A DNA stretch of 40,000 nt from Parvibaculales bacterium (GTDB taxonomy: Bacteria; Pseudomonadota; Alphaproteobacteria; RS24), in contig JBMHBY010000006.1 of the NCBI GenBank assembly GCA_049890195.1, positions 219,453 through 259,452 on the forward strand. The letters are read 5' to 3'. Below the pieces are notes generated by a model, which did no database searches, was not told where the DNA came from, and saw only the letters and a program-made list of their open reading frames with translations. Of the stretch, positions 1 to 40,000 are shown piece by piece (within the stretch, counting starts at the first letter, position 1; each line of letters starts with the position of its first letter). Made by a program: the position numbers and the translations under genes.

Positions 1-24
1 TAAAAAACGAATATTATGCACATT

Positions 25-53
25 TTTTAATCATACTTATTTAATGATTAAAA
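25..53. promoter_or_regulatory. 10-bp perfect inverted repeat TTTTAATCAT-N9-ATGATTAAAA in the AT-rich region upstream of the porin-glnK-amtB cluster
   Basis: Arms read directly at 25-34 and 44-53. It lies about 105 bp upstream of the sigma54-like motif. No known regulator consensus recognised. Confidence 0.2.
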
Positions 54-157
54 TTTAGTCATATTTCTTTTCGTGGTTTTTTTATTTTTCCGCCGGCCCA
101 GGGAGAAAACATAATATATACCATTATTATCAATGGCTTAAATTTTTTTTATTTTTT

Positions 158-172
158 TGGCACGTTTATTGT
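158..172 (+). promoter_or_regulatory. Candidate sigma54 (-24/-12) promoter TGGCAC-N5-TTGT
   Basis: TGGCACGTTTATTGT matches the TGGCAC-N5-TTGC consensus except for the last C. It sits about 50 nt upstream of the first gene of a nitrogen-related cluster. Confidence 0.4.
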
Positions 173-223
173 AAATGAGCAGCGGTTAACGTTTTTCAAA
201 GTGTAACAAGAAAGGAATCACCG

Positions 224-862
224 ATGAAAACAGCTACTAAATTTGCAGCAGCGCTTCTGGCCGGCTCAGTGCTTTCAGCACCCGCCATGGCGCAGGAGCT
301 ATCCTTCAACGCCGGCGTCACCAGCAATTACATTTGGCGCGGCATGACACAGACCAATGACAATCCAGCCTTCCAGGCCGGGGCGGATCTTGGCTTTGAC
401 AGCGGCTTTTACCTTGGTACATGGGCGTCAAACGTCGATTTTGGTGACGACACAAGCTATGAATGGGATGTGTATGGCGGCTATGCCGGCGAAGCGAACG
501 GCGTCAGCTATGACATCGGATATATCGCCTATATTTATGACGGCAATGAGGATCTCGATTTCGCCGAAGTCTATGCCAGCATCGGAGCAGGTGGCGTCTC
601 TTTCAGCTTGGCCTATCAGGTCGACAATGATGGTGATGAAGACTTGAACCACCTTTACTACAATCTCGGCTATGAAACCGAGGTCGGCGCCTATACGGTC
701 GGTGTGTCCGCCGGTATCTATGACTATGACGGTGACAATGCCGATGAGGTGAATGATTACGCCCTGACCATCTCCAAGGACGAATTCACGCTCGCCATCA
801 CCGATACGGACCTGTCAGGTGCTGATCCTGAAGTTTCCCTGTCATACGGCATCGAATTTTAA
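224..862 (+). CDS. Outer-membrane beta-barrel protein, TIGR02001 (Gcw_chp) family porin-like
   Basis: Signal peptide ending AMAQE. Motifs NYIWRGMTQT and YLGTWASNVDF, alternating aromatic/Gly beta-strand pattern, C-terminal F. It lies upstream of glnK-amtB, as is common for this family. Confidence 0.8.
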   Translation: MKTATKFAAALLAGSVLSAPAMAQELSFNAGVTSNYIWRGMTQTNDNPAFQAGADLGFDSGFYLGTWASNVDFGDDTSYEWDVYGGYAGEANGVSYDIGYIAYIYDGNEDLDFAEVYASIGAGGVSFSLAYQVDNDGDEDLNHLYYNLGYETEVGAYTVGVSAGIYDYDGDNADEVNDYALTISKDEFTLAITDTDLSGADPEVSLSYGIEF

Positions 863-875
863 TGCCACAAAAAAG

Positions 876-907
876 TACGGGCCATATGCGGCAACATATG
901 ACCCGTA
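876..907 (+). terminator. Hairpin between porin gene and glnK (13-bp stem with one C:A mismatch, 6-nt loop), possible attenuator or partial terminator
   Basis: TACGGGCCATATG cggcaa CATATGACCCGTA followed by TGTTCTT. The T-tract is weak. Confidence 0.3.
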
Positions 908-934
908 TGTTCTTGCGAACAGAAGGAGTTAACA

Positions 935-1273
935 ATGAAAATGCTCGTAGCCATTATCAAGCCCTTCAAACTAGACGATGTACGTGAAGCTCTGTCATCT
1001 GTCAATGTTGAAGGTGTGACGGTCACCGAAGTCAAAGGGTATGGCCGCCAAAAAGGGCAAACCGAAATATATCGGGGCGCCGAATATGAAATCAACTTTC
1101 TGCCGAAAATCAGGGTGGAAATCGCACTGGAAGACGATCAGGTGGACGCCGCCTCCGACGCAATAATCGAGGCGGCCAAAACCGGACAGATCGGTGACGG
1201 CAAGATTTTTGTCCTGCCGTTGGAAGCCGCAACCCGCATTCGCACAGGCGAAAGCGGCAGCGAAGCCATATAG
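935..1273 (+). CDS. glnK: Nitrogen regulatory protein P-II (GlnK)
   Basis: 112 aa. N-terminus MKMLVAIIKPFKLDDV, T-loop YRGAEY and C-terminal GDGKIFV motifs. RBS GAAGGAG precedes the start. Confidence 0.95.
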   Translation: MKMLVAIIKPFKLDDVREALSSVNVEGVTVTEVKGYGRQKGQTEIYRGAEYEINFLPKIRVEIALEDDQVDAASDAIIEAAKTGQIGDGKIFVLPLEAATRIRTGESGSEAI

Positions 1274-1283
1274 GAGTTCAGTC

Positions 1284-2585
1284 ATGTACAAATTCATTCA
1301 AAAATCATTATATGCCGGGCTTGGCCTGGCGACCGCCGCCCTGGCCGGTCCCGCTATGGCAGAAGTGCCAGGCGAGTCCGCCTATGTGTTCAACTCATTG
1401 CTGTTCCTGATGTGCGGTTTTCTGGTCATGTTCATGGCCGCCGGCTTCGCCATGCTGGAAAGCGGCATGGTGCGGGCCAAAAACGTCGCCACCATCTGCG
1501 TCAAGAACATCTCATTGTTCGGGATTGCCGGCATTCTCTACTATCTCGTCGGTTACAACCTGATGTATGACGGCGTGGATGGCGGCTATATGGGCAGCTT
1601 CTCCATCTGGGGACCTGACGACAGCGCCGCCATGGACGGCGACTTCAGCGGCGGTTATGCCGCCGGGTCAGACTGGTTCTTCCAGATGGTGTTTGTTGCC
1701 ACAGCCGCATCCATCGTGTCCGGCACACTGGCCGAACGCATCAAGCTGTGGAGCTTCCTGGCCTTTGTCGTCATTCTGACCGGCCTGATTTATCCGATTC
1801 AGGGCTCCTGGCAGTGGGGCGGCGGCTGGTTGTCTGAAGCCGGCTTCTCCGACTTTGCCGGTTCCACGCTCGTTCACTCTGTCGGCGGCTGGGCTGCTCT
1901 GGTCGGTGCCGTCATGCTTGGCGCGCGCGCCGGCAAATACGGCGAAGACGGACGGGTGAACCCGATTCAGGGCTCTTCCATGCCGTTGGCCACATTGGGC
2001 ACATTCATTCTGTGGCTCGGCTGGTTCGGCTTCAATGGCGGTTCCCAGCTTGCCATGGGGTCCGGCGCCGATGTTGTCGCCATCTCCCAGATCTTCATCA
2101 ACACCAACATGGCCGCCGCTGCCGGTGTGGTCGCCGCCATGGTCGCCACGCAGGTTCTGTATGGCAAAGTCGATCTGACAATGGCACTGAACGGCGCAAT
2201 CGGCGGTCTGGTGTCCATCACAGCTGAACCGCTGACCCCAACAGTCCCGATGGCCATGTTGATCGGCGCTGTCGGCGGCACACTGGTTGTTCTGGCCGTC
2301 CCCCTGCTGGACAAGTTCAAGATTGACGATGTGGTCGGTGCCATACCGGCCCACTTGGTCTGCGGCATCTGGGGCACAATGGCTGTCCCGCTGACCAATG
2401 ACGGCACCAGCTTTGCCACGCAAGCTCTGGGGGTTGCCTCCATCGGCGCCTTTGCCGTCATCATGAGCATCATCGCCTGGACTATCCTGAAATTCACCCT
2501 TGGCCTGCGGGTTACGGATGAAGAGGAATTGGACGGTCTGGACAAAACCGAACTCGGCATCGAAGCCTATCCTGAGTTCACATAA
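1284..2585 (+). CDS. amtB: Ammonium transporter AmtB
   Basis: Multi-TM protein with Amt signatures (AGFAMLESG, VHSVGGWAAL, WFGFNGGS). I chose the internal ATG at 1284, 10 nt after the glnK stop, rather than the ORF-track start at 1194, which overlaps glnK. Confidence 0.93.
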   Translation: MYKFIQKSLYAGLGLATAALAGPAMAEVPGESAYVFNSLLFLMCGFLVMFMAAGFAMLESGMVRAKNVATICVKNISLFGIAGILYYLVGYNLMYDGVDGGYMGSFSIWGPDDSAAMDGDFSGGYAAGSDWFFQMVFVATAASIVSGTLAERIKLWSFLAFVVILTGLIYPIQGSWQWGGGWLSEAGFSDFAGSTLVHSVGGWAALVGAVMLGARAGKYGEDGRVNPIQGSSMPLATLGTFILWLGWFGFNGGSQLAMGSGADVVAISQIFINTNMAAAAGVVAAMVATQVLYGKVDLTMALNGAIGGLVSITAEPLTPTVPMAMLIGAVGGTLVVLAVPLLDKFKIDDVVGAIPAHLVCGIWGTMAVPLTNDGTSFATQALGVASIGAFAVIMSIIAWTILKFTLGLRVTDEEELDGLDKTELGIEAYPEFT

Positions 2586-2610
2586 TAATAAACTCCTTGT
2601 AGTCAACTCC

Positions 2611-2643
2611 AGCCCCGGGCACCTCCCGCCCGGGGCTTTTTTG
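2611..2643 (+). terminator. Rho-independent terminator after amtB
   Basis: AGCCCCGGG - loop - CCCGGGGCT followed by TTTTTT. Confidence 0.8.
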
Positions 2644-2724
2644 TCTGCATTTCTCTCTTGACCTGATTGCGCTATCTGTCTAAGGGGCGGATTAGAAAAT
2701 TATTCCGTTTATCAGGCGACATGT

Positions 2725-4608
2725 ATGGATCAGCAAGCGGACATTTACGGCATTGAAAAATGGGGGACCGGCTTCGTCACAACCCTGCCCAACGGGAATT
2801 TGGGGCTGCGCCATCCCGGGCATCCTGACGGGGCCGCCGTCGACATGACCCAGATCCTCAGCCACCTGACCAATCGGGGCATCTCGGCGCCAATCCTGTT
2901 GCGGGTCAGCAATTTTCTGCAGCACCGCATTGAGCAGATCAACCTGGCTTTTCAAAACGCCATCGAACAACTCGGCTATCAGGGGCACTATCAGGGCGTA
3001 TTTCCGGTCAAGGTCAACCAGCAGGCGCAGGTGATCGAACGCATTGTTGATTTCGGTCGCCCGTTTGAGTTCGGATTGGAGGTCGGCTCCAAGGCGGAAT
3101 TGCTGATCGCCCTGTCGCAGGACCTCCCGGATGCGGCCGCCGTCGTCTGCAACGGGGTCAAGGATGATGAATTCCTGCGGCTTGCCCTGATGTCGCAACG
3201 CCTAGGCTTCAACACATTCATTGTCCTGGAAAGCCCGCGTGAGCTGGATATGGTGCTGGACCTGGCCGATACGCTTGGCGTGCGTCCCCAGCTTGGGGTC
3301 CGCATCAAGCTCACCAACCGGGTCAGCGGCAAGTGGTCCCAATCCAGCGGCGACCGCAGCACATTCGGCATGACCATTGCACAAATCATGGATGTGGTCT
3401 CGACATTGCGTGCGCGGGGCTACCTTGATTGTCTGGTGCTGCAACATTCGCATCTCGGCAGTCAGGTGCCCAACATTATTGAAATCCGTATGGCGACGCA
3501 GGAGGCCTGCCGATTTTTTGCCGAGCTGAACAAAGAGGGCGCACCACTCAAATTTCTTGATCTGGGCGGCGGTCTTGGCGTCGATTACACTGGTGAGCAG
3601 ACCGACAGCGCCAACTCAGCCAACTATACTTTGCAGGAATACTGCCTCAACATCATCGAGACGGTGACGTATGAAATGACCGAAAATGGTCTGCCGCACC
3701 CGGTCATCCTGACCGAAAGCGGCCGCGCCTGTGTCGCCCAATCCTCGATGTTGCTGTTTAATGTGCTTGAGGCCACCCACTATGACAGCCAGACCGCAGT
3801 TCCGCCTGAACCGGGGGACCATCCATTGCTGGAAAACATGTATGCGGTGGAGAAATACCTGACAGCGGAGCGGGTGCAGGAATGCTGGAATGATCTGCTG
3901 TTTTACCGCGATGAAATGCGGGCCCTGTTCCGGCGCAACCAGACCAGCCTGGCCATGACCGCCAAGGCGGAAAAACTCTACCTTTATTACATGGGCAAGA
4001 TCAAACCCCTGCTCAACGGTCTGGAGGATATCAATGATGATCTGCGTGATGCGCTCGACCGCGTATCCGACATCTATCATTGTAATTTTTCCCTGTTTCA
4101 AAGCCTGCCGGATGTCTGGGCGATTGACCAGATCCACCCGATTGCACCCATCAGCCGGCATGATGAAAAACCGACGCGCAATGTCATTTTGAGCGACATC
4201 ACCTGCGACAGTGACGGCAAAATCGACCGTTTTGTCCTCGGCAACGGGATCTCCAGAACCCTGCCGGTTCATGAAACAGATGATAAGGGGGATTATTACC
4301 TCTGTGTGTTTTTTATCGGCGCCTATCAGGAAACCCTTGGCGACCTGCACAATCTGTTCGGTGACACCAATGTCGTGACGATTGAGTTGGACGGGGACGG
4401 CGGCTTTGAACTGGTGCATGAATTGGAGGGCGACACGGTTGAGCAGGTTTTGAGTTATGTGGAATACGACCCGAAGCAGATGATTGATGATTTCAAGAAA
4501 ATCGCTGAAAAAGGGGTGAAACGCGGGCACATCACAGCGGCGGACCGGCGCGACGTCATCCGGGATTTCAAGGACAGCATTCAGGGCTACACTTATTATG
4601 AACCCTGA
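2725..4608 (+). CDS. speA: Biosynthetic arginine decarboxylase
   Basis: 627 aa. PLP-Lys motif FPVKVNQQ, GGGLGVDY, and C-terminal features typical of SpeA. Confidence 0.9.
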   Translation: MDQQADIYGIEKWGTGFVTTLPNGNLGLRHPGHPDGAAVDMTQILSHLTNRGISAPILLRVSNFLQHRIEQINLAFQNAIEQLGYQGHYQGVFPVKVNQQAQVIERIVDFGRPFEFGLEVGSKAELLIALSQDLPDAAAVVCNGVKDDEFLRLALMSQRLGFNTFIVLESPRELDMVLDLADTLGVRPQLGVRIKLTNRVSGKWSQSSGDRSTFGMTIAQIMDVVSTLRARGYLDCLVLQHSHLGSQVPNIIEIRMATQEACRFFAELNKEGAPLKFLDLGGGLGVDYTGEQTDSANSANYTLQEYCLNIIETVTYEMTENGLPHPVILTESGRACVAQSSMLLFNVLEATHYDSQTAVPPEPGDHPLLENMYAVEKYLTAERVQECWNDLLFYRDEMRALFRRNQTSLAMTAKAEKLYLYYMGKIKPLLNGLEDINDDLRDALDRVSDIYHCNFSLFQSLPDVWAIDQIHPIAPISRHDEKPTRNVILSDITCDSDGKIDRFVLGNGISRTLPVHETDDKGDYYLCVFFIGAYQETLGDLHNLFGDTNVVTIELDGDGGFELVHELEGDTVEQVLSYVEYDPKQMIDDFKKIAEKGVKRGHITAADRRDVIRDFKDSIQGYTYYEP

Positions 4609-4628
4609 TCAAACAAGGAGGCACAGTC

Positions 4629-5846
4629 ATGTCTAACATATTGGTGATTGGCGCCGGGGGCGTCGGATCCGTCGCGGTTCATAAAATGGCCATGCACAGT
4701 GAAATTTTCACCAACATCACGCTCGCCAGCCGGCGTATCGCCAAATGCGACGCCATCGCAAAAAGCGTTCATCAACGTTGCGGCGTGACCATCCGCACGG
4801 CGGAACTGGACGCCGACGATGTTGACCAGACCATCCGGCTGATTGAAAACGTCCAACCGGCACTGGTGGTCAATCTGGCGCTGCCTTATCAGGATTTGGC
4901 CATTATGGATGCCTGTCTCGCCACAGGTGTGCATTATCTTGACACGGCCAATTATGAACCGCGGGACGAAGCCAAATTCGAATATCATTGGCAATGGGCC
5001 TATCAGGAGCGGTTTGAGCAGGCCGGCCTGATGGCGCTGCTGGGGTCCGGCTTTGATCCGGGCGTCACCAATGTGTTCACGGCCCATGTCGCCAAGCACT
5101 GTCTGGACGAACTGCACAGCCTTGACATTCTGGACTGTAATGGCGGCGACCACGGGCAGCATTTTGCGACCAATTTCAATCCGGAAATCAACATTCGCGA
5201 AGTCACCGCCAATGCCCGTCATTGGGAAAAGCATGACGGTGTGGGCGGCTGGGTTGAAAGCCCGGCCCTGTCCTACAAACAGGCTTTTGATTTTCCCGGA
5301 ATCGGCATGCGCAACATGTATCTGATGTATCATGAGGAACTGGAAAGCCTGTCGAAAAATTACCCCTCCCTCAATCGCGCACGCTTCTGGATGACCTTCG
5401 GCGACGCCTATCTCAAGCATCTGGAGGTGTTGCAGAATGTCGGCATGACATCGATAGAGCCGGTTCTTTATGAGGGCCGTGAGATTGTGCCCTTACAATT
5501 CCTCAAGGCGGTGCTGCCGGAACCGGCCAGCTTGGGCGAGAGCACCACAGGGAAAACCTGCATCGGCAACATCATCACCGGCCTGAAGGACGGCCGGGAA
5601 AGAACCTTTTATGTGTATAATATTTGTGACCATGAGCAGTGTTTTGATGAAGTCGGCGCGCAGGCGGTCAGCTACACGACCGGGGTGCCGGCCATGATCG
5701 GTGCAGCCCTGATGCTGCAGGGCGTTTGGGACAAAAAGGGTGTGGTCAATATGGAGGAACTGGATCCGGATCCGTTCATGGCCATGCTCAGTGAAAACGG
5801 CCTGCCATGGTGTTTGGAGGAACTGGACGCACCCGTCGGTTTCTGA
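4629..5846 (+). CDS. Carboxynorspermidine/carboxyspermidine dehydrogenase (saccharopine dehydrogenase family)
   Basis: 405 aa. N-terminal Rossmann motif ILVIGAGGVGSV. Length and the adjacent nspC-type decarboxylase fit this family. Confidence 0.85.
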   Translation: MSNILVIGAGGVGSVAVHKMAMHSEIFTNITLASRRIAKCDAIAKSVHQRCGVTIRTAELDADDVDQTIRLIENVQPALVVNLALPYQDLAIMDACLATGVHYLDTANYEPRDEAKFEYHWQWAYQERFEQAGLMALLGSGFDPGVTNVFTAHVAKHCLDELHSLDILDCNGGDHGQHFATNFNPEINIREVTANARHWEKHDGVGGWVESPALSYKQAFDFPGIGMRNMYLMYHEELESLSKNYPSLNRARFWMTFGDAYLKHLEVLQNVGMTSIEPVLYEGREIVPLQFLKAVLPEPASLGESTTGKTCIGNIITGLKDGRERTFYVYNICDHEQCFDEVGAQAVSYTTGVPAMIGAALMLQGVWDKKGVVNMEELDPDPFMAMLSENGLPWCLEELDAPVGF

Positions 5847-5870
5847 CCGGCGGTTCGACAGGTGAAGACC

Positions 5871-7031
5871 ATGATGTCAACAAAATCCCACAGTGCCGGG
5901 CAGTTTGCAAAATTTGATTTGGCGCGGGTGCCCAGCCCCTGTTTTGTCATTGACGAGGTGGCGGTGGAACGCAATCTGGACATCCTGTCCACACTCGCAA
6001 CCGACAGCGGGTGTAAAATTTTGGGGGCACTCAAGGCATTTTCCTTTTGGCGTCTGGCACCCCTGATGGCGCAGCATTTGGCGGGCACCTGTGCCTCCGG
6101 CCTGTGGGAGGCGCAACTGGCCGACAAACATTATGACGGTCTGGTGGAGACATTTGCTCCGGCTTACAAGGCGTCCGAAATCGACGACATTGCCTGCCTG
6201 TCCGACCATGTGGTCTTCAACACACCGGCGCAGCTGGCAACATTCGGCGCGAAGGCGAAGGCGCAGGGCGCATCGCTCGGCCTGCGGATCAATCCGGAAC
6301 ATTCCGAGGGTCTGGTGGGAAAATACGACCCCTGCGCCCCCGGCTCACGGCTTGGCTGGCCGGTCTCCAAGCTGACACCCGAACATGTCGCCATGGTGGA
6401 CGGTCTGCATTTGCACACCTTATGCGAACAGGGCTTTGACCCTTTGCAGCGCACATGGGCGGCCATTGAGACAAAACTCCTGCCCTTTGCCGGTCAACTG
6501 AAATGGCTGAATCTCGGCGGCGGTCATTTGATAACCGCCCCTGATTATGACCGCCCGGCCCTGACCGGGTTTTTACGGAGTCTGGGCACCACCATGCAGG
6601 CGCAGATTTATCTGGAACCGGGCACGGCCATCGCATTTGACGCCGGCATTCTGGTCGGCGAAGTTTTGGATGTCATGGAGAATGACGGCCCGAACGCCAT
6701 TCTGGATGTGTCGGCCACCTGCCACATGCCGGATGTGCTAGAGGCACCCTACCGCCCGGCTTTGCTGGGGGAAAGCGCACAGGGCGTCAAAATCCGGCTG
6801 GGCGGGCCGAGTTGTCTGGCCGGCGACGTCATCGGGGTTTACGGGTTTGACGACGTACCAACCCCGGGCCAACGCCTCGCTTTTTTGGATCAGGCGCATT
6901 ACTCAATGGTCAAAACGACCACATTCAATGGTGTTCAGCTTCCCGGCCTGGCATTGTGGAACAGTGATACGGACGCCCTGGAAATCGTCAAAACCTTCAA
7001 CTTTCAGGATTTCGAGGCGCGCTTGTCATGA
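5871..7031 (+). CDS. nspC: Carboxynorspermidine/carboxyspermidine decarboxylase
   Basis: PLP-dependent decarboxylase fold (GALKAFS, LNLGGGH). I preferred the ATG at 5871, which follows AGGTGA, over the GTG at 5862. The stop overlaps the next start. Confidence 0.85.
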   Translation: MMSTKSHSAGQFAKFDLARVPSPCFVIDEVAVERNLDILSTLATDSGCKILGALKAFSFWRLAPLMAQHLAGTCASGLWEAQLADKHYDGLVETFAPAYKASEIDDIACLSDHVVFNTPAQLATFGAKAKAQGASLGLRINPEHSEGLVGKYDPCAPGSRLGWPVSKLTPEHVAMVDGLHLHTLCEQGFDPLQRTWAAIETKLLPFAGQLKWLNLGGGHLITAPDYDRPALTGFLRSLGTTMQAQIYLEPGTAIAFDAGILVGEVLDVMENDGPNAILDVSATCHMPDVLEAPYRPALLGESAQGVKIRLGGPSCLAGDVIGVYGFDDVPTPGQRLAFLDQAHYSMVKTTTFNGVQLPGLALWNSDTDALEIVKTFNFQDFEARLS

Positions 7032-7900
7032 CATCAAACAACCTGTTGAACCAGTTTTTGGGCGAGGAACTGACGGAAAAAGAAAACCGGCCCGATACGG
7101 CCCGCTTTCAGGTCATCCCCTGCGGGTTGGAAAAAACCGTCTCCTACGGTACCGGAACGGCGCAGGGTCCAGCCGCCATGATTGCCGCCAGTCATCAGCT
7201 TGAACGGCTGTTTGAGGGCATGGAACCGGCAAGTGAGGGCATCTACACCCACTCGCCGGTGGACTGCAGCGCGCCGATTGAGCAGGTGATGAAGGATCTG
7301 CGGCGCCTGACGGCAGACATTGCGGCGCGCAACCAGATCCCGGTCACGCTCGGTGGGGAACATTCCTTGTCTTTCGGCGCGGTGATGGGGGTTGTGGATG
7401 CCCTGCAAAAACCTGTCGGACTGGTGCATGTTGACGCCCATGCCGATTTCCGCGACGCCTATCAGGGGCACAAGCACTCTCATGCCAGCGTGATGAATCT
7501 GCTCGCCAAGGAGGGCCTGCCGATGGCAAGCTTCGGGGTGCGTGCCTTGTCGCGCGAGGAGGAGGATGCACGCCGCGCCCATGGCGTCATCACCCATGAC
7601 GCCGCTGCGCTTGTGCGCAACAACATCGCCTGCGTGGAACTGCCGGCGGACTTTCCTGAAAATGTTTATGTGACATTCGACCTGGACGGGCTTGACCCAA
7701 GTGTCCTGCCGGCCACCGGCACCCCGGTTCCGGGTGGTCTTGGCTATTATCAGGCACTTGATCTGGTCCGCACCAGTCTGGCCGGACGCCATTGTGTCGG
7801 CATTGATGTGGTAGAGCTTGCGCCCGCTTCGGGCCAGACCTATAGTGATTTCACCGCCGCGCAAATCTGTTATGCGCTCATGGGATATGCAGTTTTTTGA
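7028..7900 (+). CDS. speB: Agmatinase (ureohydrolase family)
   Basis: Mn-binding motifs GGEHS, HVDAHADFRD and FDLDGLDPS. ATGA overlap with nspC. The operon context with speA supports the call. Confidence 0.8.
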   Translation: MTSNNLLNQFLGEELTEKENRPDTARFQVIPCGLEKTVSYGTGTAQGPAAMIAASHQLERLFEGMEPASEGIYTHSPVDCSAPIEQVMKDLRRLTADIAARNQIPVTLGGEHSLSFGAVMGVVDALQKPVGLVHVDAHADFRDAYQGHKHSHASVMNLLAKEGLPMASFGVRALSREEEDARRAHGVITHDAAALVRNNIACVELPADFPENVYVTFDLDGLDPSVLPATGTPVPGGLGYYQALDLVRTSLAGRHCVGIDVVELAPASGQTYSDFTAAQICYALMGYAVF

Positions 7901-7924
7901 GTATGATTAGTTAAGGGGGCCAGC

Positions 7925-9217
7925 ATGGTCGAGTCCAAAAATCCAGAAACCATCGTTCTTCATTCCGGCTGGCGCAACGACCCGACCACGGGGTCTGTTG
8001 CGGTCCCGATCCATCAGACGACCAGTTACCAGTTCAACGACACAGACCATGCCTCCAACCTGTTTGCCCTGTCGGAGCTCGGCAACATCTACACCCGCCT
8101 GATGAACCCGACGACCGATGTGCTGGAACAGCGTGTCGCGGCCCTTGAGGGCGGGGCAGCGGCACTTGGGGTCGCCTCCGGGCAGACGGCCTCGGCCATG
8201 GCCATCCAGAACATTGCGCGGGCCGGCGACAACATTGTCTCCTCCACCGACCTTTATGGCGGCACCTGGAACCTGTTTTCCAACACGCTGAAAGATATGG
8301 GGATTGAGGTGCGGTTTGTGGACCCCGCCGACCCGGAAGCGTTTGAGAAGGCCACGGATGAGAAGACCCGCGCCTATTACGCCGAAACCCTGCCAAACCC
8401 CAAGCTGCAGGTTTTCCCGATCAAGGCCGTTTCTGAGATCGGCCGCAAGCACGGCATTCCGTTGATTATGGACAATACCGCCGCGCCCGTCATCTGCAAA
8501 CCCTTCGACCACGGTGCCGCCATCATTGTTTACAGCTCAACCAAATATATCGGCGGTCACGGCACCTCCATTGGCGGCCTGATTGTGGACGGCGGCAATT
8601 TCGACTGGGAGGGTGCCGGCCAGCGCCAGCCCATGCTCAACAATCCGGACCCGTCCTATCATGGTGCCGTCTGGACCGAGGCCGTCAAGCCGCTCGGCCC
8701 GATTGCTTATATCCTGAAAGCCCGTACGACCCTGCTGCGCGATCTGGGCGGGGCCATGAGCCCGTTCAACGCCTTCATGTTCCTGCAGGGCATGGAGACC
8801 CTGCCGCTGCGCATGAGGGCGCATTGCGAAAACGCCAATGCCGTTGCCACCTTCCTGAAGGAGCAGCCACAGGTCACATCGGTGATCCATCCGAGCCTGA
8901 TGGATGGCGAATACCGCAAACGGGCCGATGACGTTCTGTCCGGCGGCTATGGCGCCCTGCTCGGCTTTGAGCTGGCCGGCGGTGTTGAAGCCGGCAAAGC
9001 CTTCATCAATGCACTGGAACTGCTGTACCATGTGGCCAATATCGGAGATGCCCGCTCGCTCGCCATCCACCCCGCAAGCACGACCCACAGCCAGCTGAAC
9101 GCCGACGAACAGCTGGCCTCTGGCGTGACACCCGGCTATGTCCGCCTGTCCATCGGCATTGAGCATATTGACGATATTCTGGCTGATATTACACAGGCTT
9201 TGAAAGCGGCCGGCTGA
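7925..9217 (+). CDS. metY: O-acetylhomoserine aminocarboxypropyltransferase/sulfhydrylase
   Basis: 430 aa. HQTTSYQF, NIYTRLMNPT and PLP-Lys SSTKYIGGHG motifs. Confidence 0.9.
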   Translation: MVESKNPETIVLHSGWRNDPTTGSVAVPIHQTTSYQFNDTDHASNLFALSELGNIYTRLMNPTTDVLEQRVAALEGGAAALGVASGQTASAMAIQNIARAGDNIVSSTDLYGGTWNLFSNTLKDMGIEVRFVDPADPEAFEKATDEKTRAYYAETLPNPKLQVFPIKAVSEIGRKHGIPLIMDNTAAPVICKPFDHGAAIIVYSSTKYIGGHGTSIGGLIVDGGNFDWEGAGQRQPMLNNPDPSYHGAVWTEAVKPLGPIAYILKARTTLLRDLGGAMSPFNAFMFLQGMETLPLRMRAHCENANAVATFLKEQPQVTSVIHPSLMDGEYRKRADDVLSGGYGALLGFELAGGVEAGKAFINALELLYHVANIGDARSLAIHPASTTHSQLNADEQLASGVTPGYVRLSIGIEHIDDILADITQALKAAG

Positions 9218-9243
9218 AGCCGGAACCATCAAGGGGGTATTGC

Positions 9244-10089
9244 ATGTCCAAACAGACCTTGTTGACCGAAACGGATGGCAAACTGCTCCACATTACGTTG
9301 AACCGGCCCGACAAGCTGAACGCTTTGTCGCCGACCCTTTTGAAAGAGTTGAAGGACGTTCTGGATGAGGCCGCAGAAAACCCCGCCATTGCGGTTGTGA
9401 TCTTGAAAAGCGCCGGGCCGGTTTTTTCACCGGGCTATGACATCAGTGAAGAAAACTGGATCATTTCACAGTTCCCGGCGGATTATCCGGATGGCGTGGA
9501 GCTGCAAAAAGACCGTGACGACATTCACCGGCTGCTCGATTACTGGCTTGATTTGTGGAAATTCCCGAAACCCATCATTACCCGTGTGCAGGGCCCGTGC
9601 CTGTCGGGTGCCGGAGAGCTGATCGCCATGTCAGACATTGTCATTGCCGGTAAAGCCGCACGTTTCGGTCACCCGGCGGCCCGCGATTTGGGCATTCCCC
9701 CGACGGTATTTTTATGGCCGCTTTTGATCGGGATGCGCAAGACCAAGGAACTGCTCTACACGGCTAAGTTGATTGACGCGGATGAGGCCGTACGGTTAGG
9801 CTTGATCAACGAGGTTGTTGAAGACGACGCATTGGATCAACGCGTTCTGGACGTCGCAGAGGATATTGCCCGCTCGCCGGTCAACCATCTCAGCCTTTTG
9901 AAGGAGTCAACGAACGCCTGGTATGAGAATATGGGTTTTGAACCGTCAGCCCGCAGAGCGGCGGATCTGGACGCTGTTTTCCACCAAAGCCTGACCTTCC
10001 GCGAGTTTTTCAAGACCGTGAAGGAAAAGGGCATGAAGGTGGCCTTGGATATCCGCCAGAAACGCTATGGCACCTCCGGAAAGGGCTGA
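9244..10089 (+). CDS. Enoyl-CoA hydratase/isomerase (crotonase) family protein
   Basis: N-terminus LHITLNRPDKLNAL and the oxyanion-hole region GPCLSGAGEL. Confidence 0.8.
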   Translation: MSKQTLLTETDGKLLHITLNRPDKLNALSPTLLKELKDVLDEAAENPAIAVVILKSAGPVFSPGYDISEENWIISQFPADYPDGVELQKDRDDIHRLLDYWLDLWKFPKPIITRVQGPCLSGAGELIAMSDIVIAGKAARFGHPAARDLGIPPTVFLWPLLIGMRKTKELLYTAKLIDADEAVRLGLINEVVEDDALDQRVLDVAEDIARSPVNHLSLLKESTNAWYENMGFEPSARRAADLDAVFHQSLTFREFFKTVKEKGMKVALDIRQKRYGTSGKG

Positions 10090-10132
10090 AACGGTCAAAA
10101 ACCACTGAAATGTTTAAAAAGGGGAAGGCATT

Positions 10133-11332
10133 ATGAGTGATTTGGAAGAGTTCAGACAGGAAACCCGCGCATGGCTGGAGGAGAACTGCCCACAGTCCAT
10201 GCGTACACCCATGCCGGATGATGAATCCCCGTGGGGCGGCCGCAATCCGACATTTAAAAACCCCGACACCAAACTCTGGCTCGACCGCATGGTCGAAAAA
10301 CGCTGGACGGCCCCCGGCTGGCCGGTTGAATATGGTGGCGGGGGACTGAGCAAGGCCGAGGAGACCATCCTCAATCAGGAACTCCGCCGCATCAAGGCGC
10401 GCCCGGCCCTGACCAGCTTCGGCGTCTGGATGCTTGGCCCGGCGCTTCTGGAATTTGCATCAGAGGAGCAGAAACTGAAATATCTGCCGCCAATCACACG
10501 CGGCGAGGTCAGATGGTGCCAGGGCTATTCAGAACCCGGCTCAGGCTCTGATCTGGCCGGCCTGCAGACCCGCGCAGAAGACAAAGGCGACCATTACCTC
10601 GTCAACGGCCAGAAAGTTTGGACCAGCTATGCCGATCAGGCCGACTGGATTTTCTGTCTGGTCAGGACAGATACCAGCGTCAAGCATGAGGGCATCTCGT
10701 TTCTGCTCATCGACATGGCGTCAAAGGGGGTCGAGGCGCGCCCGATCAAGCTGATTTCCGGAAAATCGCCGTTCTGCGAGACCTTCCTGACCGACGTGAA
10801 AGTCCCGAAGGAAAACCTTGTCGGCAGCCTGAACAAGGGATGGACCATCGCCAAACGGCTTTTGGAGCATGAACGCGCCATGGTCTCCGGCATGAATATG
10901 GGCACCGGCGAGGCGTCCATGGGGGGCATGGAGCAGCTGGCCAAGGATGTTTACGGCGAACTCAACGGCATGATTGCCGAGCCTGTCATGCGTGACAAGG
11001 TGGCCCGTCACAAAATGGACGAAGAAGCGTTTGGCCTCACCTTGCGGCGCTCGGCAGAGCTGGCCAAAGCCGGGTTGGGCGATGGCGCCGCCGCCTCAAT
11101 GTTCAAATATTACGGCACCGAGATGAACAAACGCCGGTTTGAGCTGCTGCTGGAACTGATGGGCACGCGGGCTCTGGCAACCGAAGGCGAAGGATATGAC
11201 GAGCATGAACTTGGCATGTCGTCTCAATGGTTGCGTTCCAAAGGCAATTCCATTGAAGGCGGCACGACGGAAGTTCAGCTGAATGTCATTGCCAAACGTG
11301 TCCTGGATCTGCCTGAAGGGGGACAGAGCTGA
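10133..11332 (+). CDS. Acyl-CoA dehydrogenase family protein
   Basis: 399 aa. YSEPGSGSDLA, KVWTS, and C-terminal IEGGTTEVQLNVIA with the putative catalytic Glu. Confidence 0.88.
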   Translation: MSDLEEFRQETRAWLEENCPQSMRTPMPDDESPWGGRNPTFKNPDTKLWLDRMVEKRWTAPGWPVEYGGGGLSKAEETILNQELRRIKARPALTSFGVWMLGPALLEFASEEQKLKYLPPITRGEVRWCQGYSEPGSGSDLAGLQTRAEDKGDHYLVNGQKVWTSYADQADWIFCLVRTDTSVKHEGISFLLIDMASKGVEARPIKLISGKSPFCETFLTDVKVPKENLVGSLNKGWTIAKRLLEHERAMVSGMNMGTGEASMGGMEQLAKDVYGELNGMIAEPVMRDKVARHKMDEEAFGLTLRRSAELAKAGLGDGAAASMFKYYGTEMNKRRFELLLELMGTRALATEGEGYDEHELGMSSQWLRSKGNSIEGGTTEVQLNVIAKRVLDLPEGGQS

Positions 11333-12495
11333 TGTCCGCGGATGAGGCACAAAAAAGCAATTTCGTCCTTTCCGAGGAGCATGTCCTGTTGCAGGACATG
11401 GCCCGTCAATTCTTCCGCGAGGATGTGGCTGTCGCCAACCTCCGCAAACTCCGGGACGAGGGCGGTCCGGACGGAATTGACCGCTCAGTTTGGGCCAAGG
11501 CGGTGGAACTGGGGTTTGCCGGCATTTTGATTCCGGAGGAATATGGCGGCACGGATTTCGGCATGGTCGGCATGGGCCTTGTCATGCAGGAGGCCGGACG
11601 GTCTCTGGCGGCCACACCGTTGCTGTCCAGCTCCATCATCAGCGCCTCCCTGATCCTGAGTGCCGGCGATGAAAACCAGAAACAGACCCTGTTACCCGGT
11701 CTTGCGGGCGGCGAACTTCTGATCTCCCTGGCGCTTGAGGAAACAGGTCACCACAACCCCCTGATGACGTCATTATCCGCAGAACCGGACGGGGATGGGT
11801 TTGTGCTCACCGGCAACAAGACCTTTGTTCAGGACGGACATATTGCTGATCATTTCATTGTTGTCGCCCGCACCAGCAGCCAGGCCGGGGATGCCGACGG
11901 CCTGACCTTGTTCCTGGTTGACGCCAAGACCGACGGGGTGCGTGTGGCGCGCACCGGCATGGTCGACAGCCGCAATGCCGCCGAAGTGTCCCTCGACAAG
12001 GTGCGGGTTTCCAAAGACAGCCTGCTCGGCACGGCGGACGCCGGACATCCACCGCTTGAGGCGGCGCTGGACATGGGGCGTCTGGCCCTTTCGGCTGAAA
12101 TTTTGGGTGCAATCGAGGAAGTGTTTGAGCGTACACTTGAATACCTCAAGGAGCGCAAACAGTTCGGCGTGCCGATCGGAAGCTTTCAGGCGCTGCGTCA
12201 CAGAGCTTCGCACATGTTCAGCGAAATTGAGGTTTGCCGCTCGGTCGTCGCCTATGCCCTGGCACAATCCGACAAGAAGGGAAACAATCTGCCGCGCCTG
12301 GCCAGCCTCGCCAAGGCCCGGCTGGGCGAGACCTCAACGCTTGTCACCAATGAAGGGCTGCAGATGCATGGCGGCATCGGCATGACCGACGATGTAGATA
12401 TCGGCCTGTTCATGAAACGCGCCCGAGTTCAGCTGCAGCTTTTGGGCGATGCACAGTATCACCGCGACAGATATGCCCGTCTCAGCGGATATTAG
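11332..12495 (+). CDS. Acyl-CoA dehydrogenase family protein (second subunit-like paralog)
   Basis: 387 aa. FGVPIGSFQALRH and LQMHGGIGMTDD. The start overlaps the upstream ACAD stop (TGATG). The C-terminal region reads LLGDAQY where YEGT is usual. Confidence 0.85.
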   Translation: MSADEAQKSNFVLSEEHVLLQDMARQFFREDVAVANLRKLRDEGGPDGIDRSVWAKAVELGFAGILIPEEYGGTDFGMVGMGLVMQEAGRSLAATPLLSSSIISASLILSAGDENQKQTLLPGLAGGELLISLALEETGHHNPLMTSLSAEPDGDGFVLTGNKTFVQDGHIADHFIVVARTSSQAGDADGLTLFLVDAKTDGVRVARTGMVDSRNAAEVSLDKVRVSKDSLLGTADAGHPPLEAALDMGRLALSAEILGAIEEVFERTLEYLKERKQFGVPIGSFQALRHRASHMFSEIEVCRSVVAYALAQSDKKGNNLPRLASLAKARLGETSTLVTNEGLQMHGGIGMTDDVDIGLFMKRARVQLQLLGDAQYHRDRYARLSGY

Positions 12496-12956
12496 GGGTA
12501 AGCCTGTATCATCACCGTGCAGGTGAAGTCCAAGACTATCTCACCCTGCTGATTGCTCATGACATTGTTGTTGACCACAATCGCCGCGTTTTCGCGTGAT
12601 TTGGACAGGCGTTTGCTGGTGCAGCAATGCGTGATGGACACCTTTTCGCCGGCCCGCATCGGATTGGGGATTTTATACTCAGCCCCCAAAGCCCCGATGA
12701 TCACCGGCTGGCTCGGCCCCTTGAAAACGGCAATCGACATCAATGAGAGGATATGCATCGAGGCGGCCGTCAATCCGCCATATATGGAGTCCCTGGCCGC
12801 CGCCTCATCGGTATGGAAGGGCTGCGGGTCCCATTGCCGGGCAAATGCTTTCATCTCCTCCGGATCCAGCTCCCAGAGACCGCAATCATGCACTTTCCCG
12901 ATTTCGAGATCGTCATAATACACCCTGCCGGGCAGAACCAGCTTGGACTCGGACAT
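12492..12956 (-). CDS. MaoC-like (R)-hydratase / hotdog-fold protein
   Basis: Hydratase-like motif WDPQPFHTDEAAA. I chose the internal ATG at 12956, preceded by AGGAGGGGGAAGAC, over the ORF-track start at 13043. Convergent 4-nt overlap with the ACAD gene. Confidence 0.75.
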   Translation of the reverse strand: MSESKLVLPGRVYYDDLEIGKVHDCGLWELDPEEMKAFARQWDPQPFHTDEAAARDSIYGGLTAASMHILSLMSIAVFKGPSQPVIIGALGAEYKIPNPMRAGEKVSITHCCTSKRLSKSRENAAIVVNNNVMSNQQGEIVLDFTCTVMIQAYP

Positions 12957-13068
12957 GTCTTCCCCCTCCTGCGTCAATGCCACAGCCTGTATAAAGGGTT
13001 TCAGCTGATCAGAAAAGGGCTTTCCAACAAACGCGCCTGACAATGACTGGGGCGTTGGACGGAGGGCT

Positions 13069-13614
13069 TTACTCTGCAGCCGCGGACTGCGGTTTGCTCA
13101 AATGGACCAGAATGTTTTGCGGCGCGGTTTCACCATAGGGGTCGGTTTCACAATTGTCGCACAGACCCGGCTCTTCAAACCACGCCGAGATGACACCATT
13201 CTCCACCACAGCCGCATAGCGCCAGCTGCGCCGCCCGAAACCGAGATTGTCCTTGTCCACCAACATGCCCATCGCTTCGGTGAAGTGTCCGGAGCCGTCT
13301 GGGATCAGGTCGATGTTCTCAATATTCTGTCCGCGTCCCCAGGCATTCATGACAAAGGCGTCATTGACGGCGATGCAGTAAATCGCCTCAATCCCGCAAG
13401 CCTGAAACTCCGGAAACAGCCTTTCAAAATCCGGCAACTGATAAGTTGAGCAGGTCGGCGTGAAAGCACCGGGCAATGAAAAGAGAATTGTCTTTTTGCC
13501 GGCGAAGTAATCATCCGTTTTTGTCTGCTCCCAACGGTAGGGGTTGTCCCCTCCAACCGCCTCATCCCTGACGCGGGTTTTGAATGTAATATTTGGAACG
13601 CTTTGACCAATCAT
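13069..13614 (-). CDS. Peroxiredoxin, Prx5 subfamily
   Basis: 181 aa. LPGAFTPTCS peroxidatic Cys motif and VNDAFVMNAWG. RBS AAGGAGAGAG. Confidence 0.9.
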   Translation of the reverse strand: MIGQSVPNITFKTRVRDEAVGGDNPYRWEQTKTDDYFAGKKTILFSLPGAFTPTCSTYQLPDFERLFPEFQACGIEAIYCIAVNDAFVMNAWGRGQNIENIDLIPDGSGHFTEAMGMLVDKDNLGFGRRSWRYAAVVENGVISAWFEEPGLCDNCETDPYGETAPQNILVHLSKPQSAAAE

Positions 13615-13629
13615 GGCTCTCTCCTTTTT

Positions 13630-13691
13630 TTAGAACTATTCTAATATAAGAGAGGGTGCGACAACTGTCAATCTATTTATAATTATTCTAA
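13630..13691 (-). promoter_or_regulatory. Peroxiredoxin promoter (TTGACA-N17-TATATT) flanked by two Fur-family/PerR-like 7-1-7 boxes
   Basis: On the minus strand, the -35 TTGACA corresponds to plus 13666-13671 and the -10 TATATT to 13643-13648. Box 1 TTAGAACTATTCTAA (13630-13644) overlaps the -10 and transcription start region. Box 2 TTATAATTATTCTAA (13677-13691) lies just upstream of the -35. Confidence 0.6.
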
Positions 13692-13692
13692 A

Positions 13693-14106
13693 CTATTGCC
13701 GACTCTGTGATCCGTCCCTGCGGCTGAAACCCGCCAGCACCAGACAGCCGGCAAAAATACCGAGGTTTTTGACAAAATTCTGGGTTTCATGGCGACCCTC
13801 CATGCCACTGAAGTTCCAGAAATCGTGCAAAGCGTAGTTAATCACCAGGATATACGCGGCACAGCCATACGCCGCGAGCCAGACCTGCCGGTTGGCTAGC
13901 AGCAATCCGCCCAACACCAGATTGGCGAGTCCGGCCAGTGCCAGCAACGGCGCGGTAAACGGCACATTATGGCGCAGCATTAAATCAATGTGGGTCTGCC
14001 AGTCGGCAAATTTCGCCAGCCCGGGCAGAACAAAATACAGCCCCAGCAGAATGCGGCCGAAGGTCAAAGACAATCTGTCCAGTTTTTCCAATGATGCATC
14101 CGACAT
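13693..14106 (-). CDS. DoxX family membrane protein
   Basis: 137 aa with four predicted TM segments. N-terminal LGRILLGLYFVLPGLAKF is typical of DoxX. Confidence 0.75.
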   Translation of the reverse strand: MSDASLEKLDRLSLTFGRILLGLYFVLPGLAKFADWQTHIDLMLRHNVPFTAPLLALAGLANLVLGGLLLANRQVWLAAYGCAAYILVINYALHDFWNFSGMEGRHETQNFVKNLGIFAGCLVLAGFSRRDGSQSRQ

Positions 14107-14169
14107 GATGCCCCCCTTTTTTAGTTTTCCCCAAACCCGGATATTTCAGTCACCTTTGAAACAGGCCGT

Positions 14170-14329
14170 TTAATCTTTCCGGCACAGGTTGTGATACACG
14201 TTTGCATAATTGGCGGCCTGTTGCGACCAGAAACCCACCTTACTGGCAGGGTGCAACCGACAATTCGTTGTCTGCGGCCCAGGCAGGCGCGGCCAAAACA
14301 AATGCGATGATTGTTGAGGCACGGGTCAT
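14170..14329 (-). pseudogene. Internally deleted, frame-disrupted copy of the small secreted protein at 16264-16518
   Basis: The 5' part reads MTRASTIIAFVLAAPAWAADNELSVAPCQ then a stop. The 3' part, in another frame, reads GFWSQQAANYANVYHNLCRKD then a stop. It matches the nucleotide string cataattggcggcYtgttgcgaccagaaaccc at 16300-16330. Confidence 0.7.
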
Positions 14330-14362
14330 TGACAACCATCCATGTATCTCCCCTTTGAGGGC

Positions 14363-14782
14363 TTAAGACCCTGCATCAAAGCTGCCTTGTCTGCGACCAT
14401 TGAGGTGCCAGAACAAATAGGCGCATACTGCTAAATCATACCCAAAGCAAAGCAATGGATACCAATCGGGCACACCGGCATTGGCAACAAGCCTTTCGTG
14501 ATACAAATCGTAAAACGCGTGAAGTGCCCATAGCCCGATGACAACAAGCATGCCGGCTTTGACGCCGCTGCGAAAACAGATCAGGCCTGCAGCGAAATAA
14601 GGCAAACCATAGATGAACTCCCACATCAAGGCTTGGCTGTCACCCACGCTTAAGGCAAATAGCATGTAAACGGACGGCAGGAACACCATGAATATGGCGA
14701 ACCAGCGGACATCCAAGCGCTGCTTATGGAATATGGCTGCTGTGACAGCAAACAAAACCAGTCCGATGAAGAATTCAACCAT
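14363..14782 (-). CDS. Hypothetical integral membrane protein (about 4 TM)
   Basis: 139-aa ORF, hydrophobic throughout. No family recognised. Confidence 0.55.
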   Translation of the reverse strand: MVEFFIGLVLFAVTAAIFHKQRLDVRWFAIFMVFLPSVYMLFALSVGDSQALMWEFIYGLPYFAAGLICFRSGVKAGMLVVIGLWALHAFYDLYHERLVANAGVPDWYPLLCFGYDLAVCAYLFWHLNGRRQGSFDAGS

Positions 14783-14822
14783 GCGTGCCTCTCATGTGGT
14801 GTGCAGGTGAAGGAGCGATTGG

Positions 14823-14951
14823 TCACGAGAAGAAACGCAAACAGTATTCATAGATAACCATGACAAAAAACGGCCCCAGAAACCCCATTAGAACGGCAAT
14901 CCCGATTGTTAAAATCAAAAGTTTGATACTCTTACGTATTTCTTGGCTCAT
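14823..14951 (-). CDS. Possible small single-TM protein (42 aa), below the ORF-track size cut-off
   Basis: My translation: MSQEIRKSIKLLILTIGIAVLMGFLGPFFVMVIYEYCLRFFS. No clear RBS. Confidence 0.2.
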   Translation of the reverse strand: MSQEIRKSIKLLILTIGIAVLMGFLGPFFVMVIYEYCLRFFS

Positions 14952-15010
14952 GCTTGCTCAATCCATGCACTCTAACCCCCGGCTACTCAACCTGAACTTT
15001 GATGCCTGTT

Positions 15011-15100
15011 CCTCTTTGAAAGCCTATCAGCCCGAGTGCTTTGGTGTAAACCTGCGTTCAGGGGTGTTCACGATGCACGATAAACATGGAGTTTCAAGGT
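15011..15100 (+). repeat. Copy A of the promoter plus 5' DUF5681-like gene repeat (decayed, truncated)
   Basis: Aligns by eye with 24549-24650: cctctttgaaagcctatcag...ttcacgATGcacgataaaca. The -10 has decayed to TTTGGT and the reading frame stops after 9 codons. Confidence 0.7.
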
Positions 15101-15108
15101 AAGCATCA

Positions 15109-16116
15109 TTATTTTGCTGTGCACTTATCGCCTAGCAACATTTCCTTGAATGAGGTCAAACTTTCATCATCCAAATCGCGGCCTGCCCACCAAACCGCAT
15201 GCTCTTTTATGCCGCGCCGTTCATCAATGACCAGCCCCCACATGGGCGCAATCTGATTTGGGACCATGGAGTAACGCACATCCGTGACAAGATTTTTATC
15301 ACCATCAAACCCCAAATAATCCTGAGAAAACCAACGAAACCTCTCAATGTCTTTCCTCTGCTGACTGTTGCTATCCAAATCCGGTAAGTGATATTGATCG
15401 TCAAATATTTTAATGCTTTCGCCGGGGCACCAAGCGGGCGTGCGCCCAGCGCGAATGGCATCAACATAAAAACGATCTCCATGCTGATAAATGGACTTCC
15501 ACAGAATTAGGTTACCAAAAGAAGGCTTGAGCGTCATCCGCTCCGCACTGTGCCCTCTCGATTGGGCCAGTTCGAGCGCAGATGACAATGCCCTCTCATA
15601 CTGAACAAGCCCTAACGCCAGATAAGAGACAATCCACCCAACCGCAAAAAAACTAAATCGCCGCTTATTTGTTTTGACTGCCGCGCCTAAAAGAATGAGG
15701 GCGGGAATGGTAAGGAGCGGGTCAACAATGGATATATTATTCCAAGTTATGCGCTCATTGGAGAAGGGCCAAAGGAGAAGCGTGCCGTATGACGTGCAGG
15801 CATCAAGCAAACCATGGGTCGCATAGCCCAGAAAACTTGCCACATAGGTCGTTTTAAAACTCAAGGATTTCCTGACCAGTGGAAAAACAAGTGCAGAGAC
15901 GATTAACGCCCCAAAGGGAATAAAGAAGAGGGCATGAGTGAATTGTCTGTGGTACTCAAGAAACAAAATGGGGTCAGTCGATGACTGAATTAAAACGTCT
16001 AAATCGGGCGCCAACCCGGCGAGAAAGCCGACAAGACTTATCTTTGCAATATTGGTTTTGTTTGCCGCTGATTGCGCAAAAGCTGCGCCTACTGTTCCTT
16101 GAGATATGGGGTCCAT
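15109..16116 (-). CDS. Membrane-bound metal-dependent hydrolase, DUF457 (YdjM/YfhP-like) family
   Basis: 335 aa. N-terminal MDPISQGTVGAA, PDLDVLI and HRQFTHALFF motifs. Multi-TM N-terminal half. Confidence 0.7.
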   Translation of the reverse strand: MDPISQGTVGAAFAQSAANKTNIAKISLVGFLAGLAPDLDVLIQSSTDPILFLEYHRQFTHALFFIPFGALIVSALVFPLVRKSLSFKTTYVASFLGYATHGLLDACTSYGTLLLWPFSNERITWNNISIVDPLLTIPALILLGAAVKTNKRRFSFFAVGWIVSYLALGLVQYERALSSALELAQSRGHSAERMTLKPSFGNLILWKSIYQHGDRFYVDAIRAGRTPAWCPGESIKIFDDQYHLPDLDSNSQQRKDIERFRWFSQDYLGFDGDKNLVTDVRYSMVPNQIAPMWGLVIDERRGIKEHAVWWAGRDLDDESLTSFKEMLLGDKCTAK

Positions 16117-16163
16117 GTCAACTCAACAAATTCATTTTGATATCTCATCACAAAAAAACACCC

Positions 16164-16262
16164 ACACCACCCTTTGATAGCCTAACAGCAGAAGTGCAAT
16201 CATATACACCTGCGTCCAGGAGCATTCACGATGCGTGATAAACAAGGCAAGTTTGTGAAAGC
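16164..16262 (+). repeat. Copy B of the promoter plus 5' DUF5681-like gene repeat (truncated after about 10 codons)
   Basis: caccctttgatagcctaacag...ttcacgATGcgtgataaacaaggcaagtttgtgaaag. It ends directly against the stop of the minus-strand gene at 16264. Confidence 0.75.
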
Positions 16263-16263
16263 T

Positions 16264-16518
16264 CTAATCGTCTTTGCATAAGCTGTCATAGACGGTTGCA
16301 TAATTGGCGGCTTGTTGCGACCAGAAACCCGCTTTGGCGGCAGCCTTCTCAGCATCCGCCCCGCCTTGCCGGACAATCACCCATTGTTTTTCAGCGGATA
16401 CCAGGGCGCTTTGAATGCCATTAAAAATGTTCTTGCAGGCCTCGTCTGACAGCTTGTCGTCCGCAGCCCAGGCAGGTGAGGAAAACAGCAACACGATGAT
16501 GGTATAGATACGGGTCAT
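16264..16518 (-). CDS. Small secreted protein (84 aa), member of the shared-signal-peptide family
   Basis: Signal peptide MTRIYTIIVLLFSSPAWA followed by AADD. Two Cys in the mature part. The start overlaps the stop of the upstream 53-aa ORF (ATGA). Confidence 0.7.
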   Translation of the reverse strand: MTRIYTIIVLLFSSPAWAADDKLSDEACKNIFNGIQSALVSAEKQWVIVRQGGADAEKAAAKAGFWSQQAANYATVYDSLCKDD

Positions 16519-16676
16519 TTCTTGTCCTTTTGCTTTTTTCTTTCTGCTGCTGCAACCTCGCCCCTCAACGACCTTGCGCTCCCCTCATAAGGCTTGCTGT
16601 CGTCTCCCTGCATGAGTTCCAGAAGCCAATCCTTAGGCCGCTCATGCACCTTTTTCTTTTCATCCTCTTTGGTCAT
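16515..16676 (-). CDS. Conserved 53-aa Lys/Glu-rich protein, not in the ORF track (copy 1)
   Basis: My translation: MTKEDEKKKVHERPKDWLLELMQGDDSKPYEGSARSLRGEVAAAERKKQKDKK. RBS AGGAGCC lies upstream. A paralog at 23518-23679 has the substitution pattern expected of a protein-coding gene. Confidence 0.6.
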   Translation of the reverse strand: MTKEDEKKKVHERPKDWLLELMQGDDSKPYEGSARSLRGEVAAAERKKQKDKK

Positions 16677-16737
16677 AAAAGGCTCCTATTGCAGGCGTCG
16701 TAAACAAAAGCATGATAATGGTCAGTATGCGAGCCAT
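16660..16737 (-). pseudogene. Orphan signal-peptide remnant (MARILTIIMLLFTTPAIGA...) without a mature domain
   Basis: 25-codon ORF whose N-terminus matches the shared signal peptide. It runs into the conserved leader of the 53-aa gene. Confidence 0.45.
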
Positions 16738-16761
16738 TGATTTTTCCTAAACAAATAATCT

Positions 16762-16850
16762 CCACCACCCTTTGAAAGCCTAACAGTCAGAGTGCCATGA
16801 TGTAAACCTGAGTCCAGAGCGTTTACGATGCGCAATAGATAGGAAATATG
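16762..16850 (+). repeat. Copy C of the promoter plus 5' DUF5681-like gene repeat (decayed; ATG CGC AAT AGA TAG)
   Basis: caccctttgaaagcctaacagtcagagtgccatgatgtaaacctgagtccagagcgtttacgATG. Residual similarity (ggcaatcc) extends to about +45. Confidence 0.7.
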
Positions 16851-16911
16851 AAATTCTCTCCGGCAATCCACTTAAATTCAATGGTACCGGTCACATAAGA
16901 GGAATTGAAAG

Positions 16912-16963
16912 AAATGGCGCACCGGGGAAGATTCGAACTCCTGACCCCTTGATTCGTAGTCAA
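16912..16963 (-). repeat. Displaced 3' fragment of tRNA-Arg(ACG): att direct repeat (distal junction)
   Basis: 49 nt (16915-16963) are identical to 25008-25056 except for one position (T vs C). Three further flanking A residues are also shared. Confidence 0.9.
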
Positions 16964-17100
16964 AAGGCCCACCTCTTTTTAATTCCATGTATCCATAAGA
17001 AATACATTCAAATATGCGTAAAATTCATATTAATACAGTAGTTTATATACTTTTCTATTCCATTAACTTGCAAAGCAATGTTAGTGTAATTTCAGCCGAT

Positions 17101-17131
17101 TGCTGAGATTTTGCTGAGATTGTGCTGAGAC
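17101..17131 (+). promoter_or_regulatory. Three direct TGCTGAGA(T/C) repeats at 11-bp phasing: candidate integrase arm-type sites (int-proximal end)
   Basis: TGCTGAGAT at 17101 and 17112, TGCTGAGAC at 17123. The same motif pair occurs at 24924-24943. Confidence 0.5.
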
Positions 17132-17142
17132 AGAGTTAATAC

Positions 17143-17170
17143 CCCCCCACCTCAAATTTTGAATGGGGGG
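17143..17170. promoter_or_regulatory. GC-clamped hairpin (CCCCCCA...TGGGGGG with inner TCAAA-T-TTTGA) about 20 nt upstream of int
   Basis: Read directly. Function unknown; it could be an insulating terminator or a protein-binding site. Confidence 0.3.
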
Positions 17171-17190
17171 CAGTTTAGGCAAGTAAGGAA

Positions 17191-18330
17191 ATGAGTAAGT
17201 TAACCAATAGATTAGTAGTTGCTGCCAAGCCGCCCGAGCACAAACGGTACGAAATGCTCTGGGACAGCGAAGTAAAAGGGTTCTGCTGCCGGGTCAGCAA
17301 AAGCGGGACAAAAACTTTCCTTGTTGAAAGACGCATCAAGGCGTCTGGCAAAATCAAACAACTCACTATTGGCAGAGTTCCGGAGTGGAGTGCAGAGCAG
17401 GCCCGTGAGAGGGCCAAAGAGATACTGCGTGACTTTGACCAACCAGACTATCTTGAAAAAACGCTACAAAAACAACATGCATTGTCTCTCGAACAGGCTG
17501 TTGAAAGATATATTGCCTCGCACCTGTTTGATAAAAGCGCACAACACAGAAATAACACCGCTTCATATCTCAGAAGATTTATTGTCCCACAACTTAAGGA
17601 CATCAAGATAGAAAAGCTCAAAAGACAGCAGCTCATGCCGATTTTCGATAAAGCCAAGAGAGATATATCCTCCCAAAGCGCGAATGCGCTATGGCGTGCA
17701 ACTTCCGGCTTCTTGAGCTGGTGCCTCAGACAGGAACTGATAGAAAATCATCCACTTCAGGGCATCAAACCGCCTGCCAAGAATATCTCCAGGAATAGAG
17801 TCTTAACACTGGATGAACTGCAGGCAATCTGGAGCGCTTCTGAGCACCTCTCACCACTATGGAAAGGGTTTATCAGACTATTGATATTAACCGGTCAACG
17901 GCGTGAAGAGGTTGCAGGCATGTGCAAGGCTGAAATCAGTGATAACTGGTGGCGTATTCCGGCCCACAGAACCAAGAATGAGAGAGAGAACTTGGTGTTC
18001 CTGACACAGCTGGCAGTCAGTCAAATGCCAAAGAGTGAACACAACCTCATATTCACGACAACTGGCACAACCTCAGTCTCCGGCTTTAGCAAGCTGAAAA
18101 AGCGCTTGGACAGACTCTCAGGCGTTGAAGGGTGGCGTATGCATGATATCCGCAGGAGTTTTGTGACGCACCTGAATGAAATGCAACAGCCAGCACATAT
18201 CGTTGAGGCTTGTGTGAACCATATATCCGGTACGAGAGCAGGCGTTGCAGGGGTCTATAACCGCGCAGAATACAGAGAGCAACGGCAAGAGGCATTCACC
18301 CAATGGTCTGAGGTGTTTGAAAAACTATGA
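17191..18330 (+). CDS. int: Tyrosine recombinase/integrase, P4-like with N-terminal arm-binding (DUF4102-like) domain
   Basis: 379 aa. N-terminus KPPEHKRYEMLWDSEVKGFCCRVSKSGTKTFLV. Catalytic motifs LTGQRREEV, HDIRRSF and GVYNRAEY. Confidence 0.93.
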   Translation: MSKLTNRLVVAAKPPEHKRYEMLWDSEVKGFCCRVSKSGTKTFLVERRIKASGKIKQLTIGRVPEWSAEQARERAKEILRDFDQPDYLEKTLQKQHALSLEQAVERYIASHLFDKSAQHRNNTASYLRRFIVPQLKDIKIEKLKRQQLMPIFDKAKRDISSQSANALWRATSGFLSWCLRQELIENHPLQGIKPPAKNISRNRVLTLDELQAIWSASEHLSPLWKGFIRLLILTGQRREEVAGMCKAEISDNWWRIPAHRTKNERENLVFLTQLAVSQMPKSEHNLIFTTTGTTSVSGFSKLKKRLDRLSGVEGWRMHDIRRSFVTHLNEMQQPAHIVEACVNHISGTRAGVAGVYNRAEYREQRQEAFTQWSEVFEKL

Positions 18331-18716
18331 GTAAAATCACACGTGAGCAACTAGACATACAAGATGCTTTTGAAGCTGGCGATTTGAAGCCATTTTTTGA
18401 TGAGTACGTTCTAGCCAATAAAAAACCGCCCAAGAGAATGATTGAGAGATTACAGTGGGTTATGACAGAGAGGTCTTTAACACCTGTTTTGAAACAAAAA
18501 AGGAGCGGACCAGCAAAGAAATCCGATATACCACTCTCACTGAAAATTGAATTTTTCGAACGTAAAGCTGAGCTACAGAAGAATACCAGCGCCACTGAAG
18601 CAAAGCATCAAGCGGCCAAAGAGTTTGGAATAAATACCAGAAAAGCTGACAAATGGCTTGCAGATGCTCAATACATTCACAATAGGCTTTTACAGGACGG
18701 AAAAGAATTTAGCTAA
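18327..18716 (+). CDS. Hypothetical protein with possible C-terminal HTH, translationally coupled to int
   Basis: ATGA overlap with the int stop. The C-terminal AAKEFGINTRKADKWL resembles an HTH. No family recognised. Confidence 0.55.
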   Translation: MSKITREQLDIQDAFEAGDLKPFFDEYVLANKKPPKRMIERLQWVMTERSLTPVLKQKRSGPAKKSDIPLSLKIEFFERKAELQKNTSATEAKHQAAKEFGINTRKADKWLADAQYIHNRLLQDGKEFS

Positions 18717-18722
18717 TTATGT

Positions 18723-19097
18723 TTAATTACAGTCCATGCCACCAAAAATATTTGGCACACAGCTAATGCCGTTGCTGTAATCCTGTCCACCGAAGATGTT
18801 TTTTCTTGAACTCACGCCGTTGCTGTAATCCTGTCCACCAAAGATGTTGCTTCTTGAACTCACGCCATTGCTGTAATCCTGTCCGCCGAAGATGTTACTT
18901 CTTGAACTCACGCCATTACTGTAATCCTGTCCACCGAAGATGTTACTTCTGGAGCTCACGCCATTGTTGAAGTCGCCTCCACCAAAAATATTAGGGTTGT
19001 AACCAACTTGAGCATTAGCTGTGACGGGGATATTAAAAGCAATAATGCAGGCAGAGATTGATAGGCCAATCATTAAGTTTTTTGAAAAGTTCATCAT
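18723..19097 (-). CDS. Secreted Gly/Asn/Ser-rich protein with six 16-aa NIFGG(Q)DYSNGVSSRS repeats
   Basis: Signal peptide ending ANAQ. Four near-identical 48-bp units plus degenerate units at either end. Two Cys at the C-terminus. Confidence 0.7.
   Translation of the reverse strand: MMNFSKNLMIGLSISACIIAFNIPVTANAQVGYNPNIFGGGDFNNGVSSRSNIFGGQDYSNGVSSRSNIFGGQDYSNGVSSRSNIFGGQDYSNGVSSRKNIFGGQDYSNGISCVPNIFGGMDCN
18767..18958. repeat. Four tandem 48-bp near-identical units, in frame within the 18723-19097 CDS
   Basis: Units at 18767, 18815, 18863 and 18911 differ at only a few positions. Degenerate units flank them. Confidence 0.9.
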
Positions 19098-19259
19098 TAC
19101 ACTCCTTCAATTGTGCATATCTATGACTATAGGCTACTTAATTGCCTTGTCAAAACCAGCAAAATCACACCGCAAATATTTACCCCTAATTAGAGTCGGT
19201 GCCAGTAAACCGTAGTGAATCCAATATGACCTCATTGAAACTTTTCAAAGAGGCAAGTC

Positions 19260-19493
19260 ATGGAAAACTATCTAGACCGAAGAGACGCGGCACTTCATCT
19301 CACTAATGCTGGCATCAGCATGTCAAAATCAACCCTTGCAAGAATGGCTATGAAAGCCGAGGGACCCAAATACGTAATTATCCGCCATAAGGCATACTAC
19401 AAACCTGAATGGCTGGAAGAGTGGTTGAACAAATACCTACCCTCATCCTCTGCCCTCGAGCATATGGCACGTAAAGGGGTTGAAGATGTCTAA
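19260..19493 (+). CDS. Small HTH DNA-binding protein (AlpA/excisionase-like)
   Basis: 77 aa. RRDAALHLTNAGISMSKSTLARMA resembles the HTH_17/AlpA type. It sits upstream of the replication gene, as in P4-like elements. Confidence 0.55.
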   Translation: MENYLDRRDAALHLTNAGISMSKSTLARMAMKAEGPKYVIIRHKAYYKPEWLEEWLNKYLPSSSALEHMARKGVEDV

Positions 19494-19728
19494 AAAGCCT
19501 ACTCTAGTAGCTCTTTCTGAAGTAACTGACCTTACACCTTTACAAGCTATACGTGCGAACTGCATCGAGTGTTCTGGCAACTCTAGTAGAGATGCAGATA
19601 CCTGCCACCTAACAAATTGCAAGCTTCACTATTACCGGTTCGGGACTAATCCGAACCGGAAGGGGATTGGCGGACAAAAGACACATCGTCGCCAAACTGA
19701 GGTGCTTAACGATGCCCAGAAGAAATAA
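19480..19728 (+). CDS. Small Cys4 (CxxC-x10-C-x4-C) zinc-finger-like phage/island protein
   Basis: IRANCIECSGNSSRDADTCHLTNCKLHYYRFG. Overlaps both neighbouring genes. Confidence 0.55.
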   Translation: MKMSKKPTLVALSEVTDLTPLQAIRANCIECSGNSSRDADTCHLTNCKLHYYRFGTNPNRKGIGGQKTHRRQTEVLNDAQKK

Positions 19729-21556
19729 TGAGCTCGTTCAGCTAGCTCTGGAAATATCAAAAGATATTCCTGTATTTCCTTGCGCACGCAATAAGAAGCC
19801 TGTTTGCAAAGGTGGTTTCTATGACGCCACTCAGGATGCCGACAAAATCAAACAGCTTTTTGCAAATAAGGATGCTGCCCTAATCGGTATGCCGACGGGT
19901 ACAGCCTCAGGTATCTCGGTCATCGACATAGATGTAACCAATGGGAAACAGGGTGAAAATTGGAAGCTGGAAAACGCTGAAAAACTCGGAGTTACTTGTA
20001 TTGCTTCAACCCCATCTGGCGGATACCACTACTACTATCAACATCTCGATGGATTGCGAAACACGCAAGGCATTGATGGGTGCGTAGACATACGCGGTGA
20101 GGGCGGATATGTCATTCACGCAGCTTCACCAGGGTATGGCTGGCTCAAAAAAGATGAGGCACTGGCTCCGTTTCCGAAGCATTTCAGCACTACAAATCAA
20201 ATAATAGAGCACCCCAAAGGCAATCCGCCCACACTTAGCTTGGAACAAATGACCAAGCTACGAGACGATTTCAATGGAAATAACTGGAATAAAATTGTTT
20301 CAAAGATATGTTACAGCGCTTTTGAGCAAGGCTGGAGCAATCACCAATTCCGAGAGTTTATTGCACCAATTTGCAACTTAGGGGTAACAGACCCTGACCT
20401 CGACCCTATTGTTGACAGTGTTCGTAGGACACGGGGAACATTTGATAGCGGCGAAAAAACGCCACCCCCCTTTCCCGGCAAAAAACATCTACCACTGACC
20501 CCGATTGGCATTATCCAGTCTGAAAAGTTGAAGCCCAGAGAGCTGATACACGGGCTTGATTACATCGCTGGCACCATTTCTTTAACTGTTGCCGCTGGAG
20601 GTGTCGGCAAATCTATGGTTGTTATCCAGGAGGCCTGTGCAATAGCAAATAATGGCAACAAAGTAATGTTGCTGATGCTTGAGGACGATTTGAACGAAGT
20701 TAAGAGGCGAGTAAAAGCCTGTCTCACTCATCATGGCTATGACGAAGCTAAAATCGCTGAAAATCTTATCGTATTGAGCGAGGAAACGAGACTTACAATC
20801 GCCAGAGTTGAACATAACCATCCCGTGGCGGTTGATGGTCACTTAATCCGAGAGGCAGCAATGCAATTCGGTGCACGAGTGATTATAGCGGACCCTTTTG
20901 TTCAAACACATGAAATGAACGAGAACGACAATGGACAAATGAACTTTGTCGCTGACCAATTCCGTTCCATTGCAAAAGAACAGAATATCGCTGTTATGTT
21001 GGTCCACCACACGCGCAAAGGGTCAGAATACGGCACTCGTGGAGAGAATGCCCGGGGTGCATCGGCACTGAAAGATGCGGCAAGAAGCGTAAGAGAGCTT
21101 CGGCAACTGGGTGAAACTGAGGCAAGCGAGCTTAATATCGACGCTAGTTTTGCACATGAAATTATTTGCTTAGACCATACGAAAGCCAATTATACCAAGC
21201 GTGCAGAACTACGATATTTGAGAAAAATACCTGTTTTACTATCTGAGGCTTCGCAAAAGAGTCAAATCTCAGCCACAGTCGAGGCATATATTCCCGAAAC
21301 CTACGAGGACCTCGTCACAGACGAACATCGCAATGAAATCAGGCAAATGATTATCAAAGCGCGCAAAGATGAAAAGCCTTACGTCAAGAACCCGCGCAAT
21401 GGCTCGCGTAATATCTACAAAGAGGCACAAGCGAAGATGGGTTTGCCACTAGTTGCCATCAAACGCATGGTTTCAGAAATGTATGAAGGCGGTGTTTTGG
21501 AAAAGCGCAAGTATGGTCGCAGCGAAGCGGCGCTGGCAGTTGTGGGCATTGAGTAA
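19712..21556 (+). CDS. Replication protein: bifunctional primase-polymerase (Prim-Pol) N-terminal domain fused to a RepA-like AAA ATPase
   Basis: VIDIDV (DxD), GGYHYYY and DIRGEGGYVI motifs. Walker A AAGGVGKS and LVHHTRKG. I chose the ATG at 19712 (MPRRNNELV). Confidence 0.85.
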   Translation: MPRRNNELVQLALEISKDIPVFPCARNKKPVCKGGFYDATQDADKIKQLFANKDAALIGMPTGTASGISVIDIDVTNGKQGENWKLENAEKLGVTCIASTPSGGYHYYYQHLDGLRNTQGIDGCVDIRGEGGYVIHAASPGYGWLKKDEALAPFPKHFSTTNQIIEHPKGNPPTLSLEQMTKLRDDFNGNNWNKIVSKICYSAFEQGWSNHQFREFIAPICNLGVTDPDLDPIVDSVRRTRGTFDSGEKTPPPFPGKKHLPLTPIGIIQSEKLKPRELIHGLDYIAGTISLTVAAGGVGKSMVVIQEACAIANNGNKVMLLMLEDDLNEVKRRVKACLTHHGYDEAKIAENLIVLSEETRLTIARVEHNHPVAVDGHLIREAAMQFGARVIIADPFVQTHEMNENDNGQMNFVADQFRSIAKEQNIAVMLVHHTRKGSEYGTRGENARGASALKDAARSVRELRQLGETEASELNIDASFAHEIICLDHTKANYTKRAELRYLRKIPVLLSEASQKSQISATVEAYIPETYEDLVTDEHRNEIRQMIIKARKDEKPYVKNPRNGSRNIYKEAQAKMGLPLVAIKRMVSEMYEGGVLEKRKYGRSEAALAVVGIE

Positions 21557-21558
21557 CT

Positions 21559-21601
21559 ACAACAACAATAAAAACGCCTATAACAATGTTATTGTTGTTG
21601 T
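21559..21601. promoter_or_regulatory. 13-bp perfect-stem hairpin (ACAACAACAATAA-N17-TTATTGTTGTTGT) followed by a CAACAA-rich tract: terminator or candidate origin
   Basis: Read directly. It lies immediately 3' of the replication gene. A second 8-bp inverted repeat, AACGCCTA/TAGGCGTT, spans the same region. Confidence 0.35.
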
Positions 21602-21993
21602 TACCAACAACCAACAATCAACATCGTCTTTAGGCGTTGGCAATTGCTGAGGTCTTTGCTTGCTTATTGTCAATAATTAACAAGCCTCTGAAAGTTCATA
21701 ATCTTGGAGGACTGTGATTATCAAGACGATTGATGTAACGACCATTGTTTAGAAACATTTTCTTTGCCGAGAAATCTATCTCGAGGTTCTTGCTTTTCAC
21801 CCTTTTACCAGCGGCTTCGTACATGAAAAGCGGCTCCCAACAACCAATTACCCAAACATAAGCTTCATCGCCCTCGCAGGCTTAGCGGTGATTGCAGCCA
21901 AATACGGTGATTAAGAATTTTTTGCCTCACTAAGATAAGTGGGGTCAGGCAAAGGTGGTCTGCCGTCGTCTCCAATAGCGGCGTCAGACTTTC

Positions 21994-22179
21994 CTACTTC
22001 AGGACAAGGTGAATGAACAGCAATGCAAAAATTGAATTTATGCTGGCGGCAATAAAAACCTGCCTGCCCCCAGTGGCCTCTTCTTGCAATCCGAAAAGCC
22101 ACACAAGCAAAAAAGCCGTGCCATACCACGCAGCGAAACAGAGTATTAACGTTCCCCACCAAGTTAAATACCAAGACAT
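21994..22179 (-). CDS. Possible small 2-TM membrane protein (61 aa)
   Basis: MSWYLTWWGTLILCFAAWYGTAFLLVWLFG... preceded by GGAGAaacgt. This call conflicts with other ORF models in the same region. Confidence 0.35.
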   Translation of the reverse strand: MSWYLTWWGTLILCFAAWYGTAFLLVWLFGLQEEATGGRQVFIAASINSIFALLFIHLVLK

Positions 22180-22190
22180 ACGTTTCTCCA

Positions 22191-22355
22191 ATGACCAGAT
22201 ATGTATATAAAATACTAGGCGAATGGCCGCCAGAATACAAAATAAGCATCGCTGATGAAATCAACAAGCTAGGCAATGACGGCTGGGAACTGAACTGCGC
22301 TGCTTTTATTTCAAACGCATGCGCACGACTTCGATGGACGCGGTTGATGAGGTGA
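22191..22355 (+). CDS. Possible DUF4177-like small protein (54 aa), not in the ORF track
   Basis: My translation: MTRYVYKILGEWPPEYKISIADEINKLGNDGWELNCAAFISN... The YxYK and LGxxGWEL pattern is typical of DUF4177. No obvious RBS. Confidence 0.4.
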   Translation: MTRYVYKILGEWPPEYKISIADEINKLGNDGWELNCAAFISNACARLRWTRLMR

Positions 22356-22371
22356 TTGATTAACACTACTT

Positions 22372-22740
22372 CTAATTCAAATCAGAGCAGGTAAGGTTTT
22401 TCTGATAGCCAACTGACCCAGACAGATAATGAATAGTTATGGTTAAAGGACCAATCTGCGGCACCACCATAATGTGCTGAAGGTCACTCGCAGAATACAT
22501 TTTGACGTTATCTATATTCTGAATTTCTTGCCATTCGGAAGCTTTCTTGGCACCTCTAACTTTTACTGAGGCCTTATTTCCTAGAAACCTTACTGTATGA
22601 GACTTTAGATTTGTTGAAATTATTTCCCCAGTCTCAAATTTGGCCAAACGTTCTTCGGCGTCACAAATTAGCGTCTTATCGCCAAACGCCACCACAGGCG
22701 TCATAAACAGAAGCGTGAGGATGGTTAAGAAACGGGTCAT
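22372..22740 (-). CDS. Small secreted protein (122 aa), member of the shared-signal-peptide family
   Basis: The internal ATG at 22740 gives MTRFLTILTLLFMTPVVAFG. The mature part is unrelated to the other family members. Confidence 0.6.
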   Translation of the reverse strand: MTRFLTILTLLFMTPVVAFGDKTLICDAEERLAKFETGEIISTNLKSHTVRFLGNKASVKVRGAKKASEWQEIQNIDNVKMYSASDLQHIMVVPQIGPLTITIHYLSGSVGYQKNLTCSDLN

Positions 22741-22781
22741 TTTATGGACAATCGTGAGGTGAAATACAACTAGTAATCTAG

Positions 22782-23240
22782 TCATTGACTTAACACGGTT
22801 GAGCAATTTCTTTGTTGATACTCATTTTCAGCAAAAGCTTTCCAGTAGTTATTATCTTTGTCCAAATCCCGCACTGGGTCAAAACTTCTCTCAAAAATTT
22901 GTCCAAGCTGAAAATCGATTGGCTGCTTAGACAAAACTCCCCACCAGTAAAATGGTATTTTGTTAACTTGCTCTTGAGATAATTTATTCTCAAGCAACGC
23001 TTTGAGAAATACTCTCCCTTGCTCAATTGCCTTACTCATTGGCTCACCCAAAGCTTCTTTGTTTTCACCTGCATAATTAGCAAGATGAATGCACTCAAAT
23101 ATTACATGGATATTTCTGGGCGTTTCTAGGCTTATTTGCTGACTGTTTTTTGCACTTCTATCAGACGCAAAGCTAAAGATAATTATAAATAACAGACCGA
23201 AAACCGCAGTCATTGACGTAACAATTATCTTACTTGACAT
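22782..23240 (-). CDS. Hypothetical membrane-anchored or secreted protein (152 aa)
   Basis: ATG at 23240 preceded by GGAGGAG. N-terminal hydrophobic segment AVFGLLFIIIFSFA. No family recognised. Confidence 0.6.
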   Translation of the reverse strand: MSSKIIVTSMTAVFGLLFIIIFSFASDRSAKNSQQISLETPRNIHVIFECIHLANYAGENKEALGEPMSKAIEQGRVFLKALLENKLSQEQVNKIPFYWWGVLSKQPIDFQLGQIFERSFDPVRDLDKDNNYWKAFAENEYQQRNCSTVLSQ

Positions 23241-23521
23241 GCCCACCACTCCTCCGTTTCCTCCAAAGGTGCATTATTGTCGTTAGATTTTGCTTTCTTT
23301 AGCTGAATAATTTCTCTGTCAAACCTACAAACTTTTGAAACTACGGAATAAGCATGATTTCCGAGTATATCGGCAATAGAACCACTTGGACATGATTGAA
23401 CAGCTTTCTCAACCTCCAGGTAGCTCATCGAAGTATTTATAACAATAAGACAGGGGGTTTTCTGTGTAGCGAATGAAGGCGAAGCAAACAGAAGCGCAAT
23501 AATGGTGACTATGCGTGTCAT
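23225..23521 (-). CDS. Small secreted Cys-containing protein (98 aa), member of the shared-signal-peptide family
   Basis: Signal peptide MTRIVTIIALLFASPSFA. The start overlaps the stop of the 53-aa ORF (ATGA). Confidence 0.7.
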   Translation of the reverse strand: MTRIVTIIALLFASPSFATQKTPCLIVINTSMSYLEVEKAVQSCPSGSIADILGNHAYSVVSKVCRFDREIIQLKKAKSNDNNAPLEETEEWWACQVR

Positions 23522-23679
23522 CTCTTATCCTTTTTCTTTTGTCTTTCAGCCGCTGCAACTTCGCCCCTTAACGACCTTGCACTACCCTCATAGGGCTTGG
23601 TGTTGTCCCATTTCATAAGCTCCATTGCCCAATCTTTAGGCCGCTCGTGTGGCTTTTTCTTTTCATCCTCTTCGGTCAT
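23518..23679 (-). CDS. Conserved 53-aa Lys/Glu-rich protein, not in the ORF track (copy 2)
   Basis: My translation: MTEEDEKKKPHERPKDWAMELMKWDNTKPYEGSARSLRGEVAAAERQKKKDKR. Same length, RBS and stop-start overlap as copy 1. Confidence 0.6.
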   Translation of the reverse strand: MTEEDEKKKPHERPKDWAMELMKWDNTKPYEGSARSLRGEVAAAERQKKKDKR

Positions 23680-23706
23680 AAAAGGCTCCTATTGCAGGCG
23701 ACGTAA

Positions 23707-24522
23707 TCAGTAGCATGTTGTAGTCCCATACCCTCCGCCATATGAGGATGTGCAGGTAGTTGGCCTTAAATTCATAATTGTATTTGATAAGTTCGACATA
23801 CCCTGCATTTGTAGTTGCCGCGCTTGAGCCGCTTGTTGACGTTGATTAGCTTCTATTTCTGCGCCTGCTTTACCGAGCTTATTATTAACTTCATTCATTG
23901 AGATGGCATATTCGCCAAATGTTGTTTTACCCTGTGAGAGCTTGACCAGCGCTGCTAATTCCTCGGTAAGAGCAACATTCAAAACTCTTTGCGCTGAAGG
24001 CTCGAAATTCGTAATTCGAAGCGCCTCACATTCTTCAACTGCAGCCCCATAGATAGAAATTGCTTTTGACTCACGAGCAGATGGTTTATTTGCGTTCCCC
24101 AATTGGGCAAACGAGAATGTTTCACCTTCGGGAAAGAGTTTGACACTTAGTTTGTCTAAAAATTCTTCGCCAAAACCAGAAATAATTTGTTTTCTTGATT
24201 TGCTGTAACACTCTGCAGTTTGCTGAATGTCGAACTTTGGCACACACTTGAATTCAACACTAGACATCCCAGCACCTACTGCATTCAAGGCGCGCTCACG
24301 CTGATTTTGCTTAACAGCTATTTTTCCTAACTTCTCACAGTGAGCTTTTGCCTTTTCAATTGCTAAATTGCTAGCTGCGGATATACCTCCAGCTGCTGGT
24401 GCGGCTTTAGCTGAAACACTAAATGTGCCCTCACTTGAGACAATAACGTCACTCGTTGTAGTGCATGCAGCAATTAATGGCGCAATTAAAATAAGTGCAC
24501 CGAGACTGTGATTAAATTTCAT
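23707..24522 (-). CDS. Lipoprotein of unknown function (271 aa from the chosen start)
   Basis: MKFNHSLGALILIAPLIAAC contains a lipobox. Coiled-coil-like Q/A-rich region near the C-terminus. C-terminal CTSSYGGGYGTTTCY. Confidence 0.65.
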   Translation of the reverse strand: MKFNHSLGALILIAPLIAACTTTSDVIVSSEGTFSVSAKAAPAAGGISAASNLAIEKAKAHCEKLGKIAVKQNQRERALNAVGAGMSSVEFKCVPKFDIQQTAECYSKSRKQIISGFGEEFLDKLSVKLFPEGETFSFAQLGNANKPSARESKAISIYGAAVEECEALRITNFEPSAQRVLNVALTEELAALVKLSQGKTTFGEYAISMNEVNNKLGKAGAEIEANQRQQAAQARQLQMQGMSNLSNTIMNLRPTTCTSSYGGGYGTTTCY

Positions 24523-24555
24523 GACTAACTCTTTCAAATACATAGTTACTACCCT

Positions 24556-24585
24556 TTGAAAGCCTAACAGCCGAAGTGCTATAAT
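24556..24585 (+). promoter_or_regulatory. Sigma70-type promoter TTGAAA-N18-TATAAT of the DUF5681-like gene, within intact repeat copy D (24549-24650)
   Basis: -35 at 24556-24561 and -10 at 24580-24585. RBS CAGGAG precedes the ATG at 24613. Only this copy keeps a consensus -10. Confidence 0.6.
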
Positions 24586-24612
24586 GTAAACCTGAGTTCA
24601 GGAGCATTCACG

Positions 24613-24903
24613 ATGCGCGATAAACAAGGCAAATTTGTTAAGGGTCATTCTGGCAATCCGGCGGGGCGTCCAAAAGATGCTTATAAGGTCGCAGAGCTGG
24701 CAAGAACATACACCACAGAGGCCATTGAGACCCTGGCTGAGATAATGCGCCATGCTAAAGATGAACGTGTAAGGGGAACAGCGGCGCAAGCACTGCTGGA
24801 TAGAGGCTGGGGCAAGCCTAAAGTGGAGATAGTCAGTGAGAATTCAGACTATGTTGCCGCCCTGCAAGCCGTCCGCCATCTTATACAACAAAAAGGCAAT
24901 TAA
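24613..24903 (+). CDS. Phage-associated small protein with N-terminal GNPAGRPK motif (DUF5681-like)
   Basis: 96 aa: MRDKQGKFVKGHSGNPAGRPKDAYK... This motif is typical of DUF5681-type phage proteins. It is the last gene before the tRNA junction. Confidence 0.55.
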   Translation: MRDKQGKFVKGHSGNPAGRPKDAYKVAELARTYTTEAIETLAEIMRHAKDERVRGTAAQALLDRGWGKPKVEIVSENSDYVAALQAVRHLIQQKGN

Positions 24904-24923
24904 CTGGCTGAAACAGACTTTAG

Positions 24924-24943
24924 TGCTGAGATAGCGCTGAGAT
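24924..24943 (+). promoter_or_regulatory. Two direct (T/C)GCTGAGAT repeats at 11-bp phasing: candidate integrase arm-type sites (tRNA-proximal end)
   Basis: TGCTGAGAT at 24924 and CGCTGAGAT at 24935. Same orientation as the repeats at 17101-17131. Confidence 0.5.
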
Positions 24944-25007
24944 TATAAGCAACGTCAATGCATCATCGCGTTGAAAAACAATAACTAACTGAAATATAAT
25001 GAGAAAA

Positions 25008-25084
25008 TGGCGCACCGGGGAAGATTCGAACTCCCGACCCCTTGATTCGTAGTCAAGTACTCTATCCAGCTGAGCTACCGGTGC
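25008..25084 (-). tRNA. tRNA-Arg (anticodon ACG), 77 nt with encoded CCA
   Basis: Reverse complement: GCACCGGTAGCTCAGCTGGATAGAGTACTTGACTACGAATCAAGGGGTCGGGAGTTCGAATCTTCCCCGGTGCGCCA. It folds as a cloverleaf with anticodon loop CU-ACG-AA. Confidence 0.92.
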
Positions 25085-25204
25085 TTAAACCTTGTTACAA
25101 ACAGGTGTCGTTTGTTTAATCACTCAGGGTGATTTTGGCAAGCCCTGAATGGTGTTTTGAGCAATTTCTTTGCAGCCGGCCGGATCGCACAGTAAGATGT
25201 CCGC

Positions 25205-26956
25205 ATGACGCATCGCACACTCCAAACCGCACTTTTGCTGTTGCTCTGTCTGCTGTTGGCACACCCTGTCGCAGCCGGGCCGGAAGCTTCAGCGACGTCA
25301 CGGCCTGAAGCCATGGTGACTGCGGCGCATCCGCTGGCGGTGCAGGCCGGCAAAGAGATCCTGCAGGCGGGCGGCAGCGCCATGGACGCCGCCGTTGCGG
25401 TGCAGGCCATGTTGGGGCTGGTCGAGCCGCAATCCTCCGGCCTGGCAGGCGGTGGGTTCCTGTTGTATTATCAGGCAAAAAGCGGGGAGTTGACCAGCTG
25501 GGACGGGCGCGAAACCGCCCCGGCAAAGCTGGACCCAGATGTGTTTGCGCAATACGCACAACCGCGCAGCTATGAGAATTTCATGCGTGCCGTCACCAGC
25601 GGCCACGCCACCGGTGTTCCGGGGATCCCGGACCTGCTTGTCAGGGCTCACAGCCGGTTTGGACAGCTCCATTGGCCGGTTTTACTGAAGCCGGCCATAA
25701 ATGTCAGCCGGAGGGGGTTTGCCGTCACGCCCCGCCTGCATGCCCTGTTGCACCGCGACACTTATTTGCGCCAGAACCAACATGCCCGTGCCCTGTTTTA
25801 CCTTGAAGACGACCAGGGCAGTCTGCAGGCCTTACCGGTCGGGCACATATTGAAAAACCCAGCCTATGGCGACACGCTTGACGCCTTTTCCCGCCTGCCC
25901 CGCGACAGCTTTTATGCAACCGACACCGGCACGCCCGGCCATGAGATCCTGACAACCCTGACCACTGCCGGCAATCGCATGACCGCGGCGGATCTGGCTT
26001 CTTACACCGCCAAACAGCGGCCCAACCTCTGCGCGCCTTACAGAGCATTCAAGGTATGCAGCATGGGACCGCCCAGCTCCGGTGGCGTAACCTTGCTGCA
26101 GATGCTCGGCATCCTGTCGCATTTCACGCTTGCCGACCTCGCCCCGGACAGCCTGACGGCGGTGCATCTGATCAGCGAAGCCGGGCGCCTGGCCTTTGCC
26201 GACCGCAATCATTATCTCGCCGACCCCGATTTTGTGGACGTGCCCGTCCCCGCCCTGCTGGATGACGACTATCTGCGCCGCCGCGCCGGGTTGATCCGCA
26301 TGGACAAAGCCCTGCCGACCGTCCAGCCCGGCGACCCGGCCGGAACCCGATCGCAATTTTCCGCGGCGCGCTCCCCGGAAATGGCCTCCACCACCCATTT
26401 CACCATCCGGGATTTTGCCGGCAACATCGTGTCCTTCACCAGCTCGGTGGAGTCGGCGTTCGGCTCGCGCCGGATGGCCGGCGGCATGATGCTCAACAAC
26501 CAGCTGACGGATTTTTCCTTTGCGGTTGCCGGTGACGGCCAAAAAGTCGCCAATGCCCCCGCCGGGGGCAAGCGGCCGCGCTCCTCCATGACGCCGGTCA
26601 TCATCTTTGACGCCCAAAACAGGCCGTTCGCCGCCCTCGGCTCGCCCGGCGGACCAAAAATCATCGGTTATGTGGCATTGAGCGTAATCGCGCTCATTGA
26701 CTGGCAGTTGTCGATGCAGGAAGCCATCACCCTGCCGCGCCATGTTGTGCCATCCGGTGTGATTGAATTGGAGGCCGGGACCAATCTGACCAAGCTGACC
26801 GCAGAGCTTGAGAGGGTCGGGCACAAAACCAAAATCAACCGCCACCACAGCGGTCTGCATGGCATCCGCATCAGTGGCCCTCAAACCGGTCTTGACGGCG
26901 GCGCCGACCCCCGGCGCGAGGGGGTGGTGGCGCACCTGACAGGCGCACCGGAATAA
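25205..26956 (+). CDS. ggt: Gamma-glutamyltransferase
   Basis: 583 aa with a signal peptide. Autoprocessing/catalytic site STTHFTIRD. GGFLLYY and PSSGG motifs. Confidence 0.9.
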   Translation: MTHRTLQTALLLLLCLLLAHPVAAGPEASATSRPEAMVTAAHPLAVQAGKEILQAGGSAMDAAVAVQAMLGLVEPQSSGLAGGGFLLYYQAKSGELTSWDGRETAPAKLDPDVFAQYAQPRSYENFMRAVTSGHATGVPGIPDLLVRAHSRFGQLHWPVLLKPAINVSRRGFAVTPRLHALLHRDTYLRQNQHARALFYLEDDQGSLQALPVGHILKNPAYGDTLDAFSRLPRDSFYATDTGTPGHEILTTLTTAGNRMTAADLASYTAKQRPNLCAPYRAFKVCSMGPPSSGGVTLLQMLGILSHFTLADLAPDSLTAVHLISEAGRLAFADRNHYLADPDFVDVPVPALLDDDYLRRRAGLIRMDKALPTVQPGDPAGTRSQFSAARSPEMASTTHFTIRDFAGNIVSFTSSVESAFGSRRMAGGMMLNNQLTDFSFAVAGDGQKVANAPAGGKRPRSSMTPVIIFDAQNRPFAALGSPGGPKIIGYVALSVIALIDWQLSMQEAITLPRHVVPSGVIELEAGTNLTKLTAELERVGHKTKINRHHSGLHGIRISGPQTGLDGGADPRREGVVAHLTGAPE

Positions 26957-26965
26957 AATCAGGAA

Positions 26966-28390
26966 TCAGGCAACGGACTGCGCCTCATCCTCGTCACCGG
27001 ACGGGGCTTCATAGGGCAGATACAGTTCAAAAATGGAGCCTTTGGATGAGGTTGCAACCAGTTCCAGTTGCCCCCCATGCCATTTGGTCAATTCATCGGC
27101 AATCGCCATGCCCAGCCCCGTTCCGCCCGGCTTGAGGCTGCCCTGATAGGGCACAAACAGTTTTCCAACAGTTTCTGAATCCATGCCCGGGCCGTTATCC
27201 TCGATGATCAAAACCATGCCCTGCTTCTCCTTACGGCTGGTGACAACCACGCGCCCCCGCTGACCGGATGATTTGATCGCCTGAATGGCATTCAGCACGA
27301 CATTATAAATGATACGAAAAGCCAGATTGCGTTCACAATCAATCTGCTCGCGGGCATCAACCCGGTTGACAAGCTGCACCTTGTTGGCGACATCATGCAA
27401 ACGCACAAGTGTCAGCACCTCATTGACCAAAGGCCGGACGGCATGGGTGTTGTAATCAATGTCCCGTTTGGTGGCGGTGGAATATTGTGTTGTCCAGTCA
27501 CACAGACTGACGGCGCGCTCAATGCTGATGTTCATCCGTTCACCCATCCGCCGATCCTTGTCATCATCGGAGGCAACGAACCGGTCTGCGAATAATTGCA
27601 TGCTCGCCAGAACATTGCGGATATCGTGGGCCAGCCGGGCCGCACCGGCACCAAGCGACGCCAGACGGGATTGCTCATCAATGTGCTGTGCTATGGTTTT
27701 TTCCAAATCATCAACACGGGATGCCCGTCGCCCGAATCCAACCGGGCTGTTTTTCTGGCGCATCAAAAGCGCCGTCATGGACAAGGACAATTCACGGCGG
27801 AACAGGCGGGGCAAAAACAGCACAATGAAAAAACTCATAAAGGCCGCGAAACGAATCGAGCGCTCGGTCTGGGTCAGGATGTATTCCATCAACGCTTCAT
27901 GACGGAAAATGACGGTTATACGGCTTCCGATTTTATCATCGGCGCTGGTGATCAAGCCCAACTGCCCCCGCGGAGCACGGAAAAGGCGGTACAGGTTCAC
28001 AAAACTTTCCCTGGGGGCATCAAACCCCAGATCAATGCGTATGGGCGAGGCAGGCAGGTTTGACTCTGCACCAAACCATTCAATCCGCATATAACCCGCT
28101 TCAGGGTCATAAAATTTCACACCCTCGACATGCTGATAGACGGCCAAAATCTCTTTCTCCAAAACCGACAATGGCCGGTTGCGGACCAGCTCGGCCGCCA
28201 GAACGCCATTGTTGAAAATATCCTGCGAGACATGCTTGCCAGACCGATTCATGGCAACGGGCGTGATGATGAGATTGAGAAGAAGAAAAACGCCGACAAA
28301 GATTGCGATAAGCCGGAAAGTGGCCCTTTGAAAAGGGGTTGCCTTGATGCCCATGACCGACCCAATGCCGGTCAAAAAAGATTTGCCCAT
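26966..28390 (-). CDS. Sensor histidine kinase (membrane-anchored)
   Basis: H-box LAHDIRNVL. N/G boxes NAIQA, EDNGPGM and GTGLGMAI. I chose the ATG at 28390, preceded by AGGTGGGA. Confidence 0.85.
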   Translation of the reverse strand: MGKSFLTGIGSVMGIKATPFQRATFRLIAIFVGVFLLLNLIITPVAMNRSGKHVSQDIFNNGVLAAELVRNRPLSVLEKEILAVYQHVEGVKFYDPEAGYMRIEWFGAESNLPASPIRIDLGFDAPRESFVNLYRLFRAPRGQLGLITSADDKIGSRITVIFRHEALMEYILTQTERSIRFAAFMSFFIVLFLPRLFRRELSLSMTALLMRQKNSPVGFGRRASRVDDLEKTIAQHIDEQSRLASLGAGAARLAHDIRNVLASMQLFADRFVASDDDKDRRMGERMNISIERAVSLCDWTTQYSTATKRDIDYNTHAVRPLVNEVLTLVRLHDVANKVQLVNRVDAREQIDCERNLAFRIIYNVVLNAIQAIKSSGQRGRVVVTSRKEKQGMVLIIEDNGPGMDSETVGKLFVPYQGSLKPGGTGLGMAIADELTKWHGGQLELVATSSKGSIFELYLPYEAPSGDEDEAQSVA

Positions 28391-28412
28391 AGTCCCACCT
28401 ACGCAATTCATC

Positions 28413-30551
28413 TTAACTAAATAAGTTCAGTAATCTGACGAGTCCTCTTGTTTTGGCGCTGTACAATGTCGGCGTGTAATAGCTCCCTGCAACGCGTTTG
28501 GAAATTTCCCCCCGGGTCGGATAGGGGGCAATCATGCCGGCCATGGCTGAAATGGGAAGCTTTTGCTCCAAGGCCAAAGTCCAGGGTGCAATCAGATCGC
28601 CGGCGTTTTGACCAACAATGCCCGCCCCCAGGATTTTCCCTTTGGTGGTTAATATAATTTTGATCATACCCTCGCTGGCGTTTTCGGCCCTGGCGCGGTC
28701 ATTCCCGGAAAAGGGCTCGCTCAGGACTTTCACCTTAAAGCCCTTGGCCAGCGCCTCTGCCTCTGTCAAACCAACCTGGGCCAGCTCCGGATCTGTATAG
28801 ACAACTTGCGGCATCACATCATGGCTGGCCTTGGCGGGCAGCTTGAACAGGGCATTGCGGATAACGATGCCGGCATGATAGCCGGCTGCATGGGTCAACT
28901 GGGTCAATCCGGTCACATCTCCGACAGCAAACACTTTTTTGTTGCTGGTGCGCAGGCGTTCATCAACCTTGATGCCGTTGTCGTCATAGTCAATGCCGGC
29001 CTTGTCCAGATCCAGACGTGCCGTTTGTGGCCGCCGCCCGGTCGCGACCAGCAGGTGCGAACCGGTCAGAAGTTTCACTGCTTCTCCGTCCAGCAGTGTC
29101 ACCTTGAACAGCTGCGTTGTCTGGGAGACGGACTTAATTTTCACACCCTCCAGACACTCTATGCCGTCGGCAACAAGTTTGTCCCGTAAACAGGCGACAA
29201 GATCAGGGTCACTGCGCGGCAACAACCGGTCGGCCTCCATAATTGTGACTTTTGATCCCAACCGGGCATGCGCCTGTGCCATTTCGACACCAATGGCGCC
29301 GCCACCGATTATCAACAGGTGATCCGGTGCCTTTTTGAGATCAAATATTGTCTCATTCGTCAGAAAATCCGTTTTGCGCAAACCCTGGATCGGCGGAATG
29401 GCGGCCGTGGACCCGGTGGCAACGACAAATTTTTTGGCCTGGACCTGAAAACCGCCGACTTTGGCTGTCTGAGCGTCAACGAACCTGGCATTGCCCTTCA
29501 AAACGTTCACACCAAGCCCTTCAAAACGCTCTACGGAGTCATGCGGCTCAATGGCGGCAATCACATTGCGCACATGACCTTTGACAGCATCAAAATCAAT
29601 TTTGACCCGTGAGGCATTGACGCCCAGTGTCTTGCCGTGCTGGATGCTGTCGGCGGCATGCGCTGCCGCGAGCAGTGCTTTGGACGGCACACAGCCCGTA
29701 TTGAGGCAATCGCCGCCCATTTTGTCCCGCTCAATCAAAACCGTGCGGGCCCCCATCTGCGCGGCCCCGGCCGCGACCGATAAGCCGCCCGACCCGGCAC
29801 CGATGACGCAAATGTCAGCCTTCACCAGCTTCCTTTTCTTCAGTTCAATGTCCTTGACCTGTTGATATTTGCGGACAAAAACCGGGGCCAGACTGAGCAG
29901 GCCGAGGCCGCAAAGCGGCAGAAAGACCTCCGGATTGAAAATGATGCTCAAATCAGGAATGCCGCCCTGCGACAAGACGACTGACAGGCCATTGCCGACA
30001 CTGGCATACACAAAGGTGCCGGGCGCGATGCCAATGGCGGTTGTCAGGAGAAAAACCGAAAATGAGACATTGGTCAGGGCAGCCGCAATATTGACCAGAA
30101 AAAACGGAAAGACCGGAATGAAACGCACCATCAAAAGATAGGACACCGCATCGCGCTGGAAGCCCTCCTGAAACTGTGTCAAGCGCGGACCAGCCTTTTG
30201 CCGCAAAGCATCGCCCAATGCGCTGCGTGCCGCAAAAAACAACAGACACGCCCCGCCGGTGGCGCCGGCAATGGTCAAAACCCCGCCGACAAAAGTGCCG
30301 AACACCAATCCGCCAGAAAGGGTCAAAACAGTCGCGGCCGGCAGCGACAATGCCACAACAAGCACGTAAAGAGTCAGAAACAAAAAGGCGCTGGCGACCG
30401 GCATCGCTTTCACGGCCTCCTTGACGGCAGCCTCATTCTGCCTGAGCGCCTCAAAACTGAGATACTGATCCAGCCCCAGAGAAAAAACCAGCACCATAAT
30501 GAAAATAATCATGGCGAGAGGGATGAATCTTTTAAATTTTCTCAAATCCAT
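28413..30551 (-). CDS. Fusion protein: TVP38/TMEM64 (DedA-like) membrane domain plus FAD-dependent pyridine nucleotide-disulfide oxidoreductase
   Basis: N-terminal ~230 aa are multi-TM. They are followed by VIGAGSGGLSVA, the redox-active GGDCLNTGCVPSK motif, and a C-terminal dimerisation domain. Confidence 0.85.
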   Translation of the reverse strand: MDLRKFKRFIPLAMIIFIMVLVFSLGLDQYLSFEALRQNEAAVKEAVKAMPVASAFLFLTLYVLVVALSLPAATVLTLSGGLVFGTFVGGVLTIAGATGGACLLFFAARSALGDALRQKAGPRLTQFQEGFQRDAVSYLLMVRFIPVFPFFLVNIAAALTNVSFSVFLLTTAIGIAPGTFVYASVGNGLSVVLSQGGIPDLSIIFNPEVFLPLCGLGLLSLAPVFVRKYQQVKDIELKKRKLVKADICVIGAGSGGLSVAAGAAQMGARTVLIERDKMGGDCLNTGCVPSKALLAAAHAADSIQHGKTLGVNASRVKIDFDAVKGHVRNVIAAIEPHDSVERFEGLGVNVLKGNARFVDAQTAKVGGFQVQAKKFVVATGSTAAIPPIQGLRKTDFLTNETIFDLKKAPDHLLIIGGGAIGVEMAQAHARLGSKVTIMEADRLLPRSDPDLVACLRDKLVADGIECLEGVKIKSVSQTTQLFKVTLLDGEAVKLLTGSHLLVATGRRPQTARLDLDKAGIDYDDNGIKVDERLRTSNKKVFAVGDVTGLTQLTHAAGYHAGIVIRNALFKLPAKASHDVMPQVVYTDPELAQVGLTEAEALAKGFKVKVLSEPFSGNDRARAENASEGMIKIILTTKGKILGAGIVGQNAGDLIAPWTLALEQKLPISAMAGMIAPYPTRGEISKRVAGSYYTPTLYSAKTRGLVRLLNLFS

Positions 30552-30802
30552 GGGAGCAATCTAACACTAACCTTTGACTGAATACCACTAAGAAGAAAAA
30601 GCCCACACGTGTCCATCGAATTCTCTTATCTTCACGAAATTGTGACTTACCCGCTTAATCAGGCGTTTTTGACAGCTCAGGTACAACCAGAAAACTGTCT
30701 GTAGCGGCCCAATTGCATTGACTTCACTGTATTTTTTGGTTACATCCACCCTCACCTTGATTTATTGAACAATGCCTGACCGTCAGGCTGAGGAGACAAG
30801 CC

Positions 30803-30937
30803 GTGAAGCGCACATTCCAACCTTCAAATCTGGTCCGCAAACGCCGCCATGGTTTCCGGTCCCGCATGGCGACCAAAAACGGCCGCCAAATCCTGAATCG
30901 TCGCCGCAATAAGGGCCGTAAAAGCCTGTCTGCCTAG
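30803..30937 (+). CDS. rpmH: 50S ribosomal protein L34, not in the ORF track (44 aa, GTG start)
   Basis: My translation: [52 protein letters not shown]. Located upstream of rnpA. Confidence 0.92.
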
Positions 30938-30959
30938 ACACCGGGGTCCGCCTTATACC

Positions 30960-31346
30960 ATGACCAGCCTCGCCAGACTTAAGGTCAGACGCGACTTCCT
31001 TGATGCCGCGAAGGGGCTCAAATATGTCCGTCGGGGGCTTGTCCTGCAGGCTCTTGATAAATCCGCAAGCTCCAAAGCCGGTACCATGCGTTATGGTCTG
31101 ACGGTCACCAAAAAGGTCGGCAATGCCGTCACCCGCAACCGCATCCGCAGACGCTTGAGGGCCGTCGCAACAGAACTTCTGCCCGAACTGGGCCGGTCCG
31201 GGTTCGATTATGTGTTGATCGGCCGGGTTACGACACTTGATCGGCCTTATGCGCAGCTGGTAAAAGACCTTGAAACAGCGCTTGCGCGCGTTCATGATAT
31301 GGCCAGTCAACCCAAATTTGCGTCAGTTGAGGAGACCGCGAAGTGA
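30960..31346 (+). CDS. rnpA: Ribonuclease P protein component
   Basis: 128 aa. VTKKVGNAVTRNRIRRRLR (RNR motif). rpmH-rnpA-yidC synteny. Confidence 0.9.
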   Translation: MTSLARLKVRRDFLDAAKGLKYVRRGLVLQALDKSASSKAGTMRYGLTVTKKVGNAVTRNRIRRRLRAVATELLPELGRSGFDYVLIGRVTTLDRPYAQLVKDLETALARVHDMASQPKFASVEETAK

Positions 31347-33130
31347 ACGACAATAATAACGGCAATTTTTTTCTGGCCATCATGCTTTGTCTCGGTGTCC
31401 TACTGGCTTGGCAATATTTCATAATCGACCCGAAAATCGCGCAGGAAAATGCCCGCCGCCAGGCTGTTCAGGCCGAACAGGCCAAGGCCGAGGCCGCCGC
31501 CACACCGACTTATATTGACACACCTGCTGTTGAAACGGATGAGAGGGGCGTGCAGCAGGCGCAGCAGCCAACACCTGATTTTGCCGACAGTCCGCGTCTT
31601 GCCATCGAAACGCCGCAACTGACCGGAAGCCTGGCCCTGATGGGTGCCCGCATTGATGACCTGTCCTTGAAACAATATCCTGTTTCACTCGGCAACGCCG
31701 AAATCATCACCCTTTTGACCCCGGAAACGGGCGACAAGTTCTGGCACGTCACTTACGGCTGGATTGGACGCGGGGACATCAACGCCGCCCTGCCGGCACC
31801 GGACAGCCTGTGGACGGTTGAAACAGGGGATGTGCTGACCCCTGAAACGCCGGTGACATTGCGGTTCGACGCAGCCAACGGACTGATTTTCCGGCGCCAC
31901 ATTGCAGTTGATGACAACTTCATGTTCACCATACGCCAGTCCATTGAAAACACCGGCGGCCAGAACATCACCTTGTTCCCTTACGGCCAGATTACGCGCC
32001 GCGGCAATGATGCAGGAATGGAGATTTTCGTTCTGCACGAAGGGGGGATCGGCGTTCTGGGCGAAGAGGCCGGTCTTCAGGAGATTGATTACAGTGATCT
32101 GGTTGAGGATGCCCCGGTCAAGGAAAACGCTGTCGGCGGCTGGCTGGGCCTGACCGACAAATACTGGGCGGCTGCCATCATCCCGCCGCAGGACGAGAAA
32201 TATCAGGCCCGAATGAACGGAGAGGCCGCCTCGAGTTCTGCCGGCGCACTTTACCGCTCAGATTTCCGGCTGGGGGGGCGCACGGTTGCCCCCGGCACCA
32301 CAGTTGACGTCGAGTCACGTTTGTTCGCCGGCGCCAAAAAAGTGGACCTGATTGATGAATACAATGCCGACGGCATCTTGAAATTTGACCTGTTGATTGA
32401 CTGGGGGTGGTTCTACTTCCTGACCAAGCCGATGTTCCAACTTCTCGCCTTTTTCTATGGCCTGTTCGGAAATTACGGTCTGGCAATCCTGATTGTGACC
32501 GTCGTCATCAAGCTTGTATTCTTCCCGCTGGCCAACAAGTCCTATGTGACCATGGCAAAGATGAAAAAACTTCAGCCTGAGATGACCCGCATCCGCGAAA
32601 CCATGGCCGATGACAAACAGCAGCAGCAACAAGCGCTGTTGAAGCTCTACCGGGATGAGAAACTCAATCCAATGGCGGGTTGCCTGCCGATCCTGATACA
32701 GGTTCCGGTCTTTTTCTCACTGTATAAGGTCCTGTATGTCACGATTGACATGCGCCACCAGCCTTTCTTCGGCTGGATTGAAGACCTTTCGGCCCCCGAC
32801 CCGACCTCCTTGTTCAATTTGTTCGGATTGCTGCCCTATGATCCGCCGCAATTCCTGATGCTCGGAATTTGGCCCATCATCATGGGCGTCACCATGTTCA
32901 TCCAGATGCAGATGAACCCGCCGGCGCCCGACCCTGTCCAACGCCGCATCTTCATGTTCATGCCGCTGCTGTTCACATTCCTGTTGGCGAGCTTCCCGGC
33001 CGGTCTTGTGATATACTGGGCTTGGAACAACACATTATCGGTTCTGCAGCAGGGTTACATCATGCAACGCAACGGCGCACCGATTGAGTTATTGAACAAT
33101 TTGGGCCTGAAGGGGAAATCAGGCTCCTGA
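31343..33130 (+). CDS. yidC: Membrane protein insertase YidC
   Basis: 595 aa. Large periplasmic domain followed by the conserved C-terminal TM core (CLPILIQVPVFFSLY). Confidence 0.92.
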   Translation: MNDNNNGNFFLAIMLCLGVLLAWQYFIIDPKIAQENARRQAVQAEQAKAEAAATPTYIDTPAVETDERGVQQAQQPTPDFADSPRLAIETPQLTGSLALMGARIDDLSLKQYPVSLGNAEIITLLTPETGDKFWHVTYGWIGRGDINAALPAPDSLWTVETGDVLTPETPVTLRFDAANGLIFRRHIAVDDNFMFTIRQSIENTGGQNITLFPYGQITRRGNDAGMEIFVLHEGGIGVLGEEAGLQEIDYSDLVEDAPVKENAVGGWLGLTDKYWAAAIIPPQDEKYQARMNGEAASSSAGALYRSDFRLGGRTVAPGTTVDVESRLFAGAKKVDLIDEYNADGILKFDLLIDWGWFYFLTKPMFQLLAFFYGLFGNYGLAILIVTVVIKLVFFPLANKSYVTMAKMKKLQPEMTRIRETMADDKQQQQQALLKLYRDEKLNPMAGCLPILIQVPVFFSLYKVLYVTIDMRHQPFFGWIEDLSAPDPTSLFNLFGLLPYDPPQFLMLGIWPIIMGVTMFIQMQMNPPAPDPVQRRIFMFMPLLFTFLLASFPAGLVIYWAWNNTLSVLQQGYIMQRNGAPIELLNNLGLKGKSGS

Positions 33131-33139
33131 TCACCAAGG

Positions 33140-33847
33140 ATGATGGCCATGGGTTCCGACAGCAACGACAAACAGAACCCGGAGACAGGCCGCTGGCTTT
33201 TTGCTCAAGGCACCTCTTTCCGCATCGGCGTACCGGATTTATCGGTTCTGCCGCCGGCGGACCGTGACGAAATCGCTTTCGCCGGAAGGTCAAATGTCGG
33301 CAAATCAAGCCTGATCAACGCCTTGACCGGACACAAGAGCCTGGCCCGCACCTCATCAACACCGGGACGCACCCAGGAGCTGAATTTTTTTGCTCTGGCC
33401 CCGGAACGCAGCACTGACGGCAATGGTGTGCTGTGGCTTGTTGACATGCCCGGCTACGGCTATGCCCGCGAGTCAAAATCAAAAATCAAGGCCTGGAACA
33501 AACTGCTTGTCGCCTATCTTCAAGGCCGCCCTAACCTCAGACGGGTTTTCCTGCTGGTGGATGCACGACACGGCCTGAAACCGAATGATCTGGAACAGAT
33601 GTCTGACTTTGACAAATCAGCCGTCCCCTACCAGATTGTGCTGACAAAAGCGGACAAACCCAAAAAAGGGGATTTGACCGATTGTCTTGAAAATGTCAAA
33701 AAAGCCATACAGAAGCGGCCGGCCGCGCATCCACGGATCCTCGTCACCTCCAGTGAAAAAAATGACGGCATAGAGGATCTGAGATCTGAAATCGCCAGCA
33801 TGGTGGATCTGGAGGCAATCGGCTATCAACCGCGCCAAGAAACATGA
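33140..33847 (+). CDS. engB: Ribosome biogenesis GTP-binding protein YihA/EngB
   Basis: G1 [10 protein letters not shown]3 DMPGYG and G4 TKADK motifs. Confidence 0.88.
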
Positions 33848-34794
33848 GTGGGGCTGCGACAATGGCAACATCGAAAAAACCAGGCACAAAAAAAAGGGCC
33901 AAAAACCCTCAAGCCAGTGCTGACTGGCTGGAAAAAGCGCATGTGCTGACCGAAGCGCTGCCCTTCATGCAGCGCTATGACAAACGGACCATTGTCGTCA
34001 AATATGGCGGTCACGCCATGGGGGACGCATCGCTGTCGCAGAAATTCGCGCATGACATCGTGCTGCTCAAGCAGTCGGGCATTAATCCGGTGATTGTTCA
34101 TGGCGGCGGCCCGCAAATCAATGAGATGCTGGAGCGGCTGGGCATTAAATCGAAATTCTCCGGCGGCTTGCGCGTCACCGACAAACAGACCATTGAGGTG
34201 GTGGAGATGGTTCTGGCCGGGGCCATCAACAAACAGATTGTGACGGCCATCAACCAGGCCGGCGGCCGTGCCATCGGGTTGTCGGGCAAGGACGGCGACA
34301 TGCTGGTCGGCAGAAAAACCAAACGGCGGCATAAAGACCCGGCGAGCAACATCGAAAAGGTTGTGGACCTGGGCTATGCCGGCATGCCGCAAAAGGTGAA
34401 CCCCGAAATACTGCAGACACTGGTCGCGTCGGACATGATTCCTGTGGTCGCCCCGATCGGCACATCGGTGAAAGGGGAAACCCTCAACATCAATGCCGAC
34501 ACGGCGGCCGGGGCCATCGCCGCTGCCCTGCAGGCTGAACGGCTGCTGCTGTTGACCGACATAGCCGGTGTCATGGACAAGAAAGGCGCATTGATTGAAC
34601 GCCTGACGGCCCGCCGCGCCAGACAGCTCATCACCAACGGAACCGCCAATGGCGGCATGATCCCCAAATTGGAAACCGCCATTGATGCGCATAAAAAAGG
34701 CGTTGGCGGCGTTGCCATTCTGGACGGACGGGTGCCGCATGCCATCCTGCTTGAACTCTTTACCGAGCTGGGTGCCGGTACCTTGCTGGAATAG
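33844..34794 (+). CDS. argB: Acetylglutamate kinase
   Basis: [17 protein letters not shown] and INADTAAGA motifs. ATGA overlap with engB. Confidence 0.9.
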
Positions 34795-34802
34795 GATAGA
34801 CC

Positions 34803-35840
34803 ATGACACTGCGGGCCATGACACTGCGGGCCATGATGTTGACGCGGCTGATGCCTGTGGTTTTGGCCTGTGCCGCACTGGGTACGCCAGTCCCTGCACA
34901 GGAAACAACCAAAGTGAAGCTGTGCAACGAAACCAGCTTTTTCCTCAATGTCGCAATGGCTTTGCGCCTCGGTGCAGCGAGCAAATCCCAAGGCTGGCTT
35001 CAGGTCATGCCGGGGAAATGTGAAACCGGTCTCCTGGCTTCAGCCGGTACGGATGAGGCTTTCGTCTATGCCCAATCAGACGTCATCTATTCGGGACCAG
35101 TACAGCGGTTTGAAGGCAATGAGCAGTTCTGTATCTCCTTTGACGGTGATTTCGACATTGACGGCAGGCGGGATTGCCGGGAAAGAGGCTTTGTCGCTGT
35201 TGATTTTGCCTTGATCGACAACAACACGGATACGCCGGAGGTCACCTTCACCGACCCTCTGGATTTCAGCCGCCGGCAGGCCAAAACCGCAGCCGCACAG
35301 CGCCTGCTGAGTGCGCTTGACTATGACATCGGCCGCATTGACGGATTGTCAGGCCGGCGCACCCTTTCGTCCCTGCATGCTTTCCAAAAGACTGCCGGAC
35401 ACCCGAAAAGCAATAAAGTCACCAACGACCTGTTGACCGACCTTTATGAAAAAGCCGCACTCAAGGCCGAGAGTCGTGGACTTTTGCTTTGCAACAAGAC
35501 CAATGACCTGATCTGGGCCGCAATCGGCCGGGTGAAGGGGGACGGGTTCAAGACCGAAGGGTGGTTGTCCATCGACTCCCAAAAATGCCGCAAGGCAATC
35601 AACGAGGAACTCACGGCGCGCTATTATTTCGTTTATGCCGAGGCCGTTGACACTTCCGGAAATCCGGTCATCCGGGCCGGGCGGCGTCAGGTCTGGAACG
35701 GCTCATTCGAGTTGTGCACCAAACCCACACGCTTTGCCATCGAAACGCGGAATGATTGTGCCGGTCAGGGGCTTGACAAAACAGGCTTCATGAAAATTGA
35801 CACCGGCGCCGAGACAAATTGGGTTCTGAATTTTGAGTAA
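34803..35840 (+). CDS. Secreted protein with two DUF1036-like domains flanking a peptidoglycan-binding (PG_binding_1-like) domain
   Basis: KLCNETSFFLNVA...SQGWLQV and LLCNKTNDLIWAA...TEGWLSI. Central LDYDIGRIDGLSGRRTLSSLHAFQ. The start is ambiguous because of a 15-bp duplication. Confidence 0.65.
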   Translation: MTLRAMTLRAMMLTRLMPVVLACAALGTPVPAQETTKVKLCNETSFFLNVAMALRLGAASKSQGWLQVMPGKCETGLLASAGTDEAFVYAQSDVIYSGPVQRFEGNEQFCISFDGDFDIDGRRDCRERGFVAVDFALIDNNTDTPEVTFTDPLDFSRRQAKTAAAQRLLSALDYDIGRIDGLSGRRTLSSLHAFQKTAGHPKSNKVTNDLLTDLYEKAALKAESRGLLLCNKTNDLIWAAIGRVKGDGFKTEGWLSIDSQKCRKAINEELTARYYFVYAEAVDTSGNPVIRAGRRQVWNGSFELCTKPTRFAIETRNDCAGQGLDKTGFMKIDTGAETNWVLNFE

Positions 35841-36519
35841 ACAAGTTTTAAAAGACGTCAAATACTGGATTTTTGACCTCGACAACACCCTCTATCCGCC
35901 TGAAATGGATCTGTTCGCCAAAGTCGATGTGCGGATGACTGAATATATTGAGGATCGCCTGAACCTGTCTCGGGAGGACGCCTTCACAATCCAGAAAAAA
36001 TATTGGAAGGAATATGGGACAACCCTGTCCGGCCTGATGCAGCAGCATCAGCTCAGTCCGGATGATTTCCTCGACTTTGTGCATGACATTGATGTCTCGC
36101 GATTATCCCCGGATCCGGAGCTTGACGCAGCCTTGTCCGGACTGAAAGGGGTCAAATACATCTTCACCAACGGCACCACGCAACATGCCCTGAATGTCAG
36201 TCGCCAGCTTGGAATTGATCATCATTTTGCAGATATATTCGACATTCGGGCCGCTGATTATATTCCGAAGCCGCAAAAGCCGGCTTATGAGAAAATGATT
36301 TCCCATTTCGGCATCAATCCGACCGAAGCGGTGTTCTTTGAGGATATGGCCCGCAACCTGCCACCGGCGGCGGAGCTTGGCCTGAAAACGGTGTGGGTGC
36401 GCCCCGCCCTGGCCCCTGATGCGCCTGACCATGCCCGGATCAGCCACGAACAGTCCGACATCCACCGGTTTGATTTTGTCATTGACGCGTTGGCCCCCTT
36501 TTTGCGGGATCTTGCGTAA
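35833..36519 (+). CDS. HAD-superfamily pyrimidine 5'-nucleotidase-like hydrolase
   Basis: WIFDLDNTLY (DxD motif), FTNG and FFEDMARN. A non-ATG (TTG) start is implied and its position is uncertain. Confidence 0.75.
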   Translation: MSKQVLKDVKYWIFDLDNTLYPPEMDLFAKVDVRMTEYIEDRLNLSREDAFTIQKKYWKEYGTTLSGLMQQHQLSPDDFLDFVHDIDVSRLSPDPELDAALSGLKGVKYIFTNGTTQHALNVSRQLGIDHHFADIFDIRAADYIPKPQKPAYEKMISHFGINPTEAVFFEDMARNLPPAAELGLKTVWVRPALAPDAPDHARISHEQSDIHRFDFVIDALAPFLRDLA

Positions 36520-36610
36520 TCGGCGGTTTTTGTTGACACCGGGGCCGTGATTGTTAATTTCGCGCCCAGACAGTTGTGTGATAGCACTAAAACAGACAAA
36601 GGAGCGGGGC

Positions 36611-37444
36611 ATGAGCACCGATTTGACCACGATTGAAAGCATTATCAATGACGCCTTCGACAATTCCGCCGACATCACGCCGGAAACCGGCGGCGACATC
36701 CGCAGCGCGATCGAGACGGCCATGGCCGGTCTGGATGACGGCAGCCTGCGGGTCGCCGAAAAATCAGGCGGGGACTGGCAGGTCAACCAATGGTTGAAAA
36801 AGGCGGTGCTTTTGTCATTCCGGCTCAACAATATGACGACCCAGAGCGGCGGTCCGGACGGGTCGAATTGGTGGGACAAAGTTCCCTCGAAATTTGACGG
36901 CTGGGGCGCGGAAGAATTTTCCTCGGCGGGTTTCCGCGCCGTACCCAACTGCGTGGTCCGCCGCGGCGCCTATATTGCCCCAAGTGTCGTGCTGATGCCC
37001 AGCTTCGTCAATCTGGGTGCCTATGTGGACACCGGCACCATGATTGACACCTGGGCCACGGTCGGGTCCTGTGCCCAAATCGGCAAAAATGTCCATTTGT
37101 CCGGCGGGGCCGGCATTGGCGGCGTATTGGAGCCGCTGCAGGCCAATCCGACGATTATTGAGGACAACTGCTTCATCGGCGCACGCTCCGAGGTCGCCGA
37201 AGGCGTGATTGTGCGTGAGGGTGCGGTTTTGTCGATGGGGGTTTTCATCTCCGCCTCAACCAAAATTGTTGACCGCGCCACCGGCACCATCACACGCGGC
37301 GAAGTGCCGCCCTATTCGGTGGTTGTCCCCGGTACATTGCCGAGCGAAAATGGTGGACCGAACCTGGCTTGCGCCGTCATCGTCAAAACCGTGGATGCGC
37401 AGACGCGGTCCAAAACCTCGGTCAACGAATTGTTGCGCGATTAA
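36611..37444 (+). CDS. dapD: 2,3,4,5-tetrahydropyridine-2,6-dicarboxylate N-succinyltransferase
   Basis: ATG at 36611 after AAAGGAG. Hexapeptide-repeat C-terminal half. N-terminal [16 protein letters not shown]. Confidence 0.88.
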
Positions 37445-37452
37445 GGAAACGA

Positions 37453-38604
37453 ATGACCATCAATGCCGTCGAGTTTGCAGCTGAACTGATCAAGTGCCCG
37501 TCCGTGACGCCACGTGACGCCGGCGCACTCGACCTGCTGGAAAAAGCCTTGACCAGCATTGGTTTTGCCTGCACAAGGCTGCCTTTTGAAGAGGAGGACA
37601 CGGCACGGGTCGACAACCTCTTTGCCCAATATGGCAGCGGGGCCCCGCATTTTTGTTTCGCCGGCCACACGGATGTGGTGCCTGTCGGTGACGAGGACGC
37701 CTGGAGCAAAGACCCGTTTGCCGGCCAGATTGAGGATGGTGTGTTATGGGGACGCGGCGCCGCCGACATGAAAGGCGCCATCGCCGCTTTTGTCGCCGCC
37801 GTCGCTGACTTCATTGAAACCTCAGCCCCGGAGCAGGGATCTATCAGCCTTTTGATCACCGGCGATGAAGAAGGCCCGTCCGTCAACGGCACTGTCAAAA
37901 TGCTGCAATGGCTGGCCGACAACAATATTCAGATTGATGACTGCATTGTCGGCGAGCCGACCAATCCGCACAATATGGGCGAAATGGTCAAAATCGGGCG
38001 GCGCGGGAGCGTCAACGGTGTTGTCACCGTCAACGGCAAGCAGGGTCATGTCGCCTATCCGCACCGGGCCGACAATCCGGTGCCGCATTTGTTGCGGCTG
38101 ATGCAGGCGCTGTCCGATGCTGAGATTGATCAAGGGTCCGAGCATTTCCAGCCCAGCAACCTTGAGGTTACAAGTTTTGATGTCTGCAATGCGACAACCA
38201 ATGTCATCCCGGCCAAAGCGCAGGCGCGCTTCAACATCCGCTATAATGATCTGTGGAGCCGTGACACCATCAATGCCTGGGTTGAAAAGACTTTGGCCGA
38301 GGCGGTGCAGGGGTGTGACATGGATTTGAAGCTCGTCCATTCCGGCGAGTCATTTCTGACGGAGACCGGCGCCTTGACGGACATCATCAGTGACGCCATC
38401 ACCTCCGTCACCGGCAAAGAGGCTGACCTGTCGACCACCGGCGGCACATCGGACGCCCGCTTCATCAGCCAATATGCCCGTGTCGTCGAGTTCGGTCTGG
38501 TCGGGGAAACCATGCATCAGGTGGATGAGCGCGTCCGCACCGCCGACATTGAGGCCTTGACGCAAATTTACGGCAAAATTCTGACCGCCTATTTTCAGGC
38601 GTAG
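37453..38604 (+). CDS. dapE: Succinyl-diaminopimelate desuccinylase
   Basis: ATG at 37453 (MTINAVEFAAELIKCPSVTP). M20 peptidase motifs GHTDVVP, GRGAADMKG and GDEEG. Confidence 0.88.
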   Translation: MTINAVEFAAELIKCPSVTPRDAGALDLLEKALTSIGFACTRLPFEEEDTARVDNLFAQYGSGAPHFCFAGHTDVVPVGDEDAWSKDPFAGQIEDGVLWGRGAADMKGAIAAFVAAVADFIETSAPEQGSISLLITGDEEGPSVNGTVKMLQWLADNNIQIDDCIVGEPTNPHNMGEMVKIGRRGSVNGVVTVNGKQGHVAYPHRADNPVPHLLRLMQALSDAEIDQGSEHFQPSNLEVTSFDVCNATTNVIPAKAQARFNIRYNDLWSRDTINAWVEKTLAEAVQGCDMDLKLVHSGESFLTETGALTDIISDAITSVTGKEADLSTTGGTSDARFISQYARVVEFGLVGETMHQVDERVRTADIEALTQIYGKILTAYFQA

Positions 38605-39338
38605 TCAACCTGCATGAAATACAGACCGCCGGCGGTGGCGACCGGTGCGCAGGCGGCCCGGTCACGGGCAGCAAGAGCGTCCGCGACATCCGAGCTTTGC
38701 CATTTGCCCTCCCCCACCCATCGCAGGGCGCCGGCAAAAGAACGGATCTGGTGATGCAGAAAACTGCGTGCCGACACGCTCAGTTCGATACATTCCCCGC
38801 GCCTTTCAACTTGGATGCGCTCAATGGATTTGACCGGCGACTTGGCTTGGCAGTGCACAGACCGGAAGGTCGTGAAGTCATGCCGGCCCAGAAAAACCTG
38901 CGCGGCCTGATGCATGGCAACGTCATCCAACGGCACAGTAACCCAACAGGCTCTGTCCCGCTCCAGCGTCAAAGGGGCGCGGCGGTCAATGAAACGGTAG
39001 AGATAATGGCGCCGGATGGCTGAAAACCGGGCATCAAAATCATTGGGCACAGTCTCAGCCTGCAAAACGGCGACGGGCAGCGGCTTAAGGTGTTGGTTGA
39101 CCGCTTTTTTGACCGTTTCGGGATCGACTTTTTTTTCCAAATCCACATGTGCCACCTGCCCGCGTGCATGGACGCCGGCATCGGTGCGCCCGGCCCCAAA
39201 AACGGTGACCCGTTCACCACAGAAGCTTTGGAACGCATCAGACAGGGCATCCTGCACGCCACACCCTTCATTCTGGCTCTGCCAGCCGCAAAACGGCGTT
39301 CCGTCATATTCAATCAGCAGTTTAAAGCGCTGGGTCAT
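38595..39338 (-). CDS. truA: tRNA pseudouridine(38-40) synthase TruA
   Basis: 247 aa. [12 protein letters not shown], and [11 protein letters not shown] with the catalytic Asp. Confidence 0.9.
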
Positions 39339-40000
39339 GCCAGAATGTCGCCGGGCTGCAGACCGGTGCCGCGCTGAAAATCCGCCGCTGCCGTCACCGG
39401 TTTGCCGGCACGCTGCACCACCTCGAGCCGCAACAGCCCCTCCCCACAGGCAATGGTCGGGCTGTCATCAAGAACCGTGCCGGCCATTCTGTCCGCCTGG
39501 CCGGGGAGCAGGCTGACCCTCAGAATTTTAAGCCGTGTGTCGTTGATTTCAGTCCAGGCTCCGGGGAACGGCGACAGGCCATGAATGTGCCGGGCCACTT
39601 CATCCGCCGGACGGGACCAGTCAATCAGCGCCTCGGCCTTGTCGATTTTTTCGGCGTATGTCACCCCATGGGCCGGTTGCGGCACCGGTGTCAGCGACCG
39701 GGATTTTCCGACGGCATCCACAATGCTGCGCGCACCCAGCAGCATGAGCTTGTCGTGCAGGGTGAGTGCCGTATCGTCAATTTCTATATCCATGCTTTTC
39801 GTCATCAGCACCGGACCTGTATCCAGACCTGCCTCCATCTGCATGATGCTGATGCCGGTCTGCACATCTCCGGCCATGATGGCGCGTTGGATCGGGGCGG
39901 CCCCACGCCAACGCGGAAGAAGTGAGGCATGAATGTTCCAGCAGCCCAGGGCCGGGGCATCCAGAATGGCCTGCGGCAAAATCATGCCATAAGCGACAAC
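39335..40000 (-). CDS. fmt: Methionyl-tRNA formyltransferase (5' end lies beyond the window)
   Basis: [20 protein letters not shown] motif. The ORF is open to the window edge. Its stop overlaps the truA start. Confidence 0.88.

Follow-up and report, generated by a model that had tools for sequence, protein, structure and literature searches.

We report that a DNA repeat of about 50 bases, translated as one predicted Sec-type signal peptide, stands at the head of small, unrelated cargo genes in elements beside tRNA genes, and that exchange between copies of this leader probably reshuffles the cargo of these elements. The initial annotation of the window, the 40-kb stretch of DNA analyzed here, had proposed five near-identical leaders on the minus strand; inspection of the open reading frames found all five common-leader starts where they had been noted. 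They are given here with a remnant and a tentative degraded copy:

23468..23521, minus strand: leader copy of the 98-aa gene, 18 codons, MTRIVTIIALLFASPSFA (codon-pattern scan; cargo family 8)
22687..22740, minus strand: leader copy of the 122-aa gene, MTRFLTILTLLFMTPVVA (codon-pattern scan)
16465..16518, minus strand: leader copy of the 84-aa gene, MTRIYTIIVLLFSSPAWA (codon-pattern scan; cargo family 4)
16660..16737, minus strand: orphan leader ORF of 25 codons, the complete signal peptide MARILTIIMLLFTTPAIGA followed by FYDQRG and a stop
14170..14329, minus strand: leader and pseudogene paralogous to the 84-aa gene, MTRASTIIAFVLAAPAWA, frameshifted and internally deleted
23680..23706, minus strand: leader-tail remnant TTACGTCGCCTGCAATAGGAGCCTTTT, directly past the stop of the 278-aa lipoprotein gene
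16117..16165, minus strand: tentative degraded leader (3' half) ahead of the YdjM gene, aligned with leader-YdjM junctions at five other loci

A degenerate codon-level pattern allowing up to three mismatches finds exactly those five sites in the 40 kb, against 0.00 expected by chance (100 dinucleotide-preserving shuffles of the window), and a repeat search groups the five leaders as a 38-nt family with 66-79% nucleotide identity; each differs from the consensus at 7-15 of 45 nt. Other signal peptides of the window, those of the 278-aa lipoprotein (MKFNHSLGALILIAPLIAAC) and of a 124-aa repeat protein, do not match the leader, so the likeness is not one of generic signal-peptide composition. The junction of the remnant at 23680..23706 is the same as in the orphan leader at 16680-16706, and the 3' end of the orphan holds the ribosome-binding site and start of a 53-aa gene.

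Beyond what had been annotated, the leader phenomenon is lineage-wide in marine Parvibaculales/PS1-type alphaproteobacteria, not peculiar to the window, and its place is the cargo region of integrase-primase elements that integrate at tRNA genes. The consensus, MTRILTIIALLFATP-AWA, has 19 exact pattern matches in 17 species-representative contigs, where our own calculation (18 fixed bases, two H and three Y over 1.2e12 positions) expects about one; 14 of the 17 contigs belong to Parvibaculales, Rhodobiaceae, PS1 or related alphaproteobacterial MAGs. The leader also occurs in 84 marine metagenome contigs, of which 24 carry two to four copies. Its information content rises sharply at -2 and drops after +53, the layout being a core from -2 to +45 followed by a variable 9-nt c-region. 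When one representative per cargo family was taken (47 families), synonymous codons were fixed by position across families (P 1e-14 to 1e-25): Thr14 is ACG in 95% (background 19%), Ala9 is GCG in 98% (29%), Leu10 is CTT in 93% (26%) and Ile4 is ATA in 76% (22%), with ACC used for Thr2 in 87% and for Thr6 in 94%. To judge from these codon frequencies, the leader is conserved as DNA and not merely as a peptide, its occurrences being copies of a repeat of ~50 bases. A search for a hairpin or dyad in the leader, as DNA or RNA, gave nothing significant (z -1.2, +0.5, -0.2).

The genes behind the leader are diverse. At least 47 unrelated, BLASTP-separate cargo families carry it; 164 leader-headed clusters at 50% identity occur among 1.84e9 representatives, and 128 leader-headed proteins fall into 64 BLASTP groups. 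The cargo includes proteins with Pfam TPR, SOUL and LIP alpha/beta-hydrolase domains. In the window, the cargo genes are the following:

23225-23521, minus strand: ORF of the 98-aa predicted secreted protein, mature part 23225..23467
22372-22740, minus strand: gene of the 122-aa predicted secreted protein, starting at an internal ATG of ORF 22372-22806, mature part 22372..22686
16264-16518, minus strand: ORF of the 84-aa gene, with leader MTRIYTIIVLLFSSPAWA; family 4
16515..16676, minus strand: gene of a 53-aa charged protein without signal peptide, whose stop overlaps the leader ATG (ATGA)
23518..23679, minus strand: paralogue of the 53-aa gene in the 8.1-kb element, 79% aa identity
15109..16116, minus strand: gene of a YdjM inner-membrane protein (Pfam YdjM, E 2.4e-33)
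23707..24543, minus strand: 278-aa lipoprotein with its own lipobox signal peptide, the element's first cargo gene
22782..23249, minus strand: 155-aa protein lacking a leader, between two leader genes, with a transmembrane segment at its N-terminus

Comparison of the 84-, 98- and 122-aa mature parts with each other gave no BLASTP match at E<100 and pairwise hhalign probabilities of at most 0.3%, which indicates that the three intact mature domains are mutually unrelated; the initial annotation had likewise seen similarity only between the pseudogene at 14329 and the gene at 16518. That pair shares 79 nt at 78% identity. The 14329 copy stops after 29 codons, its C-terminal part running on in another frame to 14170, and the same frameshifted state is found in Tara contig L001. 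Other family-4 members have a lipobox c-region (ILAAC) and lie directly behind the DUF5681 promoter. The 98-aa mature part has no match in Pfam, NCBIfam or PHROG, and homologues with 47% aa identity lie in contigs L099 and L057 with other upstream contexts. Of the structure prediction suggested for the mature domains, an AlphaFold model of the 98-aa protein was run and proved unusable (pLDDT 43). Among 5.8e9 proteins, the 122-aa mature part has one relative (P0035, 80% identical), which bears the consensus leader inside an intact DUF5681-PrimPol-integrase element, and the 53-aa protein matches nothing beyond itself and its paralogue.

The cargo belongs to mobile elements, whose parts in the window are:

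25008..25084, minus strand: tRNA-Arg(ACG), at which the element integrates
16912..16963: direct repeat of 52 nt from the 3' half of tRNA-Arg, with its other copy at 25005-25056; the ends of the 8.1-kb element
17191..18330, plus strand: tyrosine integrase of the element (Pfam Arm-DNA-bind_3, Phage_integrase; PHROG 1, E 5.5e-51)
19667..21556, plus strand: Prim-Pol / AAA_25 replication protein of the element (profile matches)
24613..24903, plus strand: DUF5681 (small-terminase-like) gene, divergent from the cargo array (Pfam DUF5681, E 2e-8)
24534..24646: element-end repeat, copy 1, holding a sigma-70-like promoter (TTGAAA-18-TATAAT) and the first ~11 DUF5681 codons
16750..16911: element-end repeat, copy 2, adjoining the partial tRNA and including a decayed remnant of the DUF5681 5' part
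16152..16264: third copy, abutting the stop of the 84-aa gene
14994..15106: fourth and most diverged copy, abutting the stop of the YdjM gene

At tRNA-Arg, the window thus has a single complete element of 8.1 kb, recently inserted, with three older element ends stacked behind it; Tara contig L001 is without the element and joins the flanks via a single copy of the 52-nt repeat. The cargo array begins ~70 nt from the repeat at 24534..24646, on the opposite strand. The same plan recurs in relatives, where tightly packed, co-oriented small cargo genes read away from a divergent DUF5681 gene, the commonest conserved neighbor of leader arrays (24 related loci); the window's copy matches the PHROG 2538 terminase small subunit (E 3e-7). 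An integrase is present in 10 related loci and a primase in 10, YdjM recurs as a cargo unit in 11, and contig L078 is a minimal 4-kb element. Related arrays adjoin tRNA-Val, -Arg, -Leu and -Thr genes. The arrays are parts of small elements with integrase and primase, of the tycheposon/PICI type, or of their leftovers.

Across loci, homology breaks at the leader. In 46 of 52 close-orthologue pairs, similarity is lost at positions -3..0 of the leader; on the other side, downstream similarity passes into the next leader and ends near its nucleotide 43-51. The leader versus mature-domain combinations that the initial annotation had called for show 21 families with 94 copies in 63 upstream contexts, many replicated in independent contigs; the TPR cargo alone has 17 copies in eight contexts, five of which recur in independent contigs. 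This shuffling is deduced by comparing static assemblies; most are short-read metagenomes, where some contigs could be joined wrongly across a 45-nt repeat. The c-region is inherited together with the cargo and nt 1-45 are not. Orthologues that are nearly identical, with synonymous codon differences of 1.8% in the mature part, differ at 13% of leader codons. For different cargo, the cores lie 3.98 apart within a contig versus 5.72 across contigs (permutation p<0.0005); for the same cargo across contigs the distance is 5.65. These distances indicate that the leader core goes with its array and not with its cargo.

The window has such boundaries too. The two modules made of a 53-aa gene and a leader are 65-95% identical over 16465-16715, and identity falls to 15-30% from 16464 downwards, at the signal-peptide boundary where similarity had been said to end. 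The 122-aa cassette matches contig L104 at 82.8% over window positions 22742-22335 only, with unrelated flanks on both sides, and is present in two different intact elements. Orphan leaders recur before cargo that has its own start codon: YdjM is preceded by one in nine of 10 independent loci, and so is the window's 53-aa gene, which agrees with the earlier reading of 16660-16737 as a footprint of exchange.

Since each unit starts with the same ~47 nt, leader-leader exchange can swap what follows. Leaders of resident and incoming arrays may exchange, most likely by RecA-type homologous recombination or short-patch gene conversion, so that a given leader is followed by a different c-region, mature domain and set of downstream genes, and the same process would maintain the similarity of the leaders. 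A cargo ORF that lacks a start of its own would gain an ATG and an export signal, its product presumably being exported and cleaved and perhaps of benefit; cargo with its own start would leave the leader as a short orphan ORF. Codon conservation, shifting contexts, similarity that stops within the next leader, leader-core tracking and orphan leaders all support the recombination handle proposed initially. Among core polymorphisms, some pairs show all four gametes with r2 near 0, a near-zero linkage that speaks for recombination inside the core but could also reflect recurrent mutation at a few tolerated synonymous sites. Leaders before YdjM are decayed in some loci, so leader DNA is not protected everywhere, which speaks against the exchange model. 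The window's leaders are now 66-79% identical to each other, so homologous exchange among them would be inefficient, and successive integrations alone can explain its five copies: they arrived largely by that route at tRNA-Arg. Swapping within this genome is not demonstrable as their source.

Homologous exchange is more likely than site-specific recombination, in which the core would be the attachment site of a dedicated recombinase (the element's tyrosine integrase or another enzyme) and a cassette of c-region, mature ORF and next core would be excised or inserted as in integrons. We consider this unlikely, even though the repeat boundaries are sharp and constant, the repeat is retained before cargo that can do without it (YdjM, the 53-aa gene, a lipoprotein with its own signal) and the conserved platform of divergent DUF5681 gene and promoter resembles an integrase-Pc-attI layout. 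In three informative orthologue pairs, moreover, differences reach nt 40-45 of the leader, placing the exchange point at the core's 3' edge (nt 40-46), which fits a fixed site better than random crossovers. Against it, the leader, with no significant hairpin or dyad, is not attC-like, many arrays have no recombinase gene nearby, the leader stays constant though integrases target different tRNAs, core polymorphisms are in linkage equilibrium, and the DUF5681 product looks like a small terminase, not a recombinase.

We regard as improbable that the leader has no part in recombination, with selection acting on the peptide and on the mRNA's first 50 nt (for efficient initiation, a common regulator or small-RNA target, or ATGA translational coupling) keeping leaders alike and gene order varying merely through turnover of tRNA-side islands. 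Conservation does follow the functional peptide from ATG to A-X-A, leaders that no longer serve as signal peptides decay, and the leader ATGA doubles as the upstream stop in 31 of the 69 leader genes that follow an ORF. Yet selection leaves the homology breaks on both cargo sides unexplained, orthologous cargo cores are no more similar than those of unrelated cargo while array neighbors are more alike, genes that are nearly identical show sevenfold more difference in their leaders than in their bodies, and the leader RNA has no significant structure. That the window copies are nothing but paralogues from repeated integration at tRNA-Arg and the shuffling elsewhere an assembly artefact across a short repeat is highly improbable. 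The 8.1-kb element is indeed a recent insertion beside older element ends and most comparative loci come from short-read assemblies, but arrangements recur across independent assemblies and samples, as in the replicated TPR contexts, the 122-aa cassette lies in two intact elements that differ, and Tara and Logan contigs match the window array at 99.4-99.9% identity. The leader is also carried by the AACY-prefix contigs L029, L044 and L077, which we take to be Sanger-read GOS assemblies, and the upstream context of L044 is common to L040 and L073.

The arrays are reminiscent of integrons (intI, Pc, attI, attC), which also have co-oriented, unrelated and mostly promoterless small ORFs, one recurring junction sequence, a platform with a divergent gene and the same cassette in many contexts. 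Unlike in integrons, the junction here is translated, supplying the following gene with its start codon and signal peptide, the arrays have neither an attC-like hairpin nor an IntI-type integrase, and the carrier is a tRNA-integrating element. Recombination within a conserved 5' part has been proposed for the Borrelia Erp/Elp/Mlp lipoproteins, which share upstream and leader sequences on cp32 plasmids, and for conotoxin superfamilies, eukaryotic gene families with conserved leaders and divergent mature regions; organisms and carriers differ, and the likeness is in logic only.

In the Mycoplasma Vsp/Vpma/Vsa lipoprotein families, a conserved 5' untranslated region and signal-peptide coding segment precede differing mature parts, and recombination at the conserved 5' part sets different genes behind one expression site (PMC2268961). 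That system is phase variation in a single genome by site-specific inversion with an adjacent tyrosine recombinase (Xer1, Mbr, HvsR) (PMC2268961), and its mature parts are related repeat proteins, whereas our leader copies are direct repeats, the variation observed is between genomes and the cargo is unrelated (TPR, SOUL, lipase, others). The rAID-1 orphan-immunity arrays of Bacteroidales, with repetitive junctions "reminiscent of integrons", are likewise mobile-DNA arrays of many small diverse genes with skewed GC, many of whose products probably act in the cell envelope (bioRxiv 10.1101/471110). The rAID-1 repeats lie between genes and each array is headed by a XerD-like recombinase, whereas here the repeat lies within coding sequence and there is no such recombinase; as for immunity, one weak Rap1a match was found among 132 cargo proteins here. 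Tycheposons and PICI-like satellites of marine bacteria share with our elements a tyrosine integrase, a primase, a terS-like gene, tRNA integration, partial tRNA flanks and older material stacked by the tRNA, and PICI-like tycheposons were reported without extra cargo (bioRxiv 10.1101/2020.12.28.424599). Their description has no common leader repeat, and the elements reported here hold both a TerS-like gene and cargo arrays.

We report that a leader of about 50 bases, which encodes a signal peptide, is a translated DNA repeat that heads the units of cargo arrays, is conserved as DNA, forms a recurrent boundary of homology and has a core (nt 1-45) that is decoupled from its cargo, the gene or mature part that it heads. 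The initial annotation had described five near-identical minus-strand leaders in the window. A codon-level degenerate pattern allowing up to three mismatches finds exactly these five sites in 40 kb and none in 100 dinucleotide-preserving shuffles, and a repeat search of the window places them in one 38-nt repeat family with 66-79% identity.

Window features
23521, 22740, 16737, 16518 and 14329, minus strand: starts of the five leaders
16515-16676 and 23518-23679, minus strand: 53-aa Lys/Glu-rich protein without a signal peptide, its stop overlapping the leader ATG (ATGA)
25008-25084, minus strand: tRNA-Arg(ACG), from a tRNA search

The mature domains had been described as unrelated, and the 84-, 98- and 122-aa mature parts indeed have no relationship by BLASTP or profile-profile comparison; the copy at 14329, read as a pseudogene akin to the gene at 16518, is a paralogue of the 84-aa gene with a frameshift and an internal deletion. 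Generic signal-peptide composition is ruled out as the source of the likeness, because two other secreted proteins of the region have quite different signal peptides and because the synonymous codons of the leader are fixed. Information content rises abruptly at position -2, stays high to +45, is weaker in the c-region (nt 46-54) and is gone after +53. When each cargo family is represented by one copy, the choice of synonymous codon is almost fixed and differs between positions for one and the same amino acid, with P values of 7e-14 to 1e-24 at the tabulated positions and 1.6e-2 to 1e-24 over all leader codons. The search cannot have produced this fixation, since its pattern left third positions free.

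Preferred codons in the leader (codon; frequency in leaders; background frequency)
Thr2: ACC; 87%; 30%
Thr6: ACC; 94%; 30%
Thr14: ACG; 95%; 19%
Leu10: CTT; 93%; 26%
Leu11: CTG; 66%; 15%
Ile4: ATA; 76%; 22%
Ile7: ATC; 79%; 25%
Ile8: ATC; 86%; 25%

Comparison with related loci, mostly short-read metagenome contigs, places changes of gene order at the leader. A TPR cargo with an almost identical body follows eight unrelated upstream sequences, five of which occur in more than one independent contig. Upstream similarity ends at positions -3 to 0 of the leader in 46 of 52 close-orthologue pairs, a count inflated by de-duplication of copies on the leader plus 66 nt; redone with all copies, the analysis finds 94 copies in 21 families occupying 63 upstream contexts. 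Downstream similarity passes through the leader of the next gene and ends near its nt 43-51, where a different cargo begins. The window has its own examples: the two modules of 53-aa gene plus leader (leaders at 16518 and 23521) share 65-95% identity across 16465-16715 and fall to background beyond the last codon of the signal peptide, while the 122-aa gene matches the related contig L104 at 82.8% identity over window 22742-22335 only, a stretch that begins 2 bases ahead of the ATG, ends 37 bases beyond the stop and is flanked by unrelated genes on either side. The L104 copy sits within another intact DUF5681-PrimPol-integrase element. Relatives of the 98-aa gene also have upstream neighbours that differ from those in the window.

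The core itself behaves independently of the cargo. Where orthologues have different upstream contexts, the c-region goes with the cargo and differences are scattered over nt 4-45. Synonymous codon differences amount to 1.8% in the body against 13% in the leader for near-identical orthologues, and to 57% against 35% for distant ones. Between different cargos, the 45-nt core differs at 3.98 sites within a contig versus 5.72 between contigs (permutation p<0.0005), and cores heading the same cargo on different contigs differ at 5.65 sites; the core therefore follows the array and not the gene that it heads. The recurrent homology boundary and the decoupling of core from cargo support and extend the earlier proposal that the leader-coding segment is a handle for swapping mature domains.

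Genes in the arrays follow one another without spacer, and the leader's own ATGA provides the stop of the preceding ORF in 31 of 69 cases. This overlap is seen in related loci L020-L103 and at window positions 16515-16518 and 23518-23521. The ATGA, together with conserved AA at -2 and -1, closes upstream frames, which suggests from sequence that translation may be coupled along the arrays.

Within the window, the leaders are associated with an integrative element. The 3' 52 nt of tRNA-Arg are repeated directly (16912-16963 and 25005-25056), and the segment bounded by these copies carries genes for a tyrosine integrase and a Prim-Pol/AAA_25 protein and, at the tRNA end, a DUF5681 gene whose product matches PHROG 2538, terminase small subunit (E 3e-7), a weak assignment as terS. 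The Tara Oceans contig L001 joins the tRNA straight to position 16963 onwards at 99.4% identity and thus represents the uninterrupted site, so that the 8.1-kb segment is a recent insertion. G+C content is 41-49% in the 14-25 kb region versus 55-60% in the flanks. A piece of about 100 nt, comprising a strong DUF5681 promoter and the first ~11 codons of the DUF5681 gene, occurs four times (24534, 16750, 16152 and 14994), each time followed by a minus-strand set of cargo genes; in the window, one intact element and the ends of three older ones are therefore stacked behind the tRNA. All five leaders belong to these cargo sets and point away from the tRNA. They have diverged from the consensus at 7-15 of 45 nt versus a median of 2 elsewhere, and their presence is best explained by successive integrations. 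Besides tRNA-Arg, no tRNA or Rfam RNA was found at the leaders, and in sigma-70 and terminator scans the promoter in the DUF5681 direction alone stands out, with no clear promoter in the cargo direction.

Several smaller observations concern this region. Two truncated DUF5681 5' remnants (15106/15109 and 16264) stop at the same point, near codon 11, and each abuts the stop codon of the cargo gene before it. No tRNA fragment lies in between, although simple tandem integration at a tRNA would be expected to leave one there. A second sigma-70-like site (11/12, TTGAAA-18-TATAAT, 24971-25000, plus strand), between the end of the DUF5681 gene and the 3' end of tRNA-Arg, points into the tRNA, which is on the opposite strand. 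Between the integrase side and the replication genes, the 8.1-kb element encodes a 124-aa secreted protein (18723-19097, minus strand) with its own signal peptide and five tandem 16-aa (48-nt) repeats NIFGGQDYSNGVSSRS; beyond a weak FG-repeat match it has no family match. The MAG and the Tara contig further differ by an indel of ~32 nt (window 14029-14072, L001 2917-2928) just upstream of or at the start of a DoxX-family gene (13693-14106), which changes its predicted N-terminus (137 aa vs 124 aa).

The leader is found well beyond this genome. A scan of one genome per species with a degenerate pattern retrieved 17 contigs against a chance expectation that we calculate at about one, and 14 of them belong to Parvibaculales, Rhodobiaceae, PS1-clade or related alphaproteobacterial MAGs. 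Marine metagenomes contributed 84 further leader contigs, 24 with two to four copies; the pattern had no match in IMG/VR. The DUF5681 gene is the conserved neighbour met most often beside the arrays (24 loci), ahead of YdjM, an integrase and a primase, and genes for tRNA-Val, -Arg, -Leu and -Thr adjoin them. A minimal element of about 4 kb is present in one related contig, bounded by two full-length tRNA-Val(GAC) genes:

L078, 1-4400: tRNA-Val, DUF5681, leader-headed 322-aa cargo gene, primase, integrase, tRNA-Val

In contig L033, too, a pair of tRNA-Val genes is spaced 3 kb apart.

In translation the leader reads MTRILTIIALLFATP with almost no variation; the ending after it varies (A-W-A, A-L-A or lipobox), and past that the sequences have nothing in common. 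Read from sequence, it is a predicted Sec-type (SPase I) export signal, with MTR providing Arg3, the hydrophobic ILTIIALLFA, Pro at -4 and A-W-A at -3 to -1, a pattern kept in all five window copies. The same core is followed by a lipobox (L-[AS]-[GA]-C, SPase II) in 15 of 132 cluster representatives and in none of the five window copies. The alternative endings meet in family 4, where some members, among them relatives of the 84-aa gene that come straight after the DUF5681 promoter, have a lipobox, and the window's 84-aa member, behind the 53-aa gene, has A-W-A. No curated NCBIfam model for a special sorting signal matched, and a DUF6732 match (E 0.0015) was set aside, as it spans nothing but the signal region of one protein.

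The cargo is diverse. Among 123 distinct leader copies we count 47 BLASTP-separate cargo families, and their Pfam TPR, SOUL and secretory-lipase domains exclude a single divergent fold, which the initial annotation had named as a reading that would overturn its own. A leader profile search among 1.84 billion representatives yielded 164 clusters at 50% identity, with matches confined to the first 20-45 residues; as a profile query, the padded 40-column leader alignment returned short proteins only. The proteins fall into 64 BLASTP groups, mostly of 80-150 aa with 2, 4 or 6 cysteines, few of them with a Pfam match. Cysteine counts in the mature parts of cargo proteins P0035-P0166 are mostly even (2 in 48 proteins, 4 in 35, 6 in 10), as would fit disulfide-bonded proteins of the periplasm. 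Trypsin_2, Adhesin_E and a YxzE-like bacteriocin are each matched by a single member; among the 132 cargo proteins there is one weak match to the Rap1a immunity protein (E 2e-4), and PADLOC gave no meaningful enrichment. The window's own cargo matched no toxin domain or recognised immunity family, and AlphaFold models of the 122- and 98-aa proteins, built from single sequences, were unusable (pLDDT 48 and 43). As a handle to related loci, the 53-aa protein retrieved only the window's own two paralogues among 5.8 billion proteins and is confined to this MAG lineage. Orthologues of a cupredoxin-like cargo and of family 1 carry quite different signal peptides in place of the common leader (contigs L079 at 6191, L027 at 2289 and L065 at 13111), so a leader can be gained or replaced on an existing secreted protein.

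How the units are exchanged can be approached from these data. An attC-like junction was rejected: on either strand, folding of the leader is no better than that of shuffled sequence, and no hairpin forms. The mechanism that we prefer is ordinary homologous recombination, or else short-patch gene conversion, in which resident and incoming arrays would undergo exchange between leaders. Four observations point this way: the repeat lacks a hairpin; many arrays have no accompanying recombinase; the leader stays constant across integrases with different tRNA targets; and common polymorphisms of the 45-nt core show linkage equilibrium, all four gametes being present, an equilibrium that recurrent mutation could also produce. 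A fixed-site mechanism at the leader seems unlikely to us, even if it would fit an exchange point at nt 40-46 in the three most informative pairs and a repeat that is kept even where unused. Unused leaders have decayed in some loci, so selection on the peptide surely contributes, perhaps together with selection on the first 50 nt of the message.

We tentatively consider a cassette-capture system of a kind not described before, a possible but doubtful reading. Its junction would be a signal-peptide coding sequence, a landing ORF would gain a start codon and periplasmic export, and small, tRNA-integrating, satellite-like elements would assemble and exchange more than 100 exported proteins across an abundant marine order; in its strongest form, the core would be a true recombination site with a dedicated enzyme.

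The arrays represent a variant form of cassette-array organisation. Like integrons, they are series of unrelated cassettes bounded by a recurring junction, but no IntI-type recombinase is adjacent, the sole recombinase here being the P4-type integrase at the far end of the element, and many leader arrays have no recombinase nearby. Bacteroidales rAID-1 arrays share the array logic and repeated junctions; their repeats are intergenic and a XerD-like recombinase heads each array (10.1101/471110). The Mycoplasma vsp/vpma/vsa loci likewise combine a conserved 5' region and signal peptide with a variable mature part, but vary by inversion within one genome via an adjacent recombinase and have related mature parts (PMC2268961), whereas all leaders of any one array here are direct repeats on one strand and an adjacent Xer-like gene is absent. 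The carrier resembles tycheposons and PICI-like elements in its integrase, primase, terS-like gene and integration at a tRNA with a 3' repeat and an empty site; the accretion of stacked older material seen in the window has been described for tycheposons, in a description that lacks cargo headed by a common leader (bioRxiv 10.1101/2020.12.28.424599). In the part of the literature covered, we found no prior description of a signal-peptide-coding repeat as a cassette junction (PS1 clade; identical signal peptide with recombination). Such a system would show an exported-protein repertoire being built and exchanged otherwise than in integrons, with a junction repeat that serves both as homology for exchange and as start codon and export signal. 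The finding ties this repertoire to tycheposon- or PICI-like elements, whose cargo organisation is an open question, and makes domain-level gene shuffling by short translated repeats testable in free-living bacteria. The leader also offers a one-line sequence handle on the flexible periplasmic proteome of PS1/Parvibaculales, a common, little-studied marine group, consisting mostly of 80-150-aa disulfide-type proteins of no known family.

Of the complete leader ORFs, about one fifth have fewer than 40 codons. In contig L006 a microhomology deletion has joined such a leader to the final 50 codons of a lipase gene, and many other short leader ORFs precede cargo with its own start: the inner-membrane protein YdjM has a leader ORF of 16-24 codons in front in 9 of 10 independent loci, in four kinds of upstream context, and one more orphan stands before a lipoprotein that has a signal peptide of its own. 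In the window, the orphan at 16660-16737 (minus strand) is of this kind and encodes a complete signal peptide; the 53-aa gene has its ribosome-binding site and start within the final codons of this ORF. This junction is also kept as a 27-nt tail after the 278-aa gene of the 8.1-kb element and is therefore older than the separation of the two modules. Badly decayed sequence upstream of YdjM in the window may represent a sixth leader.

The ~60 nt downstream of the 122-aa gene and a weak DUF4177-like ORF on the opposite strand (window 22191-22355, plus strand) overlap at the end of that ORF. The downstream piece recurs as a short spacer before the leader in contig L020 (around 3160-3243) and resembles an upstream region in contig L013, and may be another recurrent junction piece.

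Follow-up and report, generated by a model that had tools for sequence, protein, structure and literature searches.

The window, which is the whole stretch of 40,000 nucleotides that was analysed, comes from a Parvibaculales bacterium and contains an intact mobile island of ~8.1 kb at 16912-25084, bounded by a 52-nt tRNA-Arg repeat. The island has the hallmarks of tRNA-integrating islands: a tyrosine integrase by the tRNA, a far repeat of the tRNA 3' end, and a replication module of its own. Its features are as follows.

16912-16963, no strand: tRNA-Arg 3' fragment of 52 nt, the distal att repeat, 98% identical to 25005-25056 (repeat family D8)
17191-18330, plus strand: P4-type tyrosine integrase, 379 aa, with Arm-DNA-bind_3
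19667-21556, plus strand: replication protein with Prim-Pol and AAA_25 (Pfam, PHROGs)
21911-24522, minus strand: cargo operon of the intact island, beginning with a lipoprotein gene 27 nt left of block D
24549-24612, plus strand: block D, the intact copy, with a TTGAAA-N18-TGcTATAAT promoter, an anti-SD/SD hairpin (CCTGAGTTCAGG) and an RBS
24613-24903, plus strand: intact DUF5681 gene, 96 aa, the last island gene, aimed at the tRNA (PF18932, 2e-8)
25008-25084, minus strand: tRNA-Arg(ACG), the integration target

The integrase is the only recombinase found among the island genes screened (four by Pfam, five by PHROGs). The DUF5681 protein is weakly similar to small terminases. It matches phrog_2538 (terS) at 3e-7, its best PHROG match is a family of unknown function, and PDB small terminases are matched at E 0.05-0.5 (6w7t, E 0.05).

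Left of the island, a 2.8-kb array of minus-strand genes, without integrase or replication gene, contains three truncated copies of the block, here called relics A, B and C.

14121-14782, minus strand: 72-aa paralogue of the 84-aa gene and a 139-aa ORF, the left end of the array
14823-14951, minus strand: membrane ORF of 42 aa, the first gene left of relic A
15011-15094, plus strand: relic A, with promoter block, 5'UTR and ~6-8 DUF5681 codons (nhmmer profile positions 4-84)
15109-16116, minus strand: YdjM-family membrane protein, 335 aa, the cargo between A and B, 89% identical to the copy in genome G020
16166-16261, plus strand: relic B, with the block and 10 codons (MRDKQGKFVK), ending 2 nt short of the stop codon of the 84-aa gene
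16264-16518, minus strand: secreted cargo protein, 84 aa, whose stop codon abuts relic B
16515-16676, minus strand: cargo ORF of 53 aa, the first intact gene left of relic C
16764-16872, plus strand: relic C, with the block and ~47 nt of coding sequence, carrying a 5-nt deletion with GGCAATCC retained

Relic C is followed by ~40 nt of spacer and then by the tRNA-Arg 3' fragment. Two array genes have relatives nearby: the 84-aa gene has its paralogue match at 14171-14249 (repeat family D6), and the 53-aa ORF matches 23518-23679 of the intact island at 80% identity (repeat family D2). Intergenic gaps in the window are mostly 15-80 nt.

The same-genus genome G020 has an empty site at this position, with the flanks joined by ~90 nt, so 14121-25004 is all inserted DNA. 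On its left side, 14 nt separate the DoxX start codon from the stop codon of the 72-aa gene. The array lies left of ~40 nt resembling the native DoxX-tRNA spacer of G020, a position not predicted by simple tandem integration, and each end of the array has CC(C/A)CTT. Either a deletion between these short repeats removed the array from G020, or the array reached the spacer in some other way.

Four copies of one block in the window

The sequence-only reading had described four copies of one block in the same orientation. All four are present where it placed them, on the plus strand. Their formal alignment has a mean column identity of 72%, a repeat finder picks them up independently as families D3 and D4, and a search with a 19-mer from the block, allowing up to 3 mismatches, matches these four sites and no others (0 expected from shuffles). 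The conserved stretch includes CCCTTTGAAAGCC, the -10 region, a CCTG-N4-CAGG hairpin, the RBS and the first codons. The -10 hexamers are also as first read, with TATAAT in D only and TTTGGT in A, (A)ATCAT(A) in B and CATGAT in C. No further copy was found in the 1.8-Mb genome, so the block is not a genome-wide motif, and a generic regulatory element, one of the possibilities raised at the outset, is rejected because the block is confined to this locus in its genome.

The breaks do not fall at one codon, as had been proposed. Homology fades at 15089-15094 in relic A (~+19 to +25 from the ATG, with a weak possible continuation to ~+44), at +31 in relic B (16261, with the stop codon of the 84-aa gene at 16264-16266), and at +47 in relic C after its 5-nt deletion. 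The three breaks thus form one zone of ~28 nt (codons 7-16), close to the fade of 30-47 nt estimated from the sequence. The opposite-strand cargo gene ends noted beside A and B are also present, 2 nt from relic B and 12-20 nt from relic A (the YdjM stop codon is at 15109-15111). Relics A, B and C are leftovers of a mobile-island promoter and first codons, located at the seams between cargo.

Breakpoints and junction partners in other genomes

The same block and its relics were found in related genera and in marine metagenomes. The block is present in 11 of 57 genomes of the family. The related islands are integrated at tRNA-Arg, tRNA-Val or tRNA-Thr, and DUF5681 is always the last gene and always aimed at the tRNA. 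The block forms the opening 60-110 bp of the core that is conserved in a family of small tRNA-integrating islands with an integrase, a Prim-Pol/helicase and a terS-like DUF5681 gene. It is placed directly against variable cargo, and it is nearly the same in islands with three tRNA/integrase specificities. Genome G020 has an array at tRNA-Val with relics A', B' and C', the first two being orthologues of A and B. Between the two arrays, cassette genes are 89-91% identical, versus 77-80% for the core flanks. The G020 array is coreless, its neighbour being a DUF3604 gene; after its relic C' comes an 11-nt piece that matches the tRNA-Val core exactly. In genome G021, a relic (G021rel) breaks off at -13, where a 17-nt tRNA-Val piece is joined to it; 25 nt further on come a tRNA-Val piece of 70 nt and then an intact island.

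Marine metagenome contigs were scanned with a 20-base degenerate pattern spanning -4 to +16, which matched 72 contigs; two or three copies in a single orientation are present on 14 of these. A 15-base pattern run over genome contigs gave chance matches only. Comparison with full copies defined 27 distinct truncation junctions with a median of +38 (16, 19, 21, 22, 27, 27, 28, 28, 30, 31, 33, 35, 38, 38, 40, 40, 48, 50, 51, 58, 62, 64, 65, 86, 88, 138 and 156). With other genomes added, the clustering suspected from three relics is indeed far beyond chance: 23 of the 27 independent junctions lie at or before +65, against 17.5% expected if breaks were uniform (P=3e-14). A profile search from -65 to +60, which is not tied to the pattern, gave breaks at -13, +17, +18, ~+22, +27, +31, +38, +42, +47 and +62 in five genera, and also yielded full-length DUF5681 pseudogenes. 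The clustering is real and general, and it describes a zone with a long tail rather than a site, its breaks occupying no fewer than 20 positions between -13 and +156.

The sequence to the right of the breaks has nothing in common. Target-site duplications and shared motifs, which had been suggested as signs of a preferred site, were looked for at the breakpoints and none was found. What the junctions share is the kind of neighbour. A convergent ORF stop codon (in one case a tRNA gene) lies within 41 nt of 14 of the 23 junctions up to +65, versus none of the four looser ones (Fisher P=0.04), and several partner ORFs end inside the relic, borrowing its stop codon. Four relics (C, C', G021rel and the metagenome relic L013) abut tRNA or att fragments, and in C, L013 and G021rel DUF5681 alone is deleted. 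Such fragments occur between remnants after C (16912-16963) and in G021; none follows A or B, and most metagenome arrays, whose relics abut cargo stops, lack them. The remaining 9 of the 23 tight junctions have no nearby convergent stop or tRNA, and at least three of these partnerless junctions (L242, L248 and L251) are in-frame fusions of forward genes to the relic start codon.

All six full window-type copies have a perfect TATAAT as their rightward -10, but only one of the eight relics does. In the full DUF5681 gene, third-codon diversity stays close to zero over codons 1-8 and 11-13 and increases further on, which is partly ascertainment, as the search pattern fixes -4 to +16. A Chi-like GCTGGCGG is present in the gene of the other clade and absent from that of the window's clade.

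Reassortment at the block and a candidate leftward promoter

Seven relic families, each with one junction in common, were aligned. In six of them, identity between members is 90-100% from about -40 through the junction into the cargo on the right, and the sequence further left is unrelated, while in the seventh (+30) the left neighbour is also common to the members. Conversely, one left context is paired with several right partners. Units with the same junction thus stand beside unrelated left neighbours, indicating that cargo is reassorted at the block. The relics themselves are also mosaic. Two promoter alleles are mixed in the A/A' and B/B' copies of two species; A and A' carry different alleles and G021rel mixes both, while B and B' are ~62% identical left of -14 and 94% to its right. 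Together with the reassorted units, these mosaics show that recombination inside the block is frequent. Pairwise mapping of crossovers was attempted, and the blocks are too similar for crossovers to be placed, so homologous and site-specific exchange are not separable here. Of the two explanations offered by the sequence-only reading for the recurrent breaks, recombination within the repeat is therefore supported, whereas a preferred cut or insertion site is not, in view of the scatter of break positions, the lack of anything common beyond them and the three tRNA/integrase specificities.

The left edge of the block is sharp. In the window's clade it lies at -64 (ACCCTTTGAAA), and the common metagenome clade has it at -40/-41, between ..CA and AATCAGCGTAAACT. 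A minus-strand ORF starts near the block in 44 of 50 distinct left contexts, with the cargo start codon at a median of 19.5 nt from the block edge. The leader between them is usually identical, TGTATCAAGGAGATAnAAATG, and bears an SD. Since cargo starts so near the edge, any promoter of its own must lie inside the block. A candidate can be read from the sequence of the intact copy:

24562-24591, minus strand: candidate leftward cargo promoter, TTTACA-N18-TGnTAGGCT

Its elements would occupy -27 to -22 and -51 to -46 from the DUF5681 ATG, on the minus strand. The candidate of the other clade, likewise a minus-strand sequence, is TTGCCT-N18-TACGCT, with its elements at -13 to -8 and -36 to -31; the region upstream of this candidate would reach ~+16. 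We infer that the block may be a compact divergent promoter, with DUF5681 transcribed to the right and cargo to the left. In support of this, TAnnnT is kept in 13 of 14 window-type copies, counted directly on the sequences. The candidate geometry would also explain two observations on how much of the gene start the relics keep. Sequence to at least +16 is kept in nine of the ten relics found without the pattern, and the exception (-13) belongs to the window's clade, in which the candidate promoter lies further left.

Several observations weigh against a retained promoter. A consensus promoter scan of the minus strand gave no promoter in any copy, whereas rightward promoters were found, and the candidate -10s, TAGGCT and TACGCT, match TATAAT at only 3 of 6 positions; the leftward promoter thus remains a candidate. 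Relic A has diverged fast, with ~65-72% identity between the window's genome (G000) and G020 versus 89-95% for the adjacent gene, which suggests weak constraint. One G020 relic retains the DUF5681 3' end only, indicating that the block can be lost, and the nine tight junctions without a stop or tRNA partner also count against a retained promoter.

We note that the tRNA gene lies upstream on the cargo strand, and read-through from it could feed cargo without a promoter in the block. Folding of the block is no better than that of shuffled sequences on either strand (z -1.1 to +0.4).

Origin of the relics and their meaning

We read the demonstrated anatomy, breakpoint distribution, junction partners, reassortment and cargo start-codon positions as follows. 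Islands would integrate successively at a tRNA, or fuse, and the redundant core (the rest of DUF5681, att, int and rep) would then be deleted. The older cargo would still need its promoter, the upstream half of which would overlap the DUF5681 5'UTR and first codons. This need would make deletions stop just inside DUF5681. At their other end, deletions would reach no further than the tRNA or the stop codon of the following cargo gene. The rightward -10 would then be free to decay, and the blocks, as the sole homology between unrelated cargo, would allow recombination within them to reassort units. Repeated deletion in a compact genome would leave seams of this kind, with both sides at or near functional limits, and the pattern fits deletion of redundant core down to two such limits better than it fits a cut site. 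We infer selection as the cause of the lower bound of the breaks. Overall, we give a probability of roughly 0.55 to the reading that tandem or fused islands lost their redundant core and that the divergent promoter block was kept because it was still driving the older cargo.

The relics may instead be functionless scars, refreshed by gene conversion or homologous recombination with full copies while the deletion bias of a streamlined genome removes the rest. The mosaic promoter alleles of A/A', B/B' and G021rel and the fast divergence of relic A are consistent with such scars, and homogenisation predicts the low third-codon diversity in the part that relics share, with the ascertainment noted above. 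However, neutral decay gives no reason for a lower bound of ~+16 in nine of the ten pattern-free relics, it leaves unexplained why cargo ORFs start 18-20 nt from the block behind a common leader, and it does not account for the conservation of the right half of B relative to its left half. We regard this explanation as possible, but on the unlikely side.

In a further reading, the block is a true cassette platform, comparable to an integron and built on homology. A ~60-bp bidirectional promoter would double as a recombination site, and promoterless cargo units, each with its own truncated block copy, would pop out and re-insert. We consider this unlikely. If it were true, small marine satellites would have a regular, repeatable means of building cargo arrays and exchanging them.

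Quite improbable, in our view, is a recombination hotspot at which a recombinase or nuclease cuts within the first ~20 DUF5681 codons and joins new cargo there. Such cutting would account for the strong clustering, for a left edge that stays very sharp across dozens of contexts and for units that act like cassettes, and the 11-nt tRNA-Val core piece after C' and the direct joining of G021rel to an att fragment would suit it. It would not account for at least 20 break positions between -13 and +156 with neither a right-side motif nor a target duplication. The island integrase is an unlikely agent, as Arg-, Val- and Thr-specific islands use nearly the same block, no second recombinase was found among the island genes screened, and neither strand folds better than shuffled controls. 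A secondary att site for the island integrase was rejected as the general cause, since the block occurs with Arg, Val and Thr att sites and the junctions are unrelated.

In pac-type phages, pac sites are often located in or near terS. A packaging site of the terS-like protein within the block, with relics kept as pseudo-pac sites or made by terminase cuts, would draw on the phrog_2538 and 6w7t matches of DUF5681, and it is most improbable, given the weak small-terminase assignment, the lack of a helper phage, the tight fit to stop codons that it leaves unexplained, and the fact that a terminase-cut chromosome normally kills the cell, which makes heritable deletions unlikely.

The islands and their relic arrays have relatives among known systems. 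Among the closest are tRNA-targeting islands that integrate in tandem and decay, such as the tycheposons of Prochlorococcus; partial tRNAs and fragmented integrases have been described for these, as has the integration of one element after another at a single tRNA (Hackl et al., 10.1101/2020.12.28.424599). New elements push older ones inwards in these streamlined marine genomes, leaving degenerate remnants and cargo (10.1101/2020.12.28.424599). According to the available text of that source, tycheposons share with the present islands a tyrosine integrase, the tRNA 3' end as target, partial tRNA repeats and a primase module. The hosts differ, being PS1-clade alphaproteobacteria here. A regular relic of 60-110 bp at each seam, a common cargo leader and reassortment at the block are found here and are unmentioned for tycheposons in the same text (10.1101/2020.12.28.424599).

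PICI/PICMI-type minimal phage satellites are likewise small (~8 kb), with an integrase, a replication protein, a possible small-terminase-like gene and cargo at one end, as far as the available text describes them (PMC10803314). PICMIs integrate next to fis, not in tRNAs (PMC10803314). Relic arrays go unmentioned for them in that text (PMC10803314).

Integron arrays resemble the present arrays by analogy only: seemingly promoterless ORFs in one direction behind a common platform, a repeat of 60-110 bp for each ORF, stop codons at or inside the repeat, and reassortment. Unlike integrons, the islands have no IntI-type integrase among the genes screened, no paired core sites and no folded bottom strand, and their repeats are a truncated promoter and gene start without a conserved second end. 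An integron-like attC was considered for GCCTAAC, which on the minus strand reads GTTAGGC and fits GTTRRRY, and was rejected in view of the missing partner core site, the variable right ends, the non-IntI integrase and the lack of a folding excess. In phage morons and linker exchange, short conserved sequences similarly flank unrelated genes and serve as crossovers, and units bring or use a local promoter. Unlike those dedicated linkers, the linker here is a relic of a core gene of the element, made by deletion of the core.

In kind, therefore, these arrays are the ordinary decay of tandem islands at a tRNA hotspot, and the regularity of the relics across genera and metagenomes is not reported in the available text of the sources cited above. 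In streamlined marine bacteria, much of the gene content that varies is located in islands adjacent to tRNA genes, where the build-up of cargo is poorly understood. The relics are readable seams, at which the cargo of successive islands was kept and the mobility core discarded, and units are exchanged at the block between islands with different tRNA targets. One short block probably supplies expression for any ORF placed beside it. The signature of the block followed by fewer than ~20 codons could serve to count past integrations and to track cargo units through metagenomes, and the relics also yield a testable promoter model.

Ends of the intact island and candidate arm sites

The intact tRNA-Arg island (window 16912-25084) contains GCTGAGAT repeats close to both of its ends (window 17101-17131 and 24924-24943), and GTCACAA repeats are found at the equivalent place in tRNA-Val islands (L022 and L024). 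These repeats are probably integrase arm sites that vary with att specificity. A single GGTCACA is located past relic C, the third truncated copy of the block (the island promoter plus the 5' start of the DUF5681 gene), at window 16897-16903. The island end also contains a strong promoter-like site (TTGAAA-N18-TATAAT, 11/12 matches, window 24971-25000), which faces outward into the tRNA-Arg gene at its 3' end, antisense to that gene. A minus-strand island ORF of 124 aa contains a tandem array of five 48-nt units (window 18715-19002), with 65-91% identity to the reference copy.

Borders of the relic array and nested att remnants

The entire 2.75-kb array of cargo genes and relics is bracketed by short repeats, CCCCCCTT on the left (window 14111-14118), which is the DoxX RBS, and CCACTT on the right (window 16868-16875). 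The 40 nt beyond the right-end CCACTT are similar to the native DoxX-tRNA spacer (CCCCCTTAAGCAATGGTAATGG...) of G020, a same-genus genome that is empty at the tRNA-Arg site. This arrangement suggests that either the array is absent in G020 through deletion between the short end repeats, or the array was inserted into the spacer instead of the tRNA.

Nested att remnants were found in the related genome G021 (contig C10, L022 14038-14195), in the following order:

relic block cut at -13 (counted from the DUF5681 ATG)
fused 17-nt tRNA-Val 3' piece
25 nt of island-end spacer
70-nt tRNA-Val piece
integrase

At this locus, deletion seems to have removed a middle island almost completely.

Cargo gene starts and other fates of the block

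Five minus-strand gene starts in the window have signal-peptide DNA in common (66-79% identical):

14294-14331, - strand
16483-16520, - strand
16702-16739, - strand
22705-22742, - strand
23486-23523, - strand

The same MTRILTII start adjoins the block in metagenome islands, and this shared sequence could be a second recombination anchor in cargo exchange.

In the other clade of the block, which is common in metagenomes, a first block-DUF5681 copy lies ahead of a forward 140-aa gene without a Pfam match, and a second copy comes after that gene:

L212, 914-2290
L250, 1593-3667
L037, 10001-11344

The second copy commonly carries a frameshift, and an identical frameshift allele is found in several metagenomes. 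At L021 (G020, contig C5), a fragment containing only the DUF5681 3' end (residues 67-93, with the stop; 14187-14267) sits inside one operon, between two cargo genes. At this seam, the block was lost, not kept.

At three loci, a forward ORF longer than 100 aa is fused in frame behind the relic's promoter, RBS and first 8-11 codons:

L242, ATG 2140, - strand
L248, ATG 120, - strand
L251, ATG 8226, - strand

One of the three fused ORFs has a signal-peptide-like start. New genes take over the block as an expression head at these loci.
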